The position numbers and the translations under genes were made by a program. A stretch of 64,000 nt of DNA. Origin: a virus (Duplodnaviria; Caudoviricetes). The notes below the pieces were generated by a model. It had not been told where the DNA came from, searched no databases, and was given only the letters and a program-made list of their open reading frames with translations. Location of the stretch: the IMG/VR virus record IMGVR_UViG_2871875081_000002, positions 23,452 to 87,451 of that record, one strand, 5' to 3'. Below, one piece after another: positions 1 through 64,000 of this stretch; the first letter of the stretch is position 1, and every line of letters starts with the position of its first letter.

Positions 1-339
1 GTTGCATAGATACACATAGCAGAAAATGTATGTAAGCATCTTTATTACAAACAAAGCCTCATTTCCGTCATTACAGCCTATCATGATACCATATATCACA
101 TAGTCAATGGTAAGATAGAGCAACATTTCAAGAATGGCGTTTACAAACTTTGATGCCGAAAAGTTTTTGCATCGTACAACACTAACGCCATCAGCTCGCA
201 TACCACAAAAGATATTGAAGCCGAAAGCAATTACTAGCGCCAGAACGAAACCTTCAGTTGGCGTTGCAAAGGCAAGTATAGCAGAGGAAATTGTAACCAC
301 TATCTGCCTAATCTGTGAAGAATCTAATAAATTTGTCAT
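1..339 (-). CDS. Putative holin, 3' end runs off the window
   Basis: Not in the ORF track. ATG at 339, open to base 1: MTNLLDSSQIRQIVVTISSAILAFATPTEGFVLALVIAFGFNIFCGMRADGV...; several hydrophobic segments; lies downstream of the tail module. Confidence 0.6.
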   Translation of the reverse strand, partial: MTNLLDSSQIRQIVVTISSAILAFATPTEGFVLALVIAFGFNIFCGMRADGVSVVRCKNFSASKFVNAILEMLLYLTIDYVIYGIMIGCNDGNEALFVIKMLTYIFCYVYLCN

Positions 340-389
340 AATCTGTTATCCTGAATAATTAATAAAAATAAAGTTTCGGTCTCTTTCTG

Positions 390-397
390 CAAAGATA
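390..397 (-). promoter_or_regulatory. Bacteroidota -7 promoter element (TATCTTTG) upstream of holin
   Basis: Plus strand CAAAGATA matches the TAnnTTTG consensus on the minus strand. Confidence 0.5.
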
Positions 398-437
398 GCA
401 AAAAAAAACGAAACTTCATTCAGAATAACGAAAAACT

Positions 438-866
438 TTAGACATTCAAGTCGTAATATGGAAGTCTGCCACTTTCCAGGAAGGAAATACATTCATCGAA
501 AATCTTTTGCTCGTAGTTGTACGTGTTGATCTTCGGGAACCATTTCTTTATCTTTGCGTCGTTACGCTTTACCATCTCTCCCCAGAGAACGCACCAGTCT
601 TCGAGATTGATGTTGTCATTCTTGACCTCATGCCAATAGTCCTTGGCCACATCTTTAGTATGAAGCTGACCGATGAGGCAAAGATGCATATCTGCCATCT
701 CTTCGTTATAATGACACGATCCAATCTCTCCCTGGACCTGCTTCATCACATCAAGCATTACGCTGTCATTCATTCCGACTTCGCAACAATCTGCCATGAT
801 CGTAACACAGTTCTTGATAGCCTGCATATCATTGCTAGCTATAATGTCTTCGAATACCTTTTTCAT
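438..866 (-). CDS. Hypothetical protein (accessory operon gene 5)
   Basis: 142-aa ORF, protein-like composition, co-oriented and tightly spaced with neighbours. Confidence 0.75.
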   Translation of the reverse strand: MKKVFEDIIASNDMQAIKNCVTIMADCCEVGMNDSVMLDVMKQVQGEIGSCHYNEEMADMHLCLIGQLHTKDVAKDYWHEVKNDNINLEDWCVLWGEMVKRNDAKIKKWFPKINTYNYEQKIFDECISFLESGRLPYYDLNV

Positions 867-884
867 AACCGTATATTTTTGATG

Positions 885-1391
885 TTACTTCAGAAAATAC
901 TCTCTGATGTTGTATACACCATCCTTGTCTTTCAACAAATCGAGTGCAAGGCTGTGGGCATACTTAACCAGATGTTCTGTATCAATGTCCTTAACATCTT
1001 CCTTGCCGAGTATCTTAGCAATTGTGCATCCGTGGTCGCTTACAACCTGATTCATCGCAACGTACAAAGCGTAATCGTTGTAATAAGGTTTCTCCTCTGT
1101 TGCAAGTCCGAGACCGGTCATAGCATTGATCCATGTCTGCATATCCCAGGTTACTGGTGGATTCATACCGTTTACAATCTCAGAAGCTTCCTTCTTCGTA
1201 AGATAGTTCTTCCACTTGATAGCGCAAAGCTTATCAAGATACTCTTGTGCCAACTCTGGGTGCTTGGATGCCATATCCTTCATCATGCAACGCATCGTAT
1301 TACCGAATACGTGCATATACTTTACGTTGGTTGACGAAGCCATAATCCCATAAAGCTCATCAAACTTACTCATAATGTCTTTTGTTTCCAT
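885..1391 (-). CDS. Hypothetical helical protein (accessory operon gene 4)
   Basis: 168-aa ORF containing YNDYALYVAMNQVVSDH; operon context. Confidence 0.8.
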   Translation of the reverse strand: METKDIMSKFDELYGIMASSTNVKYMHVFGNTMRCMMKDMASKHPELAQEYLDKLCAIKWKNYLTKKEASEIVNGMNPPVTWDMQTWINAMTGLGLATEEKPYYNDYALYVAMNQVVSDHGCTIAKILGKEDVKDIDTEHLVKYAHSLALDLLKDKDGVYNIREYFLK

Positions 1392-1405
1392 ATCTTGTAT
1401 ATTTT

Positions 1406-1837
1406 TTAACCTATTATCAAATCTTTCAATTCTACAAAGTCCTCCTCTGTGAAGTTGATGCTTCGCTTGCTTCCAAAGAGGATAGCAGTAGCAATTCCAT
1501 CTGGCAGGTCAATAGACACAACTCCTTTGTCGATATGTCCGTGTATAAAACCTACATCGAATTTGTAATCTTCCACGGATTTTAGCATCTGCATCATATC
1601 TTCAAATATCGTGTTGGCATCTATGTTGCCGTCTTCATCGGCGATGAATAGGGTAGCGTTGTCAATGCTCTTGCCCCAACTATCTTTGTGCTTGGCGATG
1701 ATGTTGTGCGCCGCACGTTTCATGTACACTGATGGTATGGCGAGCATCTGGTTAGCCTTAACCATATCGTCTATTCTAGCATCTGCCCACAAATCAAGCG
1801 ATGTAAGCAGTTTCTCTTTCAATTCTGTTACGTTCAT
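1406..1837 (-). CDS. Hypothetical protein (accessory operon gene 3)
   Basis: 143-aa ORF, start overlaps the stop of the upstream gene. Confidence 0.8.
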   Translation of the reverse strand: MNVTELKEKLLTSLDLWADARIDDMVKANQMLAIPSVYMKRAAHNIIAKHKDSWGKSIDNATLFIADEDGNIDANTIFEDMMQMLKSVEDYKFDVGFIHGHIDKGVVSIDLPDGIATAILFGSKRSINFTEEDFVELKDLIIG

Positions 1838-2331
1838 TTCTTAGTTCCTCCCTTCTTTGTCCCTTGAACCATAGCGAGATACTCTTGCCACGTTTTATCA
1901 CTATGATTTGTCATATAGTCGTTAAGCATAGCGGTTTTCTGCTCTTCCGCCTGTGCTACTTCTTTTCTCAGTCGTTGCATCAAAGACAAATGTTTCTTTA
2001 ATGCCTCCTGTCCTTGCTGAGTGCTTTCGATACGAGGGCGTATAATGCGCAATTCCTCGTCTTGCACTAGCTTAGACACATATTGCAAGCTATTGACGTA
2101 TTCCTGATTCTGCATCAAGTACTGACGTTGTGCGCCTGTAAGATTGTCTTCAATCTTATCAATCTCATCCCATAAAGGGGTGGAAGACTGCTGCGCTTGC
2201 ATGTTGATAGATGCTCGTTTCTGCTGTATTGCCTCATACATCTTCTGTAGCTCAGCATCCATCATTTGCGGCTGCTGCTGACTTGTACCCATATCCAATA
2301 ATGGGCTGTTTCCAAAATTCATCATAACCAA
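1834..2331 (-). CDS. Gln-rich coiled-coil hypothetical protein (accessory operon gene 2)
   Basis: 165-aa Q/E/K-rich ORF. Confidence 0.78.
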   Translation of the reverse strand: MVMMNFGNSPLLDMGTSQQQPQMMDAELQKMYEAIQQKRASINMQAQQSSTPLWDEIDKIEDNLTGAQRQYLMQNQEYVNSLQYVSKLVQDEELRIIRPRIESTQQGQEALKKHLSLMQRLRKEVAQAEEQKTAMLNDYMTNHSDKTWQEYLAMVQGTKKGGTKK

Positions 2332-2447
2332 TATCTTTAAGTTGGTGATATATTATAGAGAGGTGAGAGGGCATCCACCACGAGGGCAAACACCCCTCAC
2401 CAACTCATTTTTTCTTAGTCCGTCTAACCGACTTCCTTACTGCTCTG

Positions 2448-3176
2448 TTACGCTCCTGTAGTGGGAGTAGACGGAGCAGTGCAGTTGCAGCCGCTGTAAC
2501 TACCGAATCCCTGGAGTACTGGAGTGTTCGGGAGCATCAACTGCCCTCGCAAGCAGTTGCAAGTGTTCTCCTTGACGTAAGCCATCATAAGCTTCTCCTT
2601 GTAAGGAGTGAGGGCTTCCATCACGGCTACCTTCTTGTCGAGGTCGCTATACTTTGCTTGCAACGCATCGTACTGGTCTCTCTGATTCTTGTACAAGCCA
2701 AAATCTGCATCAATCTGAGACTTGTAAAGACCGAACTCAGCCTGCATTGCACGGCGGTTCTCGGCGTTGATAGCATCGTTAGCACCCTTATACATAGAGA
2801 ACTTCTCAGCGATGTCTGTCTCGCGCATAGCGTAGAACTTGTTAGCGGTGTCGAGCTTCATACCGAACATGTAGGTAAGCAACTTCACCTCATCATCGCA
2901 TTCCTTCTCCATTACCTCAAGGGCTGTAGGAGCAGTATTACTTGCAGTCATACCACCATAGGTGTTGATATTCACATTATCTGGCATACCATTACCAAGT
3001 GAACCAAACACGCTGCGGTTGTTACCGCCAAGCAACCAAGCACCAGCACCGAGTGCTGTGCCGATGATACCAAGGGTAAGACCAGCATTGCCTGTTGCCT
3101 TAGAAGCATAATCATCGTGCTTCTTTCCCTCTTCGTAGATTTTCTTCTCTACGACCTTTGCATCTGTCATTTCCAT
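2448..3176 (-). CDS. Hypothetical protein with Gly-rich hydrophobic N-terminal segment and Cys-rich tail (accessory operon gene 1)
   Basis: 242 aa: YASKATGNAGLTLGIIGTALG, a coiled coil, then CNCLRG...GCNC. Confidence 0.85.
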   Translation of the reverse strand: MEMTDAKVVEKKIYEEGKKHDDYASKATGNAGLTLGIIGTALGAGAWLLGGNNRSVFGSLGNGMPDNVNINTYGGMTASNTAPTALEVMEKECDDEVKLLTYMFGMKLDTANKFYAMRETDIAEKFSMYKGANDAINAENRRAMQAEFGLYKSQIDADFGLYKNQRDQYDALQAKYSDLDKKVAVMEALTPYKEKLMMAYVKENTCNCLRGQLMLPNTPVLQGFGSYSGCNCTAPSTPTTGA

Positions 3177-3236
3177 GATACAATCTTTTTAAGTTATCCT
3201 TAATATTAACTAACACTATGTAATCGATTACGGATG

Positions 3237-3244
3237 CAAAGGTA
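3237..3244 (-). promoter_or_regulatory. -7 promoter element (TACCTTTG) for the 3176-438 operon
   Basis: Plus strand CAAAGGTA, about 60 bp upstream of the ATG at 3176. Confidence 0.55.
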
Positions 3245-3341
3245 CAAAGAATAGGGTAGAGCAAATATAATTCTATCACACTTTCTTTTAGTGGTTGATT
3301 ATCAGAGATTTAAGGTGATATGAGGTAATATCATAAATAAC

Positions 3342-3373
3342 AAAAAAAAGAGAGGCAGTCACTTACCTCTCTT
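3342..3373 (-). terminator. Intrinsic terminator
   Basis: Minus strand AAGAGAGG-taagtgactg-CCTCTCTT followed by a T-run, downstream of 3409. Confidence 0.75.
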
Positions 3374-3408
3374 ACTCAACTTGTAAGGAATACTTACATG
3401 TTCAACTA

Positions 3409-3750
3409 TTATTTTCTTTTCTTTTTAATGTAGTGCAGTATATCCCACTTCTTAAAATATCGGGTGTGCCCTCGCTTTTTGCATTCTCCGTTCGGAATGT
3501 CACCTCTAGCAACCATTCTATTCAATGTTGCATCAGAAACGTGAAGCTTCTCCTTGACTTCCTCGGTAGATAGCATCGGATTGAGAGCATACGGCAGATA
3601 GTTCTCACAAAGGTCTTCTATCTCATCGCTACTCATTCCGCAAGCAGTTACCTTCTCCCCTCTCTTCTCTTGCTCGTCTGCTCGAAAACAAGAATCCGAT
3701 AACGATTTTAATAACACTCCCAAGGTGTGATAACCAAATAACTTTCCCAT
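3409..3750 (-). CDS. Protein with C-terminal excisionase/MerR-like HTH
   Basis: LSTEEVKEKLHVSDATLNRMVARGDIP...RYFKKWDIL pattern. Confidence 0.75.
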   Translation of the reverse strand: MGKLFGYHTLGVLLKSLSDSCFRADEQEKRGEKVTACGMSSDEIEDLCENYLPYALNPMLSTEEVKEKLHVSDATLNRMVARGDIPNGECKKRGHTRYFKKWDILHYIKKKRK

Positions 3751-3754
3751 ATCA

Positions 3755-4306
3755 TTATAATCTAGAGATTAAACTTTGACAGCCCTTGCCTGAGAAATAC
3801 TTATCGGCAAAACCATATACATAAAATATAATGGTCATTACAAGTATTACAACATTAGATTCCACCATTTCGTTGGTGGTGAAAACATTCCAGTATACGA
3901 TATGAATAGCATTTATCCCAAATAGGTAGATTATCATCGGAATACGCCATCTGTAGCAGAGCCAAAAGAATCTGCTCGCAATTATAAGCACAAGCGGATG
4001 GATGTAAACGGAAAAATAGATAAATGCTGCCGATACCCAATTCTCCTTAAACCATACGCACATTTCTTTTTCATGAGACGCAAATGTTACCATGCATGCA
4101 ATATGAAAAAGCATGATAAACAGAGGCATCACTTCACAATAATACTTAAACCAAGTGAGTAGCTTTATGCTGTAGCCTCTACCTGCAAGGATAATGACGT
4201 TTATCATTTCGCTAACGTCCATGTCCTTAAACATTACTCTTGACAACTGTACAACACCGACTGATTGAACTAACCGATGGACTTCATCTTCTTCCTCTTT
4301 AGTCAT
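3755..4306 (-). CDS. Multi-pass membrane protein
   Basis: 183 aa with about four hydrophobic stretches. Confidence 0.75.
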   Translation of the reverse strand: MTKEEEDEVHRLVQSVGVVQLSRVMFKDMDVSEMINVIILAGRGYSIKLLTWFKYYCEVMPLFIMLFHIACMVTFASHEKEMCVWFKENWVSAAFIYFSVYIHPLVLIIASRFFWLCYRWRIPMIIYLFGINAIHIVYWNVFTTNEMVESNVVILVMTIIFYVYGFADKYFSGKGCQSLISRL

Positions 4307-4345
4307 AAGCTGTTATATTTTAGTTGATTTAAAAGATTGATGCCG

Positions 4346-4353
4346 CAAAGGTA
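4346..4353 (-). promoter_or_regulatory. -7 promoter element (TACCTTTG) for 4306-3409
   Basis: Plus strand CAAAGGTA, 40 bp upstream of the ATG at 4306. Confidence 0.55.
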
Positions 4354-4502
4354 CGCATCTTCTAATAAAAGTAATTGGTTTTTGATTGATTTTTGTGTTA
4401 AACTATATAAAATGTAACAATCTGAAAGTAGATGGCTACAAAAATAGCGTTAGAACGGCTTTCTTGCCAAATTCTAACGCTATTATTATATCTACACTGG
4501 TA

Positions 4503-4967
4503 TTATCCTATCACAACATCAAGGGTCTCCATATCAGCGAACTTCAAGCCGCAATCCTTAGCAGCTTTGAACAGCTCCTTCTCGTCAACTTCCTCAATGG
4601 CTACCTCTACCTCCTTGTCGGCAAGTTCCTTGAAATACTTTTCGGTCTTCTGCTTCTGATTGAAGAAGTACTCATTGACCTCAGCGAACTTGGCTGAATC
4701 GTCCTTGGTGTATTCGTAGCCTTCATCGGCGTGCTTCTGCTCCAACTGCTGGCACTCCTGAAGCTTGCACTGCATCTCCTCGAACTTATCGTCCTTCAGG
4801 CTCTCCTGCGCTTCCTTCACATCCTTGTCGTAAGTATCGGCTACTTGGCGCAGTGCCTTCATATTCTTCCAAACTCGCATAGCGGCATCATCACTCATTG
4901 ATGATGTCTTCAATGCCTTCAATGTTCTGTAGGCATCAACTGCCTCAATTGTCTTAATCTTTTTCAT
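4503..4967 (-). CDS. Hypothetical charged helical phage protein
   Basis: 154-aa K/E/D-rich ORF with AT-rich start context. Confidence 0.8.
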   Translation of the reverse strand: MKKIKTIEAVDAYRTLKALKTSSMSDDAAMRVWKNMKALRQVADTYDKDVKEAQESLKDDKFEEMQCKLQECQQLEQKHADEGYEYTKDDSAKFAEVNEYFFNQKQKTEKYFKELADKEVEVAIEEVDEKELFKAAKDCGLKFADMETLDVVIG

Positions 4968-5044
4968 AATTGTTTCTTTATTTTTATGTTATACAATATT
5001 CTTCGCCAGATTGCCATAGCAGAATACCTTTCCTATTAACAGTG

Positions 5045-5052
5045 CAAAGTTA
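5045..5052 (-). promoter_or_regulatory. -7 promoter element (TAACTTTG)
   Basis: Plus strand CAAAGTTA, with TTG about 19 nt upstream on the minus strand. Confidence 0.4.
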
Positions 5053-5219
5053 AGAAAATAATTCCGAATAACAATGCAGGAGGAGCAAAATTTACGAATT
5101 TTAAAAACAGCTTCCCCACGTTGGATAATCACTAGGACGTAATGTGTCTGCTTTCTCGGTGAGAACGTAAACCACAAATACATTTCTAGCATATTTGTTA
5201 TATTAAGAACATCTGCTTT

Positions 5220-6506
5220 TTAATGCATAATATAACTACCACCTGGAGGAACTTGTTTCCATCCACCATCTATATTAATTTCAAAAGATAATTGACACAT
5301 TTGTCCATAATAACCTCCTTCATAAACATTATCAAATCTTATATATATATCAACATAATCTGTTCTATCACCTTCAGGAATAGTTACAGAACCTGTAATT
5401 TGACCAGAGCTATTAGATACATAACCTCTTCCGTATGTTGTCTTATTGTTACCATAAGCACAAATACTTCTAAATATACCATCAGTAATTGTAATTGTAG
5501 CATCAGGAAGTTTATATATTCTAGCTTTACAAATACAACTAGCACCAACTAATTCTCTCAACGATGAGAAATCAACAAAACCACTAGAACCACTTTTAAT
5601 ACTTTCCATATTAATTTGTCTAGGATAATATTTAAAACTAATAGCACCTGGACACTTTATAAAAATTATTTTTGTATTAGCATATAAAGTTGCATTACGA
5701 GTATATGCTAAAAAAGGCACAATATCAATAAACTTATCTCCACTGCCTATATCAAAAGTTATTTCTTTACTAGCGTATACAAAATCTGTTGGTTTTTGGC
5801 AATTACCGACATAATAATTTTTATAAATCTTATCATTAACATTATATGGTGAATCATAACGAATTTGAATCCAAAAAGACCAAGCTAAATATAAATCAGG
5901 AATTATATCTTCCATAGTAACATTTATATTATCAACAACATGCACATTCTTATATAGAATACAATTAAATTTAGGAGTTGAAGAATAATAAATTTCAACA
6001 TTACGTAATTCAGGAATAGAAGTTAGAAACTTATTAGTTGTTGCTTTACTATTATAGTTTCTAAAATCACTTAATCTATAAGGAGAATTAACACCACCTT
6101 TTGGAAAATGTTTTCCTGATACCTTTGTTCTTGTGTTATCACTAATATAACCATTATTACCATATACATTATCTTTATAAAGGTTGTTACAAGCTTTAAT
6201 TGCAAAACCTTCTCCTCCATAATTATTACGTAAGTTCTTATAAGTGTCCATAGGTATATTCATACCACAACGAACAACACAAGTATATTTACTATATGAA
6301 GATGTTACTATTTCCTCAGAGTCTTCTCTAATAGGATATTCTTTAAATTCACCTTTACAACTAATAGGTTTATACTTACTCCATATATTTATATTTTCAC
6401 TCTTACAAAGAGTAGCAAGGTCATTGCTACTCTCTCCAAGAGCTCGTTTAACATCATCAATGCTAACAGGAGCACTAATAATTCCAGTTTCACTATTGTA
6501 AGACAT
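5220..6506 (-). CDS. AT-rich putative tail-tip/receptor-binding accessory protein
   Basis: Likely start MSYNSETG at 6506. The N-terminus APVSIDDVKRALG...INIWSKYKP is a pattern I associate with Bacteroidota phage tail-region proteins. Beta-rich body. Confidence 0.65.
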   Translation of the reverse strand: MSYNSETGIISAPVSIDDVKRALGESSNDLATLCKSENINIWSKYKPISCKGEFKEYPIREDSEEIVTSSYSKYTCVVRCGMNIPMDTYKNLRNNYGGEGFAIKACNNLYKDNVYGNNGYISDNTRTKVSGKHFPKGGVNSPYRLSDFRNYNSKATTNKFLTSIPELRNVEIYYSSTPKFNCILYKNVHVVDNINVTMEDIIPDLYLAWSFWIQIRYDSPYNVNDKIYKNYYVGNCQKPTDFVYASKEITFDIGSGDKFIDIVPFLAYTRNATLYANTKIIFIKCPGAISFKYYPRQINMESIKSGSSGFVDFSSLRELVGASCICKARIYKLPDATITITDGIFRSICAYGNNKTTYGRGYVSNSSGQITGSVTIPEGDRTDYVDIYIRFDNVYEGGYYGQMCQLSFEINIDGGWKQVPPGGSYIMH

Positions 6507-6519
6507 AATCTTTATTTTT

Positions 6520-6624
6520 TTAATATTCAACTTTAGTTTCTAATTCTGTTACAACTTCTTTAGTAACAACTCGCTCTACTGTTACATTGAACACTTTCGC
6601 AAGCTATAATGTAAATCGTTCCAT
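6520..6624 (-). pseudogene. Short ORF remnant interrupted by in-frame TAG
   Basis: MERFTL*LAKVFNVTVERVVTKEVVTELETKVEY*, with TAG at 6604-6606. Confidence 0.45.
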
Positions 6625-6692
6625 ACGCTTGATATTTAAAACTTAGAACACTAGGCAAGGCAGCTCTATAAGAGCCACCCTGCGGTTAATAC

Positions 6693-6998
6693 TTACTCTG
6701 CTGCCTCGCTTGCCATATTAGCGGCGATAGCGGAATTAACCTCCTTAATCAATGCTGATACCTCACTGAGCTTGCTCTGCGGAACACCGCTGATGTTGTA
6801 GGTCAGCTCGCTGCCGTTGGAGCTTGCGTTCGCATTGCCGAGATAATTACCATTTGGGTCACCATAGATACTCATATTGATGCTCTCGATGTTGCCACCC
6901 GTCTTGTCAACATTGTAGGTGATTTCTACTCGATAGCCGCCCTTGGTATAAGTGGCGGTTGTCTGTTCACTTTTCTTGTTAATCTTTAAATTCTCCAT
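6693..6998 (-). CDS. Hypothetical tail-region protein
   Basis: 101-aa ORF 8 bp downstream of the giant tail gene. Confidence 0.8.
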   Translation of the reverse strand: MENLKINKKSEQTTATYTKGGYRVEITYNVDKTGGNIESINMSIYGDPNGNYLGNANASSNGSELTYNISGVPQSKLSEVSALIKEVNSAIAANMASEAAE

Positions 6999-7006
6999 TT
7001 TCTTAA

Positions 7007-10000
7007 CTAATTTAATGAATTAATATTCTTGTTATCTAATCTCTTCTTGTTGCAGTCTTCCTTATCTCCACTCAATCGCTGAACCTCTGATTCGAGGAAG
7101 ACCACCCGAGCCTTCAACCTGCTGACCTCATCGCCCACCTGCTCAATAGCACCGAATGCCGTTGCAATCAGCTTCGGAGACCAGTAGTTAATCTTGTAGT
7201 AGCCCTTCTCGTCAGTCTCCACGATGTCCTTTAAGTGAGGGTTGCACAAGACGTGCTGGGCAATCCAGCCGATAGACCTTGTGTTGTCCTTCTTCCAAGC
7301 GAAGCCATAAGTGCCACCCATTGCCTTGATGATACCCAAGTAGTCCAGCTTCCGCAAATCCTGCTTCAAGCGGATGTCAGAAGATTGATAAGCTGTAACT
7401 CCACCTTTAGCAAGAATGCTATTAGGGAAGTAAGTATTCATATTATAATCAAAGTTATATATATGACCTGTATGACCCATAAATCTATCAGTAGGAAATG
7501 AATACTTAGTAAAAGAAAATATTCGTATTTTATTTATTGAAGCATTTCGTAATGCAGTAGTATTTTGGTCATGTTTAAATCTAAAACGAATATATCTTCT
7601 ATCATCATTTCCTACAGGAAAACCTTCGTTACCTCTAGATAGATTTATATAATTAAATTGGTTCCATCCGGTCATATATTTAATATAAGTATTGACTATA
7701 ACACCTTTACTATTTAAATATTCTACAGTACAAGTAACACCAACACCTTGTCCCATATCAACACAAGCAAAATATACTTGAGAATAACAAGAGTTAGGAA
7801 TTTCAAACGAAAACATTAATTCATTCTTTTTTACTTGAGCTAATTTCTCAGCATCATTATTACCAGTGAAAACATTATAACCTAAGTAAACTTGAGTTAA
7901 ACCTGCATTACTAGCATATAGATTAAATTTAGTATCATTTGACATCTCATAATTAGTCCAATTAGTACCATTATCATTAGAATATTGTACAGTTACTTGA
8001 TTAACTTGTATACTATCAGTAATAGCAGTAATTCCAGAGCATAAAGCATCAGCTGAAACATAACAACCCGCTCCTTTATTATTAACTTCATAATTTGTAG
8101 GTAATATACCTTTATTATTTATTAAACCGTTAACTGATAAATTACCAGCAATAACAGCATTTTTACTAACACTAATACTATCACAACTAATAACATCATT
8201 AACAGTAAGACTTTTAAACGTAGCACTACCTAATTGTGTTATGCTCCAATAACTACTATTTACTTGACTACACATGTCTTGAACTTTCACAAAACCAGAA
8301 TTATTAGCATTACCTAAATATAAATCACCACCACTACCTCCAATTCTAACTCCACTATCAGGAGTTATAGTTGTAATACCTGGAAATTTAAGTGTACCAT
8401 TACTTTGTGCACTATTAGCAATAAACACAGAATTATCAGCTATACCAAGATAAATAGTTTTATTAGAATGATTATATTTAAGACCAGCCCATTTATTCAA
8501 ATCCCAAGCAGTTTCACCAAAACGAATAGCCGCACCTGTGTTGAAAATAACTTGCGCATCAATGGCACTAATAGGAGTTAACTTGTTGCCAATCTTAAGC
8601 GCACCATTCTGCAAGGTGGTACTGATGGTGTTGCTTGCGCTGATGGTGGTCACACCGCTCAAAGCACCGCTCACGTTAGCCGTTCCGTTGAACGACTGTC
8701 CCCAGATGGTTCTTGCCGTTACAAGTTGGTCTGCTTGATTCACGATGCCAATTCTCGTAGCACCATCAAGCAAGGTGTAAGGGCTATCCCCTGTGGTTGC
8801 TGGCAAGCTTTGAGCCGCAGAGAACCATCTATTTGTCACCAAAGTTCCTTGGCTTGTGAAATCGGTAGACGTGCGTCCTGTCTTCTTGATGATTGTGTAA
8901 GACAGACTTCCAAATTGACGTTGGCAATTTCCCCAAAGTTGAACATTGCCAGTTGCATTGTTGTAGTACACACGCAACCTTGAAGACATGTTTCCAACCA
9001 ACTCACGCAAGGATATGATAAAGTTGTATGCCCCAGAGTCCTTCGCTCCATTCTGACGGATTCTCAACACGACAACCGAAAAGGTATCGTTAAATCCGTT
9101 GGAGAAGAGGAACGTGAAATTTCTATCATCATATTGGTTGTCTGTGACGGTAATGTCAAACAACTTCGCCCAATAGTGGGAAAGGCTTGCGGTGTCGCTG
9201 TTTACCGCTCCCGACCATACGATGTTGTTTTTGTGCCAACCATCGAGCAAATCCGCATTGAGGTTTGTCCATTGTGCGGTAGTCGAAGCTATGTGATTCG
9301 AGCCGTTGTAACCGAATTGCATACCTCCCTTGCCGAACTTCACCATTCCTGCGTTGTTGTTGCCAACGCCCATCAAGCCGATAGTGTTGCCAATGTTACA
9401 ATCACCTATGTAGCAATCATCGCCAATGCGCAATCCATTGTAAGCACCATTCAATGCGCTTGCCACAATCTTAAGCTGACCTGTGAGCGTTCCACCTGTC
9501 AAAGGCAAGTACTTTGCGGCGATGGCATCCACCTGTGACTTCGTATAAGCATCAGTAATGCCATACCCACTTATCGTTGTCGGCTTGCTTGTGAGTTCTG
9601 AGAAGGCAAGGCTGTTCTTGATTGCAAACGAGCCGAAAGCACCCTTGTTGCAATAGGCGAGGTTTGAACTAGTGCCACTATATGCTCCGTTCCAGTAAGC
9701 TATGAAGCTCATGTCAGGAATGATGTTGCCATCGATCGATGCGTTAGTCCATCCCGAAGTGCCCACCGCAGAAAGGCTCTTCTTCGTGTAGCTCTTGGTG
9801 TAGGTGATGGCTGTTCCACTGGTGGATATGCCAGTCACGAACACATTGCTTCCACTTGGCTGAGTAACCGAGCGCAAGCCATCCGTAATGCCAAATCCCG
9901 ACAAAGTGGTTGGCTTGTTGGTGATATAGCTCCACGCAAGGTTTCCTTGGAACGCCGTGAGTGCCTTGATGTGTGGAGCGATGAAGTAAGCATCGCCTTG

Positions 10001-13000
10001 GTTCGTAACGAAAGAAAGGCTTACACCTGCTCCTATAGTGTCATGGTCAGTATAAACCAATGCAGCCGATTGAACGCCACTTGCATCAGGGTTATCGCTA
10101 GTTGAGAAAACCAATTGCGGACCGCCATCGCCATAGGACAGCTTTCCAGCCGACTTGATGTAGTTTGCATCGTTGCCATAGGTAGTTCCATAAATCACCA
10201 AGCGATTCTGCTCTGCCTTGTAACTTGTGTTGACGGTGACACTAGCCTTTGACAACTTCAAGATGTTGTCTATCTTGGTGATTCCTGTCAAGGCTTGCTC
10301 GGCACTGCTGCCCTGCACCTGTGTCGTTCCCACATAATGAGTATGGTTAGACAAGCTGAAAGAACTACCCTTCGTCAAGGTCAAGGTATGCCCACTGATA
10401 GATGCGGTTGTTATCGCATTCCCAGAACCTGTTACGCTAACGGCATTCACACCGTCTGTGATACCATATCCGCTGAGACTTGTTGGCTTAGAGGTCAAAC
10501 TTGCAAAAGTATGTGTATGCCCATTGAGCGAGAATGTAGAGCCTTTTGTGAAGGTGATGGTCTTGCCGCTCTTTGTAACGGCAGTAACGGCATTTCCACT
10601 TCCGCTAACTGCTATCGCATTCACGTAACCATCGAGCGATTGGTGTGCGGTAAGGTAGTTTCCCTTCGGTTGATACAAGCTGGCAGCGTCAGTCTTAGTA
10701 AGGTAGCTCGCAAGGCTCTGATGTGAAGTCAAGAACGTTGTTCCCTTTGTCACGATGATAGTCGTTCCACTCTTACTGATGGCTGTCACTGCGTTTCCAC
10801 TACCGCTAACACTAACGTTCATAGCCGAGCCTCCTTCTAGGCTGGAGATACGAGAATCAAGAGCCTTGATGGAGTAGGCAGAGGCAATCTCACTCAGCGA
10901 TTCTGATGTAAGCTTCAAGGCATTTGAATAACTCTTCACACTGCCGTTCAAGCCGCCACCACTGGATGAGGATGTCCCAACACCATAGGCAGAAACACCA
11001 CCACTAGTATAGAGGTTTGCCACCTCGTTAGTCGTAGTGTTCGTAATCTTCAACGCCTTATTGGTTGCATCATACTCCATCTTTATGTTGCCGATGGAGA
11101 TGTACTTTCCGTCAGGCACGATGATACTTCCGTTAATATCGGCAGTACCGTTAAACGAGTTACCCCAAAGCTTGCGAATATTCGTGAGCTGGAGAGCCTT
11201 TTTCGCTGAACCGCTTGTAAAGTAGCCCTGCAAGGTGGTGATACTCGTCTTGTTGGTGGATATGCCCGAAGCGTTCACCCCTTCTGCCTTTTTCGCTCTT
11301 GTTACCTCGTCAGATATAGACTTATTGATTCCATCAACGATACCACTTAAAGTGTCTGTCTGCGCAATATTTGCGAGGAAGCTAACCACCTCGTTCCACT
11401 TATTGATAACGCCGTCCGCAGTCTCCTCGTCAGTAGTTATAAGGGCGTACCAGTCATAGGCACTATCCCAACGAGTTACCTTCGTTGATGTAATGCCGTC
11501 CAGTACAGACTTATTGCTATGAGTATGCTTTGCCGATACCGCACCATCCCAAGCCGTCTGCTTTGCCGTTGTCGGTATAGAATAACCCGAAGCAAGACTA
11601 ATAGCAAACGTACCGCTTGTTGTGATAGTCTTAGTTGCGCACGTCAAACCAGTAGGAAGGGTAAGAGCTACAGATGTAACAGTACCCTTATTGGTAGTAT
11701 AGCCCTTTGCATCAATCTCCGCTTTGGTATAATAGCTTGCGAGAGACTGATGAGCAGTCAGATACCCTTTATCATTGGTAAGCTGGCTTACCTTCGTGAT
11801 GCGGTCAGTGATTTCTGTCCACTTATGGGTATGCGCACTAGGTGTGAATGTTGATGGCTTACCCGTGATGTTATTCCAAGAAAGGCTCAGACCGCCAAGT
11901 TCTGTGGCTATGTTGTCAATTCGGCTGCTGAGAGCCTTGATAGCATAGGCATTCGGAATACTAGTCAAGTCTGCATCCGTATAGCTTCCTTCTAAGATTC
12001 TCGCATAGCTGATTACGCTTGCATTCAAGCCGCCACCACCCGTGGTAGATGCTCCTGCTCCGTATGCCGTGATACCACCTGTGGTATAGAGATTACCATC
12101 AATCTTGATAGCCTTGTTTTTGGAATCATACGTGAGCTTAATGCCATGGAAGGAGATTGCGCCTTCGAATGTAGCATCGCCCGATACGCCAAGTTTGGAG
12201 AATGGAGCGTTTGGCTTCAAAGATACAAGGTCAGCAACGCTCGTTCCTGCACTTCCTTCCTTCCAAGTCGGCTCGAAGAAGGTGAGGTATGCGCCAAGAT
12301 TCTTCTCACTGATGATAAACGATGTCGGGTCTGCGTGAACCTTTCCGCTCACATCCCACCAGATAGCACCATTGGCAAGATAACCCGAGCCATCGAAGCG
12401 GATGAGGGAGGTTGCAGGGGTAAGATTTCCGCTATTATAGTCCTTATCCACCATCTGACCGCCCCACCATGTTGCGATACTCTTCTTTCCTCTATTCTTG
12501 TCTATTGCTCCGTTGATACCGCTCTGAACGTTTCCGTCTCCGTCTCTCAGCGCAAGGAGCGTTGTCATTACAAGACCACCGTCAACATATGTAGTCTGAC
12601 CGAGCGCATCCTTGAGATACTTGTAACCTGCGAGGTCTGTGATATTCTGCTTCAAGTCACCATATATCTTGCTAGTGATATAGGCATTAGCCAAACCAAG
12701 TTTGTCATAGAATGCGCTGTATGCGGACTGAAAGTTGGTGAACTTCGTTCCCACGGCAGAGACGATAGCAGCCTTGCCGTTAGTATCAGCCTTATTGTAA
12801 TTTGTAGATATATCTGAGAGATACGTAACGAGTTCCGTCTTGGCAGTAGAGAGAGTAGTGAAAGCAGTATTAAGGTCGGTGAGTTCTTTTGTACTCTTTA
12901 ACACCTCTGCTCCCTTCACTTCATTGTACGACTTCTCGGCAGCTGCGAAAGCATCTTCAAGTCGCTTGGAATCCTGCGCCATTGCAGCAATCTCAGAAGG

Positions 13001-16000
13001 CTCTAGGTAGCCATCTTTGACGTAGCTGTCGAACGTCTTTTTGTTTTCGGTAACAGTCGTTCCGAGGGCGTTCAAGTTGCTCTGTGTCGTCTTAATCTCT
13101 TCTTGCGCCTTCTCAGCAGCTTTCTTTGCTTCCTCTGCCTTCGTGTCATCGGTATACTTGCTAGCCAATTTCCAATCTGAAATATTAAACTCTTCACCTT
13201 CTGCCTTGGCGGTGGAACACTTCAAGATTTCATTCTTGTAGGTACTGCCGTCAGAAGGATAAGTTGCGTTGACCCACATATCGTTCACGTCGTATGGTGG
13301 AACTGGCTGAGAGCCGAAGATGCGTCTCTTGGTGTTGGCGGTAGCTTGCGCTCCATTAGCCTTCTTATCCGCAGCGGCTGCATCTTTGAGTGCTTGGCTT
13401 GAATCTTTGAGTGCCTTGGTCAGCTCCGTATCTGTGATGATAATCCACTCATAGGTAGAGCCATCCTTGGCAAAGCGGTATGCCTTGCCCGTCTTGTTGT
13501 CATAGTAGAGGTCTCCCAAGTGAGTTTTCTTATCATCGTTGGTCTTCCAACTGATGGCTGGAGCATTCTTCAAAGTAGGAACGCCGTCATAGAACCAAGT
13601 CTCAATAGCTCCGTCTATCTGGTTTTGAAGGTCGATAATCGTCTGCGATTTATTGATAATGGTCTCAACGGCATTCTTATCCAAGCTCTTCTCGGTGATG
13701 TACTTATCCAAGGTCTTCCCATCGTAGGTGGACTTTATATCCAAGTCTCCCTTGATGGTTACTTTCTTCGTCTCGCTATCAAACTTGACATAGGAATCAC
13801 CCTCGTAGTTATTGGCACTAGTAGGTCGGTCTCCGAAGTACATATCACCATAGACGTTGAAGAATGCCTTGCTATTCTGCTTATTCACACCATATTCCAC
13901 GTACTCCCTATTGGCAAAGGAATAGCTGTTGATGCCGTGATAGAGGCTAATGGATGGCGAATAGGTATCTACCGCCGAGAAGATAAGGCAGTTCTGACGT
14001 TCCACATCGGTTCTATTACCGCACTGGTTGAGCACATCACCTTTAGCAGGAACATCGCTTGCCGTAGCGCAATCGGTATCAGAGAGGTCGATATAATGAT
14101 ATTTCTTTCCTTCCAGCTCTACAGGGTCTTCATCACGACCGATTACCAATCGCCAATAGAAGTGATTGCCAGCCTTGTGATAAGTGCCCTTGCGAACATT
14201 GAATGATTCTGAGCGCACTTGGTCGTTAACCGCGAAGTCGTTATCTACCTCATCACCATCCTGCTCTGCTAAGAAATAGCAACGATAAGCCTTCTGTGAC
14301 ACATTATTGTATGTCACAGTAACTTCTTCTACCTTATGAGCCACCACGCCACCAGTAGGAGAGATTATCTCCTTACCACCGATGGTGGATGTTTTATTTA
14401 TGACCAGCTCCTCGAAGATAGCCTTCATTCTTACCTCCAAGTAATCTGTGATTAGGTGCGAACGACCTTCTGCGTCTGGAGTCCACGAGCCTCCACCGAC
14501 AAGCAATCCCTGCAAGAACTTCTGCACCTTTTCCCAAGTGATAGTTCCTTTTGCGGTGTCATCGTTTATCTTTGAGATGAAGTGCTTACTTCCCTCTGTC
14601 GCAACCTGACTCTTGACCTGGGTAGTTGTCAAGCCTGCACCTGTTCCGCCATTTCCACTTTGGAGCGACGATATCTGTTGCTGAATTTTCTGTATAGTTC
14701 CAACCTCCTTATCCTCGCGAAGAGTTATATCGTAGGTAGGAATCTTACCATCTTCTTCCTTGATTGTGAGCTGATCTATGGATATTACACCGCCAATTCT
14801 GAGGTCAGTATCTTCAAACTCCATCAAGTCTCCGGCTTTGAGCGTATCATGAAGACTCTTGATAACTCCTGTAGTATCCTTTTCAGCAAGATCATGCTGT
14901 CTTGCCATGAAAATCTCATCAACCTTAGGCTGATAGACGTACCTTGTGTAGTCGTTCTTGTCAATGAATGCTATGGCGTATTTGAGAAGCTTCAGTGATG
15001 CAGCATTGACATACGAATCAGGAAGGGTGATGCCGGTAAGAACGAAATGGTCGCCTTTCTTGATAGGGTAGTCCTTGTATGGAAACCACAGCTCAAGAGC
15101 GTCGTCCTTTACTCTTTTAATAGTAAGCCTCCATCTTCCATCAATCTTGGTTGAGGATGCTACCTTGAATGTTCGTCCGCCACACATACCATCCTTCATC
15201 GAGATGGAGAAGTCGTCATCCTTTAAGTCGTTGATATCAAAGTCGATAGCCTTTTTAAGATAGATATCAACATTCTTTACGGTTTCATTATCGCCAAATC
15301 TTCCGTCATCATCAGGAGCCACACCCTTATCAATCTCATCAACACGTACGCCACCGATTTCCATCTCCTCGATAGTAGGGTAGATTTCAATAACTCCATT
15401 CGTCTTATCATCGGTATCGAAGAACTGCGATGCAGAACGAAGACCAATCTGCTCGATGTTGATAGAATCGATGTATGGCCTGTGTGGATCTGTGGAGAAT
15501 CTGTGTTGTCTTCCGGTAGGATTCACGTACCTCTTCTCTTCATTCGTGAGTGAGTTATAGAAATCACTCAGCGATACATGAGGGAATCCAGGCAACATAA
15601 GTCTATTGATGGACATGTTGTTCGGAAGATTCTTTGCATACTCCTTCATAGATGAAGGAACAGCCTTCTTGTTGAGACCGGACGTGATATACATCTTTGT
15701 ATTTCCGGCCTTGACCTGCGCAATAAACGCATCAAGCTTCTCCTTTGATTCCTCATCTCCGGTGTCAGTCTGTGTTCCCTTCAGCTTAGAATAGAATCTA
15801 CATTTTTTAGAGTCGTATGTCTGTGTTACATAACCGGTAATCTCAGTCTTGAAATCAAATGTAACCTTAAGTACCCAACCGAAAGACTGTTCGCCAGTTT
15901 CTCCAGAAACAATATACTTTCTCGGATTCTTGAAATATGTCTCTATATAATCGAGGTCCAGTTCAAGTGTAACATTCGTGCTGGCCCCGACGACTTTCGT

Positions 16001-16837
16001 GATGTTCGCCACGTACTTGACACCTAGGTCCGCATAGTAGTGAGAAGGAAGATTCTTCTCGGAACCATAAGCTCTCAATCTCGTAACGACACTCTGGTCG
16101 GAATCAGCGTTCTGAACAATCTCATATAATCCATTACCGAGGCCATACTTGAAGATATGGTTTGCCTGTATTCCGGTAGTACCGACATATATGTTTCTTC
16201 CTCTGACGATGAAGTTTATGTCCCACTTCTCGTTCACAAGCGCAAGGGCCTGCCAACAGGTCTGCGAATCCACTGTAATGGACATCGATTCGATGACGTT
16301 ATCGTCGGTTTTCTCACCATAAACCGACAACCACTCACTTTCAAGGGCTCCACGCTGAACGGAACGGTCCTTGTTTCGGGAGTAAATCTTCCAAAGACCT
16401 GCACCAATCTGCTCGTTTAAGCATGCCTGGATTCTGTCTAGCAAATCATCCAAAGTCTGCACATAGAATGGGAATTTCGGCAGGGCAGTGTAGTGAAGCT
16501 CGTTATCGTTCAATACCACATCGAGGAACTCTGCCCTGGCAAGCTCATCCTGCAATGCATTGAACTTTACGCTGTCATATACGAAGCCCTCACCGTAGGT
16601 GTCAGGTCTTGCCTGCTTATCTTTGCCCGGCTCGTAGTTGAGCTCGAATCGCTCGCCACGATAGACAATATAGTCGCCTATCTGAAAGTTGATAGGCACT
16701 TCATGCTTGAAGTTGATAGTCAAAAAACACTCACCCATCCAGGAATCAGAGTACTCCAATCCATGAACGGTTATCTGCTCTCCGTTAACGTCTGTCAGCT
16801 TCGAGCCATTCTTATGATAAATATTCCAAGCGCTCAT
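7007..16837 (-). CDS. Giant tail spike/fibre protein (baseplate-hub-like N-terminus, repeat-rich fibre, C-terminal peptidase S74-type chaperone)
   Basis: 3276 aa downstream of tape measure and Dit-like genes; Ser/Thr/Gly-rich repeats; C-terminal SSDIRLK...GWIAQHV...KLIATAFGAIEQV followed by a coiled coil. Confidence 0.88.
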   Translation of the reverse strand: MSAWNIYHKNGSKLTDVNGEQITVHGLEYSDSWMGECFLTINFKHEVPINFQIGDYIVYRGERFELNYEPGKDKQARPDTYGEGFVYDSVKFNALQDELARAEFLDVVLNDNELHYTALPKFPFYVQTLDDLLDRIQACLNEQIGAGLWKIYSRNKDRSVQRGALESEWLSVYGEKTDDNVIESMSITVDSQTCWQALALVNEKWDINFIVRGRNIYVGTTGIQANHIFKYGLGNGLYEIVQNADSDQSVVTRLRAYGSEKNLPSHYYADLGVKYVANITKVVGASTNVTLELDLDYIETYFKNPRKYIVSGETGEQSFGWVLKVTFDFKTEITGYVTQTYDSKKCRFYSKLKGTQTDTGDEESKEKLDAFIAQVKAGNTKMYITSGLNKKAVPSSMKEYAKNLPNNMSINRLMLPGFPHVSLSDFYNSLTNEEKRYVNPTGRQHRFSTDPHRPYIDSINIEQIGLRSASQFFDTDDKTNGVIEIYPTIEEMEIGGVRVDEIDKGVAPDDDGRFGDNETVKNVDIYLKKAIDFDINDLKDDDFSISMKDGMCGGRTFKVASSTKIDGRWRLTIKRVKDDALELWFPYKDYPIKKGDHFVLTGITLPDSYVNAASLKLLKYAIAFIDKNDYTRYVYQPKVDEIFMARQHDLAEKDTTGVIKSLHDTLKAGDLMEFEDTDLRIGGVISIDQLTIKEEDGKIPTYDITLREDKEVGTIQKIQQQISSLQSGNGGTGAGLTTTQVKSQVATEGSKHFISKINDDTAKGTITWEKVQKFLQGLLVGGGSWTPDAEGRSHLITDYLEVRMKAIFEELVINKTSTIGGKEIISPTGGVVAHKVEEVTVTYNNVSQKAYRCYFLAEQDGDEVDNDFAVNDQVRSESFNVRKGTYHKAGNHFYWRLVIGRDEDPVELEGKKYHYIDLSDTDCATASDVPAKGDVLNQCGNRTDVERQNCLIFSAVDTYSPSISLYHGINSYSFANREYVEYGVNKQNSKAFFNVYGDMYFGDRPTSANNYEGDSYVKFDSETKKVTIKGDLDIKSTYDGKTLDKYITEKSLDKNAVETIINKSQTIIDLQNQIDGAIETWFYDGVPTLKNAPAISWKTNDDKKTHLGDLYYDNKTGKAYRFAKDGSTYEWIIITDTELTKALKDSSQALKDAAAADKKANGAQATANTKRRIFGSQPVPPYDVNDMWVNATYPSDGSTYKNEILKCSTAKAEGEEFNISDWKLASKYTDDTKAEEAKKAAEKAQEEIKTTQSNLNALGTTVTENKKTFDSYVKDGYLEPSEIAAMAQDSKRLEDAFAAAEKSYNEVKGAEVLKSTKELTDLNTAFTTLSTAKTELVTYLSDISTNYNKADTNGKAAIVSAVGTKFTNFQSAYSAFYDKLGLANAYITSKIYGDLKQNITDLAGYKYLKDALGQTTYVDGGLVMTTLLALRDGDGNVQSGINGAIDKNRGKKSIATWWGGQMVDKDYNSGNLTPATSLIRFDGSGYLANGAIWWDVSGKVHADPTSFIISEKNLGAYLTFFEPTWKEGSAGTSVADLVSLKPNAPFSKLGVSGDATFEGAISFHGIKLTYDSKNKAIKIDGNLYTTGGITAYGAGASTTGGGGLNASVISYARILEGSYTDADLTSIPNAYAIKALSSRIDNIATELGGLSLSWNNITGKPSTFTPSAHTHKWTEITDRITKVSQLTNDKGYLTAHQSLASYYTKAEIDAKGYTTNKGTVTSVALTLPTGLTCATKTITTSGTFAISLASGYSIPTTAKQTAWDGAVSAKHTHSNKSVLDGITSTKVTRWDSAYDWYALITTDEETADGVINKWNEVVSFLANIAQTDTLSGIVDGINKSISDEVTRAKKAEGVNASGISTNKTSITTLQGYFTSGSAKKALQLTNIRKLWGNSFNGTADINGSIIVPDGKYISIGNIKMEYDATNKALKITNTTTNEVANLYTSGGVSAYGVGTSSSSGGGLNGSVKSYSNALKLTSESLSEIASAYSIKALDSRISSLEGGSAMNVSVSGSGNAVTAISKSGTTIIVTKGTTFLTSHQSLASYLTKTDAASLYQPKGNYLTAHQSLDGYVNAIAVSGSGNAVTAVTKSGKTITFTKGSTFSLNGHTHTFASLTSKPTSLSGYGITDGVNAVSVTGSGNAITTASISGHTLTLTKGSSFSLSNHTHYVGTTQVQGSSAEQALTGITKIDNILKLSKASVTVNTSYKAEQNRLVIYGTTYGNDANYIKSAGKLSYGDGGPQLVFSTSDNPDASGVQSAALVYTDHDTIGAGVSLSFVTNQGDAYFIAPHIKALTAFQGNLAWSYITNKPTTLSGFGITDGLRSVTQPSGSNVFVTGISTSGTAITYTKSYTKKSLSAVGTSGWTNASIDGNIIPDMSFIAYWNGAYSGTSSNLAYCNKGAFGSFAIKNSLAFSELTSKPTTISGYGITDAYTKSQVDAIAAKYLPLTGGTLTGQLKIVASALNGAYNGLRIGDDCYIGDCNIGNTIGLMGVGNNNAGMVKFGKGGMQFGYNGSNHIASTTAQWTNLNADLLDGWHKNNIVWSGAVNSDTASLSHYWAKLFDITVTDNQYDDRNFTFLFSNGFNDTFSVVVLRIRQNGAKDSGAYNFIISLRELVGNMSSRLRVYYNNATGNVQLWGNCQRQFGSLSYTIIKKTGRTSTDFTSQGTLVTNRWFSAAQSLPATTGDSPYTLLDGATRIGIVNQADQLVTARTIWGQSFNGTANVSGALSGVTTISASNTISTTLQNGALKIGNKLTPISAIDAQVIFNTGAAIRFGETAWDLNKWAGLKYNHSNKTIYLGIADNSVFIANSAQSNGTLKFPGITTITPDSGVRIGGSGGDLYLGNANNSGFVKVQDMCSQVNSSYWSITQLGSATFKSLTVNDVISCDSISVSKNAVIAGNLSVNGLINNKGILPTNYEVNNKGAGCYVSADALCSGITAITDSIQVNQVTVQYSNDNGTNWTNYEMSNDTKFNLYASNAGLTQVYLGYNVFTGNNDAEKLAQVKKNELMFSFEIPNSCYSQVYFACVDMGQGVGVTCTVEYLNSKGVIVNTYIKYMTGWNQFNYINLSRGNEGFPVGNDDRRYIRFRFKHDQNTTALRNASINKIRIFSFTKYSFPTDRFMGHTGHIYNFDYNMNTYFPNSILAKGGVTAYQSSDIRLKQDLRKLDYLGIIKAMGGTYGFAWKKDNTRSIGWIAQHVLCNPHLKDIVETDEKGYYKINYWSPKLIATAFGAIEQVGDEVSRLKARVVFLESEVQRLSGDKEDCNKKRLDNKNINSLN

Positions 16838-16844
16838 CTGTATG

Positions 16845-17333
16845 CTATACTAAATTTGAAATATTGCCCTGTGTATCCTTAATCGGCTTAATATCAGTAA
16901 CAGGGTCGTTAAACTTGAAAGTAATAGAGAGGACTAGCAAGTCCTCTCTATCCGGATCTCTATATAGGTTTGGATCAATATCCTTAAGTCTTACATGCTG
17001 TCTTCCGATTCTATTGAAGTCGCAATACATCTTCATCATGCCTGACTTGCGGATGTAATCAATAAAAGCCTTACATTTCTCGTTAGCGCCGAAAGCCTCG
17101 CCGTGGAACATAAACTTTACCTTATTCTCGTATGCCGCCATATAAAGTCCATCCTTTCCGATATATTCGTCATCACCATGCTCATCGTGCCACTCCCTTT
17201 TCGGTGGTTCCTTGACAGAATCGCAAGGCTTGAACGGGTTCTCGGAAACATACATGCCGAAGTCGGCGATGGAGTCCTTCACCTCATTCCCATCGCCTTC
17301 CTTCTGCATGTATATCCTGAAATAATCTTTCAT
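16845..17333 (-). CDS. Distal tail (Dit)-like protein
   Basis: 162 aa between tape measure and tail spike; call rests mainly on position. Confidence 0.6.
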   Translation of the reverse strand: MKDYFRIYMQKEGDGNEVKDSIADFGMYVSENPFKPCDSVKEPPKREWHDEHGDDEYIGKDGLYMAAYENKVKFMFHGEAFGANEKCKAFIDYIRKSGMMKMYCDFNRIGRQHVRLKDIDPNLYRDPDREDLLVLSITFKFNDPVTDIKPIKDTQGNISNLV

Positions 17334-17350
17334 ACCTTAAATCAACTTTT

Positions 17351-17366
17351 TATATTTGCAAATATA
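17351..17366. promoter_or_regulatory. Perfect palindrome TATATTTGCAAATATA containing a -7 element on each strand
   Basis: Read directly; TATATTTG fits TAnnTTTG. Confidence 0.55.
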
Positions 17367-17420
17367 CAAAAAAATGCATAAACATGCAAGAGATGTCAGA
17401 TTAAAAATGTATAAATATAC

Positions 17421-17452
17421 GAAAGAGGGCGCAGAAATAGATCCGCGCCCCC
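17421..17452 (-). terminator. Probable intrinsic terminator after tape measure gene
   Basis: Minus strand GGGGGCGC...GCGCCCTC followed by TTTCG. Confidence 0.55.
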
Positions 17453-17457
17453 GATTA

Positions 17458-20400
17458 TTACTTCATCTTCAATGATTTTGTTCCGTTAAGAACTCTATTG
17501 AAGTTGTCGTTATACTCAACGAATATACTTTCAATCCTCTCGGCCGCATCCGCATTGCGTAACGTATTTCGAGCAATCGCATTGAGTTGTATCAGCTGAG
17601 ACTTGGCAATCTCGCTCATCTCTGGATAATACTTAGCTTGTTCTTCTCTCATGACAGAGCAATCGAGCCTAATTGCGTTGAGGTATGAGGCAATCAAGTC
17701 TCCTGTTTCCTCCGTAATGCTCTTGATGGAGTTTCTCGATGATGAACTACTGTTGTCAGACCAGCCGTAAGTCTTCTTGAGATAATCTCTCGTTGCCTCG
17801 ATTTGCTTTGAGAGCTCATCTGTGCTGTTCTTTACGTCGGAATACTCTGCTCCTGTGTATTCAGAAATAACATTTCCGTTGGAATCCTTAATCTTGTCAC
17901 CATTCTCTGCGTACTCCTGAGTCTTCTTCAAAAGAGCCTTAATTTTGTCTCCATATATATTCTCAATCATGGAGTTCAAGATGGTTTTCTTCAGGTTGTC
18001 CTCGAAGTGCTCAACGAGATTATCTGACGAGTTAGCCATCGTTGCCATTGCGTCACCCCAGGAAGACACCAAGTCAGAGAACTTGTTACCGGTCAGTTTC
18101 TCTGTAAGAGCCTCAATCATGTCATCAGCCTTCTCTCCGTACTGAATGAGCTTTTCCAGGTAATCCCTGAACTCAGAGTCCATACTAGCCCAAAGACCGG
18201 TATAATCCTTTTTTATCTTTGAAAGAGTATCGGAGTCCATATTGAGCATATCCTCCATTCCATTGAACTGGACTCCGTATTTCGAAGAGATTTCTCCGGC
18301 AACATCACGCCAGTTCTGACCATTGTACTTATATGAACCCTTCCACATTCTATATTTGATAGAGTGTGAGCCAGCTGACGCACCGGCATTGAGCCTCTTC
18401 TGCGCGATAACCTTAGTCTGCTCAATCTCCGCCTTAAGCATTTCCTGGGCTTCCTTGGATGCCTCTGTAGCCTCTGTACCCCAATGGATGTTCATGTACT
18501 CAGTCTTCTTGGAGATGAGAGAATCCCAAATTGAGGTCAGGTTGTCGTACTCAGCCTTCGCCTTTTCGTAACTGCTGTAGTCTGCGCCGAATGCCTTGAT
18601 GAGCGAACCGCCAATACTCAACGCTGCGGAAGCGGCTGCTGCGTATGGACCAGCCCCCTCTAGGAATCCAAGACCCTTCATTTTACTTAGGGTGTCAAAG
18701 GCTCCAGCTGTACTTGCTGCCGAAGAGAATGCGCCTGATGCTCCACCAACAATTTGACCAAGGATTGAATCCTCTTCACCCATAGCCTTAAACAGATTGA
18801 TTACCGGGTCAAGAACCGTATTGAGTGCCTGCATCTTCGTCGCAAGTTCAGAGATTGCTTTAGACGAGTCGGCGTACGCTGACTGCTGATCATTCTTCAG
18901 ACTCGCCTTTGTTCTTACGCCGCCTGCGATACCAAGTCTAGAAGCATCCTCCTTACTAACGAATATCTTCGCAGTATCGTTCATACCGCCAAGATGCTCA
19001 TTTATGAACTTCCCGATAGCATTGCCACGCTTAACTCCTCCGAATACACTAGGGAACGGATTTCTGCTAATCTGCTCATTTCTGAGCTTATCTAGGGCAT
19101 CTCTGAGTTGTTTGATGGATTCTACAGATAAACCGGTAGTCATAGAAAACTGGTCTATCTTCTCGATCATAGAGTTGATTGTTGCCGAAGACACCCTGTC
19201 GAGGTCATCGAAGATAGCAACCCAATCAGATTCTTGCTTGAACTGTTCAAACTGGAGCTTTGCCAAATTCTCGTTGTGAGTCTTTGTGGCTCCTGCCTTG
19301 GCTCTGTCTCTCATCTGTGGGTCTTCGATGCCCTTGATGAGGTCAAGCTGTCTCTCGTATTTTCGGTTTTCATCCTCAATCTGCTGGGCGATGGTTGCAT
19401 TCTTTTCAATAAGACTAGCCATCAGGTCGATGGTCTCCTTCTTGATCTTGTTGTTCTCATCTTCCAGTTTCTTGCGGATATCGTAAACACGAGTCTCCTC
19501 GCCATACTTATCCTTGACATTTTCAAGACTCATTTCCTTAACCTCATCCGTAGTAAAGTTGAGGCCGGACTGAACATTGTCGTGCTTTACCGCAATGTCA
19601 AGTTGTTCCTCCAGGAACTTCTTGTATGTATCAAATTGAACAGTTCCGCCGAAAGCGATATTTTCAGAACCCTTTTTATTTCCAGTCAACTCATATATCT
19701 TCTTGTATGTATCATACTGTTCGGATATAACATCAAGCTGCTTGTTGAGCACATTCAGCTCATCTCTTCGCTGGTCTTCAAGAAGCTTTCGGTTTTCAGT
19801 CTGAATACCGGCCTTCTCGTTTGCAGCGTAGTCCAATCTCTCCCTTGTTGAGGCCGGGAGAGTCTTCAAGAGTTCTTTAATAGAGGTCTCATAATTGGTG
19901 TAGTCGGAGATAGGAAACCTCTTCTTGTCACCAAAGATAGCCTCAAACTCTCCGTCGTTGGCAAGTTGACCGAGAGCACCCTCACCGTAAAGTTCCTTAA
20001 ACTTCTTGATTTCAGCATACATCTTCTTGTATAAGTCGATGCGCTTCCTCAAATCTTCAAGAGCCTTATCTGTCTGCGCGCCTTTTGGTCTACGGCCACC
20101 GGTTTTCTTGTTTTTCTTCTTGTCGTCACCAGTAAACCATTCGCCCCAGTTATCATGATAAGCCTGCATCTTAAGTTCGTACTCCTTCTGCTTCTGTGTA
20201 AACTCATCGAGAGAAAGATTGCCCAGCGCAAGCATCTTCTTTCTGGTGTTGAGTTCCTTTTTGGCAGCAGTAATGTCCGACTCAGCGTTGCTCTTTGCTT
20301 TATCGTAGTCGTCTCCGGCATCCTTTCCCCAACTCTTGACGTACTTGTTCTTCTCATGGTAGTCGTAACCACTACCCTTGAGATTCTTTTCAAGCTGCTG

Positions 20401-23400
20401 AGTGAGATCCGAGTCATCGTTCCTGAATACGAGATGAATGACAGCCTCAAATCTATCAGCCGCAAGCATTCGCTTCAATGCGTCTGATGCAAAAGGATAG
20501 TCTTTCTGAACCTGAGCCGCAGCATCCTTCATCATGTTTGAAACCTGAACCTTCTCTGCATCTGTCAATTCCTGGTTGTTGCGAATCTTGTCACCAATCC
20601 AAGGAAACGAAGTGTTTACTGCGTTATCGAGAGCATCCTTGAATTTATTCTCGTAGAAGCCAGTCTCAACACCCATCGCATTAAGAACGTCAGCACGGAA
20701 CTGATCAGAAACATCCTGGTTCCATCCCTGCTTTGCAAAGAATGACGAAAGAATCTGGTTAGCCTTACCCTGCAACTCCGGGCTGTTGCTAATATCTCCA
20801 AGCTCATCAATGAGATAATCGCGCATGGCTTTCACCTCATTCTTGTATTTTTCTTCCCAGGAGTTGAAGCTAGCAAAGTCGGATTGGGTGGCATTAATCA
20901 TATTCGCCTTTGCGGATGCCGAAGAGAACGCTTCTGCTATCTCCTTTGCAGAAGACAGTTTCTCGTCGAATCCCTTATAGGTATCCTCGTTAGAAAGAGA
21001 TTTCTGAGTGCTCTCCTCAACCTGTTTGAGAAGGATGAGCTGTTCTTTGAGATACTTAAGTCTATCCTCATTCGATTTCTTTTCGAGAAGGCTCATTGTG
21101 AAAGCATTTTCCTTTTCAGGAGCAATCTCCTTTAGCTTTTCCTTATATGCGTCAATAAGGTTTTCTATCTCTTTCTCGTCGCCATCCTTAATGGCTTTAT
21201 CCGCATCGTTATCGCGAAGAAACTCGCCAATCTTAGTGTATCTGTCTTTCAGTTCGTCAGCAGTAGTCTCCATGTCTTGCTTCAGCTGCTGATGCTTCTG
21301 CCAGTAGTATGCAAAGATTGCAGATCCGGCAGAGATAGCGATTCCAGGAAGACCGCCAAGAAAACCGATGATAGAACTAAATCCGGACTTCAAGCCTCCG
21401 AGAAGCAAACCTCCTGCTGCTCCCCATTTGCTAGGGCTAGCCAATCCCTTCAGAACTCCACCAAGGGAGATTCTGTTTACCTGCCCCTCCTGCTTTGTGA
21501 GAGCCATACCTTGCTTGTACATCTCCTTGGTTATCTGTCCGGTAACATACAAGCGTCTTAGCTCAGCTTTTGTTATCGCATTTGCCTTTGCGAGTGCCTG
21601 GATATCCTGAATCCGAATCTGATTTTTATACTGAAGAATCTGTTTCTCCACGGGAGTTATTTTTTCTCCACGCAAAAGCTTGAGTTCAGCTTCTTTCGCA
21701 ATATTTCCCTTTGAGTTCAGTATTCTTTTCCCGATTCCGCCCTCCAAGGTCTTTACTCCACGCATAAGAGCAGGTCCGGCGAATGCTGCAACCATAGCAG
21801 GACCTAAGACGTGAATCTGCTGCACGAGATTGGTAACAACATCAAGAATACCCTTGAAAGTTCCACCTATAATATTCTTGCCGTTAGCAAAGTCGGCAAG
21901 CATGATTTCCCAGGCATCTTTCAGCTTGTTATATCGTCCGAGCAGAGTCTCACTCAGAACCTGCTGCATATTATAGAACTGACCACCTGCATCAGTCATC
22001 TGCCAGAAGATAGACTTTACGTCATCAAAGCTAACATCTCGGCTTGAAATTCTGGTCTTAATCTCTGATGTTGAGACATTTCGACCCTCTTGCTTAGAGT
22101 AGAACTCTGATAACTTTTCAAGCAGAGGAATACCGGCATAGGCAATCTGACGAAGTTCCTTACCATCGAGCCAGCCACGAGCCTGTACCTGACCAAACGC
22201 CAATGCGATACGGTCAAAGCTAACACCAAGACCGGAAGACATATCTGCAAGCCTCTTGGTTGTGTCATAGAGCTGGTCGTACTCAACTCCATACGCAGCC
22301 AACTGCTTAACGTCTCGGTTCAATTCAGAGAACGTAAATGGCGAATTAAGAGCAAGTTCCTTAATCTGATTGAACATTGTATTCGCATTCTGCATGTCAC
22401 CAAGGATTGACTGGAGAGCAATATGCTGCTTCTCCATCTCACCACCAGTAGTGATGATGCTCATAGCGAACTGCTGTGCGCCGAACACAAGACCTCCCTG
22501 CAAGAAAAGTGACTTCAAATCCTGTACGGTTGAGTTCAACTTTCCTGCATGACTGTTAGCTTTCTCGAAGCCGCGAACCAGTTGAGATTGAATCTTAGCT
22601 CCTGAGTCAACGATTGCCTGCTGACGCTTCTGTTCAAGCTCAACACCTCTTTGAATTTCTCGGTTTATTGCCTTCTGGTCTTGAAGAACCCTTGATGCCA
22701 ATGTGGTATCGTGACCGCTACCGATATTACCAAGCATACCAAGGCTATCTTTCCAATTTTCAGAATTAAGCCTATCCTTGATAGTTCTGAGACCTCTCAT
22801 TATGGAAATGAGCCTATTAATCTCTGCTTCTGCCTTACTTACATCTGCTCCGATGGTAATTCCTCTGCTGTATTCAGAACGAAGCTGGCGAACCTTATTT
22901 CCAAGAGAGTCGTATCGGCGTTCTGTGTTCTTCAAATCATTCTGGCGTTGCCTCTCTGCCTCTTTTGCCTCGCGTGCTGCGTCCTTTATAACCTTTGCAT
23001 AAGTATTTGCTTTATCTATAGCATTAAGATACCCGGAACTCTTTACGACATCAGTTGCTGTGAGTCCTGTGATAGGATGAATACCTCTGTTATTCCTGAT
23101 CTGTTCTAACTCAGTTCTGTATTTAGACAGCTCTGACAACGACTGACGTATGTTGTTCGTTGAATCGACGCCAAACATCTGTATTCCTTCACCATGGCGT
23201 TTGTTGATTTCGTCAATAATAGAAGATAACTTATAAAGTTCTCTCTCTGCCTTGTTAGCCTCAGTTGCAACGCTGTTAGGAAATATGTTGAATCCAGCAC
23301 CTTCCTTAGACACCTCTCCGAGTATGCGGCCTATTTTGTATAACCCGTCCTGGACAGACTCCAACTGCTGGAGTTTTTTGGGACTAAAGAAATCTTCGCT

Positions 23401-23640
23401 TGAAAATACACCAATGTTACGATGTAATTCTTTAACGAAGTTGTTTAGCTTTTCAAAACTACGACCTCCCTTATCTCCAAGACCTTTTGTCGCTTCGGAT
23501 ATTGCTTCCAAAGCATTCTGTGCCTGCTTACCAGTAGCATCAATCTTGTTTAATTCTTTGGTAATCTTTTTGGTTTCCTCTTCAATTCTCGATTTAAGAG
23601 TGAGCGAGAAACTGAGGTCTCCCATATTTCCACCTGCCAT
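17458..23640 (-). CDS. Tail tape measure protein
   Basis: 2060 aa, helical, with tape-measure motif GGEMEKQHIALQSILG...NSPFTFSEL...KQLAAYG. Confidence 0.93.
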   Translation of the reverse strand: MAGGNMGDLSFSLTLKSRIEEETKKITKELNKIDATGKQAQNALEAISEATKGLGDKGGRSFEKLNNFVKELHRNIGVFSSEDFFSPKKLQQLESVQDGLYKIGRILGEVSKEGAGFNIFPNSVATEANKAERELYKLSSIIDEINKRHGEGIQMFGVDSTNNIRQSLSELSKYRTELEQIRNNRGIHPITGLTATDVVKSSGYLNAIDKANTYAKVIKDAAREAKEAERQRQNDLKNTERRYDSLGNKVRQLRSEYSRGITIGADVSKAEAEINRLISIMRGLRTIKDRLNSENWKDSLGMLGNIGSGHDTTLASRVLQDQKAINREIQRGVELEQKRQQAIVDSGAKIQSQLVRGFEKANSHAGKLNSTVQDLKSLFLQGGLVFGAQQFAMSIITTGGEMEKQHIALQSILGDMQNANTMFNQIKELALNSPFTFSELNRDVKQLAAYGVEYDQLYDTTKRLADMSSGLGVSFDRIALAFGQVQARGWLDGKELRQIAYAGIPLLEKLSEFYSKQEGRNVSTSEIKTRISSRDVSFDDVKSIFWQMTDAGGQFYNMQQVLSETLLGRYNKLKDAWEIMLADFANGKNIIGGTFKGILDVVTNLVQQIHVLGPAMVAAFAGPALMRGVKTLEGGIGKRILNSKGNIAKEAELKLLRGEKITPVEKQILQYKNQIRIQDIQALAKANAITKAELRRLYVTGQITKEMYKQGMALTKQEGQVNRISLGGVLKGLASPSKWGAAGGLLLGGLKSGFSSIIGFLGGLPGIAISAGSAIFAYYWQKHQQLKQDMETTADELKDRYTKIGEFLRDNDADKAIKDGDEKEIENLIDAYKEKLKEIAPEKENAFTMSLLEKKSNEDRLKYLKEQLILLKQVEESTQKSLSNEDTYKGFDEKLSSAKEIAEAFSSASAKANMINATQSDFASFNSWEEKYKNEVKAMRDYLIDELGDISNSPELQGKANQILSSFFAKQGWNQDVSDQFRADVLNAMGVETGFYENKFKDALDNAVNTSFPWIGDKIRNNQELTDAEKVQVSNMMKDAAAQVQKDYPFASDALKRMLAADRFEAVIHLVFRNDDSDLTQQLEKNLKGSGYDYHEKNKYVKSWGKDAGDDYDKAKSNAESDITAAKKELNTRKKMLALGNLSLDEFTQKQKEYELKMQAYHDNWGEWFTGDDKKKNKKTGGRRPKGAQTDKALEDLRKRIDLYKKMYAEIKKFKELYGEGALGQLANDGEFEAIFGDKKRFPISDYTNYETSIKELLKTLPASTRERLDYAANEKAGIQTENRKLLEDQRRDELNVLNKQLDVISEQYDTYKKIYELTGNKKGSENIAFGGTVQFDTYKKFLEEQLDIAVKHDNVQSGLNFTTDEVKEMSLENVKDKYGEETRVYDIRKKLEDENNKIKKETIDLMASLIEKNATIAQQIEDENRKYERQLDLIKGIEDPQMRDRAKAGATKTHNENLAKLQFEQFKQESDWVAIFDDLDRVSSATINSMIEKIDQFSMTTGLSVESIKQLRDALDKLRNEQISRNPFPSVFGGVKRGNAIGKFINEHLGGMNDTAKIFVSKEDASRLGIAGGVRTKASLKNDQQSAYADSSKAISELATKMQALNTVLDPVINLFKAMGEEDSILGQIVGGASGAFSSAASTAGAFDTLSKMKGLGFLEGAGPYAAAASAALSIGGSLIKAFGADYSSYEKAKAEYDNLTSIWDSLISKKTEYMNIHWGTEATEASKEAQEMLKAEIEQTKVIAQKRLNAGASAGSHSIKYRMWKGSYKYNGQNWRDVAGEISSKYGVQFNGMEDMLNMDSDTLSKIKKDYTGLWASMDSEFRDYLEKLIQYGEKADDMIEALTEKLTGNKFSDLVSSWGDAMATMANSSDNLVEHFEDNLKKTILNSMIENIYGDKIKALLKKTQEYAENGDKIKDSNGNVISEYTGAEYSDVKNSTDELSKQIEATRDYLKKTYGWSDNSSSSSRNSIKSITEETGDLIASYLNAIRLDCSVMREEQAKYYPEMSEIAKSQLIQLNAIARNTLRNADAAERIESIFVEYNDNFNRVLNGTKSLKMK

Positions 23641-23658
23641 ATCCTGAATATTTTTAAA

Positions 23659-24063
23659 TTAGAGTTTATTGTTTAAGTAATCTGCAAGACTTATCTTCTT
23701 GCCAACGAGGCTTCCCTCATTCTTCTTTTTCTCCACCCACCTGTCGTAGAGGTCATCCATCTCCTTCTTGGTGTGCTTCTTCGGACCACCTTCCTTCTTG
23801 GTCTTAGGATAGACGACAAGAGGCTGGTCTGCAACCATGAGGTCAATCTGTGCCGATGAATAGCCCCACCAGTAGTCGTAGGCTGCGATGAAGTACTTGC
23901 GCTGAAAGAGGAAACCGAACTTCTCTGCTAGTGAGAAGGCTGCTCCCCAGCTTGTTCTGCTTGGATAGCTTTTGCTTCGCTCCTCGTCATCGTCATCATC
24001 ACGTCCGTCATCCCGGTCGCTAATATGGTAGCCAGTGAGAATGCGTTCGATGGAATTTTTTTT
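23659..24063 (-). CDS. -1 frame extension of the tail assembly chaperone (G-T type fusion)
   Basis: ATG-less frame opens exactly at the A10 run (24056-24065 on the minus strand) and stays open 134 codons to TAA at 23659-23661. Confidence 0.65.
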   Translation of the reverse strand, partial: KKNSIERILTGYHISDRDDGRDDDDDEERSKSYPSRTSWGAAFSLAEKFGFLFQRKYFIAAYDYWWGYSSAQIDLMVADQPLVVYPKTKKEGGPKKHTKKEMDDLYDRWVEKKKNEGSLVGKKISLADYLNNKL

Positions 24064-24386
24064 TTAGAAACATCGAGAACTCTCAGAACCTCGGCCACGT
24101 CCACATCATTGATGTAGTAGAGCCAGCGCCAGTAGATCCAATACAGGAATCGAATCTTCCAGATGTTGTTGAGGAGAATGCAGACACAAATCTTGACGTT
24201 GCGCTTCCATTCGTTCTTCTCCTTTGCCCTGATGTGGGAACACCTGCTCATGGTTCCCTTGCGAAGCCAGCCGATCTTGTGCTTCTTTCCACGGAACACG
24301 AACTCGGTAGGCTCGTCGTGCAGTACGCTGTCAAGCAACTCCTGCAAGTCCACTGAAGGCTGCTCTATTTTCTTTTCTTCTGCCAT
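23928..24386 (-). CDS. Tail assembly chaperone
   Basis: 152 aa between major tail protein and tape measure; contains a slippery A10 run. Confidence 0.75.
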   Translation of the reverse strand: MAEEKKIEQPSVDLQELLDSVLHDEPTEFVFRGKKHKIGWLRKGTMSRCSHIRAKEKNEWKRNVKICVCILLNNIWKIRFLYWIYWRWLYYINDVDVAEVLRVLDVSKKKIPSNAFSLATILATGMTDVMMTMTRSEAKAIQAEQAGEQPSH

Positions 24387-24400
24387 GATTGTATGCTATT

Positions 24401-24447
24401 AAATGAAGAAGGGCGGCACGGCTGTTGATTAGCCTGCCGCCCAACGG
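24401..24447 (-). terminator. Hairpin/terminator after major tail gene
   Basis: Minus strand GGGCGGCA-GGCT...AGCC-g-TGCCGCCC followed by TTCTTCATTT. Confidence 0.6.
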
Positions 24448-24490
24448 TTTGTTATCCTGAATCTAATTACCTAAAGAAGCCTTTACTTGA

Positions 24491-25102
24491 TTAACCGCCA
24501 ATGCCTGGTTCACCAGCAGCTGGAGCCTTAGTAAGCCAAGCGATGCTGCGCTTACCTGCACCCTCGATAGAACCTGAGAACTTAAACGCAACTGGCTCAG
24601 TACCGGAGTTGTCCCACTGCAATGTAGCGTAGAGAGCGATGTTGGTAATAACCATGAGGTTCTTCTTCTCGTCGTCAACAATAACGATAGTACCCTTGAT
24701 CTTGAACTTCTTAGGCTCAACAGCGATACCTGTAAAGCCGGTAGTAGCGTCGAGGGTAGCGTCACCTGTACCCTTCAGAGTAACCTTGGTCAGCTCTGTG
24801 ATAGCATCCTCGCCGAACATAATTGTCAGCAAGTCCTTTGTCTTTGAAGGAACAACGAACTCTACATTGAAGTCGCCGAGCTCAGCTGTGGTTGCCCAGT
24901 CGCCTGCAAGACCGATAACCTTGTAGTGGTTGATGGTTGGGTCATCCATAGTCGCCTTCAGCGAGTCAACGGCAACCGGAAGCTCAACCTCTGGGGTGAT
25001 GTCAACTGTAGCCTTGCTCAAATCGGTAATAGCCTTTGAGTAGAGCAGAGTTTTAGGACCATTGAAAATGTCCTTCATCTTGTCAATAGTTGTCATAGCC
25101 AT
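24491..25102 (-). CDS. Major tail tube protein
   Basis: 203 aa, beta-rich; canonical position before chaperone and tape measure. Confidence 0.75.
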   Translation of the reverse strand: MAMTTIDKMKDIFNGPKTLLYSKAITDLSKATVDITPEVELPVAVDSLKATMDDPTINHYKVIGLAGDWATTAELGDFNVEFVVPSKTKDLLTIMFGEDAITELTKVTLKGTGDATLDATTGFTGIAVEPKKFKIKGTIVIVDDEKKNLMVITNIALYATLQWDNSGTEPVAFKFSGSIEGAGKRSIAWLTKAPAAGEPGIGG

Positions 25103-25137
25103 AATCTAAAATATTTTAAATTGTTATACCTGAATAC

Positions 25138-25545
25138 TTATTTCGTACGTAACCTTCCCTGTATGATCGTCACGGAAAAACCGGCGCCATCGTCTGTTTG
25201 TAGTGTTATACGAGGATTTGAAACAATGAGATTTTTTGTAGAGATTGGAAATCTGTCCATAATCTCCTGGATTTTCTCGTCAACGCTAGAAACATCAAAT
25301 GTGTTTGGATTTCTTGCAGAAGCTTTATCGCGCACATACAATTCGATTTGAGCTGTAGTGGTGAAATCGTTGTAAACTCCACTTGAGTTCATCTCATTGT
25401 TATAGATACTAGATGGGAAGTATACCACGATATAGCTGTTGATTTTCGTATCAACTGCCTTTGGCCGGCTCCGGGAGTAGAGCTTGTCGCAAATTCCCTT
25501 CATTGCATTACCGACATCGAAATATAGAGTCTTAATACTAACCAT
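25138..25545 (-). CDS. Putative tail terminator/completion protein
   Basis: 135 aa; position in neck module. Confidence 0.55.
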   Translation of the reverse strand: MVSIKTLYFDVGNAMKGICDKLYSRSRPKAVDTKINSYIVVYFPSSIYNNEMNSSGVYNDFTTTAQIELYVRDKASARNPNTFDVSSVDEKIQEIMDRFPISTKNLIVSNPRITLQTDDGAGFSVTIIQGRLRTK

Positions 25546-25548
25546 ATC

Positions 25549-26082
25549 TTACATCGTTCTAAAGTATCTAACCAAATATTCTCTAAGAGAGGTAATCACG
25601 TCGTGACCTCTCTTAACCTCGACAAACTTAGCGTAATCCACACCGGCAACAAGGAGCATCTGCCATGTGGCATCGTACTTTCCTTTGTTGTGCTCCCTGG
25701 AAACAAGTTCATCCCACGCCGCGTTTGGACCATATTCACCACCTTCTCCGTATTCACCCTTGTAAGGTCTCCTTCCGCTGTCCTTGAAGGAGAACGAACT
25801 GCGATAATACTTATCGAGGTTGTATCTCTCTCCAGCAGCAAGGGTTACTCGGGTTGGCTCTGGGCCAGGTGCGTAATGAATCGACTGCAATGAGCCGTTG
25901 TAATATGTACCGATGGCTGTTGACTTGTACAAGTTACCGGTTACGTCATCATAGTTTCGAGACTTGTCAGCAGCCTTCATTGTCATTTCAGCCGCATGGT
26001 CCATCTTCTGCTGCATCTTTGCTACAGCCATCTGACGGATTTTCTTCTCGACCTGTAAAAACTGACCTGATAAACTTGTCAT
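25549..26082 (-). CDS. Putative neck/tail-completion protein (HK97 gp10-like position)
   Basis: 177 aa with VTGNLYKS...Y and YAKFVE motifs. Confidence 0.55.
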   Translation of the reverse strand: MTSLSGQFLQVEKKIRQMAVAKMQQKMDHAAEMTMKAADKSRNYDDVTGNLYKSTAIGTYYNGSLQSIHYAPGPEPTRVTLAAGERYNLDKYYRSSFSFKDSGRRPYKGEYGEGGEYGPNAAWDELVSREHNKGKYDATWQMLLVAGVDYAKFVEVKRGHDVITSLREYLVRYFRTM

Positions 26083-26085
26083 AAT

Positions 26086-26463
26086 CTAAACCCTTGTCAA
26101 ATTCCAATATACAACAGTCCTGTTATTATCCGGTTCGCAGTCCTTAACCATACCTACCTCGGTGTTGTTGCCGACAGTGGAGTAGATGATGTCGCCGTCA
26201 AGAGGACATCTTTCAGCATCCCATTCGTCATATCTGACAGGAATCGATGCCTTCCTCTTGTTCTGGTCGACGTTCTTGTCTCCCTCTGTAGTGGTATCGG
26301 TGTAGCTGCGGCCTTCGCCATAGTAGAGAATGATTTCCTTGTCCTCACCAACTGGAGCATCATCATCGGCAAACGGGTCATCAGGGTCGGCTTTTCCGAC
26401 GACCTTCCTCACGATCTTGATGATGTGAGGGTATCTTGGGTTTCTGATGTTTTCCTTTTCCAT
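26086..26463 (-). CDS. Putative head closure protein
   Basis: Likely start MEKENIRNPRYPH at 26463; position after the adaptor. Confidence 0.55.
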   Translation of the reverse strand: MEKENIRNPRYPHIIKIVRKVVGKADPDDPFADDDAPVGEDKEIILYYGEGRSYTDTTTEGDKNVDQNKRKASIPVRYDEWDAERCPLDGDIIYSTVGNNTEVGMVKDCEPDNNRTVVYWNLTRV

Positions 26464-26468
26464 ACGCC

Positions 26469-26903
26469 TTATTTGATGATGTGAGGGAGAGGTTCTCCCC
26501 AAGGAGAATAATTCGCCCTCTTTACTCCGTGGGAGGTCACCCGGAAGGTGGACTTCTTCTTGAGCATCGAATCAGGCTCCAGCTCCGCATAGATAGCGTT
26601 AGCCTCTGCCTTCATCTCGCTCCTGTCGTTGTCCGACATATCATAGCCACCTCCCGAATGAGTCCATCCGTTATCGGAATCGGAGGTATTGTTCACCTTG
26701 CTCGGACCAAGAACAAACCATTTCAGCATGTCGGCATAGGCAAGTCTCACCTTGTCCTTGTCGCAGGCTTCGAGGTCGATGCCGTTTTCAAGCTCCCTGT
26801 CGTGCATGATGCCCAACAGAGCCTTTATCGGCATCTCGAACTTCACCTTATTAATAAGGTAGTCGTTCACAGTGTAAATGTTCATCTCCGAATCCATAGT
26901 CAT
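26469..26903 (-). CDS. Putative head-tail adaptor
   Basis: 144 aa directly after the capsid gene. Confidence 0.55.
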   Translation of the reverse strand: MTMDSEMNIYTVNDYLINKVKFEMPIKALLGIMHDRELENGIDLEACDKDKVRLAYADMLKWFVLGPSKVNNTSDSDNGWTHSGGGYDMSDNDRSEMKAEANAIYAELEPDSMLKKKSTFRVTSHGVKRANYSPWGEPLPHIIK

Positions 26904-26925
26904 ACAATCTAGTTACGTTAAAGAA

Positions 26926-28107
26926 TTAACCCTTCTGGGTGATGTCGATAATCCAACGGTAAGGAGCATCGAGCATAGCAGGAACAGAAGCGAGGAACAA
27001 GTCTGTCTTGAACTCCTGGAACATACCGTTTGCGGTAACCATGTTACGGAGCAGACCGAGACCGTTGTTTGTCTGTGCCCAAGCTACATCCACGAGCTTA
27101 TTGCCGAGAGTATCGAAGATTCGCTTGTCGAGAATCTCCTTGCGCATAAAACGCAATGGCTTACCAGCAGGGCGAAGAACGACTGTTCCGTCTGCCCAAC
27201 CACGAATCTCGGTAACTGTTCCGTCGAAGCGCTTGTTGTGCTCAACCTCATCGACAATCTCGATAGGAGAAAGGCCATTGAGGTCAACAACAGACTTCAG
27301 GAACATTGCGTTGTTCGGACCGTAGTTCTGCAATACTGCCACAAAGTTAGCGTTCGCCCAGCTCTTGTACAGCTCGGCAATCTGCTTGTTCTTCAAGAAT
27401 ACGTTGTTGTAGTCGTTCTTGGTCATCTGCCATACGAGAGGTACATTGCGGTACTCAATATGACTGTTGCGCCAATCCTCCTCAAACTTACGCATCTGTT
27501 CGAGCAAGTCGCAGTCCGCGTCGTTCCAAGCAAGCTTACCTGCCTTCTTGAAGTTCTCAACTGGAACCTTTGCGTCATACAGAGGCTCCTGGATACCGCG
27601 ACCGATCTTGTCGTAGTCGATAACACCCTTAGAACTCAACTGTGCTGACATGTAGGTCATGGTCATGTCAAGAGAGTCATACAATACCTGAACCTTGTCG
27701 AGATAAGCATCAACCAGGTCTGCATCGTTGCCGAACTCATCCTGGAGAAGCTTCATCTTGTGATAACGCTCTGTCGCAGTCTCACGGAAGCCGTCAGCAG
27801 CGAAGTCTGGGATTGAAGCGGTATACCACTCAATACCCTCGTGGTCGTTCTGATAGCCCTCGCCGAGAGGAGCACGGAGGTTCATCAAGGTTGCAGGGTT
27901 CAAAGTGCGAAGACGAACCTTGAAGGTTGCGTCGCCATTATTAGATGTAGGGGTGAGGTTTGGATCAATGTCACCCTGTGTCAGATACCAGCCGTTGTTA
28001 CAGCGCAATACGCCGTCACGATTGACGAACTTCTGAAGGTAAGTATTGTTACCCTTACCAGTGAAGAACTTCGCAAGCTGCTCGACACCAATATCAATTT
28101 TTGCCAT
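26926..28107 (-). CDS. Major capsid protein
   Basis: 393 aa; size and position after scaffold and decoration genes. Confidence 0.8.
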   Translation of the reverse strand: MAKIDIGVEQLAKFFTGKGNNTYLQKFVNRDGVLRCNNGWYLTQGDIDPNLTPTSNNGDATFKVRLRTLNPATLMNLRAPLGEGYQNDHEGIEWYTASIPDFAADGFRETATERYHKMKLLQDEFGNDADLVDAYLDKVQVLYDSLDMTMTYMSAQLSSKGVIDYDKIGRGIQEPLYDAKVPVENFKKAGKLAWNDADCDLLEQMRKFEEDWRNSHIEYRNVPLVWQMTKNDYNNVFLKNKQIAELYKSWANANFVAVLQNYGPNNAMFLKSVVDLNGLSPIEIVDEVEHNKRFDGTVTEIRGWADGTVVLRPAGKPLRFMRKEILDKRIFDTLGNKLVDVAWAQTNNGLGLLRNMVTANGMFQEFKTDLFLASVPAMLDAPYRWIIDITQKG

Positions 28108-28142
28108 AATCCTGAATCAATCTTTTTACGTTAGACAATAGG

Positions 28143-28916
28143 TTAAATGTGCCAGAACTCTGGGTAGAGTGACTTGTTCATCGCCTTGACAGCAGGAGGA
28201 ACAGGACCCATACGGTCAAGCCACATAACGCAGTCTGGATTCAACATACAGAAGTTGTTGTTGTTGCGAGGCTGATGATACTTGTCTCCGCCGGCATTGA
28301 AATAAGGAAAATCGTTGTCGCTCGGAGCGAAGCAGTTAGGGTTAGTCACCATCGGCAATACCGAAGCACCTGCGCCAGCAGCCTCAACCAGTACGTCACC
28401 GACCTTCAATGCGCCGAGAGCAGCAGATAGTGTAAGTTTCCAAACATCACCTGCTGTGGCATCGGTTGTCGCCTCAACAGCAGAAACAGTCACACCCTTT
28501 GCCTTAGTCTTGAAGTCCTTCTGGCCGATCATGATGTTGTCGCCTGGGAATGGAATGTGAACGAATCCGTTGCGAACGATGTAGATTTCTGTATCGGTCT
28601 CAGCGGTTGTAGCCTTTGCTACACCGTAAGCCTTCAGAATCTTGAATGTTGCACCAGGACCCTCGTTGCCAGCTGTAAAACCAAGGTCGTGCTCAATCAA
28701 GTCACCGGCATAAATCTTAGCCTGACCCTTGAACGGATTGACGAGCTTACCACCAATAGGTGGGTGAACGAAGGCATTCTTAATGAGCGCCTCAAGACCG
28801 GCAAACACATATCGGGTTCCGCCGACCTTACCTTCTGTCTGAATGATGGTCGCACCGTGGTTCAGCATGCCACGAGTACCCATCTGTTCCATGTAGGAAA
28901 TAGAAGTGTTGTCCAT
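28143..28916 (-). CDS. Putative head decoration protein
   Basis: 257 aa, Ala/Gly/Thr-rich, between scaffold and capsid. Confidence 0.55.
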   Translation of the reverse strand: MDNTSISYMEQMGTRGMLNHGATIIQTEGKVGGTRYVFAGLEALIKNAFVHPPIGGKLVNPFKGQAKIYAGDLIEHDLGFTAGNEGPGATFKILKAYGVAKATTAETDTEIYIVRNGFVHIPFPGDNIMIGQKDFKTKAKGVTVSAVEATTDATAGDVWKLTLSAALGALKVGDVLVEAAGAGASVLPMVTNPNCFAPSDNDFPYFNAGGDKYHQPRNNNNFCMLNPDCVMWLDRMGPVPPAVKAMNKSLYPEFWHI

Positions 28917-28951
28917 AATCTTTTTACCTTTTTAAAATTGTTATCCTGAAA

Positions 28952-29659
28952 TTACTTCTTGTCTCCACCGCCGAATCTCTTCTTTCGACGCTCGGCCACT
29001 TCTTCCATAAACTTGTCATCATCTGTGGACGTGCCTCCGCTAGACGTGCGACTGCCTTTTGCAGGAATACCGTTTTCACCGGTAGCCTCCTTGTACTCTG
29101 CGGTGTAGATTTTCTCAGCCTTAGAAACCAGGTCGTCGATGTCGACATCTTCGTCCGGAATCTCCAGCTTTGCGATTGCAGCATTGAGGAAGTAGTTCTT
29201 CATTTCAAGGTTTGCCTTGTCGAACTTATCCTTCAAACCTGCCTTTACAGACTCGATGGTTGCCTTCCTTGCAGCCTTCTTGTCTCTTTCTGCGTTAGCT
29301 TCCTTGAGGGCTTTGATTTCTTTGAGAAGCTCGTTGTATTTGTCGTCAGGATCGCCATTCTTGGCGGCCTCCTTACGCTTGCGCTCCTCTTCCTCTTCCT
29401 TCTTCTTGCGTTCAGCCTCCTCCTTGCTCTTCTTTACCTCGTCAGAGATATTCTTGTGCAAGTTGCCGTTGATACGCTTCAGACGGTTTGCTAACTTGGT
29501 AACTAACTTGGTAACCAACTTGGAATTTGCTTCCTCGTCATCACCGAAATCTTCCAAAACATCATCAAGTTCCTCATCGATGGTCTTTTGGCTAAGTTCT
29601 TTGAACTTGGTGGTATCAACCTCCTTGTTCACTAATGCTAAGAGTTCCTCTCTTGTCAT
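28952..29659 (-). CDS. Putative capsid scaffolding protein
   Basis: 235 aa, highly charged coiled coil, first gene of the head operon. Confidence 0.7.
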   Translation of the reverse strand: MTREELLALVNKEVDTTKFKELSQKTIDEELDDVLEDFGDDEEANSKLVTKLVTKLANRLKRINGNLHKNISDEVKKSKEEAERKKKEEEEERKRKEAAKNGDPDDKYNELLKEIKALKEANAERDKKAARKATIESVKAGLKDKFDKANLEMKNYFLNAAIAKLEIPDEDVDIDDLVSKAEKIYTAEYKEATGENGIPAKGSRTSSGGTSTDDDKFMEEVAERRKKRFGGGDKK

Positions 29660-29736
29660 GTTGTTTTTTTGATTAAAATGTTATCCCGAAAGTGGTCCCT
29701 CCACCTCGAAAACGTATAAATATACCTTTTATTTTG

Positions 29737-29786
29737 CAAATATATGAATAAATATGCAATTATCCAAGAAAAATTGTATATTTTTG
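29737..29786. promoter_or_regulatory. Divergent -7 elements: TATATTTG on minus (29737-29744) and TATTTTTG on plus (29779-29786)
   Basis: Both match TAnnTTTG and face the scaffold and terminase genes respectively. Confidence 0.55.
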
Positions 29787-29805
29787 CAGTATTAAATGTA
29801 TATTT

Positions 29806-32100
29806 ATGCAAAAGGAAGTATTTTCAGGATTAAAATTGGATAACGGAGAGCCTATTTATACTCAAGAGTATATCCAATCATTAAGAGACGCCGATAAGAA
29901 GCATCCCGACAAGCTGAAGATCATAGCTCAGCGTGGCGGTCAGGAGCGCATGCTGTCTATTGATGCTGATATTAAGATAGTTGGCGGCTCGCGAGGTGGA
30001 CCTCTGGACGAAGACACGAGAGTGTTAACTACTAGAGGATTTATTAAAATCAAGCATCTTAAATATGGCGACACCGTAATAGGACATGACGGTAAGGGAC
30101 ATAGAGTATTAGATCGAATCGATTATCCTGATAGAGATTGCTACGAAATTGAACTATCTGACGGATCGAGTGTAGTATGCTCGGATGACCATATCTGGAA
30201 TGTATCTATCGATGGCGACAGGAGATTTATACCACATCTTGCCTGTGAGATAGCTAGTTACATCAACGAAGGCTACGACATCACTATTCCCTGCGTAAAA
30301 CCTGTAGAGCTTGATGAAAAGTTCGGCCTAGCCTCTGTCGCTGAGAGAACTGAGTCTTTAAGACGTATCATCGAAACATCGGGTAGATTTTCCGGAAAAT
30401 ACTGGAAGAAGACTTTCAAGACAAGAAAGAAAGCATTCGATTTCAAGTATCTGGTTGATAGTCTCGGTTCTGTTTGCTACGTAAAAAGGAAGTCAAACAA
30501 GAAATGGGAGGTTCGATTCGATTACAGAAAGAAAGAATTAGAGAGGAGGATTGTCAGCTGTAAACCGGTCGGCAAGCGAAACTGCTGTTGCATCGCCGTT
30601 GAGAATCCGGACTCACTATTCGTTGTCGAGGACTTTATCGTCACTCACAACTCCAAGTCCTTCTCTTCCCTTATGGAAGTTCTGAAGGATATCAAAAATC
30701 CAGATTTTCATGCAACAATTCTTCGTAACGAAAAAGACGACTTGCAGTCCTTGGTGACAGACTCTTACAAATTGTTCTCCCAATTTGGAACTTACAATAA
30801 GTCACAGAACGATATGACCTGGAACTTCGACAACGGAGGATGGCTCAAATTCTCGTACTACGCAGGAGCCTATCAGGATTTCAAGACACGATTCCAGGGG
30901 CGCCAGTATGCCTATGTCTGCATCGATGAGGGTACTCAGTGTCCATACAAGAAGTTCAAGTACCTATTGACCAACAACCGAAACGCAGCTCACATACGAA
31001 ACCGATTCTGGATTACCTGTAACCCTGACCCGGAATCATGGGTGCGAAAGTTCATCGACTGGTGGGTTGACGAGAATGGATACATAATACCGGAGCGAGA
31101 TGGAGTTATCCGCTACTGCTTCATGGATGGTGATACACCGGACTCTATCTACTGGGGTAACACAAGAGAAGAGGTATACGAACAGTGCAAGGGCATCATC
31201 GATAGCCTCTGGAAGGACAGCTACGAGGAACTTGGATACACGAAGCTCGAAATGTTCATCAAGTCGGCAACATTCGTTCGCGCTGACGTATCAGAGAACA
31301 TTAAGCTTATCTCTACCGATGCCTCATATCTCGCCAACCTTGCCCAACAGGACGAGGAACAGCGCATGCGAGACCTGGAAGCTAACTGGAACTGGAAAGC
31401 TGCCGGTGATGACATGATCAAGATGGAAGACCTTGATGAAATCTACGACAATGCAGAACAGATAGGAGATGGAAAACGCAGAGCTTCTGCCGATATCGCA
31501 TTCACCGGAGGCGATAACTTCGTAATGTGGCTTTGGGAAGGATGGCATTGTAAAGACTTGGTTGTTCTGAGGCTGGACCCTAAGACACTCGTTTCGGTAG
31601 TTGAGGCCAAGCTGAGAGAGTGGGGTGTCGAGGAATGTAACTTCACTTACGATATGCAGGGTATCGGTCAGTACTTTAAGGGATTCTTCAAGGATGCCGT
31701 CCCATTCAACAACCAGGCAGCACCTATCGCTAGGAATCATCAGGAAGAAGAAGGAATCAAATACCTATATAAGGATTTGAAGTCTCAGTGCGCATGGTTA
31801 TTCTATAAGATGATAAAAGAGAAGCAGATTTCCATCGACTCGGCCCTGCTTGAAAGAAAGTATTCAGGAAACGGATTTGACAAGGTTCCTCTCAGACAGA
31901 TTCTTCAGAAGGAGCGTAAGATGCTCAGACGTGACGAGAATAGCGATGATAGGGGATTCAAGCTATTACCTAAGAAGATTGCCAAGAAATATGTCGGGCA
32001 CTCGCCTGACTTCTTTGAATCTTGGTTCTACGTAATGATATTCAGTTTAACAAAAAAGAAAAATAAAAAGGTAAAAGGATTATGGATGCTATCAAGGTAA
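29806..32100 (+). CDS. terL: Terminase large subunit containing an intein
   Basis: Walker A GGSRGG/SKS interrupted by an insert; Walker B YVCIDE; ITCNP; nuclease ADIAFTGGD...HSPDFFES; followed by portal. Confidence 0.92.
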   Translation: MQKEVFSGLKLDNGEPIYTQEYIQSLRDADKKHPDKLKIIAQRGGQERMLSIDADIKIVGGSRGGPLDEDTRVLTTRGFIKIKHLKYGDTVIGHDGKGHRVLDRIDYPDRDCYEIELSDGSSVVCSDDHIWNVSIDGDRRFIPHLACEIASYINEGYDITIPCVKPVELDEKFGLASVAERTESLRRIIETSGRFSGKYWKKTFKTRKKAFDFKYLVDSLGSVCYVKRKSNKKWEVRFDYRKKELERRIVSCKPVGKRNCCCIAVENPDSLFVVEDFIVTHNSKSFSSLMEVLKDIKNPDFHATILRNEKDDLQSLVTDSYKLFSQFGTYNKSQNDMTWNFDNGGWLKFSYYAGAYQDFKTRFQGRQYAYVCIDEGTQCPYKKFKYLLTNNRNAAHIRNRFWITCNPDPESWVRKFIDWWVDENGYIIPERDGVIRYCFMDGDTPDSIYWGNTREEVYEQCKGIIDSLWKDSYEELGYTKLEMFIKSATFVRADVSENIKLISTDASYLANLAQQDEEQRMRDLEANWNWKAAGDDMIKMEDLDEIYDNAEQIGDGKRRASADIAFTGGDNFVMWLWEGWHCKDLVVLRLDPKTLVSVVEAKLREWGVEECNFTYDMQGIGQYFKGFFKDAVPFNNQAAPIARNHQEEEGIKYLYKDLKSQCAWLFYKMIKEKQISIDSALLERKYSGNGFDKVPLRQILQKERKMLRRDENSDDRGFKLLPKKIAKKYVGHSPDFFESWFYVMIFSLTKKKNKKVKGLWMLSR
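30001..30651 (+). mobile_element. Class 3-type intein (217 aa) with degenerate endonuclease remnant
   Basis: Starts PLDEDTRVLTTRG and ends IVTHN/S; block B SDDHIW, block F NCCCIAV; removal restores GGSRGGSKS. Confidence 0.85.
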
Positions 32101-33788
32101 CAAATTTCAGAAAGATTCTCGTAAAGAAGCCTTTCTTTGAACTCACGCCAAAGGGGTACATGACCCACGATGGCTATTGCAGGAACGAGGTGTCCGATAA
32201 TGAAGACCCTCAGATGCCGCAAGATACATTGTACAGAGTGATTAAGACTCAGAAGGACTTCCTTCGTGAGTTCTATCCTACGTCCCACAAAATCTTCGAC
32301 AAGGATCTCTACCCTGACATCTGGAGAAAGAACCCGGAAGACGGGAAATGGTATGTCCAGGAGATTCAAAGAACGGCATTTGCTTTCCAGCAAGTTATTC
32401 ATACGAAGCACGTTCTCCACATGACAGGTAACGATATTCAGTTTGAGCTTGCCGGTGATCCTGAGATGAAGAAACAGGAAGAGTATATTAATCTTCTTGC
32501 CAAGTTTAAGAAGGGATGGTATATGCACGATATGGAGATTCGCCACTATGAGGCTGTAAGTTCGTACATGAAGGTTGCTGAGGCTGCTGTAGTCGGATTC
32601 TTCGATAAAAACAAGAAATTCGGTACTCGCACATTGGCTTTCGATAGAGGAGACACATTGTATCCTCAGTTCGACCCTCTTACTGGTGAACTCGTTGTGT
32701 TTGCTCGCAAGTATTACGACTTCGATGAGGAAGGCAATGAAAAGATTGAATGGGTAGAGGTGTGGGATGACAAGACATTCTACCGCTTCAAGAAGCAAGT
32801 TAACGAAGGCAAGGTCAAGGAGACTATCAAGAGAATTGCCAAGATATTCGGAATCGACGACTACACTTGCGTTGAAGAGAAAGCTCACGGCTTCCCATTT
32901 ATCCCTGTTGCATACGTAAGAAACGATGACGGCCCATGCTGGTCTGTTGTGCAGAAGAACATCGAGGACTACGAGGAAGCTTTCTCTTATCTCTGCGAGA
33001 ACAACAAGGCTTACGCCTTCCCTATAATGAAGTTGAAGGGCGATGGTGACGACATTACCGTTGTTGGAGATACAGACGGATCGGCTAAGATGATTCAGAT
33101 TACCGATACGAATGGTGATGCTGACTTCATTAACGGAACAGACGCTTCCGATGCATTTGCGACACAGCTCAACAAGTCGTATGACCTCATCTATGAGCTT
33201 TCGTTCACAGTAAAGCCACCGGAGCTGAAGTCGGGTGACCTTCCGGGCGTTGCCATCAAGCTGCTCTATTCTCCTGCTATCGAGGTTGCTGAGAACGATG
33301 CCAAGAAGATGCATCCGTTCCTGGATCAACTTGTTCGTATCTCAAAGTATGGTATCGGAGTTGAAGAAAACTGCATGGCCACTATGACCGGTCTTCCTAT
33401 TCACGCTTGGGTGGAAATCTATGTGCATCAGAATAAATCTGAAATAATAACAAACTTAGCGACAGCTGTTCAGAACAACTTCCTCTCAAAGCAGACTGCA
33501 TCTGAGCGTTGTCCAGACTTCCCAGTTAACGATGAATACGACCGTATCATGCGCGAGAAGAAGAAAGAGGATCAGCAGGACCTCCTCATGGATATTCAGC
33601 GTGCGGATAACGAAACTCAAAATACAATCGAGGAGCAGAAAGCTACTGCGAATATTCAGAATGGAGGTAGTGGAAACGTACGTACGGGTCGCGGAGCTGG
33701 ACGCCCAAATAAGTCAGGAACCAAATGGGACGAGAATCGGAACGCCCCGAATGAGAACAACTGGCAACACTACAACCAAACCCATTAA
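32082..33788 (+). CDS. Portal protein (SPP1-like)
   Basis: 568 aa directly after terL; SGDLPGVAIKLLY...SKQTA motifs. Confidence 0.85.
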   Translation: MDAIKVTNFRKILVKKPFFELTPKGYMTHDGYCRNEVSDNEDPQMPQDTLYRVIKTQKDFLREFYPTSHKIFDKDLYPDIWRKNPEDGKWYVQEIQRTAFAFQQVIHTKHVLHMTGNDIQFELAGDPEMKKQEEYINLLAKFKKGWYMHDMEIRHYEAVSSYMKVAEAAVVGFFDKNKKFGTRTLAFDRGDTLYPQFDPLTGELVVFARKYYDFDEEGNEKIEWVEVWDDKTFYRFKKQVNEGKVKETIKRIAKIFGIDDYTCVEEKAHGFPFIPVAYVRNDDGPCWSVVQKNIEDYEEAFSYLCENNKAYAFPIMKLKGDGDDITVVGDTDGSAKMIQITDTNGDADFINGTDASDAFATQLNKSYDLIYELSFTVKPPELKSGDLPGVAIKLLYSPAIEVAENDAKKMHPFLDQLVRISKYGIGVEENCMATMTGLPIHAWVEIYVHQNKSEIITNLATAVQNNFLSKQTASERCPDFPVNDEYDRIMREKKKEDQQDLLMDIQRADNETQNTIEEQKATANIQNGGSGNVRTGRGAGRPNKSGTKWDENRNAPNENNWQHYNQTH

Positions 33789-33794
33789 TAGCCT

Positions 33795-34556
33795 ATGGAT
33801 GAATTAAAACGTTCTGTCGATTACAGCAGGAAGCGCTTGCAGGCAATCCGAAACTGCGAGGACCATGTTGCAGATATTCTCTGGAAATCGACACAGAAAA
33901 TAATTGCCGCAAGTAAGCGATACAGAGGTGCGGGCAGGCTCACAAACGAGTCAGCCCTGCTCTCTTACGCCAAGAACGTTACTGCTGATGCAGAGGAGAG
34001 TATCAACAGTTACATCTCTGCTTACTCCAAGGTTTCATGCAAGATTCTCGGGATTGACAACGAGAACATAGAATCGTTTCTCGTCAGCGACATCTACGGA
34101 AAGACGACATCCGAAAGAAACGCCGTCTATCTCGGAAACTTTGCTGAAGATATTGTAAGGATGATCAAGGCAGGAACCTTGATGGGATATTCAGACCAGC
34201 AGCTCCTGTCTTCCATCCGCACAGGCTATAAAGACCCATATCACACATCAGTCATCACCAAGGCGAAGAGAAAGGACATTAACATCGATGTTCCTTCTTA
34301 CGGAAAGGGCTACTACAAGAACGCCTATCAGAATATCGTAAGAAATGCTTCTCAAGTGATTGCTTTGGCGTGGGGACAGGCAGAGCAGGAGTATGGACAG
34401 GAGAATGGAGCTGTCGGGTACTTCGTTCACAGAGGGTCGTCGTTTCCTTGCCCTGTTTGCGATGATTTGTGTGGATATGTACATTCGCTTGACACGATGG
34501 TTATCCCCGCACATCCAAACTGTGTTTGCCGTGCCGAGTTTGTTTATAAAAAATAA
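33795..34556 (+). CDS. Minor head protein (SPP1 gp7/Mu gpF-like)
   Basis: C-terminal CPVCDDLCG...PAHPNCVC motif; follows portal. Confidence 0.8.
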   Translation: MDELKRSVDYSRKRLQAIRNCEDHVADILWKSTQKIIAASKRYRGAGRLTNESALLSYAKNVTADAEESINSYISAYSKVSCKILGIDNENIESFLVSDIYGKTTSERNAVYLGNFAEDIVRMIKAGTLMGYSDQQLLSSIRTGYKDPYHTSVITKAKRKDINIDVPSYGKGYYKNAYQNIVRNASQVIALAWGQAEQEYGQENGAVGYFVHRGSSFPCPVCDDLCGYVHSLDTMVIPAHPNCVCRAEFVYKK

Positions 34557-34561
34557 GTAGT

Positions 34562-35530
34562 ATGATAAATTCTGAATTAAATTTTACTTTAGAAGAGATT
34601 CTTCCGAAGTTCCAGAAAGACTTCCAGGAGAAGATAAAGCACTCTGTAGAGCTGCTAAGAAAGGCTGAAAAGCTTGCACTGGCATACTCGCCTAGCGAAG
34701 GCTTCTATCTATCGTTCAGTTCAGGCAAGGATAGTCAGTGTCTTTATCACATTGCCAAGATTGCAGGTGTGAAGTTCAAGGCCCACATGGGTCTTACGTC
34801 TGTTGACCCTCCCGAGATAATCAAGTTTGGCCGTGAGCAGTATCCGGACGTAGATATGATAAAGCCGAAAATCAGCATCTACAACCAGGCCCGTAAGGAA
34901 GGTATGCTCCCGACAAGACTGATACGATGGTGCTGCCGAGTCTATAAAGAGGGCATCGGTGCAGGCAATGTTGTTCTCATCGGAATCCGTCACGCAGAAA
35001 GCAGACAGCGTTCGGGTAGGAGTGAGGTCGAGATTACCAACCATAAGTACAGCGGCTCCCTTGAAGGTCTTGACGAGTTCCGTGATAAGAGGAACAGTCA
35101 GAAGCGTGGCCGTCCAACCCGGTGGGGCATTCACGAGATTAACATCACCAATGCCAGTGACGAACGTACCATCGGCTGTATCCGAGGCTACGAATCGCTT
35201 CTCATCTCTCCAATCATAGAGTGGACAGATGATGATGTATGGCTATTCTTGAATACACTCGGTATTAAGCATTGCAAGCTGTACGACGAGGGCTACTATA
35301 GGATTGGCTGCCTGTGCTGCCCTATGCACAACTATAAGCAGAAACTCGCCGACTGCAAACGCTATCCGCATATCTATAATAGTTGGATTAAGGCCATCAA
35401 GGATATCCAGGCTAGCGGAAGGATGATAGACGAAGGATTGTCGCCGGAAGAGGTGTTCGACTATTGGATATACGGCAAGTCTATCAATGTATGGAGAGAA
35501 CACCGCAGGCAGCAAATGTTGAACTTTTAA
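34562..35530 (+). CDS. PAPS reductase family protein
   Basis: SFSSGKDS PP-loop, RWCCRVYKE, GIRHAES, PIIEWT, RIGCLCCP. Confidence 0.88.
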   Translation: MINSELNFTLEEILPKFQKDFQEKIKHSVELLRKAEKLALAYSPSEGFYLSFSSGKDSQCLYHIAKIAGVKFKAHMGLTSVDPPEIIKFGREQYPDVDMIKPKISIYNQARKEGMLPTRLIRWCCRVYKEGIGAGNVVLIGIRHAESRQRSGRSEVEITNHKYSGSLEGLDEFRDKRNSQKRGRPTRWGIHEINITNASDERTIGCIRGYESLLISPIIEWTDDDVWLFLNTLGIKHCKLYDEGYYRIGCLCCPMHNYKQKLADCKRYPHIYNSWIKAIKDIQASGRMIDEGLSPEEVFDYWIYGKSINVWREHRRQQMLNF

Positions 35531-35541
35531 ATATCAAGATT

Positions 35542-36087
35542 ATGATTGAAGAAACAAAAGGATACACGTTATCCGTCGATACATACAAGAAGGCGAAGGC
35601 TCTTAAGATGAAAGACCCTCGCTATTACATCTATGCTAGCCTCCGTGGCTCAGGTATGCCAATGAGGGATTGTTGGTCCATTGCATTCCAGGGCGAGGGA
35701 CTCAACTGGGAGAAATCCTTCCTCGAAAACGAGATGAACTTGCTCGAAGCCCAGGAGTCCGTTCGGAATAGAATCGCAGAGGTGCAGGGCAAGAAATTGA
35801 AGAATGATAATAGTGAAGAACTTACTGCTGAAGAATTGGCTAAGGCTACTTCAAAAGAGCAAATTCTCAAAGACCTGGTGCTGGCTCAGAGAAAAGCCAA
35901 GTATGGATCACCTGAGTGGCTCAAGATAGTTGCGTCCATTGCAGACTATAACAAGATTAAGCAGGATGAGATTGATACTGAAAATAATGTGGTCCATTAT
36001 TACATCCCTCTGTCTATGCCTCGATGCTGTGAGGACTGCATTATCTTCAAAAATGGTCAGGCGACCTTTCAAAAGAAGAAGAAATAG
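35542..36087 (+). CDS. Hypothetical protein (possible terminase small subunit)
   Basis: Likely start MIEETKGY at 35542; helical, with C-terminal CxxC. The TerS idea is only a guess. Confidence 0.6.
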   Translation: MIEETKGYTLSVDTYKKAKALKMKDPRYYIYASLRGSGMPMRDCWSIAFQGEGLNWEKSFLENEMNLLEAQESVRNRIAEVQGKKLKNDNSEELTAEELAKATSKEQILKDLVLAQRKAKYGSPEWLKIVASIADYNKIKQDEIDTENNVVHYYIPLSMPRCCEDCIIFKNGQATFQKKKK

Positions 36088-36152
36088 TTAAATTCGTGTT
36101 AAAGTAACTTTGTTTTACTAGAAATTCAGCAAAACCAAGTACCTTTGCAAAT

Positions 36153-36250
36153 AATTAATGTTCACAGATTCTTTCTGCTGAGCATAATTCAAATTATTTT
36201 GGTTAACTAAGAGGGGCAGTGTCTTCACAGATACTGCCCCTCGCTTTTTA
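36153..36250 (+). ncRNA. Candidate small RNA (~95 nt)
   Basis: TACCTTTG at 36140-36147 (and TAACTTTG at 36105-36112), no ORF longer than 7 codons, terminator at 36211-36250. Confidence 0.4.
36211..36250 (+). terminator. Intrinsic terminator
   Basis: GAGGGGCAGT...ACTGCCCCTC-gc-TTTTT. Confidence 0.75.
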
Positions 36251-36287
36251 AAACAAATATATAAGTAGAAGAAAACTTTGAAGTCAA

Positions 36288-36476
36288 TTAAGGATACTTC
36301 TCTCCGGTAACCAACTCAAGTATACCCTTAAGCCTATCATTAAGAAGGTCGTCATTGAATACAGGAAGAACACCGTATGGAGGCAGTTTCTTAGTCTCTG
36401 CGGCCTCCAAAATGAACTGGAGCGCCTGTACTAAGGAAGTGTGGTCTTGAACGACCTCAAGCAATTTATCGCTCAT
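36288..36476 (-). CDS. Hypothetical protein (62 aa)
   Basis: Start MSDKLLEVVQ overlaps the stop of the upstream gene. Confidence 0.6.
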   Translation of the reverse strand: MSDKLLEVVQDHTSLVQALQFILEAAETKKLPPYGVLPVFNDDLLNDRLKGILELVTGEKYP

Positions 36477-37020
36477 CCTTGCCTCCTTCCTTTTTAATCT
36501 GTTCTGCCATCTCAAGAAGAGTCTCGGCGTGCTTATCGCGGTCGATGACTTCCTGTACGGCCTCATCGCTCTCCTTGCGAAGCTGCTCTTCAGTCTTACC
36601 ATCGTCGGCAGCAGCGTTTCTTCTTGCAGCCTCACGAGCAATGTATTCGTCACGGAGTTTCAACTTACCTGCCGTGTATTCTGCATCGCCAGGCAACGAT
36701 GTATCCGCATACATAAGCTGGGCAAATGCCTCGATGATGTTTCCATTATCCTTGGAGAACTCATAATGGTCTCCTACAGCCATAGGAACACATTCATCGA
36801 GCGCAGCGTACATTGATGTACCGATAGAGTATTCAATACCCCATGTACCGGCAATGTCAGCAATCTTGATGAAAGGCAGCGAGCCTCTCTGTAAATGCTT
36901 CTTGATATCAGCAGGGATATCCTCTCTGAGTGAAGCAACTTCTTTCTTAGACAAGCTCTTACTGAACTTCAGCACGGTGAAGTGTCTTGTCTTGATAGTC
37001 TTTCCAAATGGTAATGCCAT
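36466..37020 (-). CDS. Hypothetical protein
   Basis: 184-aa ORF in leftward operon. Confidence 0.8.
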   Translation of the reverse strand: MALPFGKTIKTRHFTVLKFSKSLSKKEVASLREDIPADIKKHLQRGSLPFIKIADIAGTWGIEYSIGTSMYAALDECVPMAVGDHYEFSKDNGNIIEAFAQLMYADTSLPGDAEYTAGKLKLRDEYIAREAARRNAAADDGKTEEQLRKESDEAVQEVIDRDKHAETLLEMAEQIKKEGGKDER

Positions 37021-37032
37021 GATAACAATATT

Positions 37033-37176
37033 TTAAAGTTCAACTTTTATTTCCTTATACTCGAAATCTGTGCAAGATGGATTCTCCTCAGAAGTAAACC
37101 TAATCTCATTAGGGTGGTTACAAGCTCCATTCTTGAAGAAGAAGTAATCCTTGCAAGTGTAATCAGTCTGTTCCAT
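37033..37176 (-). CDS. Small Cys-containing hypothetical protein (47 aa)
   Basis: MEQTDYTCKDYFFFKNGACNHP...; overlaps the upstream stop; below ORF-track cutoff. Confidence 0.55.
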   Translation of the reverse strand: MEQTDYTCKDYFFFKNGACNHPNEIRFTSEENPSCTDFEYKEIKVEL

Positions 37177-37801
37177 GTTCCTTACGTTTTTGATATTCCA
37201 TCAATGTCAAGATACAATAGTTAGCGCAGTCAAGAAGAGCATCTTCCAATGGTTCATTAGCAACTTGCGCCTCATTGTCCTTCAGCGTCTTGATGCGATT
37301 CACCTTCTCTCGTATCTTTCCGTAGCCGTAGTTGATACCAAGCTCATCATACATTTCGGAAAAAGCATTCCCATAATCGTGATTCTTGCGCTTGTAGGTA
37401 TCGCTCATCTTGTCGGTGATATCCTTGAAGCGGTCAGCATCGGTATTTTTGCTTTGTTCTCCCATACCAATACTATTAAACGGCAACTCGCTCCGATTAA
37501 GATTATCAACGCCGATAGAATCTTTCCATTCATCCATCAGATTTTTTGCATATTCAGGATAGATACCATTCTTCTGCAAAATATCTAAATCTACGCATAC
37601 ATTAGTAATGTCGCGAACGCCACAATAAACACAGCCATTTTTAACAGACTTTACATAAAAAACATCTGTAGGTTCAATCAGTGACATGCAGCATCCTTTC
37701 CTTGTATTGACATAATAGCGAAATCCTCCTCTGGTGCGTTCTATACTCTCGCATGGAAGTAAAAACTTCAATCCAACCTTAATATCTTCTTTCTTAATCA
37801 T
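37163..37801 (-). CDS. DUF1599 / nucleotide-modification-associated domain protein (C-terminal domain)
   Basis: KRKNHDYGNAF...KIREKVNRI...EDALLDCANYCILTL. Confidence 0.75.
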   Translation of the reverse strand: MIKKEDIKVGLKFLLPCESIERTRGGFRYYVNTRKGCCMSLIEPTDVFYVKSVKNGCVYCGVRDITNVCVDLDILQKNGIYPEYAKNLMDEWKDSIGVDNLNRSELPFNSIGMGEQSKNTDADRFKDITDKMSDTYKRKNHDYGNAFSEMYDELGINYGYGKIREKVNRIKTLKDNEAQVANEPLEDALLDCANYCILTLMEYQKRKEHGTD

Positions 37802-37804
37802 AAG

Positions 37805-38209
37805 CTATTCCTCCTTATCTTTTAATTCTACGAAATCTCCAATACCCAAACGAGCCTTGTTGATGCAAGACGCAATCCAACCAATCAAGTAGGCAGAAGG
37901 TTCGCCGCCGTGTTCCATACCAATATCATCCTCGATGTTATCGCAAGCATGAGAAGCTTCATGGCAACAAACCCCCATCTTCATAGAATCCTTGCTTGCA
38001 AAATTAATAAATGAACAAAGCTTCTTATCCGCCTTTTCTCTAACGATATCGTAGGTTATTGCGTCATAATTAGAAAAATCAACTTTCAAAACCTCGCCAT
38101 TTCTACCTTCAAAACACTTATTAGCGTCTTCTTGGTTCATGCCAATAGCGACACATAACATTCTTGGATAGATAACAGGGTCGTATTCGTAATATCCTTT
38201 TTTCTTCAT
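37805..38209 (-). CDS. HExxH metal-binding phage protein
   Basis: CCHEASHAC...EPSAYLIGWI. Confidence 0.65.
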   Translation of the reverse strand: MKKKGYYEYDPVIYPRMLCVAIGMNQEDANKCFEGRNGEVLKVDFSNYDAITYDIVREKADKKLCSFINFASKDSMKMGVCCHEASHACDNIEDDIGMEHGGEPSAYLIGWIASCINKARLGIGDFVELKDKEE

Positions 38210-38217
38210 ATTCTCAA

Positions 38218-38679
38218 CTATTTCTGTTTTGACACAATCTCGATAGCAGACAATAATGTCTTCTCGCTGATACCTTTTCCACTACCAACACCATCTTTCT
38301 CTATCTTCTCAATAGAACTCTTTATAGAGCATACTGCATCATCTATGCTATCTGCACTACTCTTTGCATTCTCGATTGATGATTGTAACTCGTCGAAACG
38401 CTTGTCTATATAATTCTTCAATCTTTCTTCGTGCTCTATAACGTTTATAGAGTTTGCGATTTTTGCATGCGTCCAGTTTTCTTCTACACATGCATAATAA
38501 TCGCCTTTTGTGTCATCATGAATCTTGGAAGACACAACTCTTAGACACACGAAATCGTCTCCATCCATTACAGCATACACACCCTCTCCTGATGGGTATA
38601 GTTCGGCTTTCGCCTTATTATCCCTACTTTCTCCTTGTATGTATGCGACCTTTCCTAAAACGTTAACTCTAATTTCCAT
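38218..38679 (-). CDS. Hypothetical protein with C-terminal coiled coil
   Basis: 153-aa ORF. Confidence 0.75.
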   Translation of the reverse strand: MEIRVNVLGKVAYIQGESRDNKAKAELYPSGEGVYAVMDGDDFVCLRVVSSKIHDDTKGDYYACVEENWTHAKIANSINVIEHEERLKNYIDKRFDELQSSIENAKSSADSIDDAVCSIKSSIEKIEKDGVGSGKGISEKTLLSAIEIVSKQK

Positions 38680-38686
38680 ATCTCAA

Positions 38687-38914
38687 CTATTTATTATGTA
38701 ACCTACCAATATGCCACTTTGAGCAAACCTTACATAAGTAAGGATGCCAGCCGAGTGCCTTCAACCTCGGAATCTGATTCAGAAACTCCCAAGCATCATC
38801 CTCAGTCTCGTATGCGACCTTCGCCTTCCATGAATGAACCTTTCTAGTCCAATGCTCCGGGTCTGGCTTGAACGGCGGCACTTTGTTCGGATTGTGATGT
38901 CTTCTCATAGGCAC
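38687..38914 (-). CDS. Small zinc-ribbon protein
   Basis: YLCKVCSKWHIG. Confidence 0.7.
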   Translation of the reverse strand: MPMRRHHNPNKVPPFKPDPEHWTRKVHSWKAKVAYETEDDAWEFLNQIPRLKALGWHPYLCKVCSKWHIGRLHNK

Positions 38915-39111
38915 TTGAATGAAACACTGTTCAACGTTCTGTTCACCGCAATCTCCCTCTCGTTACACATGGTCCTCATGCACTCCATGGCATCATCGCG
39001 GACAGCAATCATAATCTCCTGCATCGAAGCGGTGGCCGGAACAATATTCCCATCAGCCTTCTTCTTCGTGATACGGGATATAATCTCCTTGATATATTCC
39101 TTGTCTATCAT
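38905..39111 (-). CDS. Hypothetical, possibly winged-helix protein
   Basis: 68 aa downstream of the helicase gene. Confidence 0.6.
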   Translation of the reverse strand: MIDKEYIKEIISRITKKKADGNIVPATASMQEIMIAVRDDAMECMRTMCNEREIAVNRTLNSVSFKCL

Positions 39112-39131
39112 AGAAATCTGTTTTATAACCG

Positions 39132-40694
39132 TTAATCATCAGGCTGAATGAAGCTCTCAGGCTGCTTGATGTCCTCCTCACCACGCAATTTATTCTTCAC
39201 GTCATTGATGAGTAGCTCCTGCTTCAGGTCAATCATCTGCGCGCCGTACACCTGATACGTCATTCCGCCCTGTGACCTCTTCTTGAAGAAGCCGTACTTG
39301 TCGCTCATATCACGCCCGAACTTCTGAATCGTAGGGATATCCTTCTCCTCGACATCGTTGGCCTTGCAGAACTCGACGAATCTCTCGTACATCTCCTTGG
39401 CAAGCATGCACTCCGAAATCTCACCCCTCGCTTCTTGGCTACACCTCATATCATACGCCCTTATCCAGGCATAGATAGGATTGCTTCCAAGAAGGGAGAT
39501 AAGCAGCTGCCTCCTGCTTCCCTCAGCTGCCGGGAACCTGTACTTCCTGCTCCTCAGCTCCATCGCGCCGCGGAATATCCAGTTAAATACTCCGCTCAGC
39601 TCTTCACGGATGATCTTGCTCGCCAGCTCCGGGTCCTGCCTCTCCTTTGGAATGGTCACGTCGAAGCTCACGTACTGCAAACGTCTGATGAATCCGAGCG
39701 ACGCATCGTCTGGGAACGGAAGCTCATTGAGGTTGAAGATGAGGTAGGGGATTGAGTTTCCCTCCAGGATATCCCTGCCGAGCTTTCTCATCGGGACGGG
39801 CTCACCGCTCACGAGTCTCTTGAACATACCGGTGTTCTTCCTTCCGAACTTCTTCGGGTCGGAATCGGAAGACCAGTTGAAGATGGCGTTCCTGATAGGA
39901 TACCTTCCCCTCATTCCCTCGTCGCCGTCGGCAGTGAGGTCAGCGTAGTCCATCTTGCTTATCCTGTCCTTGCCGAATATGTTGCAGGCAACGTCGAAGA
40001 TGACGCTCTTTCCGTTGGCTCCCGTACCTATAAGGAGAAGGCAGAGTTCAATCTTCGATGACTCCTTCCCCTCGTACGGATTGTATGCAGTACCTCTCTG
40101 TATGAGACCGAGACCGAGGAACATCTGGAGGATCATCCTCGACGTCCTGTCTGGGAGGACCTCCTTGATGAAGTTCATCCACCTGTCGCACTTCGCCTTC
40201 GGATTGTAGTCGTATGGGTGGTAGTATGTGACATGGTACTCGGGAGAGAACGGCATCACGTTCGGATACTTCAGACCGCTGCCGAAGTCAACAACTCCGT
40301 TTGCGAATGCAACGATGTCGAAGGTAGGTCTCAGTATGTTGTAGCACTCTATCACCTCCATGAATGACTTGTTCATCACCGTACTGATGCCGAGCATCGG
40401 AGCCATGGCCAGGTCGAGGAGCAGAAGCTGGTAAGCCTGTTCCAAAACTATCTTCGGAACAGCTTCGTATATCTTGCCGTTGAACATGTAGTAAGCACCG
40501 TTGTAGTACTTCACCGGAGCCTTCTTCGCCAGACGTCTCATTGACCTGATGAAAGTAGACTTCAGCTTGTTGTACTTATCAGAGTTTGCCTTACCCCAGT
40601 CCTGGCAACGGAGCGCTTCGAAGCCGTACTCGTCATGCCTCAAAAGGTCTAGCAACTGAGCGTGCAATGTGTCTATAGCAATACCATTTTCCAT
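39132..40694 (-). CDS. D5/P4-family primase-associated SF3 helicase
   Basis: D5_N-like AFANGVVDF; Walker A GTGANGKS; RRLQYVSF; C-terminal winged helix. Confidence 0.88.
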   Translation of the reverse strand: MENGIAIDTLHAQLLDLLRHDEYGFEALRCQDWGKANSDKYNKLKSTFIRSMRRLAKKAPVKYYNGAYYMFNGKIYEAVPKIVLEQAYQLLLLDLAMAPMLGISTVMNKSFMEVIECYNILRPTFDIVAFANGVVDFGSGLKYPNVMPFSPEYHVTYYHPYDYNPKAKCDRWMNFIKEVLPDRTSRMILQMFLGLGLIQRGTAYNPYEGKESSKIELCLLLIGTGANGKSVIFDVACNIFGKDRISKMDYADLTADGDEGMRGRYPIRNAIFNWSSDSDPKKFGRKNTGMFKRLVSGEPVPMRKLGRDILEGNSIPYLIFNLNELPFPDDASLGFIRRLQYVSFDVTIPKERQDPELASKIIREELSGVFNWIFRGAMELRSRKYRFPAAEGSRRQLLISLLGSNPIYAWIRAYDMRCSQEARGEISECMLAKEMYERFVEFCKANDVEEKDIPTIQKFGRDMSDKYGFFKKRSQGGMTYQVYGAQMIDLKQELLINDVKNKLRGEEDIKQPESFIQPDD

Positions 40695-41429
40695 TTATGT
40701 ACAATAATAATATTAATTTTCCGTTATTGTGTAGGATAAACCCCGATAAATAGGGGCTTTCTGAAGGATAACACGTGTCAGGTCGTCCTTATAACATGTC
40801 GTCTATAAAATATCGACAATACAAAAATACAGATAATATCCTGAATATCCGGTAAAACCCTAGTAAATAAAGGGTATAAATATACATTTTAGGTATACAT
40901 TAAATGAAGGATAGGTATACATTTATGGTTTGGTCTGCAAAGTAAGAGTTTATGCTATCAAATGTTAATAAATAACGGATGAATGAATATGCATAATTAT
41001 CCTTTATGGTAGGAAGTAATTAAACTTTACAAAAAGGCTGAAAAATCGGAAGAAAAAATTTTTAGATGAGGTGACTACCGCGCTGGTTTATAGCTGCAAA
41101 GGGGGTGTGGGGGTGTTTCTTCTGAAATTATTACATTTTGTGTCGGTTTATATAGTATAAACCATCGTGAAACAATATTTTTGTAATTATTCTAAATTGT
41201 CGGTTTATATTTATAAAAAATTTATGTAACCCCTTAATAACCAACACTTTATAATTTTGTTTATATTCATTTTCTTGCATAAATATACATTATTTCTATT
41301 CCGTGAAACATCAAAACTTATTACAATATACTTGTCCAAAATATATTTACGATATTTATTCATGTATAAATATTCGTGTTTAACTTATTAAATACATTTT
41401 AACGAAATTGTCAAAAGGTTATTACATAA

Positions 41430-41705
41430 GTAGTTAAATTCCTTAACACAAACTGCCACTTTGGCGGGTGTAAATACCTGTAAATCAATTAGTTAGCAAT
41501 TTGTAAAGATTAATGTTTATTAAGTTAAATATTTAACAATTACTGCCACTATACCTTTGTAACTAATTGATTATTAGATAGTTACAAGTCTGTCACGTTG
41601 TCGAAAACGTTAAATTATTTAAACCTTAACAACTACTGACAAATGCTGTAATTATTACAAACGGCTAACTACCTATAAATCAAGTACTTACAAAAGGTTA
41701 AATGC
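41430..41705. repeat. Imperfect ~88-bp periodic repeats in AT-rich intergenic DNA (possible origin)
   Basis: GTTAAAT at 41433, 41524, 41609 and 41697; ACTGCCACT twice; TAACTAATTGATT in both orientations. Confidence 0.45.
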
Positions 41706-41803
41706 ATAAACACTCAATTTTTTACTGGTTGTTTGGTACGTAGTTTGCTATTAGATAGGTAACTAACATATGTTAGTTATAATATATTAAACAATAAATA
41801 GTT

Positions 41804-42325
41804 ATGATTAAAAAGTCTTTTATTCAGTCTATTGCAGACAAAAACGCAAAAGTTAACGCTTTGTGCGAGTATTTGGGAACACTTCGTACTGAGTGCATAC
41901 GTAATTACCAAACAGAAGAGTGCACAAAAGAATATTCAGAAATGCATGAAATTTACATGCAAGTTTCTGAATTGAGCAAAAAATTAGATACACTCATTAA
42001 AGAAAACGTATTGAGCGACGAAACAACAATAAACCAAAATTACGAAAGCGTGCGTAATTTGGTTATTGCAGTAGATAACAAAGGGGGTCACAAGTGGGCC
42101 TTTATTGCTTACTTTGACGCAAACGTAACAGACAAAAACGATTTGCCTTTGTTCTATTCTGTAAGCGAGTGCAGCGGTTATGTTACTAAGTTATATAACA
42201 ACTATCTCGATACGCTTGATAGTGTTCGCAAAGAACGCGGTAAACGTGAACGTTTGGCTGATAAAAAAGCCCGTTTACTTGCAGAACTTGCAGCGCTCGA
42301 AGAAAGCGAGAAAGAAAGCGAGTAA
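41804..42325 (+). CDS. Hypothetical AT-rich coiled-coil protein, first gene of the rightward region
   Basis: 173-aa ORF. Confidence 0.75.
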   Translation: MIKKSFIQSIADKNAKVNALCEYLGTLRTECIRNYQTEECTKEYSEMHEIYMQVSELSKKLDTLIKENVLSDETTINQNYESVRNLVIAVDNKGGHKWAFIAYFDANVTDKNDLPLFYSVSECSGYVTKLYNNYLDTLDSVRKERGKRERLADKKARLLAELAALEESEKESE

Positions 42326-42333
42326 CACAAAAC

Positions 42334-43010
42334 AGATAGCTAGAGAAAAATCTAGCTATCTAGTTTTCCCACCGACTAACTAGCAGTTAGCCAGTGGGAA
42401 ATTTTACTCCAGGTTTTTCAACTTGGAGCGGGTCGTCGTGTCCTTATTTTTCCCACACAATTTTGGAAACCTTGTCGTGGTGTGTGGGCTTAACTCAGAG
42501 AGAGAATTTATTCTCCCTCAGGGGACTAATTGCCAAAATCCAAGAGAAGTATCTCAGTAAATCGAGAGTGCGAGAGGCACACCGAGATGGGAGAGAGTAA
42601 CGTGTTACTCAGAGACATCCATCCGAGAGATACGCAAAAATTCCTGGCGTGAGCGTCGAATGAGATGAGACGGCACGACGGCTAGGGGATTTGTATCATC
42701 TAGCGAGATGAGAGTTTTAGAAAGAAATCATAATTCATATTCTACCGGTTTGGAATTGTCCGGTCGGGCTGGTTACCCGAGAATCAATTGTGTGTGCAAT
42801 CACGATTGCAGCGTTCAAGGTACACACTATCCACGCTGACTGAAATCGGTTGCTTGTCATCCGTGCGAGATTTATCTCCTCAGAAATAAACAAGCTGCTG
42901 GCAGAAGCATAAAATCTGTAGGGTGTGAGCCACGTAGTTAAGACGATAAAGATAAAACGTGGTGCAAAGATGCACATCCTGGCTAACGGGGCGGGGAGAA
43001 ATCTCCGCTC
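42334..43010 (+). ncRNA. Candidate large structured ncRNA (~650 nt)
   Basis: More than 12 hand-identified helices, including a long-range 11-bp pair 42432-42442/42672-42682; no credible ORF. Strand assumed from neighbours. Confidence 0.55.
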
Positions 43011-43039
43011 TACAATTACAAACCATTTATATTAGAATT

Positions 43040-43198
43040 ATGAAACAGAGAATCAAGGAATTTTGCGATAAGTACATGTGGTTTATCTTGCCTGCTTGCA
43101 GCGTTCTAGCTATAATGCTGGGTGTTGTTTTGGAGAAGCATTTTCCACTGAGTGAAATTCTGTATCCTAATCTCCCTACGCTTGTAGGGAACGAATAA
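43040..43198 (+). CDS. Small membrane protein (52 aa)
   Basis: MKQRIKEFCDKYMWFILPACSVLAIMLGVVL; array-type start context. Confidence 0.65.
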   Translation: MKQRIKEFCDKYMWFILPACSVLAIMLGVVLEKHFPLSEILYPNLPTLVGNE

Positions 43199-43215
43199 CC
43201 AAAAATATTAGAATT

Positions 43216-43350
43216 ATGAGTACGCTGAGAATTAAATGCCTCGATATGTGCGAGGTTGAGAGTATCATTGCAGATGCTCAGGAGATTTTGAGTCACGTAG
43301 AATTCGGGTCGTTAAAGAATGGTGTGCTTACATTATTCTGCGTGGCGTGA
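43216..43350 (+). CDS. Small hypothetical protein (44 aa)
   Basis: MSTLRIKCLDMCEVE...; the stop TGA is part of the junction box. Confidence 0.65.
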   Translation: MSTLRIKCLDMCEVESIIADAQEILSHVEFGSLKNGVLTLFCVA

Positions 43351-43368
43351 GCCTAAAAATCTGTAGCC

Positions 43369-43735
43369 AGTACGATAATTGTCGTGCGTGGCTACGGAGC
43401 AATTACCAATAAAATTAGAATTATGAGAGCAAGAAACATCATTTATTCAAGTACGATAATTGTGCTTGGATTTATTCAGAGTGCGCCGGCATTCATTTGC
43501 TTGGCAAGTACGATAATTCTCCTGAATGTGCTTGGAATTTTTTATGGGATTCTGCTTGTGCATATTTGGAGCAGTACGAAAAAGGGCAAGTGGTATTTCC
43601 GCGAGCTGTGGCGATCTACACTCCGCTTGGAGAATTTCATCCTTCCTGGAGTTTAAGAGATTTGGAAAGTACGATAATTGTGCTTGGAAACATTTAGCTA
43701 AATTCTGCTTGGAGAAATCTAGGCAGTACGATAAT
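43369..43735 (+). repeat. Cluster of AGTACGATAAT(TGTGCTTGGA) repeats
   Basis: Copies at 43369, 43450, 43507, 43668 and 43725; another at 45528. Confidence 0.8.
43423..43656 (+). CDS. Small membrane protein (77 aa)
   Basis: MRARNIIYSSTIIVLG...; two hydrophobic segments. Confidence 0.6.
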   Translation: MRARNIIYSSTIIVLGFIQSAPAFICLASTIILLNVLGIFYGILLVHIWSSTKKGKWYFRELWRSTLRLENFILPGV

Positions 43736-43758
43736 ATAACCAATTAAGCAAAAGAATT

Positions 43759-43968
43759 ATGGAAAAGAGAATCAGCAAGGGCGTGCTGTCAGCTGCGCTC
43801 ATATTAGTTACAAGTTTCGTGTGTGGCATTATTGCTATCGCAGGATTTCTGCTTGGAGATTTTCAAGCAGTGTTATATTCTGCGGTTCTTGAAATGTGCG
43901 GTCTATTTATAATTGCGATAATGATAGACACAATTCAGTCACAGATAGATGATATCTGTGAAATGTAG
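43759..43968 (+). CDS. Small two-TM membrane protein
   Basis: 69 aa, hydrophobic. Confidence 0.7.
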   Translation: MEKRISKGVLSAALILVTSFVCGIIAIAGFLLGDFQAVLYSAVLEMCGLFIIAIMIDTIQSQIDDICEM

Positions 43969-44031
43969 CCAAAACTACCGCTTGGAGATATTCGGGCGGT
44001 ATCTAGTATTAACCAATTAAATTACAGAATT

Positions 44032-44229
44032 ATGAAGAAGAATATTTTCGTGGCATTGTTTGCCGTAGTGTGTATTGCATTAGTAATGGTTTCAGTTACT
44101 CTCGTGAATTGTCACAGGGCGAACGTTATGCTGAGGAAAACGGTGTTAGCTCAGGCTAACGAGATTTCAGAGCTGAACGGCTATCACACATCAGAGGGAA
44201 CTACGATGTTCGTAGGTCTCAGAAAGTAG
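44032..44229 (+). CDS. Small membrane-anchored protein
   Basis: 65 aa with N-terminal hydrophobic helix. Confidence 0.7.
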   Translation: MKKNIFVALFAVVCIALVMVSVTLVNCHRANVMLRKTVLAQANEISELNGYHTSEGTTMFVGLRK

Positions 44230-44284
44230 CCAAATCTGAGAGGAGTTTCCGCTCCTCTCTTCTATTAACCAAAATATTAAGAAT

Positions 44285-44617
44285 ATGTACAAGACGATAA
44301 CAAAGGAATTAAGCAAGTGTGAGTTAATTGATATCATGATGGGCATGGACTGCGAGGAAGATATGTGTACACACACATCTATCCAGAGAGTTCTATGTCC
44401 TATACAGGCGTGCGATGAGTTCGGCGGCGATCCTGAGGATTCTCGTCCTCTGCTGCCGGGAACATACCTGGCAGTATATCATGACAAGATGGAGGATGAG
44501 CCGTTTCCTATGTTCGCAAAGATTTGCGCCAACATCATTACAGATGAGAACAAATGTCAGATGCTCATGAACGGAGACGGCTGTATTCTGATTTTCCTGC
44601 TCAACAAGTACGAGTAG
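44285..44617 (+). CDS. Hypothetical protein
   Basis: 110 aa flanked by junction elements. Confidence 0.75.
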   Translation: MYKTITKELSKCELIDIMMGMDCEEDMCTHTSIQRVLCPIQACDEFGGDPEDSRPLLPGTYLAVYHDKMEDEPFPMFAKICANIITDENKCQMLMNGDGCILIFLLNKYE

Positions 44618-44679
44618 CCAAAAATGTGCTCAGGCATTTTCCTGGGCATACTATGTAGAACCATTAAACAAATTGAATT

Positions 44680-44856
44680 ATGTTAGATAAGAAATCACAG
44701 AAGAATTTTGAGCGTGCGCTTATGCATGAGATGGAGAAGATCAAGATTGCTGCACGCCAGTGGCACAATAATAACACCAGAGGCTACAGAGATTATCGTA
44801 GCAAGAAAACTATCTCCAAGAGTTTCTCTGAGATTGCGGTATTGTGCATGAGCTAA
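44680..44856 (+). CDS. Small basic protein (58 aa)
   Basis: MLDKKSQKNFERALMHE...; below track cutoff, junction-flanked. Confidence 0.65.
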   Translation: MLDKKSQKNFERALMHEMEKIKIAARQWHNNNTRGYRDYRSKKTISKSFSEIAVLCMS

Positions 44857-44904
44857 ATGTGCGTGACGATTGTCACGCATACTATTCACCAATATTTAAG
44901 AATT

Positions 44905-45195
44905 ATGATAGATGAAGAATACAAGGAGAATGTAGAGTACATACTCTCTACGATTTTGCCTAAGTTGCAGGAGATTCAGAGAGAAGTATTGAAAAATCAA
45001 TCAAGACTGAGCCTTGATGTTAGCGTTAGCAATAAAAACGGCGAAGGGTATATAAGTTGTTTTGCCTGTGTCATGAATGACATGGGAGAAATAACGGATA
45101 CTTGTTTCCCACGTTTCATCTGCGTATGCAGCAAAGAGGAGATTGACGAGCGGCTTAACGAACTTAAAGAGTTCATCAAGAAGTACCTAGCTTAA
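44905..45195 (+). CDS. Hypothetical protein (96 aa)
   Basis: Start MIDEEYKE after AGAATT. Confidence 0.75.
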   Translation: MIDEEYKENVEYILSTILPKLQEIQREVLKNQSRLSLDVSVSNKNGEGYISCFACVMNDMGEITDTCFPRFICVCSKEEIDERLNELKEFIKKYLA

Positions 45196-45244
45196 AATTG
45201 AGGGAGTTTTATCTCCCTCTCCTATAAACCAAAAATGTAGAATT

Positions 45245-45514
45245 ATGAGCAAATGGGTACAATTCTATCACAAGATTAATAAGTTTGACCTTGTGAACAT
45301 GAGATTTACGGATGATTTCAGTATCGTGGAAATGGTTGGCATGGATTCTATTATGCCTATTGACGGTAGACTTAATCTGTCATCCATACGTGCTGAGATA
45401 CAGAAGAAAATAGAGAGCATGAAGAAAATCGAGAGTTTCGACCCTTGTGCATTCTCCATCCTCACCGGTCCTACGATTCTGTGTGCTTCAGAAAGTCCGG
45501 TGTACAATCTCTGA
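45245..45514 (+). CDS. Hypothetical protein
   Basis: 89 aa, junction-flanked. Confidence 0.75.
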   Translation: MSKWVQFYHKINKFDLVNMRFTDDFSIVEMVGMDSIMPIDGRLNLSSIRAEIQKKIESMKKIESFDPCAFSILTGPTILCASESPVYNL

Positions 45515-45573
45515 GCCAGAACTGGGCAGTACGATAATGTGCTGCCTGCTATTAACCAATAAAATTCAGAATT

Positions 45574-45750
45574 ATGACAGACGGAGACAGAAAGTTCCTT
45601 GCCAGGCTCGTCGCGAGTCACAAGGCAGTTATCAGCGAGGAGTGCAGACGCAAGAACCTCGACAAGAGCGAGTATTTCAGACGCGTAGCACGTGCAGACA
45701 AGAAGGCTCAGGAGATTGAGCAATCGTGCATGCGACCTCGCAAGTTCTAG
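45574..45750 (+). CDS. Small basic protein (58 aa)
   Basis: MTDGDRKFLARLVASHK...; junction-flanked. Confidence 0.65.
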   Translation: MTDGDRKFLARLVASHKAVISEECRRKNLDKSEYFRRVARADKKAQEIEQSCMRPRKF

Positions 45751-45812
45751 CCAAACATTCTGTGCAGATAGGCTGCACAGAAACCATGTTAAACCATCAA
45801 AATTAAAGAATT

Positions 45813-46028
45813 ATGGAGAAAATGACACAGAAAGAGTTGAAAAGACTCGTTAGAGTAGGAGCTGCCAAGGATATAACAGACAGCTCAAGTCGTAACGATA
45901 TCCCTGAAAGATATAGCCAAGTAGGCTACTCTTCTGGAATATACGGATGCAACGGAATGTTGCTTCGTGGCGAGAGCGGTCAGCTGTACGCTGTCTGCGC
46001 AAGAACTACGGCTATCTGGGTTTTCTAG
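45813..46028 (+). CDS. Hypothetical protein
   Basis: 71 aa with GYSSGIYGCNG motif. Confidence 0.75.
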   Translation: MEKMTQKELKRLVRVGAAKDITDSSSRNDIPERYSQVGYSSGIYGCNGMLLRGESGQLYAVCARTTAIWVF

Positions 46029-46092
46029 TCAAAAACACGGGTAAGTGTTTGGTGCGCTTACTCGTTTCTATCATCAACCAAAATACAGAAAT

Positions 46093-46554
46093 ATGAATAT
46101 ACAGAAAGTATGGGATGCGTTTATCAAGGAAAATGATAATCCATCATTCGTAAAGATGGCATATGCCGTAGTAGAGCAGCTTGGCGGTGTTAATGAAGAC
46201 ACACTGCTTAATTCTCTCGATAGTTGCAGAAATGCAAATGACGGGTACACTGGATTCTGTTATCCTTATCAGACAAGCAAGTTCTGGAACGAGAACAAGA
46301 GTGCTATCATGGAGAATATGCACGAGCTTGCCGATGATTTGGGTGAAGACCTTATCACGATGATTAAGGGCTTCGGGAATTTCAAGGACGACAAATCTGT
46401 CACCTATGATGCTATCGGCAAGGCTCTGTATGCTCCTTTTAACGAGGGCGAGAGCAGATACATCTACGACACATTTGCAAAGTATGCACTGGAAGAGGTT
46501 GCGAATCGATTCCAGGACTGGTGGTACGGCCAGGACGAAAGTGAGTTCGATTAG
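46093..46554 (+). CDS. Acidic helical protein (possible Ocr-like DNA mimic)
   Basis: Start MNIQKVW; GYTGFCYPYQTSKFW motif; acidic tail. The function is a guess. Confidence 0.7.
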   Translation: MNIQKVWDAFIKENDNPSFVKMAYAVVEQLGGVNEDTLLNSLDSCRNANDGYTGFCYPYQTSKFWNENKSAIMENMHELADDLGEDLITMIKGFGNFKDDKSVTYDAIGKALYAPFNEGESRYIYDTFAKYALEEVANRFQDWWYGQDESEFD

Positions 46555-46612
46555 CCAAACCAATCCTCACTCCCACGGGTGGGGATTTCTATTAACCAAC
46601 AATTACAGAATT

Positions 46613-46852
46613 ATGAGTGATTTAGAGAAAATCCTGAATGACGATTTGCTGAAGTGTAAAATCGTTGAGTCTGTAGAGAATCCTGTTAGGCGTGTGGACC
46701 TCATCAAGTGGACGCACGACAATACATACTCTATTGCAGAGGTACGCAAGGATACCGGTAAGCTAGAGGTCACAGACTTGAAAGCTGCCAGTGGTCTTGA
46801 AGCATACAAGCATTTCTTCAGAAATTATGGAGACATTGCCATATGTGGCTAA
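46613..46852 (+). CDS. Hypothetical protein (79 aa)
   Basis: Start MSDLEKIL after AGAATT. Confidence 0.7.
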   Translation: MSDLEKILNDDLLKCKIVESVENPVRRVDLIKWTHDNTYSIAEVRKDTGKLEVTDLKAASGLEAYKHFFRNYGDIAICG

Positions 46853-46904
46853 AACTCCCCACGATAATGTGGGGAACCATTATGAACCATTAAACAGATG
46901 AATT

Positions 46905-47444
46905 ATGGAAAAGAATATTTGGGAATATGTTATGAACAGCAAGGGTGAGGTTATCGAGAAAGTAGCCGATTATATCGGTGTTGAAAGCTTCGCCAAGGTA
47001 ATCGAGAGCCTATATCGTGAGTGTCTTGAGAATTTCGATGACGCAGATGATTTAGAAGAATACATTGCCGATTTATACGGAAAGAATATCCAGTCTCTTG
47101 CGTGGGAGTTTACTCTAGAGGCAAACAAGGAGATGAAGAAATATCTCCATAAGGATTCTCAGCATATGGATGGCAATTTCGCCAATCTGTACGAGGACTA
47201 CCCTAAGCACAGAACAGGTGTTTGGCGGGCATCAGACTACGATGGCGACGATTACTACGATTTGTATCCTCAGATGGTAGTCAGACTTGATGCCGCAGAG
47301 GACAGCGAACAGGCTAACGAGGATAGAGAATATCTTGAAGAGTGGTATTTCGAAGCCTTCGGTACGTACAACATCAAGTACAATTTCGGCAATTACCTTG
47401 AAGAGGTTCACTCCATGATGGAGGAAGATTATGAGGAAGCCTAA
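46905..47444 (+). CDS. Very acidic protein
   Basis: 179 aa, roughly one quarter Asp/Glu by hand count. Confidence 0.78.
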   Translation: MEKNIWEYVMNSKGEVIEKVADYIGVESFAKVIESLYRECLENFDDADDLEEYIADLYGKNIQSLAWEFTLEANKEMKKYLHKDSQHMDGNFANLYEDYPKHRTGVWRASDYDGDDYYDLYPQMVVRLDAAEDSEQANEDREYLEEWYFEAFGTYNIKYNFGNYLEEVHSMMEEDYEEA

Positions 47445-47498
47445 CAATATCCCCTAGCATGGGGGTATTCAATGTTAAACCATTTAAATGATTAGATT

Positions 47499-47726
47499 AT
47501 GGAATTTAGAAAAGGAATTATCTACGCAGGACTTGTTCCTGTAGTAGGCGGCATGATGTGGGTTTCAATAACGCCAGACGCTTCAGATTCGGTTCATTTC
47601 TGGAAGAAGAAGCAGTGTGAGCAGTATATTCGCAAGAATTTCTCGGGAGAAGAGAAGAAATATCTCCTCTCTCAGCTGAAAGAAGAGAAAAGAAGAGCTA
47701 AGATATACTCATGGGCAAGACTTTAA
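47499..47726 (+). CDS. Hypothetical protein
   Basis: 75 aa. Confidence 0.7.
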   Translation: MEFRKGIIYAGLVPVVGGMMWVSITPDASDSVHFWKKKQCEQYIRKNFSGEEKKYLLSQLKEEKRRAKIYSWARL

Positions 47727-47737
47727 AACATACGATC

Positions 47738-47866
47738 ATGAAGCAGGTAATAGTAAGACTCAAGGGAGATTTCTACAGCATGAATACATATTGTAGTACT
47801 CTGAAGGAATTTTTAGAAAAGAGAAACCTGAAGCGCTCTGATGTTGCAGAGTGGTGGAAGGAGTAG
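47738..47866 (+). CDS. Small protein (42 aa)
   Basis: MKQVIVRLKGDFYSM...; ends in TAGCCTAAC. Confidence 0.6.
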   Translation: MKQVIVRLKGDFYSMNTYCSTLKEFLEKRNLKRSDVAEWWKE

Positions 47867-47920
47867 CCTAACAAGGGGAGCTTGCATGCTCCTCTTCTAT
47901 GAACCAAAATACAGAGAATT

Positions 47921-48178
47921 ATGGAAAGAATTACATTTGTTGAAAAAGGCAGTAGAATAATCTACAGACTTGGCAGACGTATAGTATGCTACAGAGATGG
48001 TTACAGAGTTTATTTCGGTAAGCCATCAGATGTTACACACAACACGTTCGATGCACTATCAGAGAATATAGCACATGAGTATTGCCTGAAAGTTTGTGAG
48101 CATAAAAAGTGGGAGAAAGCAAAGTACAGCAAACCTGTCGCATACAACGCACACAGAGTATTGAACGCATTAGCCTAA
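47921..48178 (+). CDS. Hypothetical protein
   Basis: 85 aa. Confidence 0.72.
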   Translation: MERITFVEKGSRIIYRLGRRIVCYRDGYRVYFGKPSDVTHNTFDALSENIAHEYCLKVCEHKKWEKAKYSKPVAYNAHRVLNALA

Positions 48179-48224
48179 AGATAGCCTCCGGGCTATCACT
48201 ATAACCAATTAAATAAAGAGAATT

Positions 48225-48638
48225 ATGACGAAAGAAGCAAAAAAGGTATTCGATAAGTTTTTCAATATCCATCGTGACAACGTTGCAGGTAAGACTATCT
48301 GCTTTATCTCACGTGGAGAGTGGTCTGATCCTCAGATTGCGTACAAGGGCTATCTCCTTAACTACTGGGATGTGCTAGAGCTGGCGTGTCCTGAAGATGC
48401 GCCGGATGATTACGAACCAGACGAAACAGAATGGTATGACGCTTGTGTGGATTCTCTATTCGGCTACACAGATTGCGGCTTAAAACCTGACAAGTTTGAG
48501 CCATCAGACGCTATGAGCGTGACAGATATCATTAACGGAGGGAGCAATCCCTCTGACATTATTAACCAAATTATTAAAGATTATGAAGAGATATTACGTA
48601 TCAGTCACAGAACATTTGAACAAGGTAGTAAGTGTTGA
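48225..48638 (+). CDS. Acidic hypothetical protein whose C-terminus reads through a junction element
   Basis: 137 aa; overlaps the next gene by 56 bp. Confidence 0.65.
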   Translation: MTKEAKKVFDKFFNIHRDNVAGKTICFISRGEWSDPQIAYKGYLLNYWDVLELACPEDAPDDYEPDETEWYDACVDSLFGYTDCGLKPDKFEPSDAMSVTDIINGGSNPSDIINQIIKDYEEILRISHRTFEQGSKC

Positions 48639-48798
48639 TGCTGAGAGTGAGAATGAAGCCGTACAGAAAGTGCAGGATGCCTATAATAATAGCGATATTA
48701 TTCTCGACTCTGAAAATTTCGCAGGTGAGGTAATTGAGATTGAACCAGACCAGCAGTTCTGCTCTGATTATGATGATTCTTACGAGCACATCGACTAG
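48583..48798 (+). CDS. DpnD/PcfM-like protein
   Basis: YVSVTEHLNKVVSVDAESENEAVQKVQDAY...IILDSENF pattern. Confidence 0.7.
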   Translation: MKRYYVSVTEHLNKVVSVDAESENEAVQKVQDAYNNSDIILDSENFAGEVIEIEPDQQFCSDYDDSYEHID

Positions 48799-48846
48799 CC
48801 AAACGGGGAGAGTAATCTCCCTACCAATAACCAAAACATCATAGAT

Positions 48847-49023
48847 ATGAAGAATTTAGGAATACAGGACATCTGTATGGTTAAGCACGGACTGGCTGCT
48901 TTGATAGCCAACGAGAAGGTCACTCTTAAAATCGCCATCAAGAAAGGCGACAAAGAGCAGATAGAAAGAAGTAACTCATATATTGATGAGGTAAATTCAG
49001 TTATCAAAAAACTAAACTCGTAG
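48847..49023 (+). CDS. Small helical protein (58 aa)
   Basis: MKNLGIQDICMVKHGL... Confidence 0.6.
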   Translation: MKNLGIQDICMVKHGLAALIANEKVTLKIAIKKGDKEQIERSNSYIDEVNSVIKKLNS

Positions 49024-49028
49024 GAATT

Positions 49029-49208
49029 ATGGGGAAAATCAAAGTAGGAATGAGAGTGTATTGTGACATACATTCTCAGTCAAAGGATCACATCGTGACT
49101 CACGTTTCAGAGAAAAGAGGATTCGCGGGAATTGATAACGAATACTGGTGGCCCATAGACCAGTGTTTCCCCTGCGATGAAATAACATTGCCTAAAAAGC
49201 GCAGCTAA
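49029..49208 (+). CDS. Small SH3/KOW-like protein (59 aa)
   Basis: MGKIKVGMRVYCD...YWWPIDQC. Confidence 0.6.
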   Translation: MGKIKVGMRVYCDIHSQSKDHIVTHVSEKRGFAGIDNEYWWPIDQCFPCDEITLPKKRS

Positions 49209-49240
49209 GGACTGCGCGCAATAACCAATACAGTAGAATT

Positions 49241-49693
49241 ATGACATACGACGAGATCATCAATGCAGTTGAGAATGGTGCAAAGTTCACAATCAACTTC
49301 CAGAAGAGAACATGTAGGGTGAATGGTAAGATAGTGATGTCCGAGGAAGATAAGCCGAAAGATACACCTTACCTGACACATGCAGTAGTTCTGTTCGCAA
49401 TAGAACAGAGATATAAGGCATACAAGCATTCTGTGCCATCAGAGCGTTCCGAATCCCATCGCCGCTACTACTTCAAGGCTTTGCCAGAGAAAGAGCTCAC
49501 AGACGAAGATATGATGTATGGTGAGCGACGGGAGGTAGCGAGATGCAAGCTAGAACTATACGTCCTTATGCAGCTGCTTAGAGGAAACCTTGCATGGGAG
49601 AACAGATGGGGAAGATGGTTCTGGAAGTCCGAGAACGACAAGGACCTGATTATCCTCAGAGACTGGGTTGAGCCAAACAAGGGTGGGGCGTAA
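49241..49693 (+). CDS. Hypothetical protein
   Basis: 150 aa. Confidence 0.78.
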   Translation: MTYDEIINAVENGAKFTINFQKRTCRVNGKIVMSEEDKPKDTPYLTHAVVLFAIEQRYKAYKHSVPSERSESHRRYYFKALPEKELTDEDMMYGERREVARCKLELYVLMQLLRGNLAWENRWGRWFWKSENDKDLIILRDWVEPNKGGA

Positions 49694-49750
49694 GCCTCAT
49701 CCACTAGAGTTAAATAAATTTTTAGTAACCAATTTAAAATAATTAGAATT

Positions 49751-50806
49751 ATGAAGCAGATTGTAACAATCACTGGTGAGAACTTGAACATCGTAACTAA
49801 CAATGTAGAGGCTACAGCAGCTACCGGTAAGAAGACCAAGGCGCAGATGCGACTCGAAGCTCTTAAGGCAGCAGGTGTTGATACTAGTAAATATTTCCCT
49901 CTCGGTGACGACCAGCTTATCAAAATCGAAAATGGCGCAGCAGTTCCTGTAGACATGGACGATGCAACCATCGATGCGGTAGGCAAGCAGATTGTCGAGG
50001 GTGGATACGTAAGTAACTGGAAGCTCTTCCGTCGTTGGGTGATGAGTCAGATGTTCCACATGTTGCGAGACATGGATAAGAACGGACGCACATTCAACGA
50101 GGTGTTGCAGCACAAGGGCTACGAGTATCAGTGGCGCATGTTGGAGAACGAGCTGTATGCTCAGATGAAGATGTGTGACCACAAGGACTACGAGAACACC
50201 AAGGCGAGAAATCGCTGGTTCAACGGCTGCGTAGCACACGATATGGCTATTGACTATATTAACAAGCTTCGCAGCTACATTGACGACAAGTGCATCTACA
50301 CTACCAAGAAAGACAAGGATGGAAACGAGAAGAAGACATACAAGCATACCTGCAAGGGTAATCCTTATATCCGTCTTCAGAACGAGGACATTTTTGTCGC
50401 AGACTTGGAGAAAAAGGTCTATACTCCTCTCCGTAACCTTGCCAACAAAATGGGTGCTGCAACGACCTACAAGGAGCTCTACGATGCAGTTCGCGAGTTC
50501 AACAAGAACCGCAAGCATCTCGCATGGGATACCAAGCAGGCAGATGCATTCATTCATGCTTACAAAGGGTCTGGTTCCTACTACACGATGAGAAACCTCA
50601 TCATGTTCCATGGAGCAAGATTCATGAAGAACGGACGAAAGATGTCAGAGGCTAATTCTCTGAAGGAACTTGAGTCTAAAGCCAAGCTCTACGATGAAGA
50701 GGGTTGGAAGATGCTCGGTGTACTCAAGCAGCTTATCAAGGACAATAATATAAGCGTACAGGGCAAGATTCTTGAATGGAAGAAAGCCAAGAGCGAGAAC
50801 AAGTAA
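49751..50806 (+). CDS. Hypothetical protein
   Basis: 351-aa ORF with strong coding-like composition. Confidence 0.85.
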   Translation: MKQIVTITGENLNIVTNNVEATAATGKKTKAQMRLEALKAAGVDTSKYFPLGDDQLIKIENGAAVPVDMDDATIDAVGKQIVEGGYVSNWKLFRRWVMSQMFHMLRDMDKNGRTFNEVLQHKGYEYQWRMLENELYAQMKMCDHKDYENTKARNRWFNGCVAHDMAIDYINKLRSYIDDKCIYTTKKDKDGNEKKTYKHTCKGNPYIRLQNEDIFVADLEKKVYTPLRNLANKMGAATTYKELYDAVREFNKNRKHLAWDTKQADAFIHAYKGSGSYYTMRNLIMFHGARFMKNGRKMSEANSLKELESKAKLYDEEGWKMLGVLKQLIKDNNISVQGKILEWKKAKSENK

Positions 50807-50838
50807 TCATCAGTAAGACGTAAGGTTCGCCGCCTGAA

Positions 50839-50976
50839 GAATGGTGGCCCGGCAGCTATGTGTTTACAAGAGCTTCTTCAACGAAGGATCTCCTCCAGTC
50901 ACTACTGGAGGTAATCCTTCGAGCTAAAGCTCTCTAGATCGAACTTATAGAGTAAGGCGCCAGCCGGGAGCCATTC
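50839..50976 (+). ncRNA. Candidate structured RNA element (three-way junction)
   Basis: Six nested helices identified by hand in a non-coding gap. Confidence 0.5.
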
Positions 50977-51040
50977 TAGCCAAAAGTCGGTTACTTATTC
51001 GGTAACCGATTCAATGTTTAACCAAATAAAATGAGGAATT

Positions 51041-51463
51041 ATGAAGAAAATCAAGAAGATAATCTATGTAGACAAGCTTACTCCAGCACCCCTTGACAAC
51101 AAGAATGTCATGCTGGACTGGTGGGAAGAGAATATGTTCGACGACGGAAGCTACGCATTCTCAGGTAATACGTATCTAGGATTCATTGCCGGTGTTCCGG
51201 TAATGGCCACAGTCAAGAGCAATGTTGTCGAGCTGAAATGTATCCCGCAGCCCTACAGAAGCACGGACAAGCTTGATGATTTCGGAAATGCAGTCATAAA
51301 AAACTTGACTGAAGACGAATGTCACCTAACGACCTACATGGTTCCGGCGTACAAGCAGTACATAGATGACGAGCGTGAGGGAGACGCAAAACTACTAATA
51401 TCGTTCTCCATCTACGAAGACGAAGCGACGATTTCATTCCATTGGAACATACCGAAAGATTAG
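51041..51463 (+). CDS. Hypothetical protein
   Basis: 140 aa. Confidence 0.78.
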   Translation: MKKIKKIIYVDKLTPAPLDNKNVMLDWWEENMFDDGSYAFSGNTYLGFIAGVPVMATVKSNVVELKCIPQPYRSTDKLDDFGNAVIKNLTEDECHLTTYMVPAYKQYIDDEREGDAKLLISFSIYEDEATISFHWNIPKD

Positions 51464-51596
51464 CCAAACATGTCAGTCGTTAACAGCGGCTGACTACTCA
51501 TATCATAACTAAATTTTGTTTAAATGGTTCAAAGCCGGTCTGTCGTGAGACACGCCGGTTTTTTGTTCCCAAAGTTTAACCAATTAAATTAGAATT

Positions 51597-52301
51597 ATGA
51601 GTAGAAATTACTGGACATTAGGTAAGGAAGGAATGAAGACTCGTCTGTCAAAGGCACAGGCAGCTTATGAGAACGCAGTAGAGAACGTCAGCGACTTGCA
51701 TGTCAAGATCAGTGATGGCAACACAAAATTGGGAGCTATCCCATCCGTGTCGCTCATCCCGGTCATGGATTGCGGTAACTGTGCAATATGCGCCAAGAGC
51801 TGCTACGACCTCCGCAACGACTTCATCTATAAAGAGGTTATCAAGACGAGAGCTATCAACTCTGCCATCCTCCACGAGGATCCTGAGCGATACTTCAAGG
51901 AGATTGACGGATATCTTGACTACAGATTCCCTCGTGCATTCCGATTCCACATCGGCGGCGACATACAGGACAAATGGCATCTTGATAAGATGTGCGAGAT
52001 TGCTCGCAAGCATAAGGATACCAAGTTCCTGGCGTTCACGAAGATGTTCGATGTGTGTAACGAGTACCTTGATGAAGGAAACGTCATTCCTGAGAACATG
52101 CACATCCTATTCAGCGGATGGCTTGGTCTCAAGATGGATAACCGCCACGGATTTCCGGAGGCGCATCCTATCTTCGAGAGCGGAACGTCTGCTCCGGAAG
52201 GAACACGTCTATGTACCGGAAACTGCACAGAGTGTCTGAAGGAAGATAGGTTGTGCTGGTCTATCGGGAAAGGACAGGCGGTAGGATTCCTCGCACACTA
52301 G
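51597..52301 (+). CDS. Gp88-like Cys-rich phage protein (radical SAM-like)
   Basis: GNTKLG...SL...CxxCxxCxxxCY...FRFHIGGD...FLAFTK. Confidence 0.75.
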   Translation: MSRNYWTLGKEGMKTRLSKAQAAYENAVENVSDLHVKISDGNTKLGAIPSVSLIPVMDCGNCAICAKSCYDLRNDFIYKEVIKTRAINSAILHEDPERYFKEIDGYLDYRFPRAFRFHIGGDIQDKWHLDKMCEIARKHKDTKFLAFTKMFDVCNEYLDEGNVIPENMHILFSGWLGLKMDNRHGFPEAHPIFESGTSAPEGTRLCTGNCTECLKEDRLCWSIGKGQAVGFLAH

Positions 52302-52361
52302 CCAAAATCCTCGTCAGGAATGACGGGGTACATTATGTCTAACCAATTAAAATTTTGAATT

Positions 52362-52796
52362 ATGGCAACAGCAAGAAGAGGTACAAGAATGCTCAAAGCT
52401 TCTGACATCATGAAGAGAAAGGGCATTGTCCAGAAACAGATGGACATGGACAAGTTCAACGAGGTTGTAGAGAATTTCTTTATGACCCATGAGCCTAAGG
52501 AAACGATTCTCCTAACTCCGAAGAGATTCATCGAGATGGATAACCCGCCAGAGGGAGACTTCATTGACTATCTCGATGTCAGCGTTTGGGAGAAGAAGAG
52601 TGAGGACCCGGATGACCCGTTCGACTTCATAGACTATCAGTTCATGAAGAAGAACGGTATGCTCCGTCCTATCCTTATGGTGAACGAGCCTTTCATCGGC
52701 AATGCTGCCGGGTGGCTGAGAGATTTTTGTGGATTCACTGTGAAGAGCAGAACACGAAAGAAGAAGAAGGAATACATCGTGTCTCTGCCGGTGTAA
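52362..52796 (+). CDS. Hypothetical protein
   Basis: 144 aa. Confidence 0.75.
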   Translation: MATARRGTRMLKASDIMKRKGIVQKQMDMDKFNEVVENFFMTHEPKETILLTPKRFIEMDNPPEGDFIDYLDVSVWEKKSEDPDDPFDFIDYQFMKKNGMLRPILMVNEPFIGNAAGWLRDFCGFTVKSRTRKKKKEYIVSLPV

Positions 52797-52855
52797 AGCC
52801 GAACAAGGCGTGGAACAATCCGTTTCACGCTCCTAGTATTAACCAATTAAAATTT

Positions 52856-53455
52856 ATGAATATGACTGATATTGAAAGAGTAAAGAGATTCGCATCCGAG
52901 AATGATTACCCAGGTGAGACATTGGACACAATCAACTGCTTCCGCAGACACAGTAAGACTCCAAAGGAAGACCTCGACAGCCTGGATAAGGCAACCGATG
53001 AGGACTGGCTAGGTCTTATAGATGAGTACGAGGGCAATGGAATCAACTGGAAGGGAGAGTTCTCGGACGTTAACGGAAACAGCGTAACGCTAGGCGACAA
53101 GGTTATGTGGAACAATCCGGATCCTGATGATTTCGCTAAGTGGTACGAGAATTTCAAGATATGCACCGTAGAAGATATATCAGGAGACCGAATATCACTC
53201 AAGGACGATGACGGAGATACGTTCGATGTAACCGAGGATGAATGTACTTTAGTTCGAAAGCCTGACTACAAGCTATATGAGGACGAGAAGTATCACTATG
53301 GAGTGTGTGGAATGCTCCAGGATATCGAGAATGCCCGCACAATGACGAGCTATATCCATGATGACGACCTCAGATGGAAGCTTGATGCTGCGTGCAGATG
53401 GTTCAAGGAACACATTGAGGCTGAGATTGCCAATCACATCGTAGAGAACCAGTAA
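52856..53455 (+). CDS. Acidic hypothetical protein with SH3/KOW-like segment
   Basis: Likely start MNMTDIE at 52856; DVNGNSVTLGDKV. Confidence 0.75.
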   Translation: MNMTDIERVKRFASENDYPGETLDTINCFRRHSKTPKEDLDSLDKATDEDWLGLIDEYEGNGINWKGEFSDVNGNSVTLGDKVMWNNPDPDDFAKWYENFKICTVEDISGDRISLKDDDGDTFDVTEDECTLVRKPDYKLYEDEKYHYGVCGMLQDIENARTMTSYIHDDDLRWKLDAACRWFKEHIEAEIANHIVENQ

Positions 53456-53511
53456 TCCAAACAAGCCTGCCAGGAACGGCGGGCATCAAGTTAAACCAAA
53501 ATATTAAGATT

Positions 53512-53832
53512 ATGGATAGAAAAGTATTGAAAGACAAGATTGATGAGTTGCGTTCAACAGCAAAGATGGAGCTTGCATGCACCATCCGTGAGATAATGAG
53601 AGAGCACGGAATCCTCAGCAAAGAGCTGAAGCATCCGGTTATGTGCAGCGACAAAATATTCGAAGCTGTCCTCATTGAAATTAATGACGAGGACACCTCC
53701 ATCCCGGCTATCACGCTCCGTGTAATGAGCTACAAAAGAGTGGCGAAGAGAGTGTCCTCTACGGATTTCGAGATGGATATCGAGTCGCTCGCCCGTATTG
53801 CTTACGGGCTAAACGATGAGTTCGAAAGTTAA
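53512..53832 (+). CDS. Hypothetical protein
   Basis: 106 aa. Confidence 0.75.
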   Translation: MDRKVLKDKIDELRSTAKMELACTIREIMREHGILSKELKHPVMCSDKIFEAVLIEINDEDTSIPAITLRVMSYKRVAKRVSSTDFEMDIESLARIAYGLNDEFES

Positions 53833-53881
53833 TTTAGCGTTAAAAACGGCAAAGATGATGGTTTATATTATAAACTTTTCG

Positions 53882-53889
53882 TATCTTTG
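53882..53889 (+). promoter_or_regulatory. -7 promoter element (TATCTTTG) for the internal recombinase
   Basis: 27 bp upstream of the ATG at 53916. Confidence 0.55.
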
Positions 53890-53915
53890 CCACTAGTAAC
53901 CAAAATATTAGAATT

Positions 53916-54935
53916 ATGACAGAAGAAATAAGAATCAAGACAAGAGATTGGGAGAGACTTCTGAGCTACACTCAGCAGCAGAAGTACAAGACTGCCATCA
54001 AGCAGGGTTGGTTCGCCAATTATCACAGCAACGCCTGGAGGCATGACACGTTCTATGGCGCATACATCTGGAAATACCCGAAGCTTATTAAGGTTGTAAG
54101 GATGTTCGAAGAGATGCTTGGACATAAGCCATTATGGGAAGACATCACCGACGACAATCTGCGCGACCTCTTCGAGAAGATCCAGGAGAACTACGCTCCT
54201 AACTCGGCAAGAACCGTATGCGCAACCATCAAGGCTGTGATACGTGAGAACGATGCTACCAGGGAAATTCCTAGTCCTACGTTCGGCAGAATACTTAGAG
54301 CGAAGGCTGTACCGGTCCAGTCTGTATATCTCTCTGATGAGGAGATAAACAGAATCATAAAGTACAACCCTCACGGGAAAACAAAAAGATATGTTCAGAG
54401 AATGTTTATCATGGAATGTCTCTGTGGCGCACGTTACAGCGACTGCCAGAGAATGACGGAAGAGAACATAGATGATACCGGACACTTCCTCGTCTATGTT
54501 ACTCAGAAGACAAAGACCGAGGTAAGGGTTCCACTTCACAAGAAGCTCCGTAAGTTCCTCGTATGCGGTACTGGTGACGAGCCTCTTCCGGGTGAGATAG
54601 GTGAAAGGACGTTCAATAGAGCACTCCGCGAAATCTGTCGTGACTGCGGAATAGATACGAATACAAAGGTGTTCAAAGCTGGAAAGGAAGAGACAGGAAA
54701 GAAGTATCGGTTCGTATCATCCCATACGGGCAGACGCTCGTTCGCAACGAATCTCTCAAAGAAGGGAGTACCTCTTGAGCAGATTGCCGTCATGATGGGA
54801 CATACCAGTAACGGTATGCCTAATATACAGATGACACAGCGCTACATTGTCGGTAAGACCGAGATTGACAGCAATACACTGAGATTGTTCGGCGTCTATG
54901 AAGAAGACCTCGATAATGGTCTAGATGAGGATTAA
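53916..54935 (+). CDS. Tyrosine recombinase lacking an obvious arm-binding domain
   Basis: GARYSD (R), QKT (K), HTGRR (HxxR), MMGH (H), QRY (Y); SAM-like core-binding domain. Confidence 0.9.
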   Translation: MTEEIRIKTRDWERLLSYTQQQKYKTAIKQGWFANYHSNAWRHDTFYGAYIWKYPKLIKVVRMFEEMLGHKPLWEDITDDNLRDLFEKIQENYAPNSARTVCATIKAVIRENDATREIPSPTFGRILRAKAVPVQSVYLSDEEINRIIKYNPHGKTKRYVQRMFIMECLCGARYSDCQRMTEENIDDTGHFLVYVTQKTKTEVRVPLHKKLRKFLVCGTGDEPLPGEIGERTFNRALREICRDCGIDTNTKVFKAGKEETGKKYRFVSSHTGRRSFATNLSKKGVPLEQIAVMMGHTSNGMPNIQMTQRYIVGKTEIDSNTLRLFGVYEEDLDNGLDED

Positions 54936-54992
54936 GCTAAAACTGGAGGTGGTTAGCTGCCATCTCCTGCCATTGTTTAACCAATTAAAATA

Positions 54993-55421
54993 ATGAATAT
55001 GGTAGAAGATTATACAGTAGAAGAGTTGAATAAACTCATCAATGAGTGCCGGAAGAAGTACGAAAAGCTAGAAAAGGAGACCGTTATGAAGGCTCTGACT
55101 GGTGAGATTGGCACGAACTCCGCAATGGTGGAAGAGTTGGAGATTCTCAACATCCACTATCACGATGAAATGGATGAGTACGACATCACTGCACCTGACC
55201 TGAATCCAGATCTTATCGAAAACTTCAAGAAGGCAGAGCGTGATGGCAAGAACGTCATCTTCGAGGCACAGGAATATCTTAAGATTCTGGGAATGTGCGA
55301 AGAGATGTTCAACCAGAAGATGTGGGTCAACGAAGATGGCCACATATGCGATGAAGAAGGTAATAGACTTTCCGCCGACAGAGAACATCGTGTTTTCGAA
55401 GTTGTTAAGTGCGGGAAATAA
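54993..55421 (+). CDS. Acidic hypothetical protein
   Basis: 142 aa. Confidence 0.75.
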   Translation: MNMVEDYTVEELNKLINECRKKYEKLEKETVMKALTGEIGTNSAMVEELEILNIHYHDEMDEYDITAPDLNPDLIENFKKAERDGKNVIFEAQEYLKILGMCEEMFNQKMWVNEDGHICDEEGNRLSADREHRVFEVVKCGK

Positions 55422-55587
55422 GATATTTCTAGTTTTTCATAGCTAGATTGTTTAAATGATTGTCCTCTCTTGCCCGTGAGGGTAGGAGGGGATTTTTTAA
55501 AACGGCCCCGATTAGCCAAAAATAGGGAGCTTCGGCTCCTGCAATTATTAACAAAGCCCTATCGCATCACGGTGAAGCGAAAAGAAT

Positions 55588-55746
55588 ATGAGACAAGGTT
55601 TTTATGAGTGCATCGAGCACAATCGCAAGAATAGAAAGAAGGCTATTGATGAAATGCCTTATGCGAGCAAAGTAGTCGCTGTTGTAGGTGGCTATATGGG
55701 TTTCGAGTCTTGGGATGATTACGAAATCTGGAAAAATCAAAAATAA
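55588..55746 (+). CDS. Small protein (52 aa)
   Basis: MRQGFYECIEHNRK...VVGGYMGFESWDDY. Confidence 0.65.
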   Translation: MRQGFYECIEHNRKNRKKAIDEMPYASKVVAVVGGYMGFESWDDYEIWKNQK

Positions 55747-55788
55747 GCAATTACATTCAGCCCTCGCTATCACGGTCAAAGCAATCTT

Positions 55789-56097
55789 ATGATAACAACT
55801 AATATCAAATTCAACCGGGTTGTTGCAAAGGAAAATTTCAACAACAACAGTATCGAAGAACTGAAGAACGCTATTGAGAGAGGCATCCTTAGCGAAACAG
55901 GTCTGATTGTCGCAAGTGACATGAAAAAGGCAAAAGAAATATTGAACCCCGATGGTAGTCTTGAGATACAGAAGACCGTTGCAGGAGAAGCTATTGCCTT
56001 CCTCGCTGATGAGACCGCAGTGTCGGTAAGACTTATCCAATACAACCCTCATGGTCTTTTAAAATTCGTCTACACGATAAAAGCAACGGAAATCTGA
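55789..56097 (+). CDS. Hypothetical protein
   Basis: 102 aa. Confidence 0.72.
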   Translation: MITTNIKFNRVVAKENFNNNSIEELKNAIERGILSETGLIVASDMKKAKEILNPDGSLEIQKTVAGEAIAFLADETAVSVRLIQYNPHGLLKFVYTIKATEI

Positions 56098-56143
56098 TGT
56101 AAAACAACCCTTTAGCCCTCGACATCACGGTAAAGTCAGTAAA

Positions 56144-56446
56144 ATGGAAAATTGTCTTGAAAAAGTTGTAAAAGAGAATGGCAATATAAACTTAAACGAA
56201 TTAAGTTGGAAGCAGGTCGTTGCACTCCTGAACGCCTGGAATTCCAGCTTCGCAAGAAATGAGAACACTTCGTTCTCGGAGATGGTGAAGCGATGTTATA
56301 AATCACGTCCATGGCACGAGAATGCGAATATTATCTATTTGCATCGAGATAACAAGAAAACTACCATCCTCCCTCACGCCTGTTATAACCTCGACGAGGC
56401 AGAGGAAAATATGATATTTAATTTGCTCAAAAAGCAATTAAAGTGA
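56144..56446 (+). CDS. Hypothetical protein
   Basis: 100 aa. Confidence 0.72.
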   Translation: MENCLEKVVKENGNINLNELSWKQVVALLNAWNSSFARNENTSFSEMVKRCYKSRPWHENANIIYLHRDNKKTTILPHACYNLDEAEENMIFNLLKKQLK

Positions 56447-56465
56447 ATCTCTACGGATGCAGTAG

Positions 56466-56642
56466 AACGAAAAAGCCCCGACCTAAGCCGGGGCTACCAC
56501 AGACCATTACAGTCTGACATCTACGATAGTAGAAATTTGCTCTTTATGAGCGTTTAAATCCACAATTCCGAAGAATTGACCGTCAACGGAAGTTTATTTT
56601 TATTACTATTCCATAAAGGTTCGATTAAAGTCTTCCGAAGAC
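56466..56642 (-). ncRNA. Candidate multi-hairpin small RNA (~175 nt)
   Basis: -7 element TATCTTTG (56648-56655, minus), five short hairpins, then terminator AGCCCCG...CGGGGCT-TTTT. Confidence 0.55.
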
Positions 56643-56712
56643 ATGTGCAAAGATAGTGGATCTATTTCAGAAAACAATATTTATTCAACAACAATTAACG
56701 AATTTAACTAAT

Positions 56713-56931
56713 ATGTACAAAGTCATAAGTACAGAACATCATTTTTATCCTCATGTCGTGCTAGAATTGCAGGATACCGCCACCAAAGAGACAAAGTGGT
56801 GGTGCTACGCTGACTTTCATGACGAGGACTTGTGCAAGGAGCTTGGGGTGAATGACCTTACCGGTTGTACCCTTGACAAACAGCCAAGTCACGGGACCTG
56901 GATATCCAAGGAGGATATAGGGCATCTGTAA
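56713..56931 (+). CDS. Hypothetical protein (72 aa)
   Basis: Likely start MYKVISTE. Confidence 0.65.
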   Translation: MYKVISTEHHFYPHVVLELQDTATKETKWWCYADFHDEDLCKELGVNDLTGCTLDKQPSHGTWISKEDIGHL

Positions 56932-57208
56932 TCGTAGGTTCTCATACAACTAGCCGCTTATCACTTAACAGATAGGCGGCTATTTTATTAAGATAACCAC
57001 CCAAAAAGCAACGAAAATCACACTTTTTTCTTAAACTACGTTAATTGTAAATATTCTGTACTTTAATGAATGTTTCAATCTACTGTTTTTACCTCGCTTG
57101 AAACCTTTAGCTATACCAGTATCTTTAAAACGTTTGTCCTCACTTTTTACTTTAATAAGTTCGGTTTATGGCATAAACGGAACTATTGCACGGAATAGAA
57201 AATCGTCG

Positions 57209-57345
57209 TATCTTTGCAGTGCTTGTTAGAAGTCACGCGCTAGCAAATAAATAAGTTTTATCTAGAAGTTGATTAGTTCAACTACAACGATATACCCTAT
57301 CCAAAGTTTGGAGCGTGACCCAGACGGCGGATAGGGTTTTTCTTT
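57209..57345 (+). promoter_or_regulatory. Promoter (TATCTTTG 57209-57216) plus structured leader/attenuator
   Basis: TTG about 20 nt upstream; terminator-like CCCTATCC/GGATAGGG-TTTTT; complementary loop sequences. Confidence 0.55.
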
Positions 57346-57715
57346 ACCCTATCTCAACGTTCCAAGCAAAAAAGACATACGAGGTTCAATCCGTGCAGTC
57401 CTCTTCGGAGTTATCGACCGATATATAAAACTGCTCTGTCAGATAAGTTACATTATGGTTGTGTAAATCCCGCAACGTGTCACCTCACGACGGGTGCCCA
57501 TATCAGAAATGAGAAAGCCGACCATAACGAGCAAAGCGCTGTGGGTATCAGAAGACTTATGCTGGCTTTACAAGGAGTACGAACTACTATGGTATATTAT
57601 ATATATATTGTAGTTGATAAAAAATAAGGTTCGGCTCGCTTGGCTATCCCATTTATTCTTATGGGTATAGAGGTGTTGTATATGTAAATGAAGAAAAACG
57701 TTAAACATTAGTTCT

Positions 57716-58627
57716 ATGGCAAGAATAACAAGAAACAAAGCTGCCGAGATACTGGGAGTATCAAGACAGACTATCAGCAACTACATCAAGGAAGGCATCC
57801 TTGGAAGCTACGTAGGCGAACACGGCATCCTGTATGTCAACAGCGAGGATATCGAGAAATATGCTCAGAAATACAAGATGATTGCAGCAAACGAGAAGAT
57901 GATTGACGAGAAGCTCAAGGAAGTCGAGTATCGCAAGCGCGCAATCAACGTAGAGCTCACTGAACTGAGAGACAGAGCTACCGCAAACGGCAAGCTGGCT
58001 GCAAACGCCGTAGGCATGCTGTTCGGTGTAATCAACACAATGTCGCATCTTGGTGTATTACCGAATCTTACCTATCGTGAGTCCAATCTTCTCAAGGACA
58101 TAATTAACGGAATGACCTATGACGAGCTGTCAATCAAGTACGGCGTGTCTGCAACGAGAATCAGGCAGATTATAGACAAGACTTGCAACAAGCTTACCTA
58201 CAACGAGAATATTGTCATTGCTGAGCTCTCAACGAACAGAACCTTGCAGTATGAGGTTGAGCGCCTGAAGAAGGTAATCAAGTCGCTACAGGTAAGCTTC
58301 GACGAATACCGGCGCGCGAAAGGAGACAAGCCTGTCAGTAGCGCAGTTCTTCCTCCGCTGATCCTTTCTAGGGATATAAAGGAATGTGGCTTCTCTGTCC
58401 GCATTCTGAATGCACTCAAAGGCTTCGACGTATATACCGTAGGCGACTTGGTTCGTAATCTCCGGGGAAGGTCAGAGCTTATGAAACTCAGGACTCTCGG
58501 CAGGAAGAGCGTCTGGGCTATCCTTGACTTCGTTGAGGAAAACAATCTCGACTTCAAGGAGAACGGAGAGTCTGAGGAAGACTTCTATATCAGGCTCAAT
58601 AACAAGTTGTCAAACCAAAAAGATTAA
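57716..58627 (+). CDS. Regulator: N-terminal HTH, sigma-region-4-like HTH and RNAP alpha-CTD-like domain
   Basis: ITRNKAAEILGVSRQTI; MTYDELSIKYGVSATRIRQI; FSVRILNALK...TVGDLV...LMKLRTLGRKS. Confidence 0.8.
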   Translation: MARITRNKAAEILGVSRQTISNYIKEGILGSYVGEHGILYVNSEDIEKYAQKYKMIAANEKMIDEKLKEVEYRKRAINVELTELRDRATANGKLAANAVGMLFGVINTMSHLGVLPNLTYRESNLLKDIINGMTYDELSIKYGVSATRIRQIIDKTCNKLTYNENIVIAELSTNRTLQYEVERLKKVIKSLQVSFDEYRRAKGDKPVSSAVLPPLILSRDIKECGFSVRILNALKGFDVYTVGDLVRNLRGRSELMKLRTLGRKSVWAILDFVEENNLDFKENGESEEDFYIRLNNKLSNQKD

Positions 58628-58631
58628 GTAT

Positions 58632-58841
58632 ATGAAAATAAGACTAAACAAGAGTGCTGGCCGTCTGGAAATCAGAACCAAGAAGAGGATAATAGCCTTC
58701 AGCTGTGATATTCTGAAAGGTTCTTATTACCTAGTCCCAACTGTAAGATTTGACGTCAGTAGGGCATATGGAGAGAAGAGCATCTGGTTATTCTTCCTAG
58801 GTGCTTTTGTGTTGATTGATATTTTTAAAATAAAAGACTAA
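58632..58841 (+). CDS. Hypothetical protein (69 aa)
   Basis: Likely start MKIRLNKS. Confidence 0.6.
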   Translation: MKIRLNKSAGRLEIRTKKRIIAFSCDILKGSYYLVPTVRFDVSRAYGEKSIWLFFLGAFVLIDIFKIKD

Positions 58842-58867
58842 GTATATTTTTTTAATTTTTAAACATT

Positions 58868-59413
58868 ATGAGTGTAAAAAACATTATTTTGGCATCAGTA
58901 CTCGCAATAGTAGTACTCGCCGCAGGTTCAGTTATCGGTTGTTATTTCCATTACAACAACCAGGAAATCTCACTTCGCCAGCAGTCAGAGGCTCAGCGTG
59001 GCAAGATTGAGGGTGTTCACGACAAGATGTGGAAGGTTCTTCAGCAGAAGGCACAGGTTACGGATGAGTACAAGTCCGCATTCGAATCCATCTATCCGAA
59101 ACTTATCGAGGGCAGATATTCAAAGGGAGACGGCTCGCTTATGAAGTGGATCAAGGAAAGTAATCCTAACTTCGACGTTTCGCTATACAAGGACCTCATG
59201 CAGTCCATAGAGATTCAGCGCTCCGAGTTTCAGACATCACAGGAGAGGATGCTCGATATCATCCGTGAGCACGAGACGCTCGTGAAGACATATCCGGCGA
59301 AGTGGTTCGTATCTGATACCAAGCCTATCGAATACAAGGTTATCTCCTCATCCAAGACAAAGATGATCATGCAGCTTGGAGAGGATAACGACGTAGACCT
59401 GTTCAAGAAATAA
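58868..59413 (+). CDS. LemA-like membrane-anchored helical protein
   Basis: N-terminal TM followed by YNN and a helical bundle ending YPAKWF. Confidence 0.6.
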   Translation: MSVKNIILASVLAIVVLAAGSVIGCYFHYNNQEISLRQQSEAQRGKIEGVHDKMWKVLQQKAQVTDEYKSAFESIYPKLIEGRYSKGDGSLMKWIKESNPNFDVSLYKDLMQSIEIQRSEFQTSQERMLDIIREHETLVKTYPAKWFVSDTKPIEYKVISSSKTKMIMQLGEDNDVDLFKK

Positions 59414-59419
59414 CAGCTT

Positions 59420-60535
59420 ATGGAAATATTCATATTTCTAATCCCATTCGTGGTTGCTGCTTTCCTGTTGATTTTCTTCAGGAAGCAGACCACCTGGTGG
59501 GAATACGCAGTACTCATTGTTCCATCCATCCTCATAGGTATCCTCATGGAGTTCGTGTTCAAACAGTCAAATGCTGCTGACACGGAGTATCTCGGAAGCT
59601 ACGTGACAAGAATCCGTCATTACGATGCCTGGAATGAGTACATACACCGCACGTGTACAAGGACCGTTGGAAGCGGAAAGAATCAACGTACGGAAACATA
59701 CGATTGTTCGTACGTAGACAATCACCCTGAACGTTGGACTTATTTTGATGCCAGGAACAAGGAGGAATACTTTATGACCGACAACGAGTTCAATGTAGTC
59801 AGAAAGATTCTTGGAACCCAAAGCGTGTTTGTTGATATGCACAGGCACTACTACACCAAGGATGGTGATGCACAGGAATGGGCGTGGGATGGTTCCATTG
59901 AAAACTCATACGCATTATCCTCGGAGCATGATTACAAGAATAAAGTGAAAGCCTCACGTTCTATTTTCAAGTTTGAGGATATTGATTATCAGCAGGCACG
60001 CAAGCTTGGGCTGTTCGAGTATCCGGATATCGTTCTTTACGACCAGAATCCTGTTATCGGACTGAAGATTCCGAAGAATCAGGAGAAGGCGATGAGATGG
60101 CTGAACGGATACTATGGTGAGCGGAAGCAGTTTAGGGTGTTCGTCCTGTTCTTTACGAACAAGCCGGAAGAAATCGTTGAAAAGCAGCGCTCATACTGGC
60201 AGGGCGGCAACAAGAATGAGCTTGTCGTGTGCGTCGGTATTGACAAAAACAAGAATGTCAAGTGGTGCAACGCATTTTCATGGTGTGATAGCCCGGTCGT
60301 AGGCGTTAAGAGTAGAGACTGGTTTATGAGCAATCCTGTAAATCTCGAAAAGTACGCCGAGTATATCGGTCCGATTGTTGAAAAGGAATGGCATAGAAAG
60401 AACTTCGAGGATTTTGATTATCTTACCATCGAGCTTACCGACGGGCAGTACTGGGCTATCATTGTTCTCCTGCTGATATTCAATATTGTAATGAGCTCCT
60501 GGATTATTTCTAACGATTATAAAAACGATTTGTAG
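59420..60535 (+). CDS. Membrane protein with large extracytoplasmic domain (TPM-like guess)
   Basis: Two N-terminal TM helices, one C-terminal TM; KNELVVCVGID. Confidence 0.7.
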   Translation: MEIFIFLIPFVVAAFLLIFFRKQTTWWEYAVLIVPSILIGILMEFVFKQSNAADTEYLGSYVTRIRHYDAWNEYIHRTCTRTVGSGKNQRTETYDCSYVDNHPERWTYFDARNKEEYFMTDNEFNVVRKILGTQSVFVDMHRHYYTKDGDAQEWAWDGSIENSYALSSEHDYKNKVKASRSIFKFEDIDYQQARKLGLFEYPDIVLYDQNPVIGLKIPKNQEKAMRWLNGYYGERKQFRVFVLFFTNKPEEIVEKQRSYWQGGNKNELVVCVGIDKNKNVKWCNAFSWCDSPVVGVKSRDWFMSNPVNLEKYAEYIGPIVEKEWHRKNFEDFDYLTIELTDGQYWAIIVLLLIFNIVMSSWIISNDYKNDL

Positions 60536-60538
60536 CGT

Positions 60539-61009
60539 ATGAAAGAAAGATTAAAAATGATTTTCGACCGCATCGACATCTTTGTCGTGTGCATTGTCAT
60601 CGGGCTATGCTTCTGTATTGTGGAAGCCTTTCTTGGAATCTGGGACGTGTTTGCTGACTGTTTTGTCATTACACTTCTTGCTACCGAAGTCTGCTACACT
60701 CTCCGCTGCAACGAGAAACTTCAAATAGAGCTGATTGAGACAAAGGAGAAGCTGAAGGAGGCGGAGAAAGAGTCGGATACTGCAATCCATCAGATCGTAA
60801 AGAAGAGTAGGATTATCCGATTCTACGTCTTACTGGAAATGTTGTGGAGGGAGAGATGGGCATGCGAACACGCAAAGGTTAATTACTGTAAGCACAGGAT
60901 AACATTGAGACAACTTATCGATGCGATGAATCATTTCGATAAGAGGTGTGATGAGATTTCAAATAAAATCTCTGAGCTTACCAAGGATTTGAACGAATTC
61001 GATAAATAG
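60539..61009 (+). CDS. Membrane-anchored coiled-coil protein
   Basis: 156 aa. Confidence 0.7.
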   Translation: MKERLKMIFDRIDIFVVCIVIGLCFCIVEAFLGIWDVFADCFVITLLATEVCYTLRCNEKLQIELIETKEKLKEAEKESDTAIHQIVKKSRIIRFYVLLEMLWRERWACEHAKVNYCKHRITLRQLIDAMNHFDKRCDEISNKISELTKDLNEFDK

Positions 61010-61069
61010 ATGCTTGTCATAAAACAACTTTCCCCACGTCATTTGCCGATGGCGTGGGGATTTTCTTTG

Positions 61070-62236
61070 TTAACCGTTCAGATAGTCGATGACTTTTCGG
61101 TTCGCCTCGTCAACTGCCCTGTTGTCGTATTTGACATAGATGGCTGTAACCGTCTTCTCCCATACGGAGTGGCCCAGTGCTCGACCGATTGTTTCGAGTG
61201 AAATACCTATCTCTGACGCAAACGTCGCCCAGCTATGCCTGTTGTAGTACGTTGACATCTTGCTGTCGATAGGGCGAGGTGATGCCTTTCTCAAATCCTT
61301 AGGATCCTTCGGGCCAATTCTTCTCAGCGTACGGTTCATATTGTTCGTGAAGTGGTCCACGTCGAAAGTTCCTGCATCTTCGAAGAACCTGAGCAGGTAC
61401 TGCGGCTTTCTGCTGCGGTATCTGCTTATTATCTCCATAGCCTCTGGCTCCACCTTGATGTCGTACAATCTACCTGTCTTGTTTCGGTAGTAGCTTATCC
61501 TACCATTTCGTAAATCCTCCTTCTTTAGCGTCAGGAGGTCCGAAACATTGATACCTATGAGGTAAAACCCCAACATGAAGAAATCGCGGTACAGAGCCTG
61601 CTTGCCGTGTAATTTGGCATCCCTTAGTTCTCTCATCTGCTCCAGTGACAGGCAGCGCTTCCTTGTTTCCTCCTTTTTGAGCTTGATATAGTGGAACGGA
61701 AAGTTCTGCGTCTTACCATCATCGATGGCCTTCTTGAAGACTGCCTTGATGTGTGTTATGTCGTTCGAGATGCCGTTGGTCTTCCTTCCCTTATCCATCT
61801 CATGCCTGATGAACCCTTCAAGCCAGTCCTTGGTTATTGTATTGAAACTGCACTTACCGTCGTATGCCTCTACGCATCGGTAGGTTCTCTCATAGCTTCT
61901 CCTGGTATTCGGCCTCTCTCTTGTCTCAGCGAATGCCTTCATGAAACTGAGGAACGGAGACTTGTCTTCTTTCTTTGCTCCCGTACAAATCTCCTTCAGA
62001 TGTTCCTTCATCATATCCGGCGACTCGTCATGATGGTCAAGGATATAGCTCTCACACTTGGCATACAGCTCCGCAAGTCTTCTCGTCTTCGCTTTTGCTG
62101 ACTTGTCTGACTTCGGAAACATCATGCCGGTGAACTTCTCGGTTGTCTGCAACCCGGTGTAGACATAGAACCTCTTTGTCATGTGGGTTACTGAGAAAAA
62201 TACCTTGTTTGTCTTTGACTCTACATATACCTTCAT
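61070..62236 (-). CDS. int: Prophage integrase (tyrosine recombinase with arm-binding N-terminus)
   Basis: GINVSDL, RNKT, YYNRHSWAT, ALGH, TAIY; lies at the prophage edge. Confidence 0.9.
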   Translation of the reverse strand: MKVYVESKTNKVFFSVTHMTKRFYVYTGLQTTEKFTGMMFPKSDKSAKAKTRRLAELYAKCESYILDHHDESPDMMKEHLKEICTGAKKEDKSPFLSFMKAFAETRERPNTRRSYERTYRCVEAYDGKCSFNTITKDWLEGFIRHEMDKGRKTNGISNDITHIKAVFKKAIDDGKTQNFPFHYIKLKKEETRKRCLSLEQMRELRDAKLHGKQALYRDFFMLGFYLIGINVSDLLTLKKEDLRNGRISYYRNKTGRLYDIKVEPEAMEIISRYRSRKPQYLLRFFEDAGTFDVDHFTNNMNRTLRRIGPKDPKDLRKASPRPIDSKMSTYYNRHSWATFASEIGISLETIGRALGHSVWEKTVTAIYVKYDNRAVDEANRKVIDYLNG

Positions 62237-62506
62237 AGTGATGATTTCTTTTGTAATCCTTCAATCTACAGGTAAACCACACTTGCATATTACTTGCAAA
62301 AAGTGACCTCAAACTACCTTAAATTACCTTTTTGTGGCATTTTTATGTAAAATAAAAGGATTGTTATTTTACTACTATTGCTGATACACAGAGACTTACA
62401 GAGTTAGAATGCTCAATTTTGTACTGTAATCATTCCTTTTTATTATTCTGTACTTTTATTTTTGTTTTTTCTTTACTACTATTAATGCCTTGAAAGAATC
62501 GAGTTG

Positions 62507-62617
62507 TTAGTCTAGACTTTTCAAGAAACGCTCACCCTGCGGAGTACGAAGCCAAATGGCAAACCCCAGTGCAGGTACCAATATAATGGAAAATATAATT
62601 GTTAAACCTTCTCCCAT
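62507..62617 (-). CDS. Small membrane protein (36 aa)
   Basis: MGEGLTIIFSIILVPALGFAIWLRTPQGERFLKSLD; below track cutoff. Confidence 0.6.
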   Translation of the reverse strand: MGEGLTIIFSIILVPALGFAIWLRTPQGERFLKSLD

Positions 62618-62621
62618 GATT

Positions 62622-62849
62622 CTACTTTTTAATTAATACCTTATTAGCAATATATGCAAAAAGCCAAGTAAGGAATAAACCAATAATTATACTGGTAATA
62701 TTGAAGATCTTTAATTCGCCATCAGCATATATCGTGACGGCATTACCTGCAACCATGACCAAGAAACATGTCTTGGCAAGGTCGTAGAAAAACTTTCCGA
62801 GACATTCTCGGGCAGTTTTGTTTCTTTCTTTATCTTCTCTTTGCGTCAT
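62622..62849 (-). CDS. DUF6722-like small membrane protein
   Basis: LGKFFYDLAK followed by two TM helices; -7 element TAATTTTG at 62872-62879 (minus). Confidence 0.65.
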   Translation of the reverse strand: MTQREDKERNKTARECLGKFFYDLAKTCFLVMVAGNAVTIYADGELKIFNITSIIIGLFLTWLFAYIANKVLIKK

Positions 62850-62950
62850 TGCAATTTCTGTTATTCAGCTGCAAAATTACAAAAAAATATTTGAAACACA
62901 ATGATTTATTGGCAAAAGTTACTAATTTTTAGTTAAAAACATGGTGGCTT

Positions 62951-62981
62951 TTTGTTATTTTGCAGAAAAGTCTTACTTTTG
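62951..62981 (+). promoter_or_regulatory. Bacteroidota promoter (-33 TTTG, -7 TACTTTTG)
   Basis: TTTG at 62951-62954, 19-nt spacer, TACTTTTG at 62974-62981. Confidence 0.65.
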
Positions 62982-63007
62982 TAGGCTGAAACGGAGAAAA
63001 TGCAGCA

Positions 63008-64000
63008 TTGATTCTGTGTTTTTCATGTAAAGAAAATGATATTGATAACAATATGAGACAACAAAATAGAAAAGGAAATTTTAATAAGCATACCAATAAT
63101 GCTTATGGCTACGGAAACCCTAATGAATATGAGCATTACAAGGTAGAAAAACCTGCTCCGTTGCTGGAATGGCTGATGGAGAATGTGAAGGGACCTAGCA
63201 AGACTAAGGTGAAGCAGACTCTGCAGGGTAGGGGAATCAAGGTAAATGGCAAAACTATTACCCAGTTTGACTATGTCCTGAAGCCGGGTATGAAGGTGAG
63301 TGTGAGCAAGACAAAGAAGAATCAGGAGGTATTTAAAAGCAGATACCTTAAGATTGTTTATGAAGACAGATATCTGATTGTTGTCGAGAAAAACATTGGT
63401 ATCTTGAGTATGGCAGCCGGTCATTCTACTCTGAATGTAAAAACGGTGCTTGATGATTATTTTCATAAGACTCGCCAGAACTGCCAGGCGCATGTAGTAC
63501 ACCGACTTGACCGTGATACTTCGGGCTTGATGATTTATGCCAAGGATAAGCAGACGGAACTGGCTTTGGAGGATGATTGGCATCATAATGTGTACGACCG
63601 CAGATATGTAGCTCTGGTTTCCGGAGAAATGGAAGAAGATGAAGGTACTGTTGCTAACTGGCTGAAAGATAACAAGGCTTACATTACTTACAGCAGTGAT
63701 ACGGATAATGGCGGCAAGTATGCTGTTACCCATTTCCATACATTAGAGCGTACCACCGCTCATTCTCTGGTGGAGTTCAAACTCGAAACGGGCCGTAAGA
63801 ATCAGATTCGTGTTCATACAGCCGATATGGGGCATCCGGTGTGTGGTGACATCAAGTATGGTAATGGTGATGATCCATGCCAGCGCTTGTGCCTGCATGC
63901 CTATGTGCTGTGTTTCTATCATCCCGTAACGCATCAGCCTATGGAATTTGAAACTCCGATACCGGCTGAATTCCGCAGGGCATTAAAGAATGATCGTTAA
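63008..64000 (+). CDS. RluA-family RNA pseudouridine synthase (host; true start probably slightly downstream)
   Basis: HRLDRDTSG, TGRKNQIRVH, HPVCGDIKYG, LCLHA. Confidence 0.93.
   Translation: MILCFSCKENDIDNNMRQQNRKGNFNKHTNNAYGYGNPNEYEHYKVEKPAPLLEWLMENVKGPSKTKVKQTLQGRGIKVNGKTITQFDYVLKPGMKVSVSKTKKNQEVFKSRYLKIVYEDRYLIVVEKNIGILSMAAGHSTLNVKTVLDDYFHKTRQNCQAHVVHRLDRDTSGLMIYAKDKQTELALEDDWHHNVYDRRYVALVSGEMEEDEGTVANWLKDNKAYITYSSDTDNGGKYAVTHFHTLERTTAHSLVEFKLETGRKNQIRVHTADMGHPVCGDIKYGNGDDPCQRLCLHAYVLCFYHPVTHQPMEFETPIPAEFRRALKNDR

Follow-up and report, generated by a model that had tools for sequence, protein, structure and literature searches.

Box, hairpin and leader junctions in a small-gene array of a Segatella copri prophage

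Introduction

Junction cassettes are known from other phages, and the closest known systems to the elements described here are the PeSLs of T4-type phages (PMC2839356, PMC4122927) and the start-associated sequences (SAS/ESAS) of Cluster K mycobacteriophages (PMC3203893). We consider an array of about 30 small genes carried by a prophage of Segatella (Prevotella) copri, a gut bacterium, where the joint between genes combines a short box with an RNA hairpin and a translation-start leader. The array lies in a window of 64,000 nucleotides (the whole stretch of DNA analysed), itself part of an 87-kb viral record. The initial annotation had assigned the DNA to a temperate phage of Bacteroidota or Prevotella, which agrees with this source, and knew of no description of such junctions. 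As far as the literature was searched, this stands for the sequence family and the host phylum, but not for the kind of element, already known from PeSLs and SAS/ESAS. Since related phages differ by whole genes gained or lost at the joints with the gene order kept, the array appears from its sequence to be the Bacteroidota counterpart of these junction cassettes, and not an integron.

Results and Discussion

The array is a chain of 30 plus-strand ORFs that runs from 43040 to 55421. Between 42981 and 55001 of the window, a leader of the form AACCAA-N6-13-(A)GAATTATG precedes 29 of these 30 same-strand genes. A hairpin lies upstream of the leader in 26 of the 29, and in 23 of those junctions a box of the AGCC(A/T)AAA type is found 0-4 nt ahead of the hairpin; all elements of the layout proposed in the initial annotation are where it had placed them. 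Over the whole 87-kb record, the motif is concentrated on the plus strand from 43021 to 53918. It was not found at the structural genes of the phage in a scan of that record, and the exact leader motif was not found in the 3.86-Mb host chromosome except within the prophage. The array is probably a long non-structural operon set, presumably early, of a temperate S. copri siphovirus. A motif limited to one gene class would suit a class-specific signal with a dedicated factor to read it, and this counts against the reading that we prefer below.

All junctions of the array are on the plus strand. At its head, junction 1 (42981..43042) has the box GGCTAA, a hairpin (42988-43011, z = -4.46) and the leader AACCAT..GAATTATG ahead of gene 1 (43040-43198), and L213, a relative at 59% protein identity, has kept this head sequence. 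Junction 2 (43196..43218) has the leader only; the TAA of its TAACCAA is the stop of gene 1, and gene 2 starts there. From junction 3 to junction 15 every junction has box, hairpin and leader: junction 3 (43350..43425; box AGCCTAA, a long hairpin with z = -5.49, leader TACCAA..GAATTATG), junction 4 (43696..43761; box AGCTAAA), junction 5 (43967..44034; box AGCCAAA with the stop TAG at 43966, 11-bp hairpin), junction 6 (44228..44287; hairpin GAGAGGAG/CTCCTCTC, leader ending in GAATATG) and junction 7 (44616..44682; leader AACCAT..GAATTATG). Junction 8 (44851..44907) has the stop TAA inside its box AGCTAAA, the hairpin TGCGTGAC/GTCACGCA and a leader CACCAA.., and is followed by junction 9 (45189..45247; box AGCTTAA, hairpin GAGGGAG/CTCCCTC), junction 10 (45514..45576; box AGCCAGA, hairpin with a GATAAT loop), junction 11 (45749..45815; 10-bp hairpin TTCTGTGCAG/CTGCACAGAA), junction 12 (46027..46095; box AGTCAAA, 12-bp hairpin, leader ending in GAAATATG), junction 13 (46553..46615), junction 14 (46847..46907; box GGCTAAA, hairpin TCCCCAC/GTGGGGA) and junction 15 (47438..47501; box AGCCTAA, leader ending in AGATTATG). 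The three stems quoted earlier for this array, at 44860, 45759 and 46856, are all correct.

Gene 16 (47711-47866), which overlaps gene 15, is without a module. Junctions 17 (47865..47923) and 18 (48172..48227, with a UCCG loop) are complete, each with the box AGCCTAA. Junction 19 (48564..48585) is a leader only, within the 3' end of gene 18, from which a DpnD/PcfM-like gene (48583-48798) starts, and junction 20 (48797..48849) has box, hairpin and a leader ending in AGATATG. The degenerate leader AACTAA..GGAATTATG of junction 21 (49010..49031) lies mostly within gene 20, where the intergenic gap is 5 nt. Junction 22 (49199..49243) has no box, and the loop of its hairpin, ahead of the leader, holds the stop TAA; junction 23 (49683..49753) has two weak hairpins and a leader from which a conserved 351-aa gene (49751-50806) starts. 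A structured non-coding sequence of 170 nt (50807-50977) then precedes junction 24 (50978..51043; box, 11-bp hairpin with z = -4.79, leader).

Junction 25 (51462..51599) combines a box, a hairpin (51478-51500), a second hairpin with T6 that forms a terminator (51535-51567) and the leader of a GP88-family gene. Box, hairpin and leader are again found at junction 26 (52300..52364; GGAA loop), junction 27 (52797..52864; box AGCCGAA, leader ending in GAATATG) and junction 28 (53455..53514; box ATCCAAA, leader ending in AGATTATG). At junction 29 (53848..53918) a long hairpin is followed by the leader of a tyrosine recombinase gene (53916-54935), and junction 30 (54935..55001; box AGCTAAA, hairpin, leader ending in GAATATG) serves the last array gene (54999-55421). 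A canonical intrinsic terminator with a 14-bp stem and T6 (55462..55503) closes the array. Past it lies an orphan box TAGCCAAAA with a UUCG-loop hairpin (55513..55545), where a second-type junction (ATCACGGT) replaces the AACCAA leader.

On balance, we favour the reading that a lineage-specific RNA module of two separable halves marks the boundaries between cistrons and would also provide short homologies for gene exchange. The first half would belong to the 3' end of a gene. It would consist of the A-rich box AGCC(A/T)AAA, often giving the stop codon and acting in the model as an A-rich, stop-containing flank, and, 0-4 nt past the box, a stable hairpin of the sense-strand RNA without a U-tract, which would insulate the cistrons from each other and stabilise 3' ends, or attenuate weakly, and would not be a full terminator. 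The second half would belong to the 5' end of the next gene, as a leader (T)TAACCAA-N6-13-(A)GAATT-ATG that is almost G-free, unstructured and standardised, and that would act independently of a Shine-Dalgarno sequence.

The hairpins behave like sense-strand RNA. The 5' halves of 20 junctions each give a single dominant hairpin (z = -2.2 to -5.5 against dinucleotide shuffles), and among 44 non-redundant stems the sense strand is the more stable in 33 and the antisense strand in 5 (Wilcoxon p = 1e-6). GNRA and UUCG tetraloops together make up 9 of 19, and the mirror classes 1. Orthologous hairpins have 0.21 variant alleles per column in stems vs 0.47 in loops, and 11 compensatory pairs vs 5 double-broken pairs; the transitions in their stems, however, are 32 pair-keeping vs 27 pair-breaking, i.e., without a sense-strand bias, which speaks against an RNA hairpin. 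Across hairpins, neither loops nor stems have any sequence in common, and no Rfam family matched the array region. The initial annotation had noted that the hairpins lack U-tracts, and this holds for most of them (mean 2.7 T in the 8 nt past the stem). Because canonical terminators are widely used in Bacteroides (PMC3152330), and the array region has two of the T-tract type (51535-51567 and 55462-55503), the U-less junction hairpins are unlikely to be operon terminators. They may instead act on RNA stability or processing, and the sense-strand signature fits the alternative of mRNA stabilising or processing sites that had been offered for them.

The leader was profiled over 171 distinct junctions aligned on the ATG. 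The frequency of A is 0.89 at -3, 0.73 at -4, 0.76 at -6 and 0.63-0.91 from -11 to -14; that of T at -1 is 0.99, and that of G does not exceed 0.08 at -24 to -9, -7 and -6, with 0.13 at -8. These adenines coincide with positions -3, -6, -12 and -13, the positive determinants of initiation in Flavobacterium johnsoniae (PMC6847099). Since such positions favour Shine-Dalgarno-independent initiation in Bacteroidia, the leader would be the "start-associated sequence" of this phage. The genes of S. copri follow a weaker version of the pattern, with an A frequency of 0.44-0.53 from -14 to -11 and of 0.50 at -3. Array genes have a predicted unpaired probability from -20 to +5 of 0.61; the values in other phage genes and in host genes are 0.52 and 0.50 (p about 1e-4 and 2e-5, respectively). 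The leader, as the 3' half of the junction, thus seems to fit an optimised Shine-Dalgarno-less translation-initiation region of Bacteroidia, and the leader probably raises translation. The CC at -17/-16 and the G at -5 go beyond the host profile and count against this reading.

Could the junction be a PeSL in the strict sense? Its hairpin, a terminator or attenuator, would then be followed by a phage-class promoter, with TAACCAA as a -7/-10-like element, and each small gene would be transcribed separately, from a very short leader. We regard this as unlikely, in spite of several points in its favour. PeSLs follow this logic (PMC2839356), the motif occurs in a single gene class, on a single strand and not in the host, and a search with the Bacteroidia pattern (-33 TTTG / -7 TAnnTTTG) found no ordinary promoter to drive the array. 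Gene 25 starts only 32 nt past a canonical terminator, with the motif almost the sole conserved sequence in between, and the protein encoded at 57716-58627, which combines an HTH with sigma-region-4-like and RNAP alpha-CTD-like parts, could redirect the host polymerase. The leader, however, bears no likeness to the Bacteroidia pattern, and no host -33/-7 promoter was found within it. Intergenic TAnnTTTG occurs only once in 12.5 kb, as TATCTTTG (53882-53889) in the 3' arm of the junction 29 hairpin, also in L213; this canonical -7 box is directly upstream of the motif of the recombinase gene, so that the leader there would lie within a 5' UTR. No sigma factor or RNA polymerase was found in the phage and no sigma region 2 in the 87-kb record, where the sigma region-4 matches are weak and outside the array. 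The conserved GAATT directly adjoins the ATG, the adenines hold translation-determinant positions, and the spacing of 6 to 13 nt from AACCAA to GAATT resembles that of a ribosome site, unlike a two-box promoter; with AAC about 18 nt ahead of the ATG, a -35-type element is impossible.

The box TAGCCAAA has 12 copies in the window, where 2.3 are expected and none of 100 shuffles reaches 12; 10 of the copies are on the plus strand within 43966-55520. Its variants are GGCTAAA, AGCTAAA, AGCTTAA, AGTCAAA, ATCCAAA, AGCCAGA and AGCCGAA. The box takes four registers relative to the stop codon (TAG-CCAAA, AGCC-TAA, TAA-GCCAAA and TAAA-GCCAAA), in line with the earlier claim that it supplies stops in different frames. 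Because gene 1 is also preceded by the box, though no ORF ends there, the box is more than a stop codon. No box was found upstream of 165 host post-stop hairpins, and the two-half module gives the box no role beyond that of a flank; both points count against that module. The box and the core of the leader are one letter apart, and they could be the sites, as TA(G/A)CCAAA flanking the hairpin, of a phage or host RNA-binding factor that switches the gene class together: a translational repressor of the RegA type, an endonuclease that processes the RNA, or a processive antiterminator that loads onto the structured leader 42334-43010. A box held at 0-4 nt from the hairpin in any frame, and placed before gene 1 too, suits such a factor, as does the class-specific motif; AGCC, CC and G-5 are conserved beyond the needs of the host start context and absent from host genes, and nearly all 30 array proteins are ORFans, which leaves room for a novel factor. 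We nevertheless give this reading a low probability, similar to that of the promoter, since no candidate protein or RNA was found and a protein would have no common sequence to recognise in the loops or stems. It is also compatible with the two-half RNA module, and not exclusive of it.

The junction grammar is kept in about 190 related IMG/VR contigs and S. copri genomes, with 18-29 motif copies per locus, on the coding strand only. It persists with different stems in L213, whose core protein is just 59% identical, and is absent from more distant Alistipes/Bacteroidales relatives, where the genes overlap instead. A hyperplastic gene content (138 families; 81 loci with 80 different arrays) goes along with an order that is inconsistent in only 6 of 31,315 pairwise observations (31,309 collinear, or 99.98%). 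The box-hairpin half tracks the upstream gene (median identity 0.90 vs a background of 0.49) and the leader tracks the downstream gene (0.92 vs 0.77). Clean single-gene indel joints number 33, and the median of their microhomology is 10 nt. By joint sequence, about 19 contain the TAACCAA block, 4 the box (plus one TAAAA) and 2 AGAATTATG, and 7 are in coding or other sequence; by position class, 17 are in AACCAA..ATG, 5 in the hairpin, 2 in the stop or box, 2 between hairpin and AACCAA, and 7 in coding sequence. At junction 10, the deletion joints of relatives fall both in the box and in the leader. That breakpoints are enriched at junctions is in part to be expected anyway, since a chimera formed within unrelated genes would be lost.

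Judged from these sequences, the collinear order and the joints with about 10 nt of microhomology indicate homologous exchange and not integron-type capture. The shuffling platform first proposed for this array survives as exchange at junctions, with breakpoints that do map to box and leader, and fails as integron-like capture, because the order is fixed. Under the RNA module that we prefer, blocks of 7-27 nt, present about 27 times in each genome and shared by every relative, would also give short stretches of homology through which whole genes can be lost, gained or exchanged one slot at a time. The exchange would probably use the phage's own Red-like recombination functions; the phage encodes an exonuclease of the YqaJ/RecE type, together with an SSB and a NinB/Orf mediator.

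It is quite improbable that the blocks are "linker" homologies without any role in expression, kept since consensus-bounded cassettes spread between co-infecting phages by concerted evolution. The joints in the blocks, the tandem duplications in 21 of the 81 loci, the single letter between box and leader core and the phage's own recombination module are all consistent with this idea. The leader, however, keeps a fixed register with the ATG and has its adenines where they would be functional, and the hairpins vary and yet keep their pairing and RNA-type loops, which DNA homology does not need. An integron-like platform, whose hairpins would be folded recombination sites at which the conserved second tyrosine recombinase (53916-54935) excises and inserts single-gene cassettes, recalls attC in its junction stops and its 3'-end hairpins conserved by structure and not sequence, and would suit the highly variable gene content, but is largely refuted and very improbable given the collinear order, joints at no fewer than two different short direct homologies and not at one cleavage site, hairpin flanks that are direct repeats and not inverted R''/R' cores, better folding of the sense and not the bottom strand with RNA-type tetraloops, a recombinase score of 21.8 bits against the integron-integrase model (cut-off 265), and the lack of an Rfam match in the region.

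The sole copy outside the array is on the minus strand (36183..36246, with the motif at 36183-36204). It has a hairpin and TAACCAA..GAATTATG at the end of a leftward operon, with a 7-codon ORF after it, and is probably a relic.

Layout of the junction array

The source record is an 87,451-bp IMG/VR provirus with a completeness of 99%, of which the window covers bases 23452-87451. The phage is a temperate siphovirus, and the window encodes a 2060-aa tape-measure protein and a 3276-aa tail-fibre protein together with terminase, portal, major head protein and primase. An edge integrase is located at 61070-62236, and a second tyrosine recombinase, which is conserved, lies inside the array (53916-54935, + strand). 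As a query for relatives we use the product of the 351-aa gene, a conserved array gene at 49751-50806; a search for its function in Pfam, PHROGs, NCBIfam, the PDB sequence search and the Atlas gives no match. Close relatives of this gene are found in genomes of Segatella (Prevotella) copri, among them that of strain HDD04, a complete chromosome, and the assignment to a temperate phage of Bacteroidota in the initial annotation is therefore correct. Between the primase gene (- strand) and a 173-aa gene at 41804 there is a very AT-rich intergenic region of 1.1 kb (40700-41800) with short repeats (e.g., CGGTTTATA and CTGCCAC), which may be an origin or switch region.

The array consists of 30 same-strand ORFs (43040-55421), and we count the elements of its junctions by regular expressions and by folding each junction singly. 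A leader, in which AACCAA (or a one-letter variant) is spaced by 6-13 A/T-rich bases from an (A)GAATT that abuts the ATG, precedes 29 of the 30 ORFs. Within 12.5 kb, a hairpin is found 5' of the leader in 26 junctions, and a box of the AGCC(A/T)AAA type stands 0-4 nt 5' of the hairpin in 23, so that the box-hairpin-leader layout first described from the sequence alone is confirmed. The exact box TAGCCAAA has 12 copies in the window, where 2.3 are expected; 10 of the 12 are on the array + strand, the same number that had been counted before. Twenty of the junction 5' halves fold into one dominant hairpin each (z = -2.2 to -5.5 against dinucleotide shuffles). The array is the only cluster of the leader motif in the 87-kb record; its copies are on the + strand, and one stray copy is on the opposite strand. 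The junction array is real, strongly non-random and conserved.

The stray copy contains a hairpin and a leader (36183-36246, - strand; motif 36183-36204), is found where a leftward operon ends and precedes an ORF of only 7 codons; the HDD04 prophage has this copy too. A further repeat, GTACGATAAT, has six exact copies in the window, all on the + strand, within 43370-43735 and at 45529. They are found within gene 3, which encodes a small hydrophobic protein with S-T-I-I repeats, and in the hairpin loops or spacers of the neighbouring junctions.

Two stretches of GC-richer non-coding sequence accompany the array. The first (42334-43010, 677 nt) lies 5' of it, with junction 1 as its last 60 nt; it has no Rfam match and no -7 box, and it could be a structured operon leader, e.g., for read-through control. 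The second (50807-50977, about 170 nt) separates the 351-aa gene from junction 24 and has no ORF and no Rfam match; the whole 234-nt spacer around it has a predicted fold of -81.6 kcal/mol. An Rfam search of 38000-64000 at E <= 1 returns no match.

On balance, we lean towards a reading in which the junctions are an RNA-level gene-punctuation module, a 3' hairpin with its box plus a standard SD-less leader, that doubles as the recombination linker in a slot-wise exchange of genes. The box-hairpin would mark the 3' end, and the SD-less leader the 5' end, of the genes in the array transcripts, and the repeated junction blocks would serve as short homologies through which genes are exchanged slot by slot by homologous recombination.

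Distribution among relatives

Scanning IMG/VR for the pattern, we find at least 117 stretches with the motif; among the matches listed, 926 motif copies are on the same strand and 5 on the opposite one. Relatives of the 351-aa protein are encoded on 189 viral stretches, and 80 loci of up to 21 kb each form our comparison set. On the coding strand these loci have 5-29 leader motifs, with 18-29 in nearly all loci of at least 12 kb; the opposite strand has 0-1. In the HDD04 chromosome (NZ_CP152484, 3.86 Mb), all 11 exact motif matches fall inside the prophage, which occupies about 907-935 kb. The full grammar, with different stems, is kept in a relative whose core protein is 59% identical (L213), whereas relatives at 39-40% identity (Alistipes and other Bacteroidales bins) are without the module, their genes abutting or overlapping. 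This distribution argues that the module arose in a single phage lineage and has been maintained there by selection. A megablast search of the array against 50,697 GenBank phage records gives no match, and we found no published description of the element in a literature search.

A distant relative on an Alistipes MAG contig (L214, around 4000-14700) is without the module, yet several of its genes are preceded by TAAACAAC right after the upstream stop codon. This is a different short A/C-rich leader with a stop codon embedded in it.

Hairpin and box

The hairpins look like sense-strand RNA. In a set of 44 stems sharing no 9-mer, the sense strand is the better folder in 33 and the worse in 5 (p = 1e-6), and GNRA and UUCG make up 9 of 19 tetraloops, the mirror classes 1. 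Between orthologous junctions the loops are more variable than the stems, and the orthologous stems have 11 compensatory double changes versus 5 double breaks; a sense-strand bias of transitions in these stems is not significant (32 vs 27).

Most of the hairpins have no U-tract, as had been noted earlier: the 8 nt after the junction stem contain 2.7 T on average, and at least 5 T in 8% of cases. We do not take this absence as unusual, since host post-stop hairpins, picked by the same crude selection, are also mostly without a U-tract (at least 5 T in 16% vs 8%) and the comparison is uninformative. The GC-rich hairpin with a direct U-tract that defines a canonical intrinsic terminator is not the form of the junction hairpins; the only clear terminators of this kind are at 51535-51567 and 55462-55503. 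Bacteroides uses many canonical terminators (PMC3152330). Given this usage, the few U-tracts and the two textbook terminators, we read the junction hairpins as intercistronic elements within long transcripts. They may be 3'-end protectors after cleavage, insulators or weak attenuators.

Intercistronic hairpins that stabilise or process polycistronic mRNAs are known from the RNase III sites of the T7 early region and from REP-type 3' stabilisers. Like these, the junction hairpins lack U-tracts and stand between the cistrons of a long phage early transcript, where they could define stable 3' ends after cleavage. The differences are that their stems, at 6-12 bp, fall below the length of classical RNase III sites, and that they occur in about 26 copies, each tied to a fixed leader.

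The box takes four registers relative to the stop codon, and it is also present before gene 1, where no ORF ends, in a head junction that is kept in a distant relative; it is therefore more than a stop codon. It is also phage-specific, being found upstream of none of 165 host post-stop hairpins and having a density of 1.27 per kb on the array coding strand, 0 on the other strand and 0.27 per kb in host DNA, the last with both strands summed. Because the box and the leader core are one letter apart (TAGCCAAA vs TAACCAAA), the hairpin is flanked by near-identical direct repeats. It is conceivable, if unlikely, that these flanking TA(G/A)CCAAA blocks are read by a dedicated phage factor, which would steer the whole gene class together at the level of translation, processing or read-through, and the candidate may be an ORFan protein or the structured RNA at 42334-43010. 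A trans-acting factor of this kind would be compatible with the punctuation module, although we give it a rather small probability. If it does exist, the phage would have its own expression code on top of the SD-less initiation of Bacteroidia. This code would also allow phages to exchange genes with one another.

The pairing of box and hairpin invites comparison with lambda-type nut sites, which consist of boxA and a boxB hairpin and of which lambdoid phages have two. In both, early phage transcripts have a conserved box that is single-stranded and only a few nt 5' of a small hairpin, whose loop is often GNRA-like. The junctions differ in having about 23 box-hairpin units, unconserved loops and a box unrelated to boxA, and no N-like protein was found.

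As a reader of the motif, a phage sigma factor or RNA polymerase is rejected: the phage has neither a sigma region 2 (Sigma70_r2) nor an RNA polymerase, and there are only weak r4_2 matches, outside the array. An antisense promoter or terminator in the box complement (TTTGGCT) is rejected as well, the -7 TA being inconsistently present and the sense strand folding better. At 57716-58627 (+ strand), we observe a gene for a 303-aa protein, conserved in most relatives, that has an HTH (HTH_17) at its N-terminus, a segment like sigma-70 region 4 and, at its C-terminus, a domain resembling the RNAP alpha-CTD. This protein may redirect the host polymerase.

Leader and translation start

We turn to the 3' half of the junction, for which 171 distinct junctions are aligned on the ATG (A of ATG = 0). 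Adenine prevails at -3 (0.89), -4, -6 (0.76) and -11 to -14 (0.63-0.91), accompanied by T at -1/-2, G at -5 and C at -17/-16, and G is nearly absent from -24 to -6 (maximum 0.13 at -8). In Flavobacterium johnsoniae, ribosome profiling and reporters have identified A at -3, -6, -12 and -13 together with low structure as positive determinants of initiation (PMC6847099). The leader has the same marks of SD-independent initiation in Bacteroidia, namely adenines at these four positions and low predicted structure. The starts of S. copri, in a crude profile of 277 ORFs, have A at -14 to -11 and at -3 as in the leader, but weaker, and are without the leader's CC and G. The predicted openness of the start region is 0.61 for array genes, 0.52 for other phage genes and 0.50 for host genes. 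The 3' half of the junction thus looks like a translation leader, not a promoter.

Were the junctions promoters, each gene of the array could start its own transcript, and we consider such a role improbable. No Bacteroidia -33/-7 promoter (TTTG/TAnnTTTG pair) is present in the junctions, and a sigma-70-type promoter scan gives 43 matches vs 38.1 in shuffles, which is no excess. The sole intergenic TAnnTTTG (TATCTTTG, 53882-53889) belongs to the hairpin that precedes the recombinase gene, where it is part of the 3' arm, and this arrangement is conserved. Since this -7 box is directly 5' of the leader, the leader there lies in the 5' UTR of the recombinase gene (53916-54935), and a host-type -7 box of its own may let this gene be expressed apart from the rest of the array. 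The geometry speaks against TAACCAA being a -35-type element for the sigma4/alpha-CTD-like protein, because the AAC is only about 18 nt before the ATG, and this reading is rejected. The idea that the leader closes all three frames with stops finds no excess over shuffles (14% vs 12%).

The nearest analogue of the leader is the SAS of Cluster K mycobacteriophages, a 13-nt consensus (GGGATAGGAGCCC) whose SD core pairs with the 16S rRNA (PMC3203893). Each is short and asymmetric, stands a few nt ahead of the ATG in many non-structural genes and is kept in one orientation with a single stray reverse copy; each is also absent from the host genome, sometimes contains the upstream stop codon and is often preceded by an inverted repeat. 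Unlike SAS, the leader contains hardly any G and no SD, which suits host ribosomes that ignore SD. The ESAS are sequence-conserved 17-bp inverted repeats without RNA covariation (PMC3203893), whereas the stems here vary in sequence between junctions, always pair and are RNA-like. The likeness to SAS/ESAS is in kind only, with no sequence similarity to the junctions.

Few bacteria of the human gut are as abundant as S. copri, for which genetic tools are scarce and whose ribosomes do without SD. A compact leader selected about 27 times per phage genome, in hundreds of prophages, is a natural experiment on strong starts in this phylum, and its consensus is a ready-made part for expression constructs.

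Gene exchange

Family clustering of 2,840 ORFs from the window and the 80 loci places 138 families inside the arrays, and only 8 of them are found in at least 90% of the loci. There are 80 different gene strings in the 81 loci, with tandem duplicates in 21. Relative gene order is identical in 31,309 of 31,315 pairwise observations, leaving 6 inconsistent. Genes 22-30, the right third of the array, form a conserved backbone, and the two thirds to their left are hyperplastic. As a whole, the array is the hyperplastic accessory part of a widespread group of S. copri prophages. As many as 27 of the 30 array proteins are without a family match, the exceptions being DpnD/PcfM, GP88 and the tyrosine recombinase. 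From the number of families and the near absence of family matches, the array is likely a reservoir of host-takeover or anti-defence genes.

The box-hairpin half of a junction goes with the gene before it and the leader with the gene after it, so that the mobile unit is leader-gene-box-hairpin. Of 316 events in which two loci share the upstream gene and differ in the downstream one, 240 have the end of similarity in the leader or within the first four codons; only 27 have it in coding sequence outside the junction, 3 of them in the upstream gene and 24 past the downstream fourth codon. This enrichment is partly expected, since joints inside unrelated coding sequences would be lethal and hence unseen. 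In 33 indels of a single gene, the two longer junctions combine exactly to give the shorter one, and their overlap has a median of 10 nt. Sorted by printed zone, about 19 of these overlaps have the TAACCAA block, 4 have the box (e.g., GTAGCCAAAA) plus one TAAAA, 2 have AGAATTATG, and the other 7 are in coding or other sequence. The joint pattern is of the kind that homologous recombination between short repeats leaves behind. The initial annotation had asked whether gene content and order vary with breakpoints at the box; the content does vary and the joints do fall in box and leader, but the order is fixed save for the 6 inconsistent observations. For the reader of such genomes, the junction grammar is a simple rule by which array genes can be delimited and their slot-by-slot exchange traced.

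A recombination module is encoded upstream of the window (ORFs 2147-4625 of L238, the record stretch G000:C1:4000-12000), with a RecE/YqaJ-type exonuclease, an SSB, a NinB/Orf-like mediator and then a DnaC-like loader. RecT and ERF models give no match, and the annealing protein may be an unannotated 281-aa ORF of this module that adjoins the exonuclease.

The nearest functional analogue of the junctions is found in the promoter-early stem-loops (PeSLs) of the T4-type phages RB49/phi1, T4/PST and KVP40/nt-1, in which a strong host sigma-70 promoter is joined to a stem-loop shown to terminate (PMC2839356; PMC4122927). In both systems a stem-loop and an expression signal are repeated between the small ORFans of a hyperplastic non-structural region, and indels and replacements among relatives cross over within the motif, via short homology and without a dedicated recombinase. 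The junctions differ in that they have no host-type (-33/-7) promoter, most of their hairpins have no U-tract, and their conserved part is an SD-less translation leader with an extra box 5' of the hairpin; moreover, the PeSL phages are virulent myoviruses, whereas ours is a temperate siphovirus of Bacteroidota. The junction element unites the PeSL and SAS ideas in a form adapted to an SD-less host and adds the box as a third element. The principle of expression signals doubling as recombination linkers is in this way extended, in a promoterless version, to temperate Bacteroidota phages.

Integron-like gene capture, which had also been proposed for this array, is very improbable. The array does share with integron attC/CALIN arrays (including those in phages) a structured element at the 3' end of small promoterless genes, a stop codon in or near it and variable cassette content; however, its gene order is fixed, whereas insertion at one end and reshuffling would vary it, its crossover sites are several, and the better folder is sense-strand RNA, not bottom-strand DNA. 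In place of the inverted R''/R' cores of attC (RYYYAAC ... GTTRRRY), the hairpin has CC(A/T)AAA on its upstream side and (CTAT)TAACCAA on its downstream side, direct flanks that lack complementarity. No IntI is present: the array recombinase (53916-54935) scores 21.8 bits against the integron integrase model TIGR02249, whose cut-off is 265, and its best matches are generic Xer-type, all far below the subfamily cut-offs.

Just past the array terminator, a second type of junction, AGCCCT-n-ATCACGGTnAAG-n-ATG, heads three genes (55550-56150). Its motifs, at 55566, 55769 and 56124, form a small covarying stem around a conserved loop. This type is found in 1-4 copies in 61 of the 80 related loci, on the coding strand only, and the genes there are also highly variable.

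Follow-up and report, generated by a model that had tools for sequence, protein, structure and literature searches.

A structured prophage RNA with a predicted 5' cleavage site and two segments complementary to the junctions of a downstream gene array

A common gut-bacterial prophage, of Segatella copri type, encodes on its + strand a structured non-coding RNA that matches no Rfam family over its whole length. The element is real and apparently undescribed, and a literature search found no published account of this RNA. The first-pass annotation had proposed a large, ornate non-coding RNA in the same gap, and its claim of a structured phage-encoded RNA is upheld here; the carriers of the conserved signal, which it did not contain, are a 5' ribozyme fold and two short segments (seeds) complementary to the junctions of the gene array that follows. 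The sequence evidence for pairing between seeds and junctions is strong, and the + strand RNA very probably pairs with the array junctions. It is likely that a defined 5' end is produced in the slot occupied by the ribozyme fold, and the RNA probably cuts itself out of its transcript. Whether the outcome of pairing is repression in trans is an even question.

Setting and composition of the element

The window (the whole stretch of DNA analysed, 64,000 nt) is part of an 87,451-nt provirus. Besides the chromosome of S. copri HDD04, further assemblies of S. copri and Prevotella carry the same element, as do well over a hundred IMG/VR records. A blastn search with the element returned no GenBank phage, the nearest named phage being LoVEphage, with 28 % primase identity and another layout, while pattern, model and primase searches of 150–400 S. 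copri relatives yielded HDD04 and chance matches only. The gene order comprises a leftward D5-type primase-helicase, an AT-rich gap, the rightward gene 1, a non-coding gap of ~715 nt and ~28 small genes, and it is kept in metagenome contigs with primases 46–68 % identical. Read from the sequence, gene 1, a terminator-like hairpin, the RNA and the array form one + strand operon, with the following features.

41760–41779 (+): operon start with a small hairpin, equivalent to the HDD04 primary transcription start site (TSS); covaries with L154
41804–42325 (+): gene 1, 173 aa, all-helical and fast-evolving, always directly 5' of the RNA
42334–42367 (+): terminator-like hairpin and U-run after gene 1, with compensatory alleles
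42366–42400, 42407–42428 and 42430–42443 (+): three local hairpins 5' of the predicted cut, whose alleles keep pairing
42452–42545 (+): HDV-like ribozyme fold (descriptor search, covariation), with the predicted cut at 42451/42452
42452–42458/42482–42488 (+): P1 of this fold; P2 is 42461–42467/42539–42545, with an alternative 3' strand near 42530
42469–42471/42479–42481 (+): P3 of this fold; L3 is 42472–42478, P1.1 is 42474/42489 and P4 runs from 42494
42549–42724 (+): hypervariable hairpin module, one of at least nine unrelated alleles
42725–42744 (+): seed 1, an invariant 20-mer, complement of GAAUUAUGA (42728–42736) and AGAAUAUGA (42735–42743)
42744–42764 (+): spacer hairpin between the seeds, variable in sequence
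42764–42780 (+): seed 2 hairpin with UGGUU loop (42770–42774), complement of the AACCA box; covariation
42790–42900 (+): more swappable hairpin modules (allele comparison)
42920–42980 (+): 3' domain of two nested helices around an A-rich loop; covariation
42981–43042 (+): first array junction with box, hairpin, AACCA (43021–43025) and GAATTATG, the first predicted target
43040–55421 (+): array of ~28 small genes, 25 with a two-part target before the start codon (motif count)

Pfam, PHROG, Atlas and fold searches returned no match for gene 1. The hairpin at 42334, which had been taken as the beginning of the RNA, is more likely the terminator of gene 1 than a part of the RNA, since a U-run follows it; the RNA itself is likely to start near 42452. 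At the other end, the proposal that the RNA stops at the first junction is plausible. A regulator with HTH, sigma region 4-like and RNA polymerase alpha-CTD-like domains is encoded further along the window (57716–58627).

Published dRNA-seq of HDD04 places a primary TSS at 913761 (bioRxiv 10.1101/2024.04.05.588293, Table S1; coordinates matched to CP152484), a stationary-phase start 41 nt upstream of gene 1. Neither strand has a further TSS within the following 15 kb, in calls that cannot reveal 5'-OH ends. In the portion of the published expression table consulted, gene 1 is transcribed in the HDD04 lysogen (~500 counts), and the 26 intergenic sRNAs listed for the uninduced lysogen include none that maps to the gap. 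The single TSS, the transcription of gene 1 and the lack of a listed sRNA in the gap fit an operon that would mostly stop at the hairpin after gene 1 and be read through on induction. In the same portion of the published tables, gene 1 (L154:1801–2322; HDD04 P4D_00808) is ~4.5-fold lower in an SrcF deletion strain, and a link between this host sRNA and the prophage is possible. Four public gut 'RNA' runs cover the phage evenly and assemble into contigs of up to 98 kb; they thus behave as DNA and are uninformative on expression.

The gap had been described as GC-rich, free of credible open reading frames and densely paired. Its GC content (45–46 %) does exceed that of the intergenic DNA at 41000–41800 (27 %) but merely equals the phage average. 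The absence of a credible ORF is borne out, as + strand ORFs are not kept between alleles. A reverse-strand peptide starting at the ATG of seed 1 was considered and rejected, the frame varying at random from 3 to 75 codons. Every helix strand listed in the first-pass annotation is present at the coordinates given there. Folding is better than in shuffled controls over the whole gap (z −4.7 on the + strand and −5.5 on the − strand), but this signal is owed to the first hairpins: the interior (42430–42985) is barely better than shuffles (z −1.07), and 200-nt windows within it give z of −1.0, −0.1 and −0.5. Since 21 of 22 half-regions from 11 divergent homologues have negative z, the structure of the gap is modest yet consistent.

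Covariation among homologues supports some of the proposed helices and not others. The CCCACAC/GTGTGGG helix covaries and is P1 of the HDV-like fold, and inspection of alleles likewise backs ACCGG/CCGGT, GTATCTC/GAGATAC and the slot of CTCCA/TGGAG. By contrast, the long-range helix between 42432 and 42672 was not sustained: its 5' arm is often without a partner, no compensatory change was seen, and the local covarying hairpin at 42430–42443 takes the same bases. In the 3' domain at 42920–42980, 99 % of cells are paired, double changes occur at five pairs and G-U occurs at 7 of 14 pairs on the + strand; here and below, covariation counts were taken without correction for the relatedness of the sequences. 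A third seed in the A-rich loop of this domain was also considered and found unsupported, the same word standing in sense in the junctions as well. Comparison of relatives reveals the gap to be a mosaic of unrelated alleles, consisting of swappable hairpin modules that meet at short shared joints, and three of its parts are conserved: the HDV-like fold, the start-motif seed and the UGGUU hairpin.

Two seeds and their predicted targets in the array

The array extends over ~13 kb, and each of its junctions opens with a box and a hairpin that resemble a processing site. An AACCA box lies 9–19 nt 5' of nearly all array starts, and the two seeds stand in the RNA in the order that antiparallel pairing with AACCA and the start motif demands. 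The two-part target is present at 25 of 28 array starts, against 3 of the 288 starts in the host and 1 of the 57 elsewhere in the phage. GAATTATG has 21 + strand occurrences in the 87-kb genome, every one of them at an array start, and two − strand occurrences, one of which is in the seed.

Seed 1 is complementary to GAAUUAUGA and AGAAUAUGA, which are two overlapping array start contexts, and its 20-mer is invariant at ~150 loci between at least nine unrelated upstream and ~10 downstream alleles. In the window, the UGGUU of seed 2 follows about 25 nt 3' of seed 1; among relatives, the distance between the two words ranges from ~20 to 110 nt and is filled by hairpins. The stem of seed 2 changes freely while its pairing is kept (double changes at five of five pairs), and of 48 contexts, 67 % place UGGUU in the loop of a hairpin, compared with 14–16 % in controls. 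No words of at least six letters other than TCATATTC and (G)TGGTT are shared by all 16 divergent lineages, in which primase identity falls to 46 %; the regions were anchored by seed 1, which occurs once per gap, with a chance of roughly 1 % each by our own estimate. The universal part of the RNA amounts to ~14 nt only. Both words are also present in all four loci retrieved independently through gene 1 (27–38 % identity), with new perfect stems in two of them.

When every 12-mer from either strand of the gap was scanned for pairing with the array as opposed to the host, 42725–42740 ranked first and 42769–42782 was among the next few. The predicted duplexes, which are short and AU-rich, have energies of about −9.3 and −5.5 kcal/mol, and fewer than 1 % of host starts equal the summed value. 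Seed 1 is only partly open in folding models (0.12–0.18 unpaired), and a further folding analysis gave a mixed picture. In a few clades a weak correspondence is seen, in that where arrays seldom use GAATTATG the RNA is without the extra anti-GAAUUAUG half and has the anti-AGAAUAUGA half only. No lineage was found with an altered target and a matching altered seed; a relative with another start motif (L348, 34 % primase identity) is without such a gap and is uninformative on covariation.

The array is colinear, only 2 of 1623 gene pairs occurring in both orders among 93 arrays, with variation spread over all slots and no inversion seen in this set. At the head of the array, replacement affects the slot of the first gene most often, and the distance from the seed to the first ATG is held near 280–410 nt.

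Several further observations concern the arrays. An isolated junction of the same type (hairpin, AACCA, GAATTATG) precedes a very short ORF where the leftward operon ends (36160–36240, − strand). The first array genes contain six sense-strand GTACGA copies, five of them as AGTACGAT (43369–43735), and all 15 lineages checked have a comparable cluster, likewise confined to the sense strand, that lies after the RNA or reaches into it; these may be protein-loading or antitermination sites. An arm-less tyrosine recombinase is encoded inside the array (53916–54935); 134 viral records contain it, as do distant relatives. A dif-like site was considered and rejected, its likeness to dif as generally known being limited to the central bases. 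The array cargo of relatives includes ArdA anti-restriction protein and reverse transcriptase (L461:9196–9753; L357:1063–2331), and the ardA gene in one such array is consistent with early anti-host functions. In L348 (1–2720, − strand), a similar array has another junction (CACTAA ... GCCTTATG) and lacks a large gap; a stretch of 8 nt complementary to its junction box, ~250 nt upstream, may be due to chance.

Exchangeable devices in the 5' slot

A descriptor search found a nested double pseudoknot comprising P1, P2, P3, P1.1 and P4 at 42452–42545, with a descriptor that has one background match per 800 kb. Double changes occur at six of the seven P1 pairs, P1.1 is found as G-C, A-U or U-A, P3 is invariant, and P2 covaries by inspection. 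U20 and G25 in L3 and the cytosine at the start of J4/2 are invariant in A7; in the window allele, this cytosine could lie in either of two registers, at 42526 or 42533–42534. Two sister alleles (L021 and L124) score 38.3 and 36.8 bits against the Rfam model RF02682, whose gathering threshold is 44 (E 0.0016 and 0.0036), and the window allele scores 16.6 bits (E 4.2). The first pair at the predicted cleavage site is C1-G37 in 14 of 14 distinct rows and G1 is absent, whereas G1 marks the cleavage site in known HDV-like members (PMC10879173). Because of this difference, the activity of the fold is not certain, and the cleavage predicted from its sequence may be slow or absent.

Other devices occupy the same slot in relatives. 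Twister-P5 ribozymes scoring above the Rfam gathering threshold stand there on the RNA strand in L335 (7215–7280, −) and L336 (5027–5096, −), as does a type III hammerhead in L303 (8494–8550, −), all three 290–440 nt 5' of the seed. In L297, L352 and L464, a tRNA-like acceptor and T-arm minihelix takes the slot about 355–390 nt 5' of the seed and is possibly an RNase P or RNase Z site. The 147 distinct 5' regions divide into 108 with only the HDV core, 28 with only a −7 promoter of the Bacteroidota kind (a match that arises in ~2 % of shuffles), four with both and seven with neither. In L461, L157, L466 and L067, no known 5' module was found in the 5' part of the gap, and these alleles may hide further ribozyme variants. 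In another relative (L327), an apparent hammerhead and a twister flank a small ORF.

That several unrelated devices share one slot suggests selection for a defined 5' end. These devices lie on the + strand, as do the G-U pairs of the covarying stems, and the RNA strand is therefore fixed as +.

Proposed action, rival explanations and known systems

On the best reading, which from sequence comparison has an even chance of being correct, the element would be an antisense RNA, processed and bearing two seeds, by which translation is shut off throughout the downstream array. In such a scheme, the terminator of gene 1 would be read through on induction or infection, and the ribozyme would cut at 42451/42452 to give a stable, pseudoknot-capped RNA with a 5'-OH, its 3' end probably being set at the first junction. 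The UGGUU loop would nucleate on the AACCA box, whereupon seed 1 would cover positions of about −6 to +4 around the AUG and block 30S loading. The freed RNA would accumulate, and array translation would be off after an early burst; as the RNA would be made with each array transcript and outlast it, it would serve as a delayed off-switch for an early array. With a common junction, any gene swapped into the array would fall under the same control. Counting against this antisense reading are the absence of the RNA from the listed sRNAs, the short AU-rich duplexes, the only partly open seed, the few clades behind the seed-target correspondence and the atypical C1-G37; one RNA for ~25 targets also needs accumulation, and a 500-nt scaffold far exceeds the needs of steric blocking.

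Rather unlikely is a cis-acting leader, in which the ribozyme or promoter would only stabilize the 5' end of the array mRNA, no RNA would be freed, and the seeds would gate read-through or translation of their own transcript at the first or each junction. The minimum-energy fold of 42720–43050 does pair seed 1 with the first start codon, the spacing between them is constrained, and the single operon has no evident 3' end or terminator for the RNA; nevertheless, control of the first gene would leave AACCA and the start motif at 25 genes unexplained, and it is the first gene that is most often replaced at the array head. A little less probable again is a guide with an effector, in which an RNA that frees itself and has a large scaffold would read a shared two-part address at every array gene and deliver an activity there with turnover, its pairing recruiting a ribosome, a nuclease or the gene 1 protein so that translation is activated or the polycistron is cut at each junction. 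Such turnover would resolve the 1:25 ratio, and the large scaffold, the conserved A-rich 3' domain and the processing-site appearance of each junction start would suit it. Seed 1, however, overlies the AUG itself, and pairing over the AUG normally blocks initiation in bacteria; ~14 universal nucleotides are too few for a catalytic core of the RNA's own, and the array starts are already AU-rich and open. Also in favour of a guide, S. copri is without a consensus ribosome-binding site (bioRxiv 10.1101/2024.04.05.588293). Were the guide reading true, the element would be an RNA-addressed gene-expression system, reprogrammable via two short seeds, whose activity would consist either in loading ribosomes, in a host that lacks Shine-Dalgarno pairing, or in cutting the polycistron.

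It is improbable that the two words function on the minus strand or at the DNA level, where they would repeat the junction motif in sense, as a protein site, a decoy or a recombination joint for the tyrosine recombinase. Alleles do switch exactly at the 20-mer, the recombinase gene is as widespread as described above, and the asymmetry of G-U versus A-C is flat among S. copri alleles. Set against this, the G-U pairs of the covarying stems work on the + strand only, distant lineages included, the ribozymes lie on + and there is no minus-strand TSS; moreover, the array is colinear with almost no permutation and no inversion seen, and the variable spacing of the words is taken up by hairpins. An ornate RNA of the ROOL/GOLLD kind, acting as an RNA-only oligomer to which the junction complementarity is incidental, is very improbable: size, prophage location and several covarying hairpins agree with it, but the element has no Rfam match and no tRNAs, its non-homologous modules swap freely around a weakly folded interior, and the conserved bases are exactly those matching the junctions. 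Equally faint is the prospect that the RNA binds initiator tRNA, UGGUU pairing with its AACCA end and CAU mimicking an anticodon, as the junctions account for both words more simply.

If the antisense reading holds, a single RNA could switch an entire gene array in one step, which would show how a phage holds freely swapped accessory genes under one control. Most large phage RNAs are without a known target, whereas this RNA has ~25 predicted targets and a predicted cut site. It would give self-cleaving ribozymes a biological role, with at least three unrelated classes in one slot. The element also directs attention to a C1-G37 variant of the HDV-like fold and to start codons under RNA control in the Bacteroidota, a group that lacks ordinary Shine-Dalgarno pairing. 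As HDD04 is a genetically tractable lysogen with existing dRNA-seq data, the mechanism is directly testable.

Among known systems, the UGGU(U) loop, able to pair with (A)ACCA, recalls the T-box antiterminator and RNase P L15 (UGGN or GGU with tRNA NCCA). There is, in contrast, no specifier stem or RNase P core here, the matching AACCA stands in the array junctions, and Rfam and ARAGORN gave no match to T-box, RNase P RNA or tmRNA. Integron cassette arrays and T4-type PeSL repeats resemble the present array in that small genes are separated by a recurring junction and exchanged slot by slot; unlike these, the present array is colinear, with no leader-polarized or permuted cassettes (neither attI-type shuffling nor head-polarized insertion was seen in the 93 arrays), and its junction is matched by an upstream RNA.

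The HDV-like fold shares with RF02682 (HDV-F-prausnitzii) and the theta ribozymes (PMC10879173) the nested double pseudoknot, a 7-bp P1, a 3-bp P3, a 7-nt L3 with U20 and G25, the C in J4/2 and a gut phage context. It differs in its invariant C1-G37 in place of G1, in having no tRNA beside it, and in heading a long RNA where it is interchangeable with twister and hammerhead.

In its action, the proposed RNA may be likened to C4 of P1/P7 (RF01695) and CI of P4 (PMC8546580). It shares with them a pair of short seeds that complement sites further along the same operon, and it matches neither RF01695 nor related models of the ~80-nt cloverleaf in Rfam. As P1 C4 and P4 CI are generally understood to act, their 5' end is made by RNase P alone and their seeds vary with the immunity group, whereas here the end would be made by a predicted ribozyme, a tRNA-like arm or a promoter and the seeds are invariant across phages. 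C4 and CI are ~80 nt long, as opposed to about 500 nt here; the present RNA has ~25 targets, one per gene and over the start codon, its host belongs to the Bacteroidota, and there is no Rfam similarity.

With ROOL and GOLLD (PMC5737381, PMC12286853), to which the first-pass annotation had compared it as a member or as a new class, the element shares its nature as a large prophage-encoded non-coding RNA with few invariant bases. Membership is not supported, since the ROOL and GOLLD covariance models of Rfam gave no match at gathering or at E up to 10, the window contains no tRNA genes (which often adjoin ROOL and GOLLD) and non-homologous alleles swap freely; a place outside Rfam is what stands. 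The mosaic alleles, the weak interior z and the unsupported long-range helix argue against a single ornate fold of that type. In place of a conserved multi-junction or pseudoknot architecture over the whole length, this RNA is built of modular alleles and, in contrast to ROOL and GOLLD, has identifiable, predicted mRNA targets.
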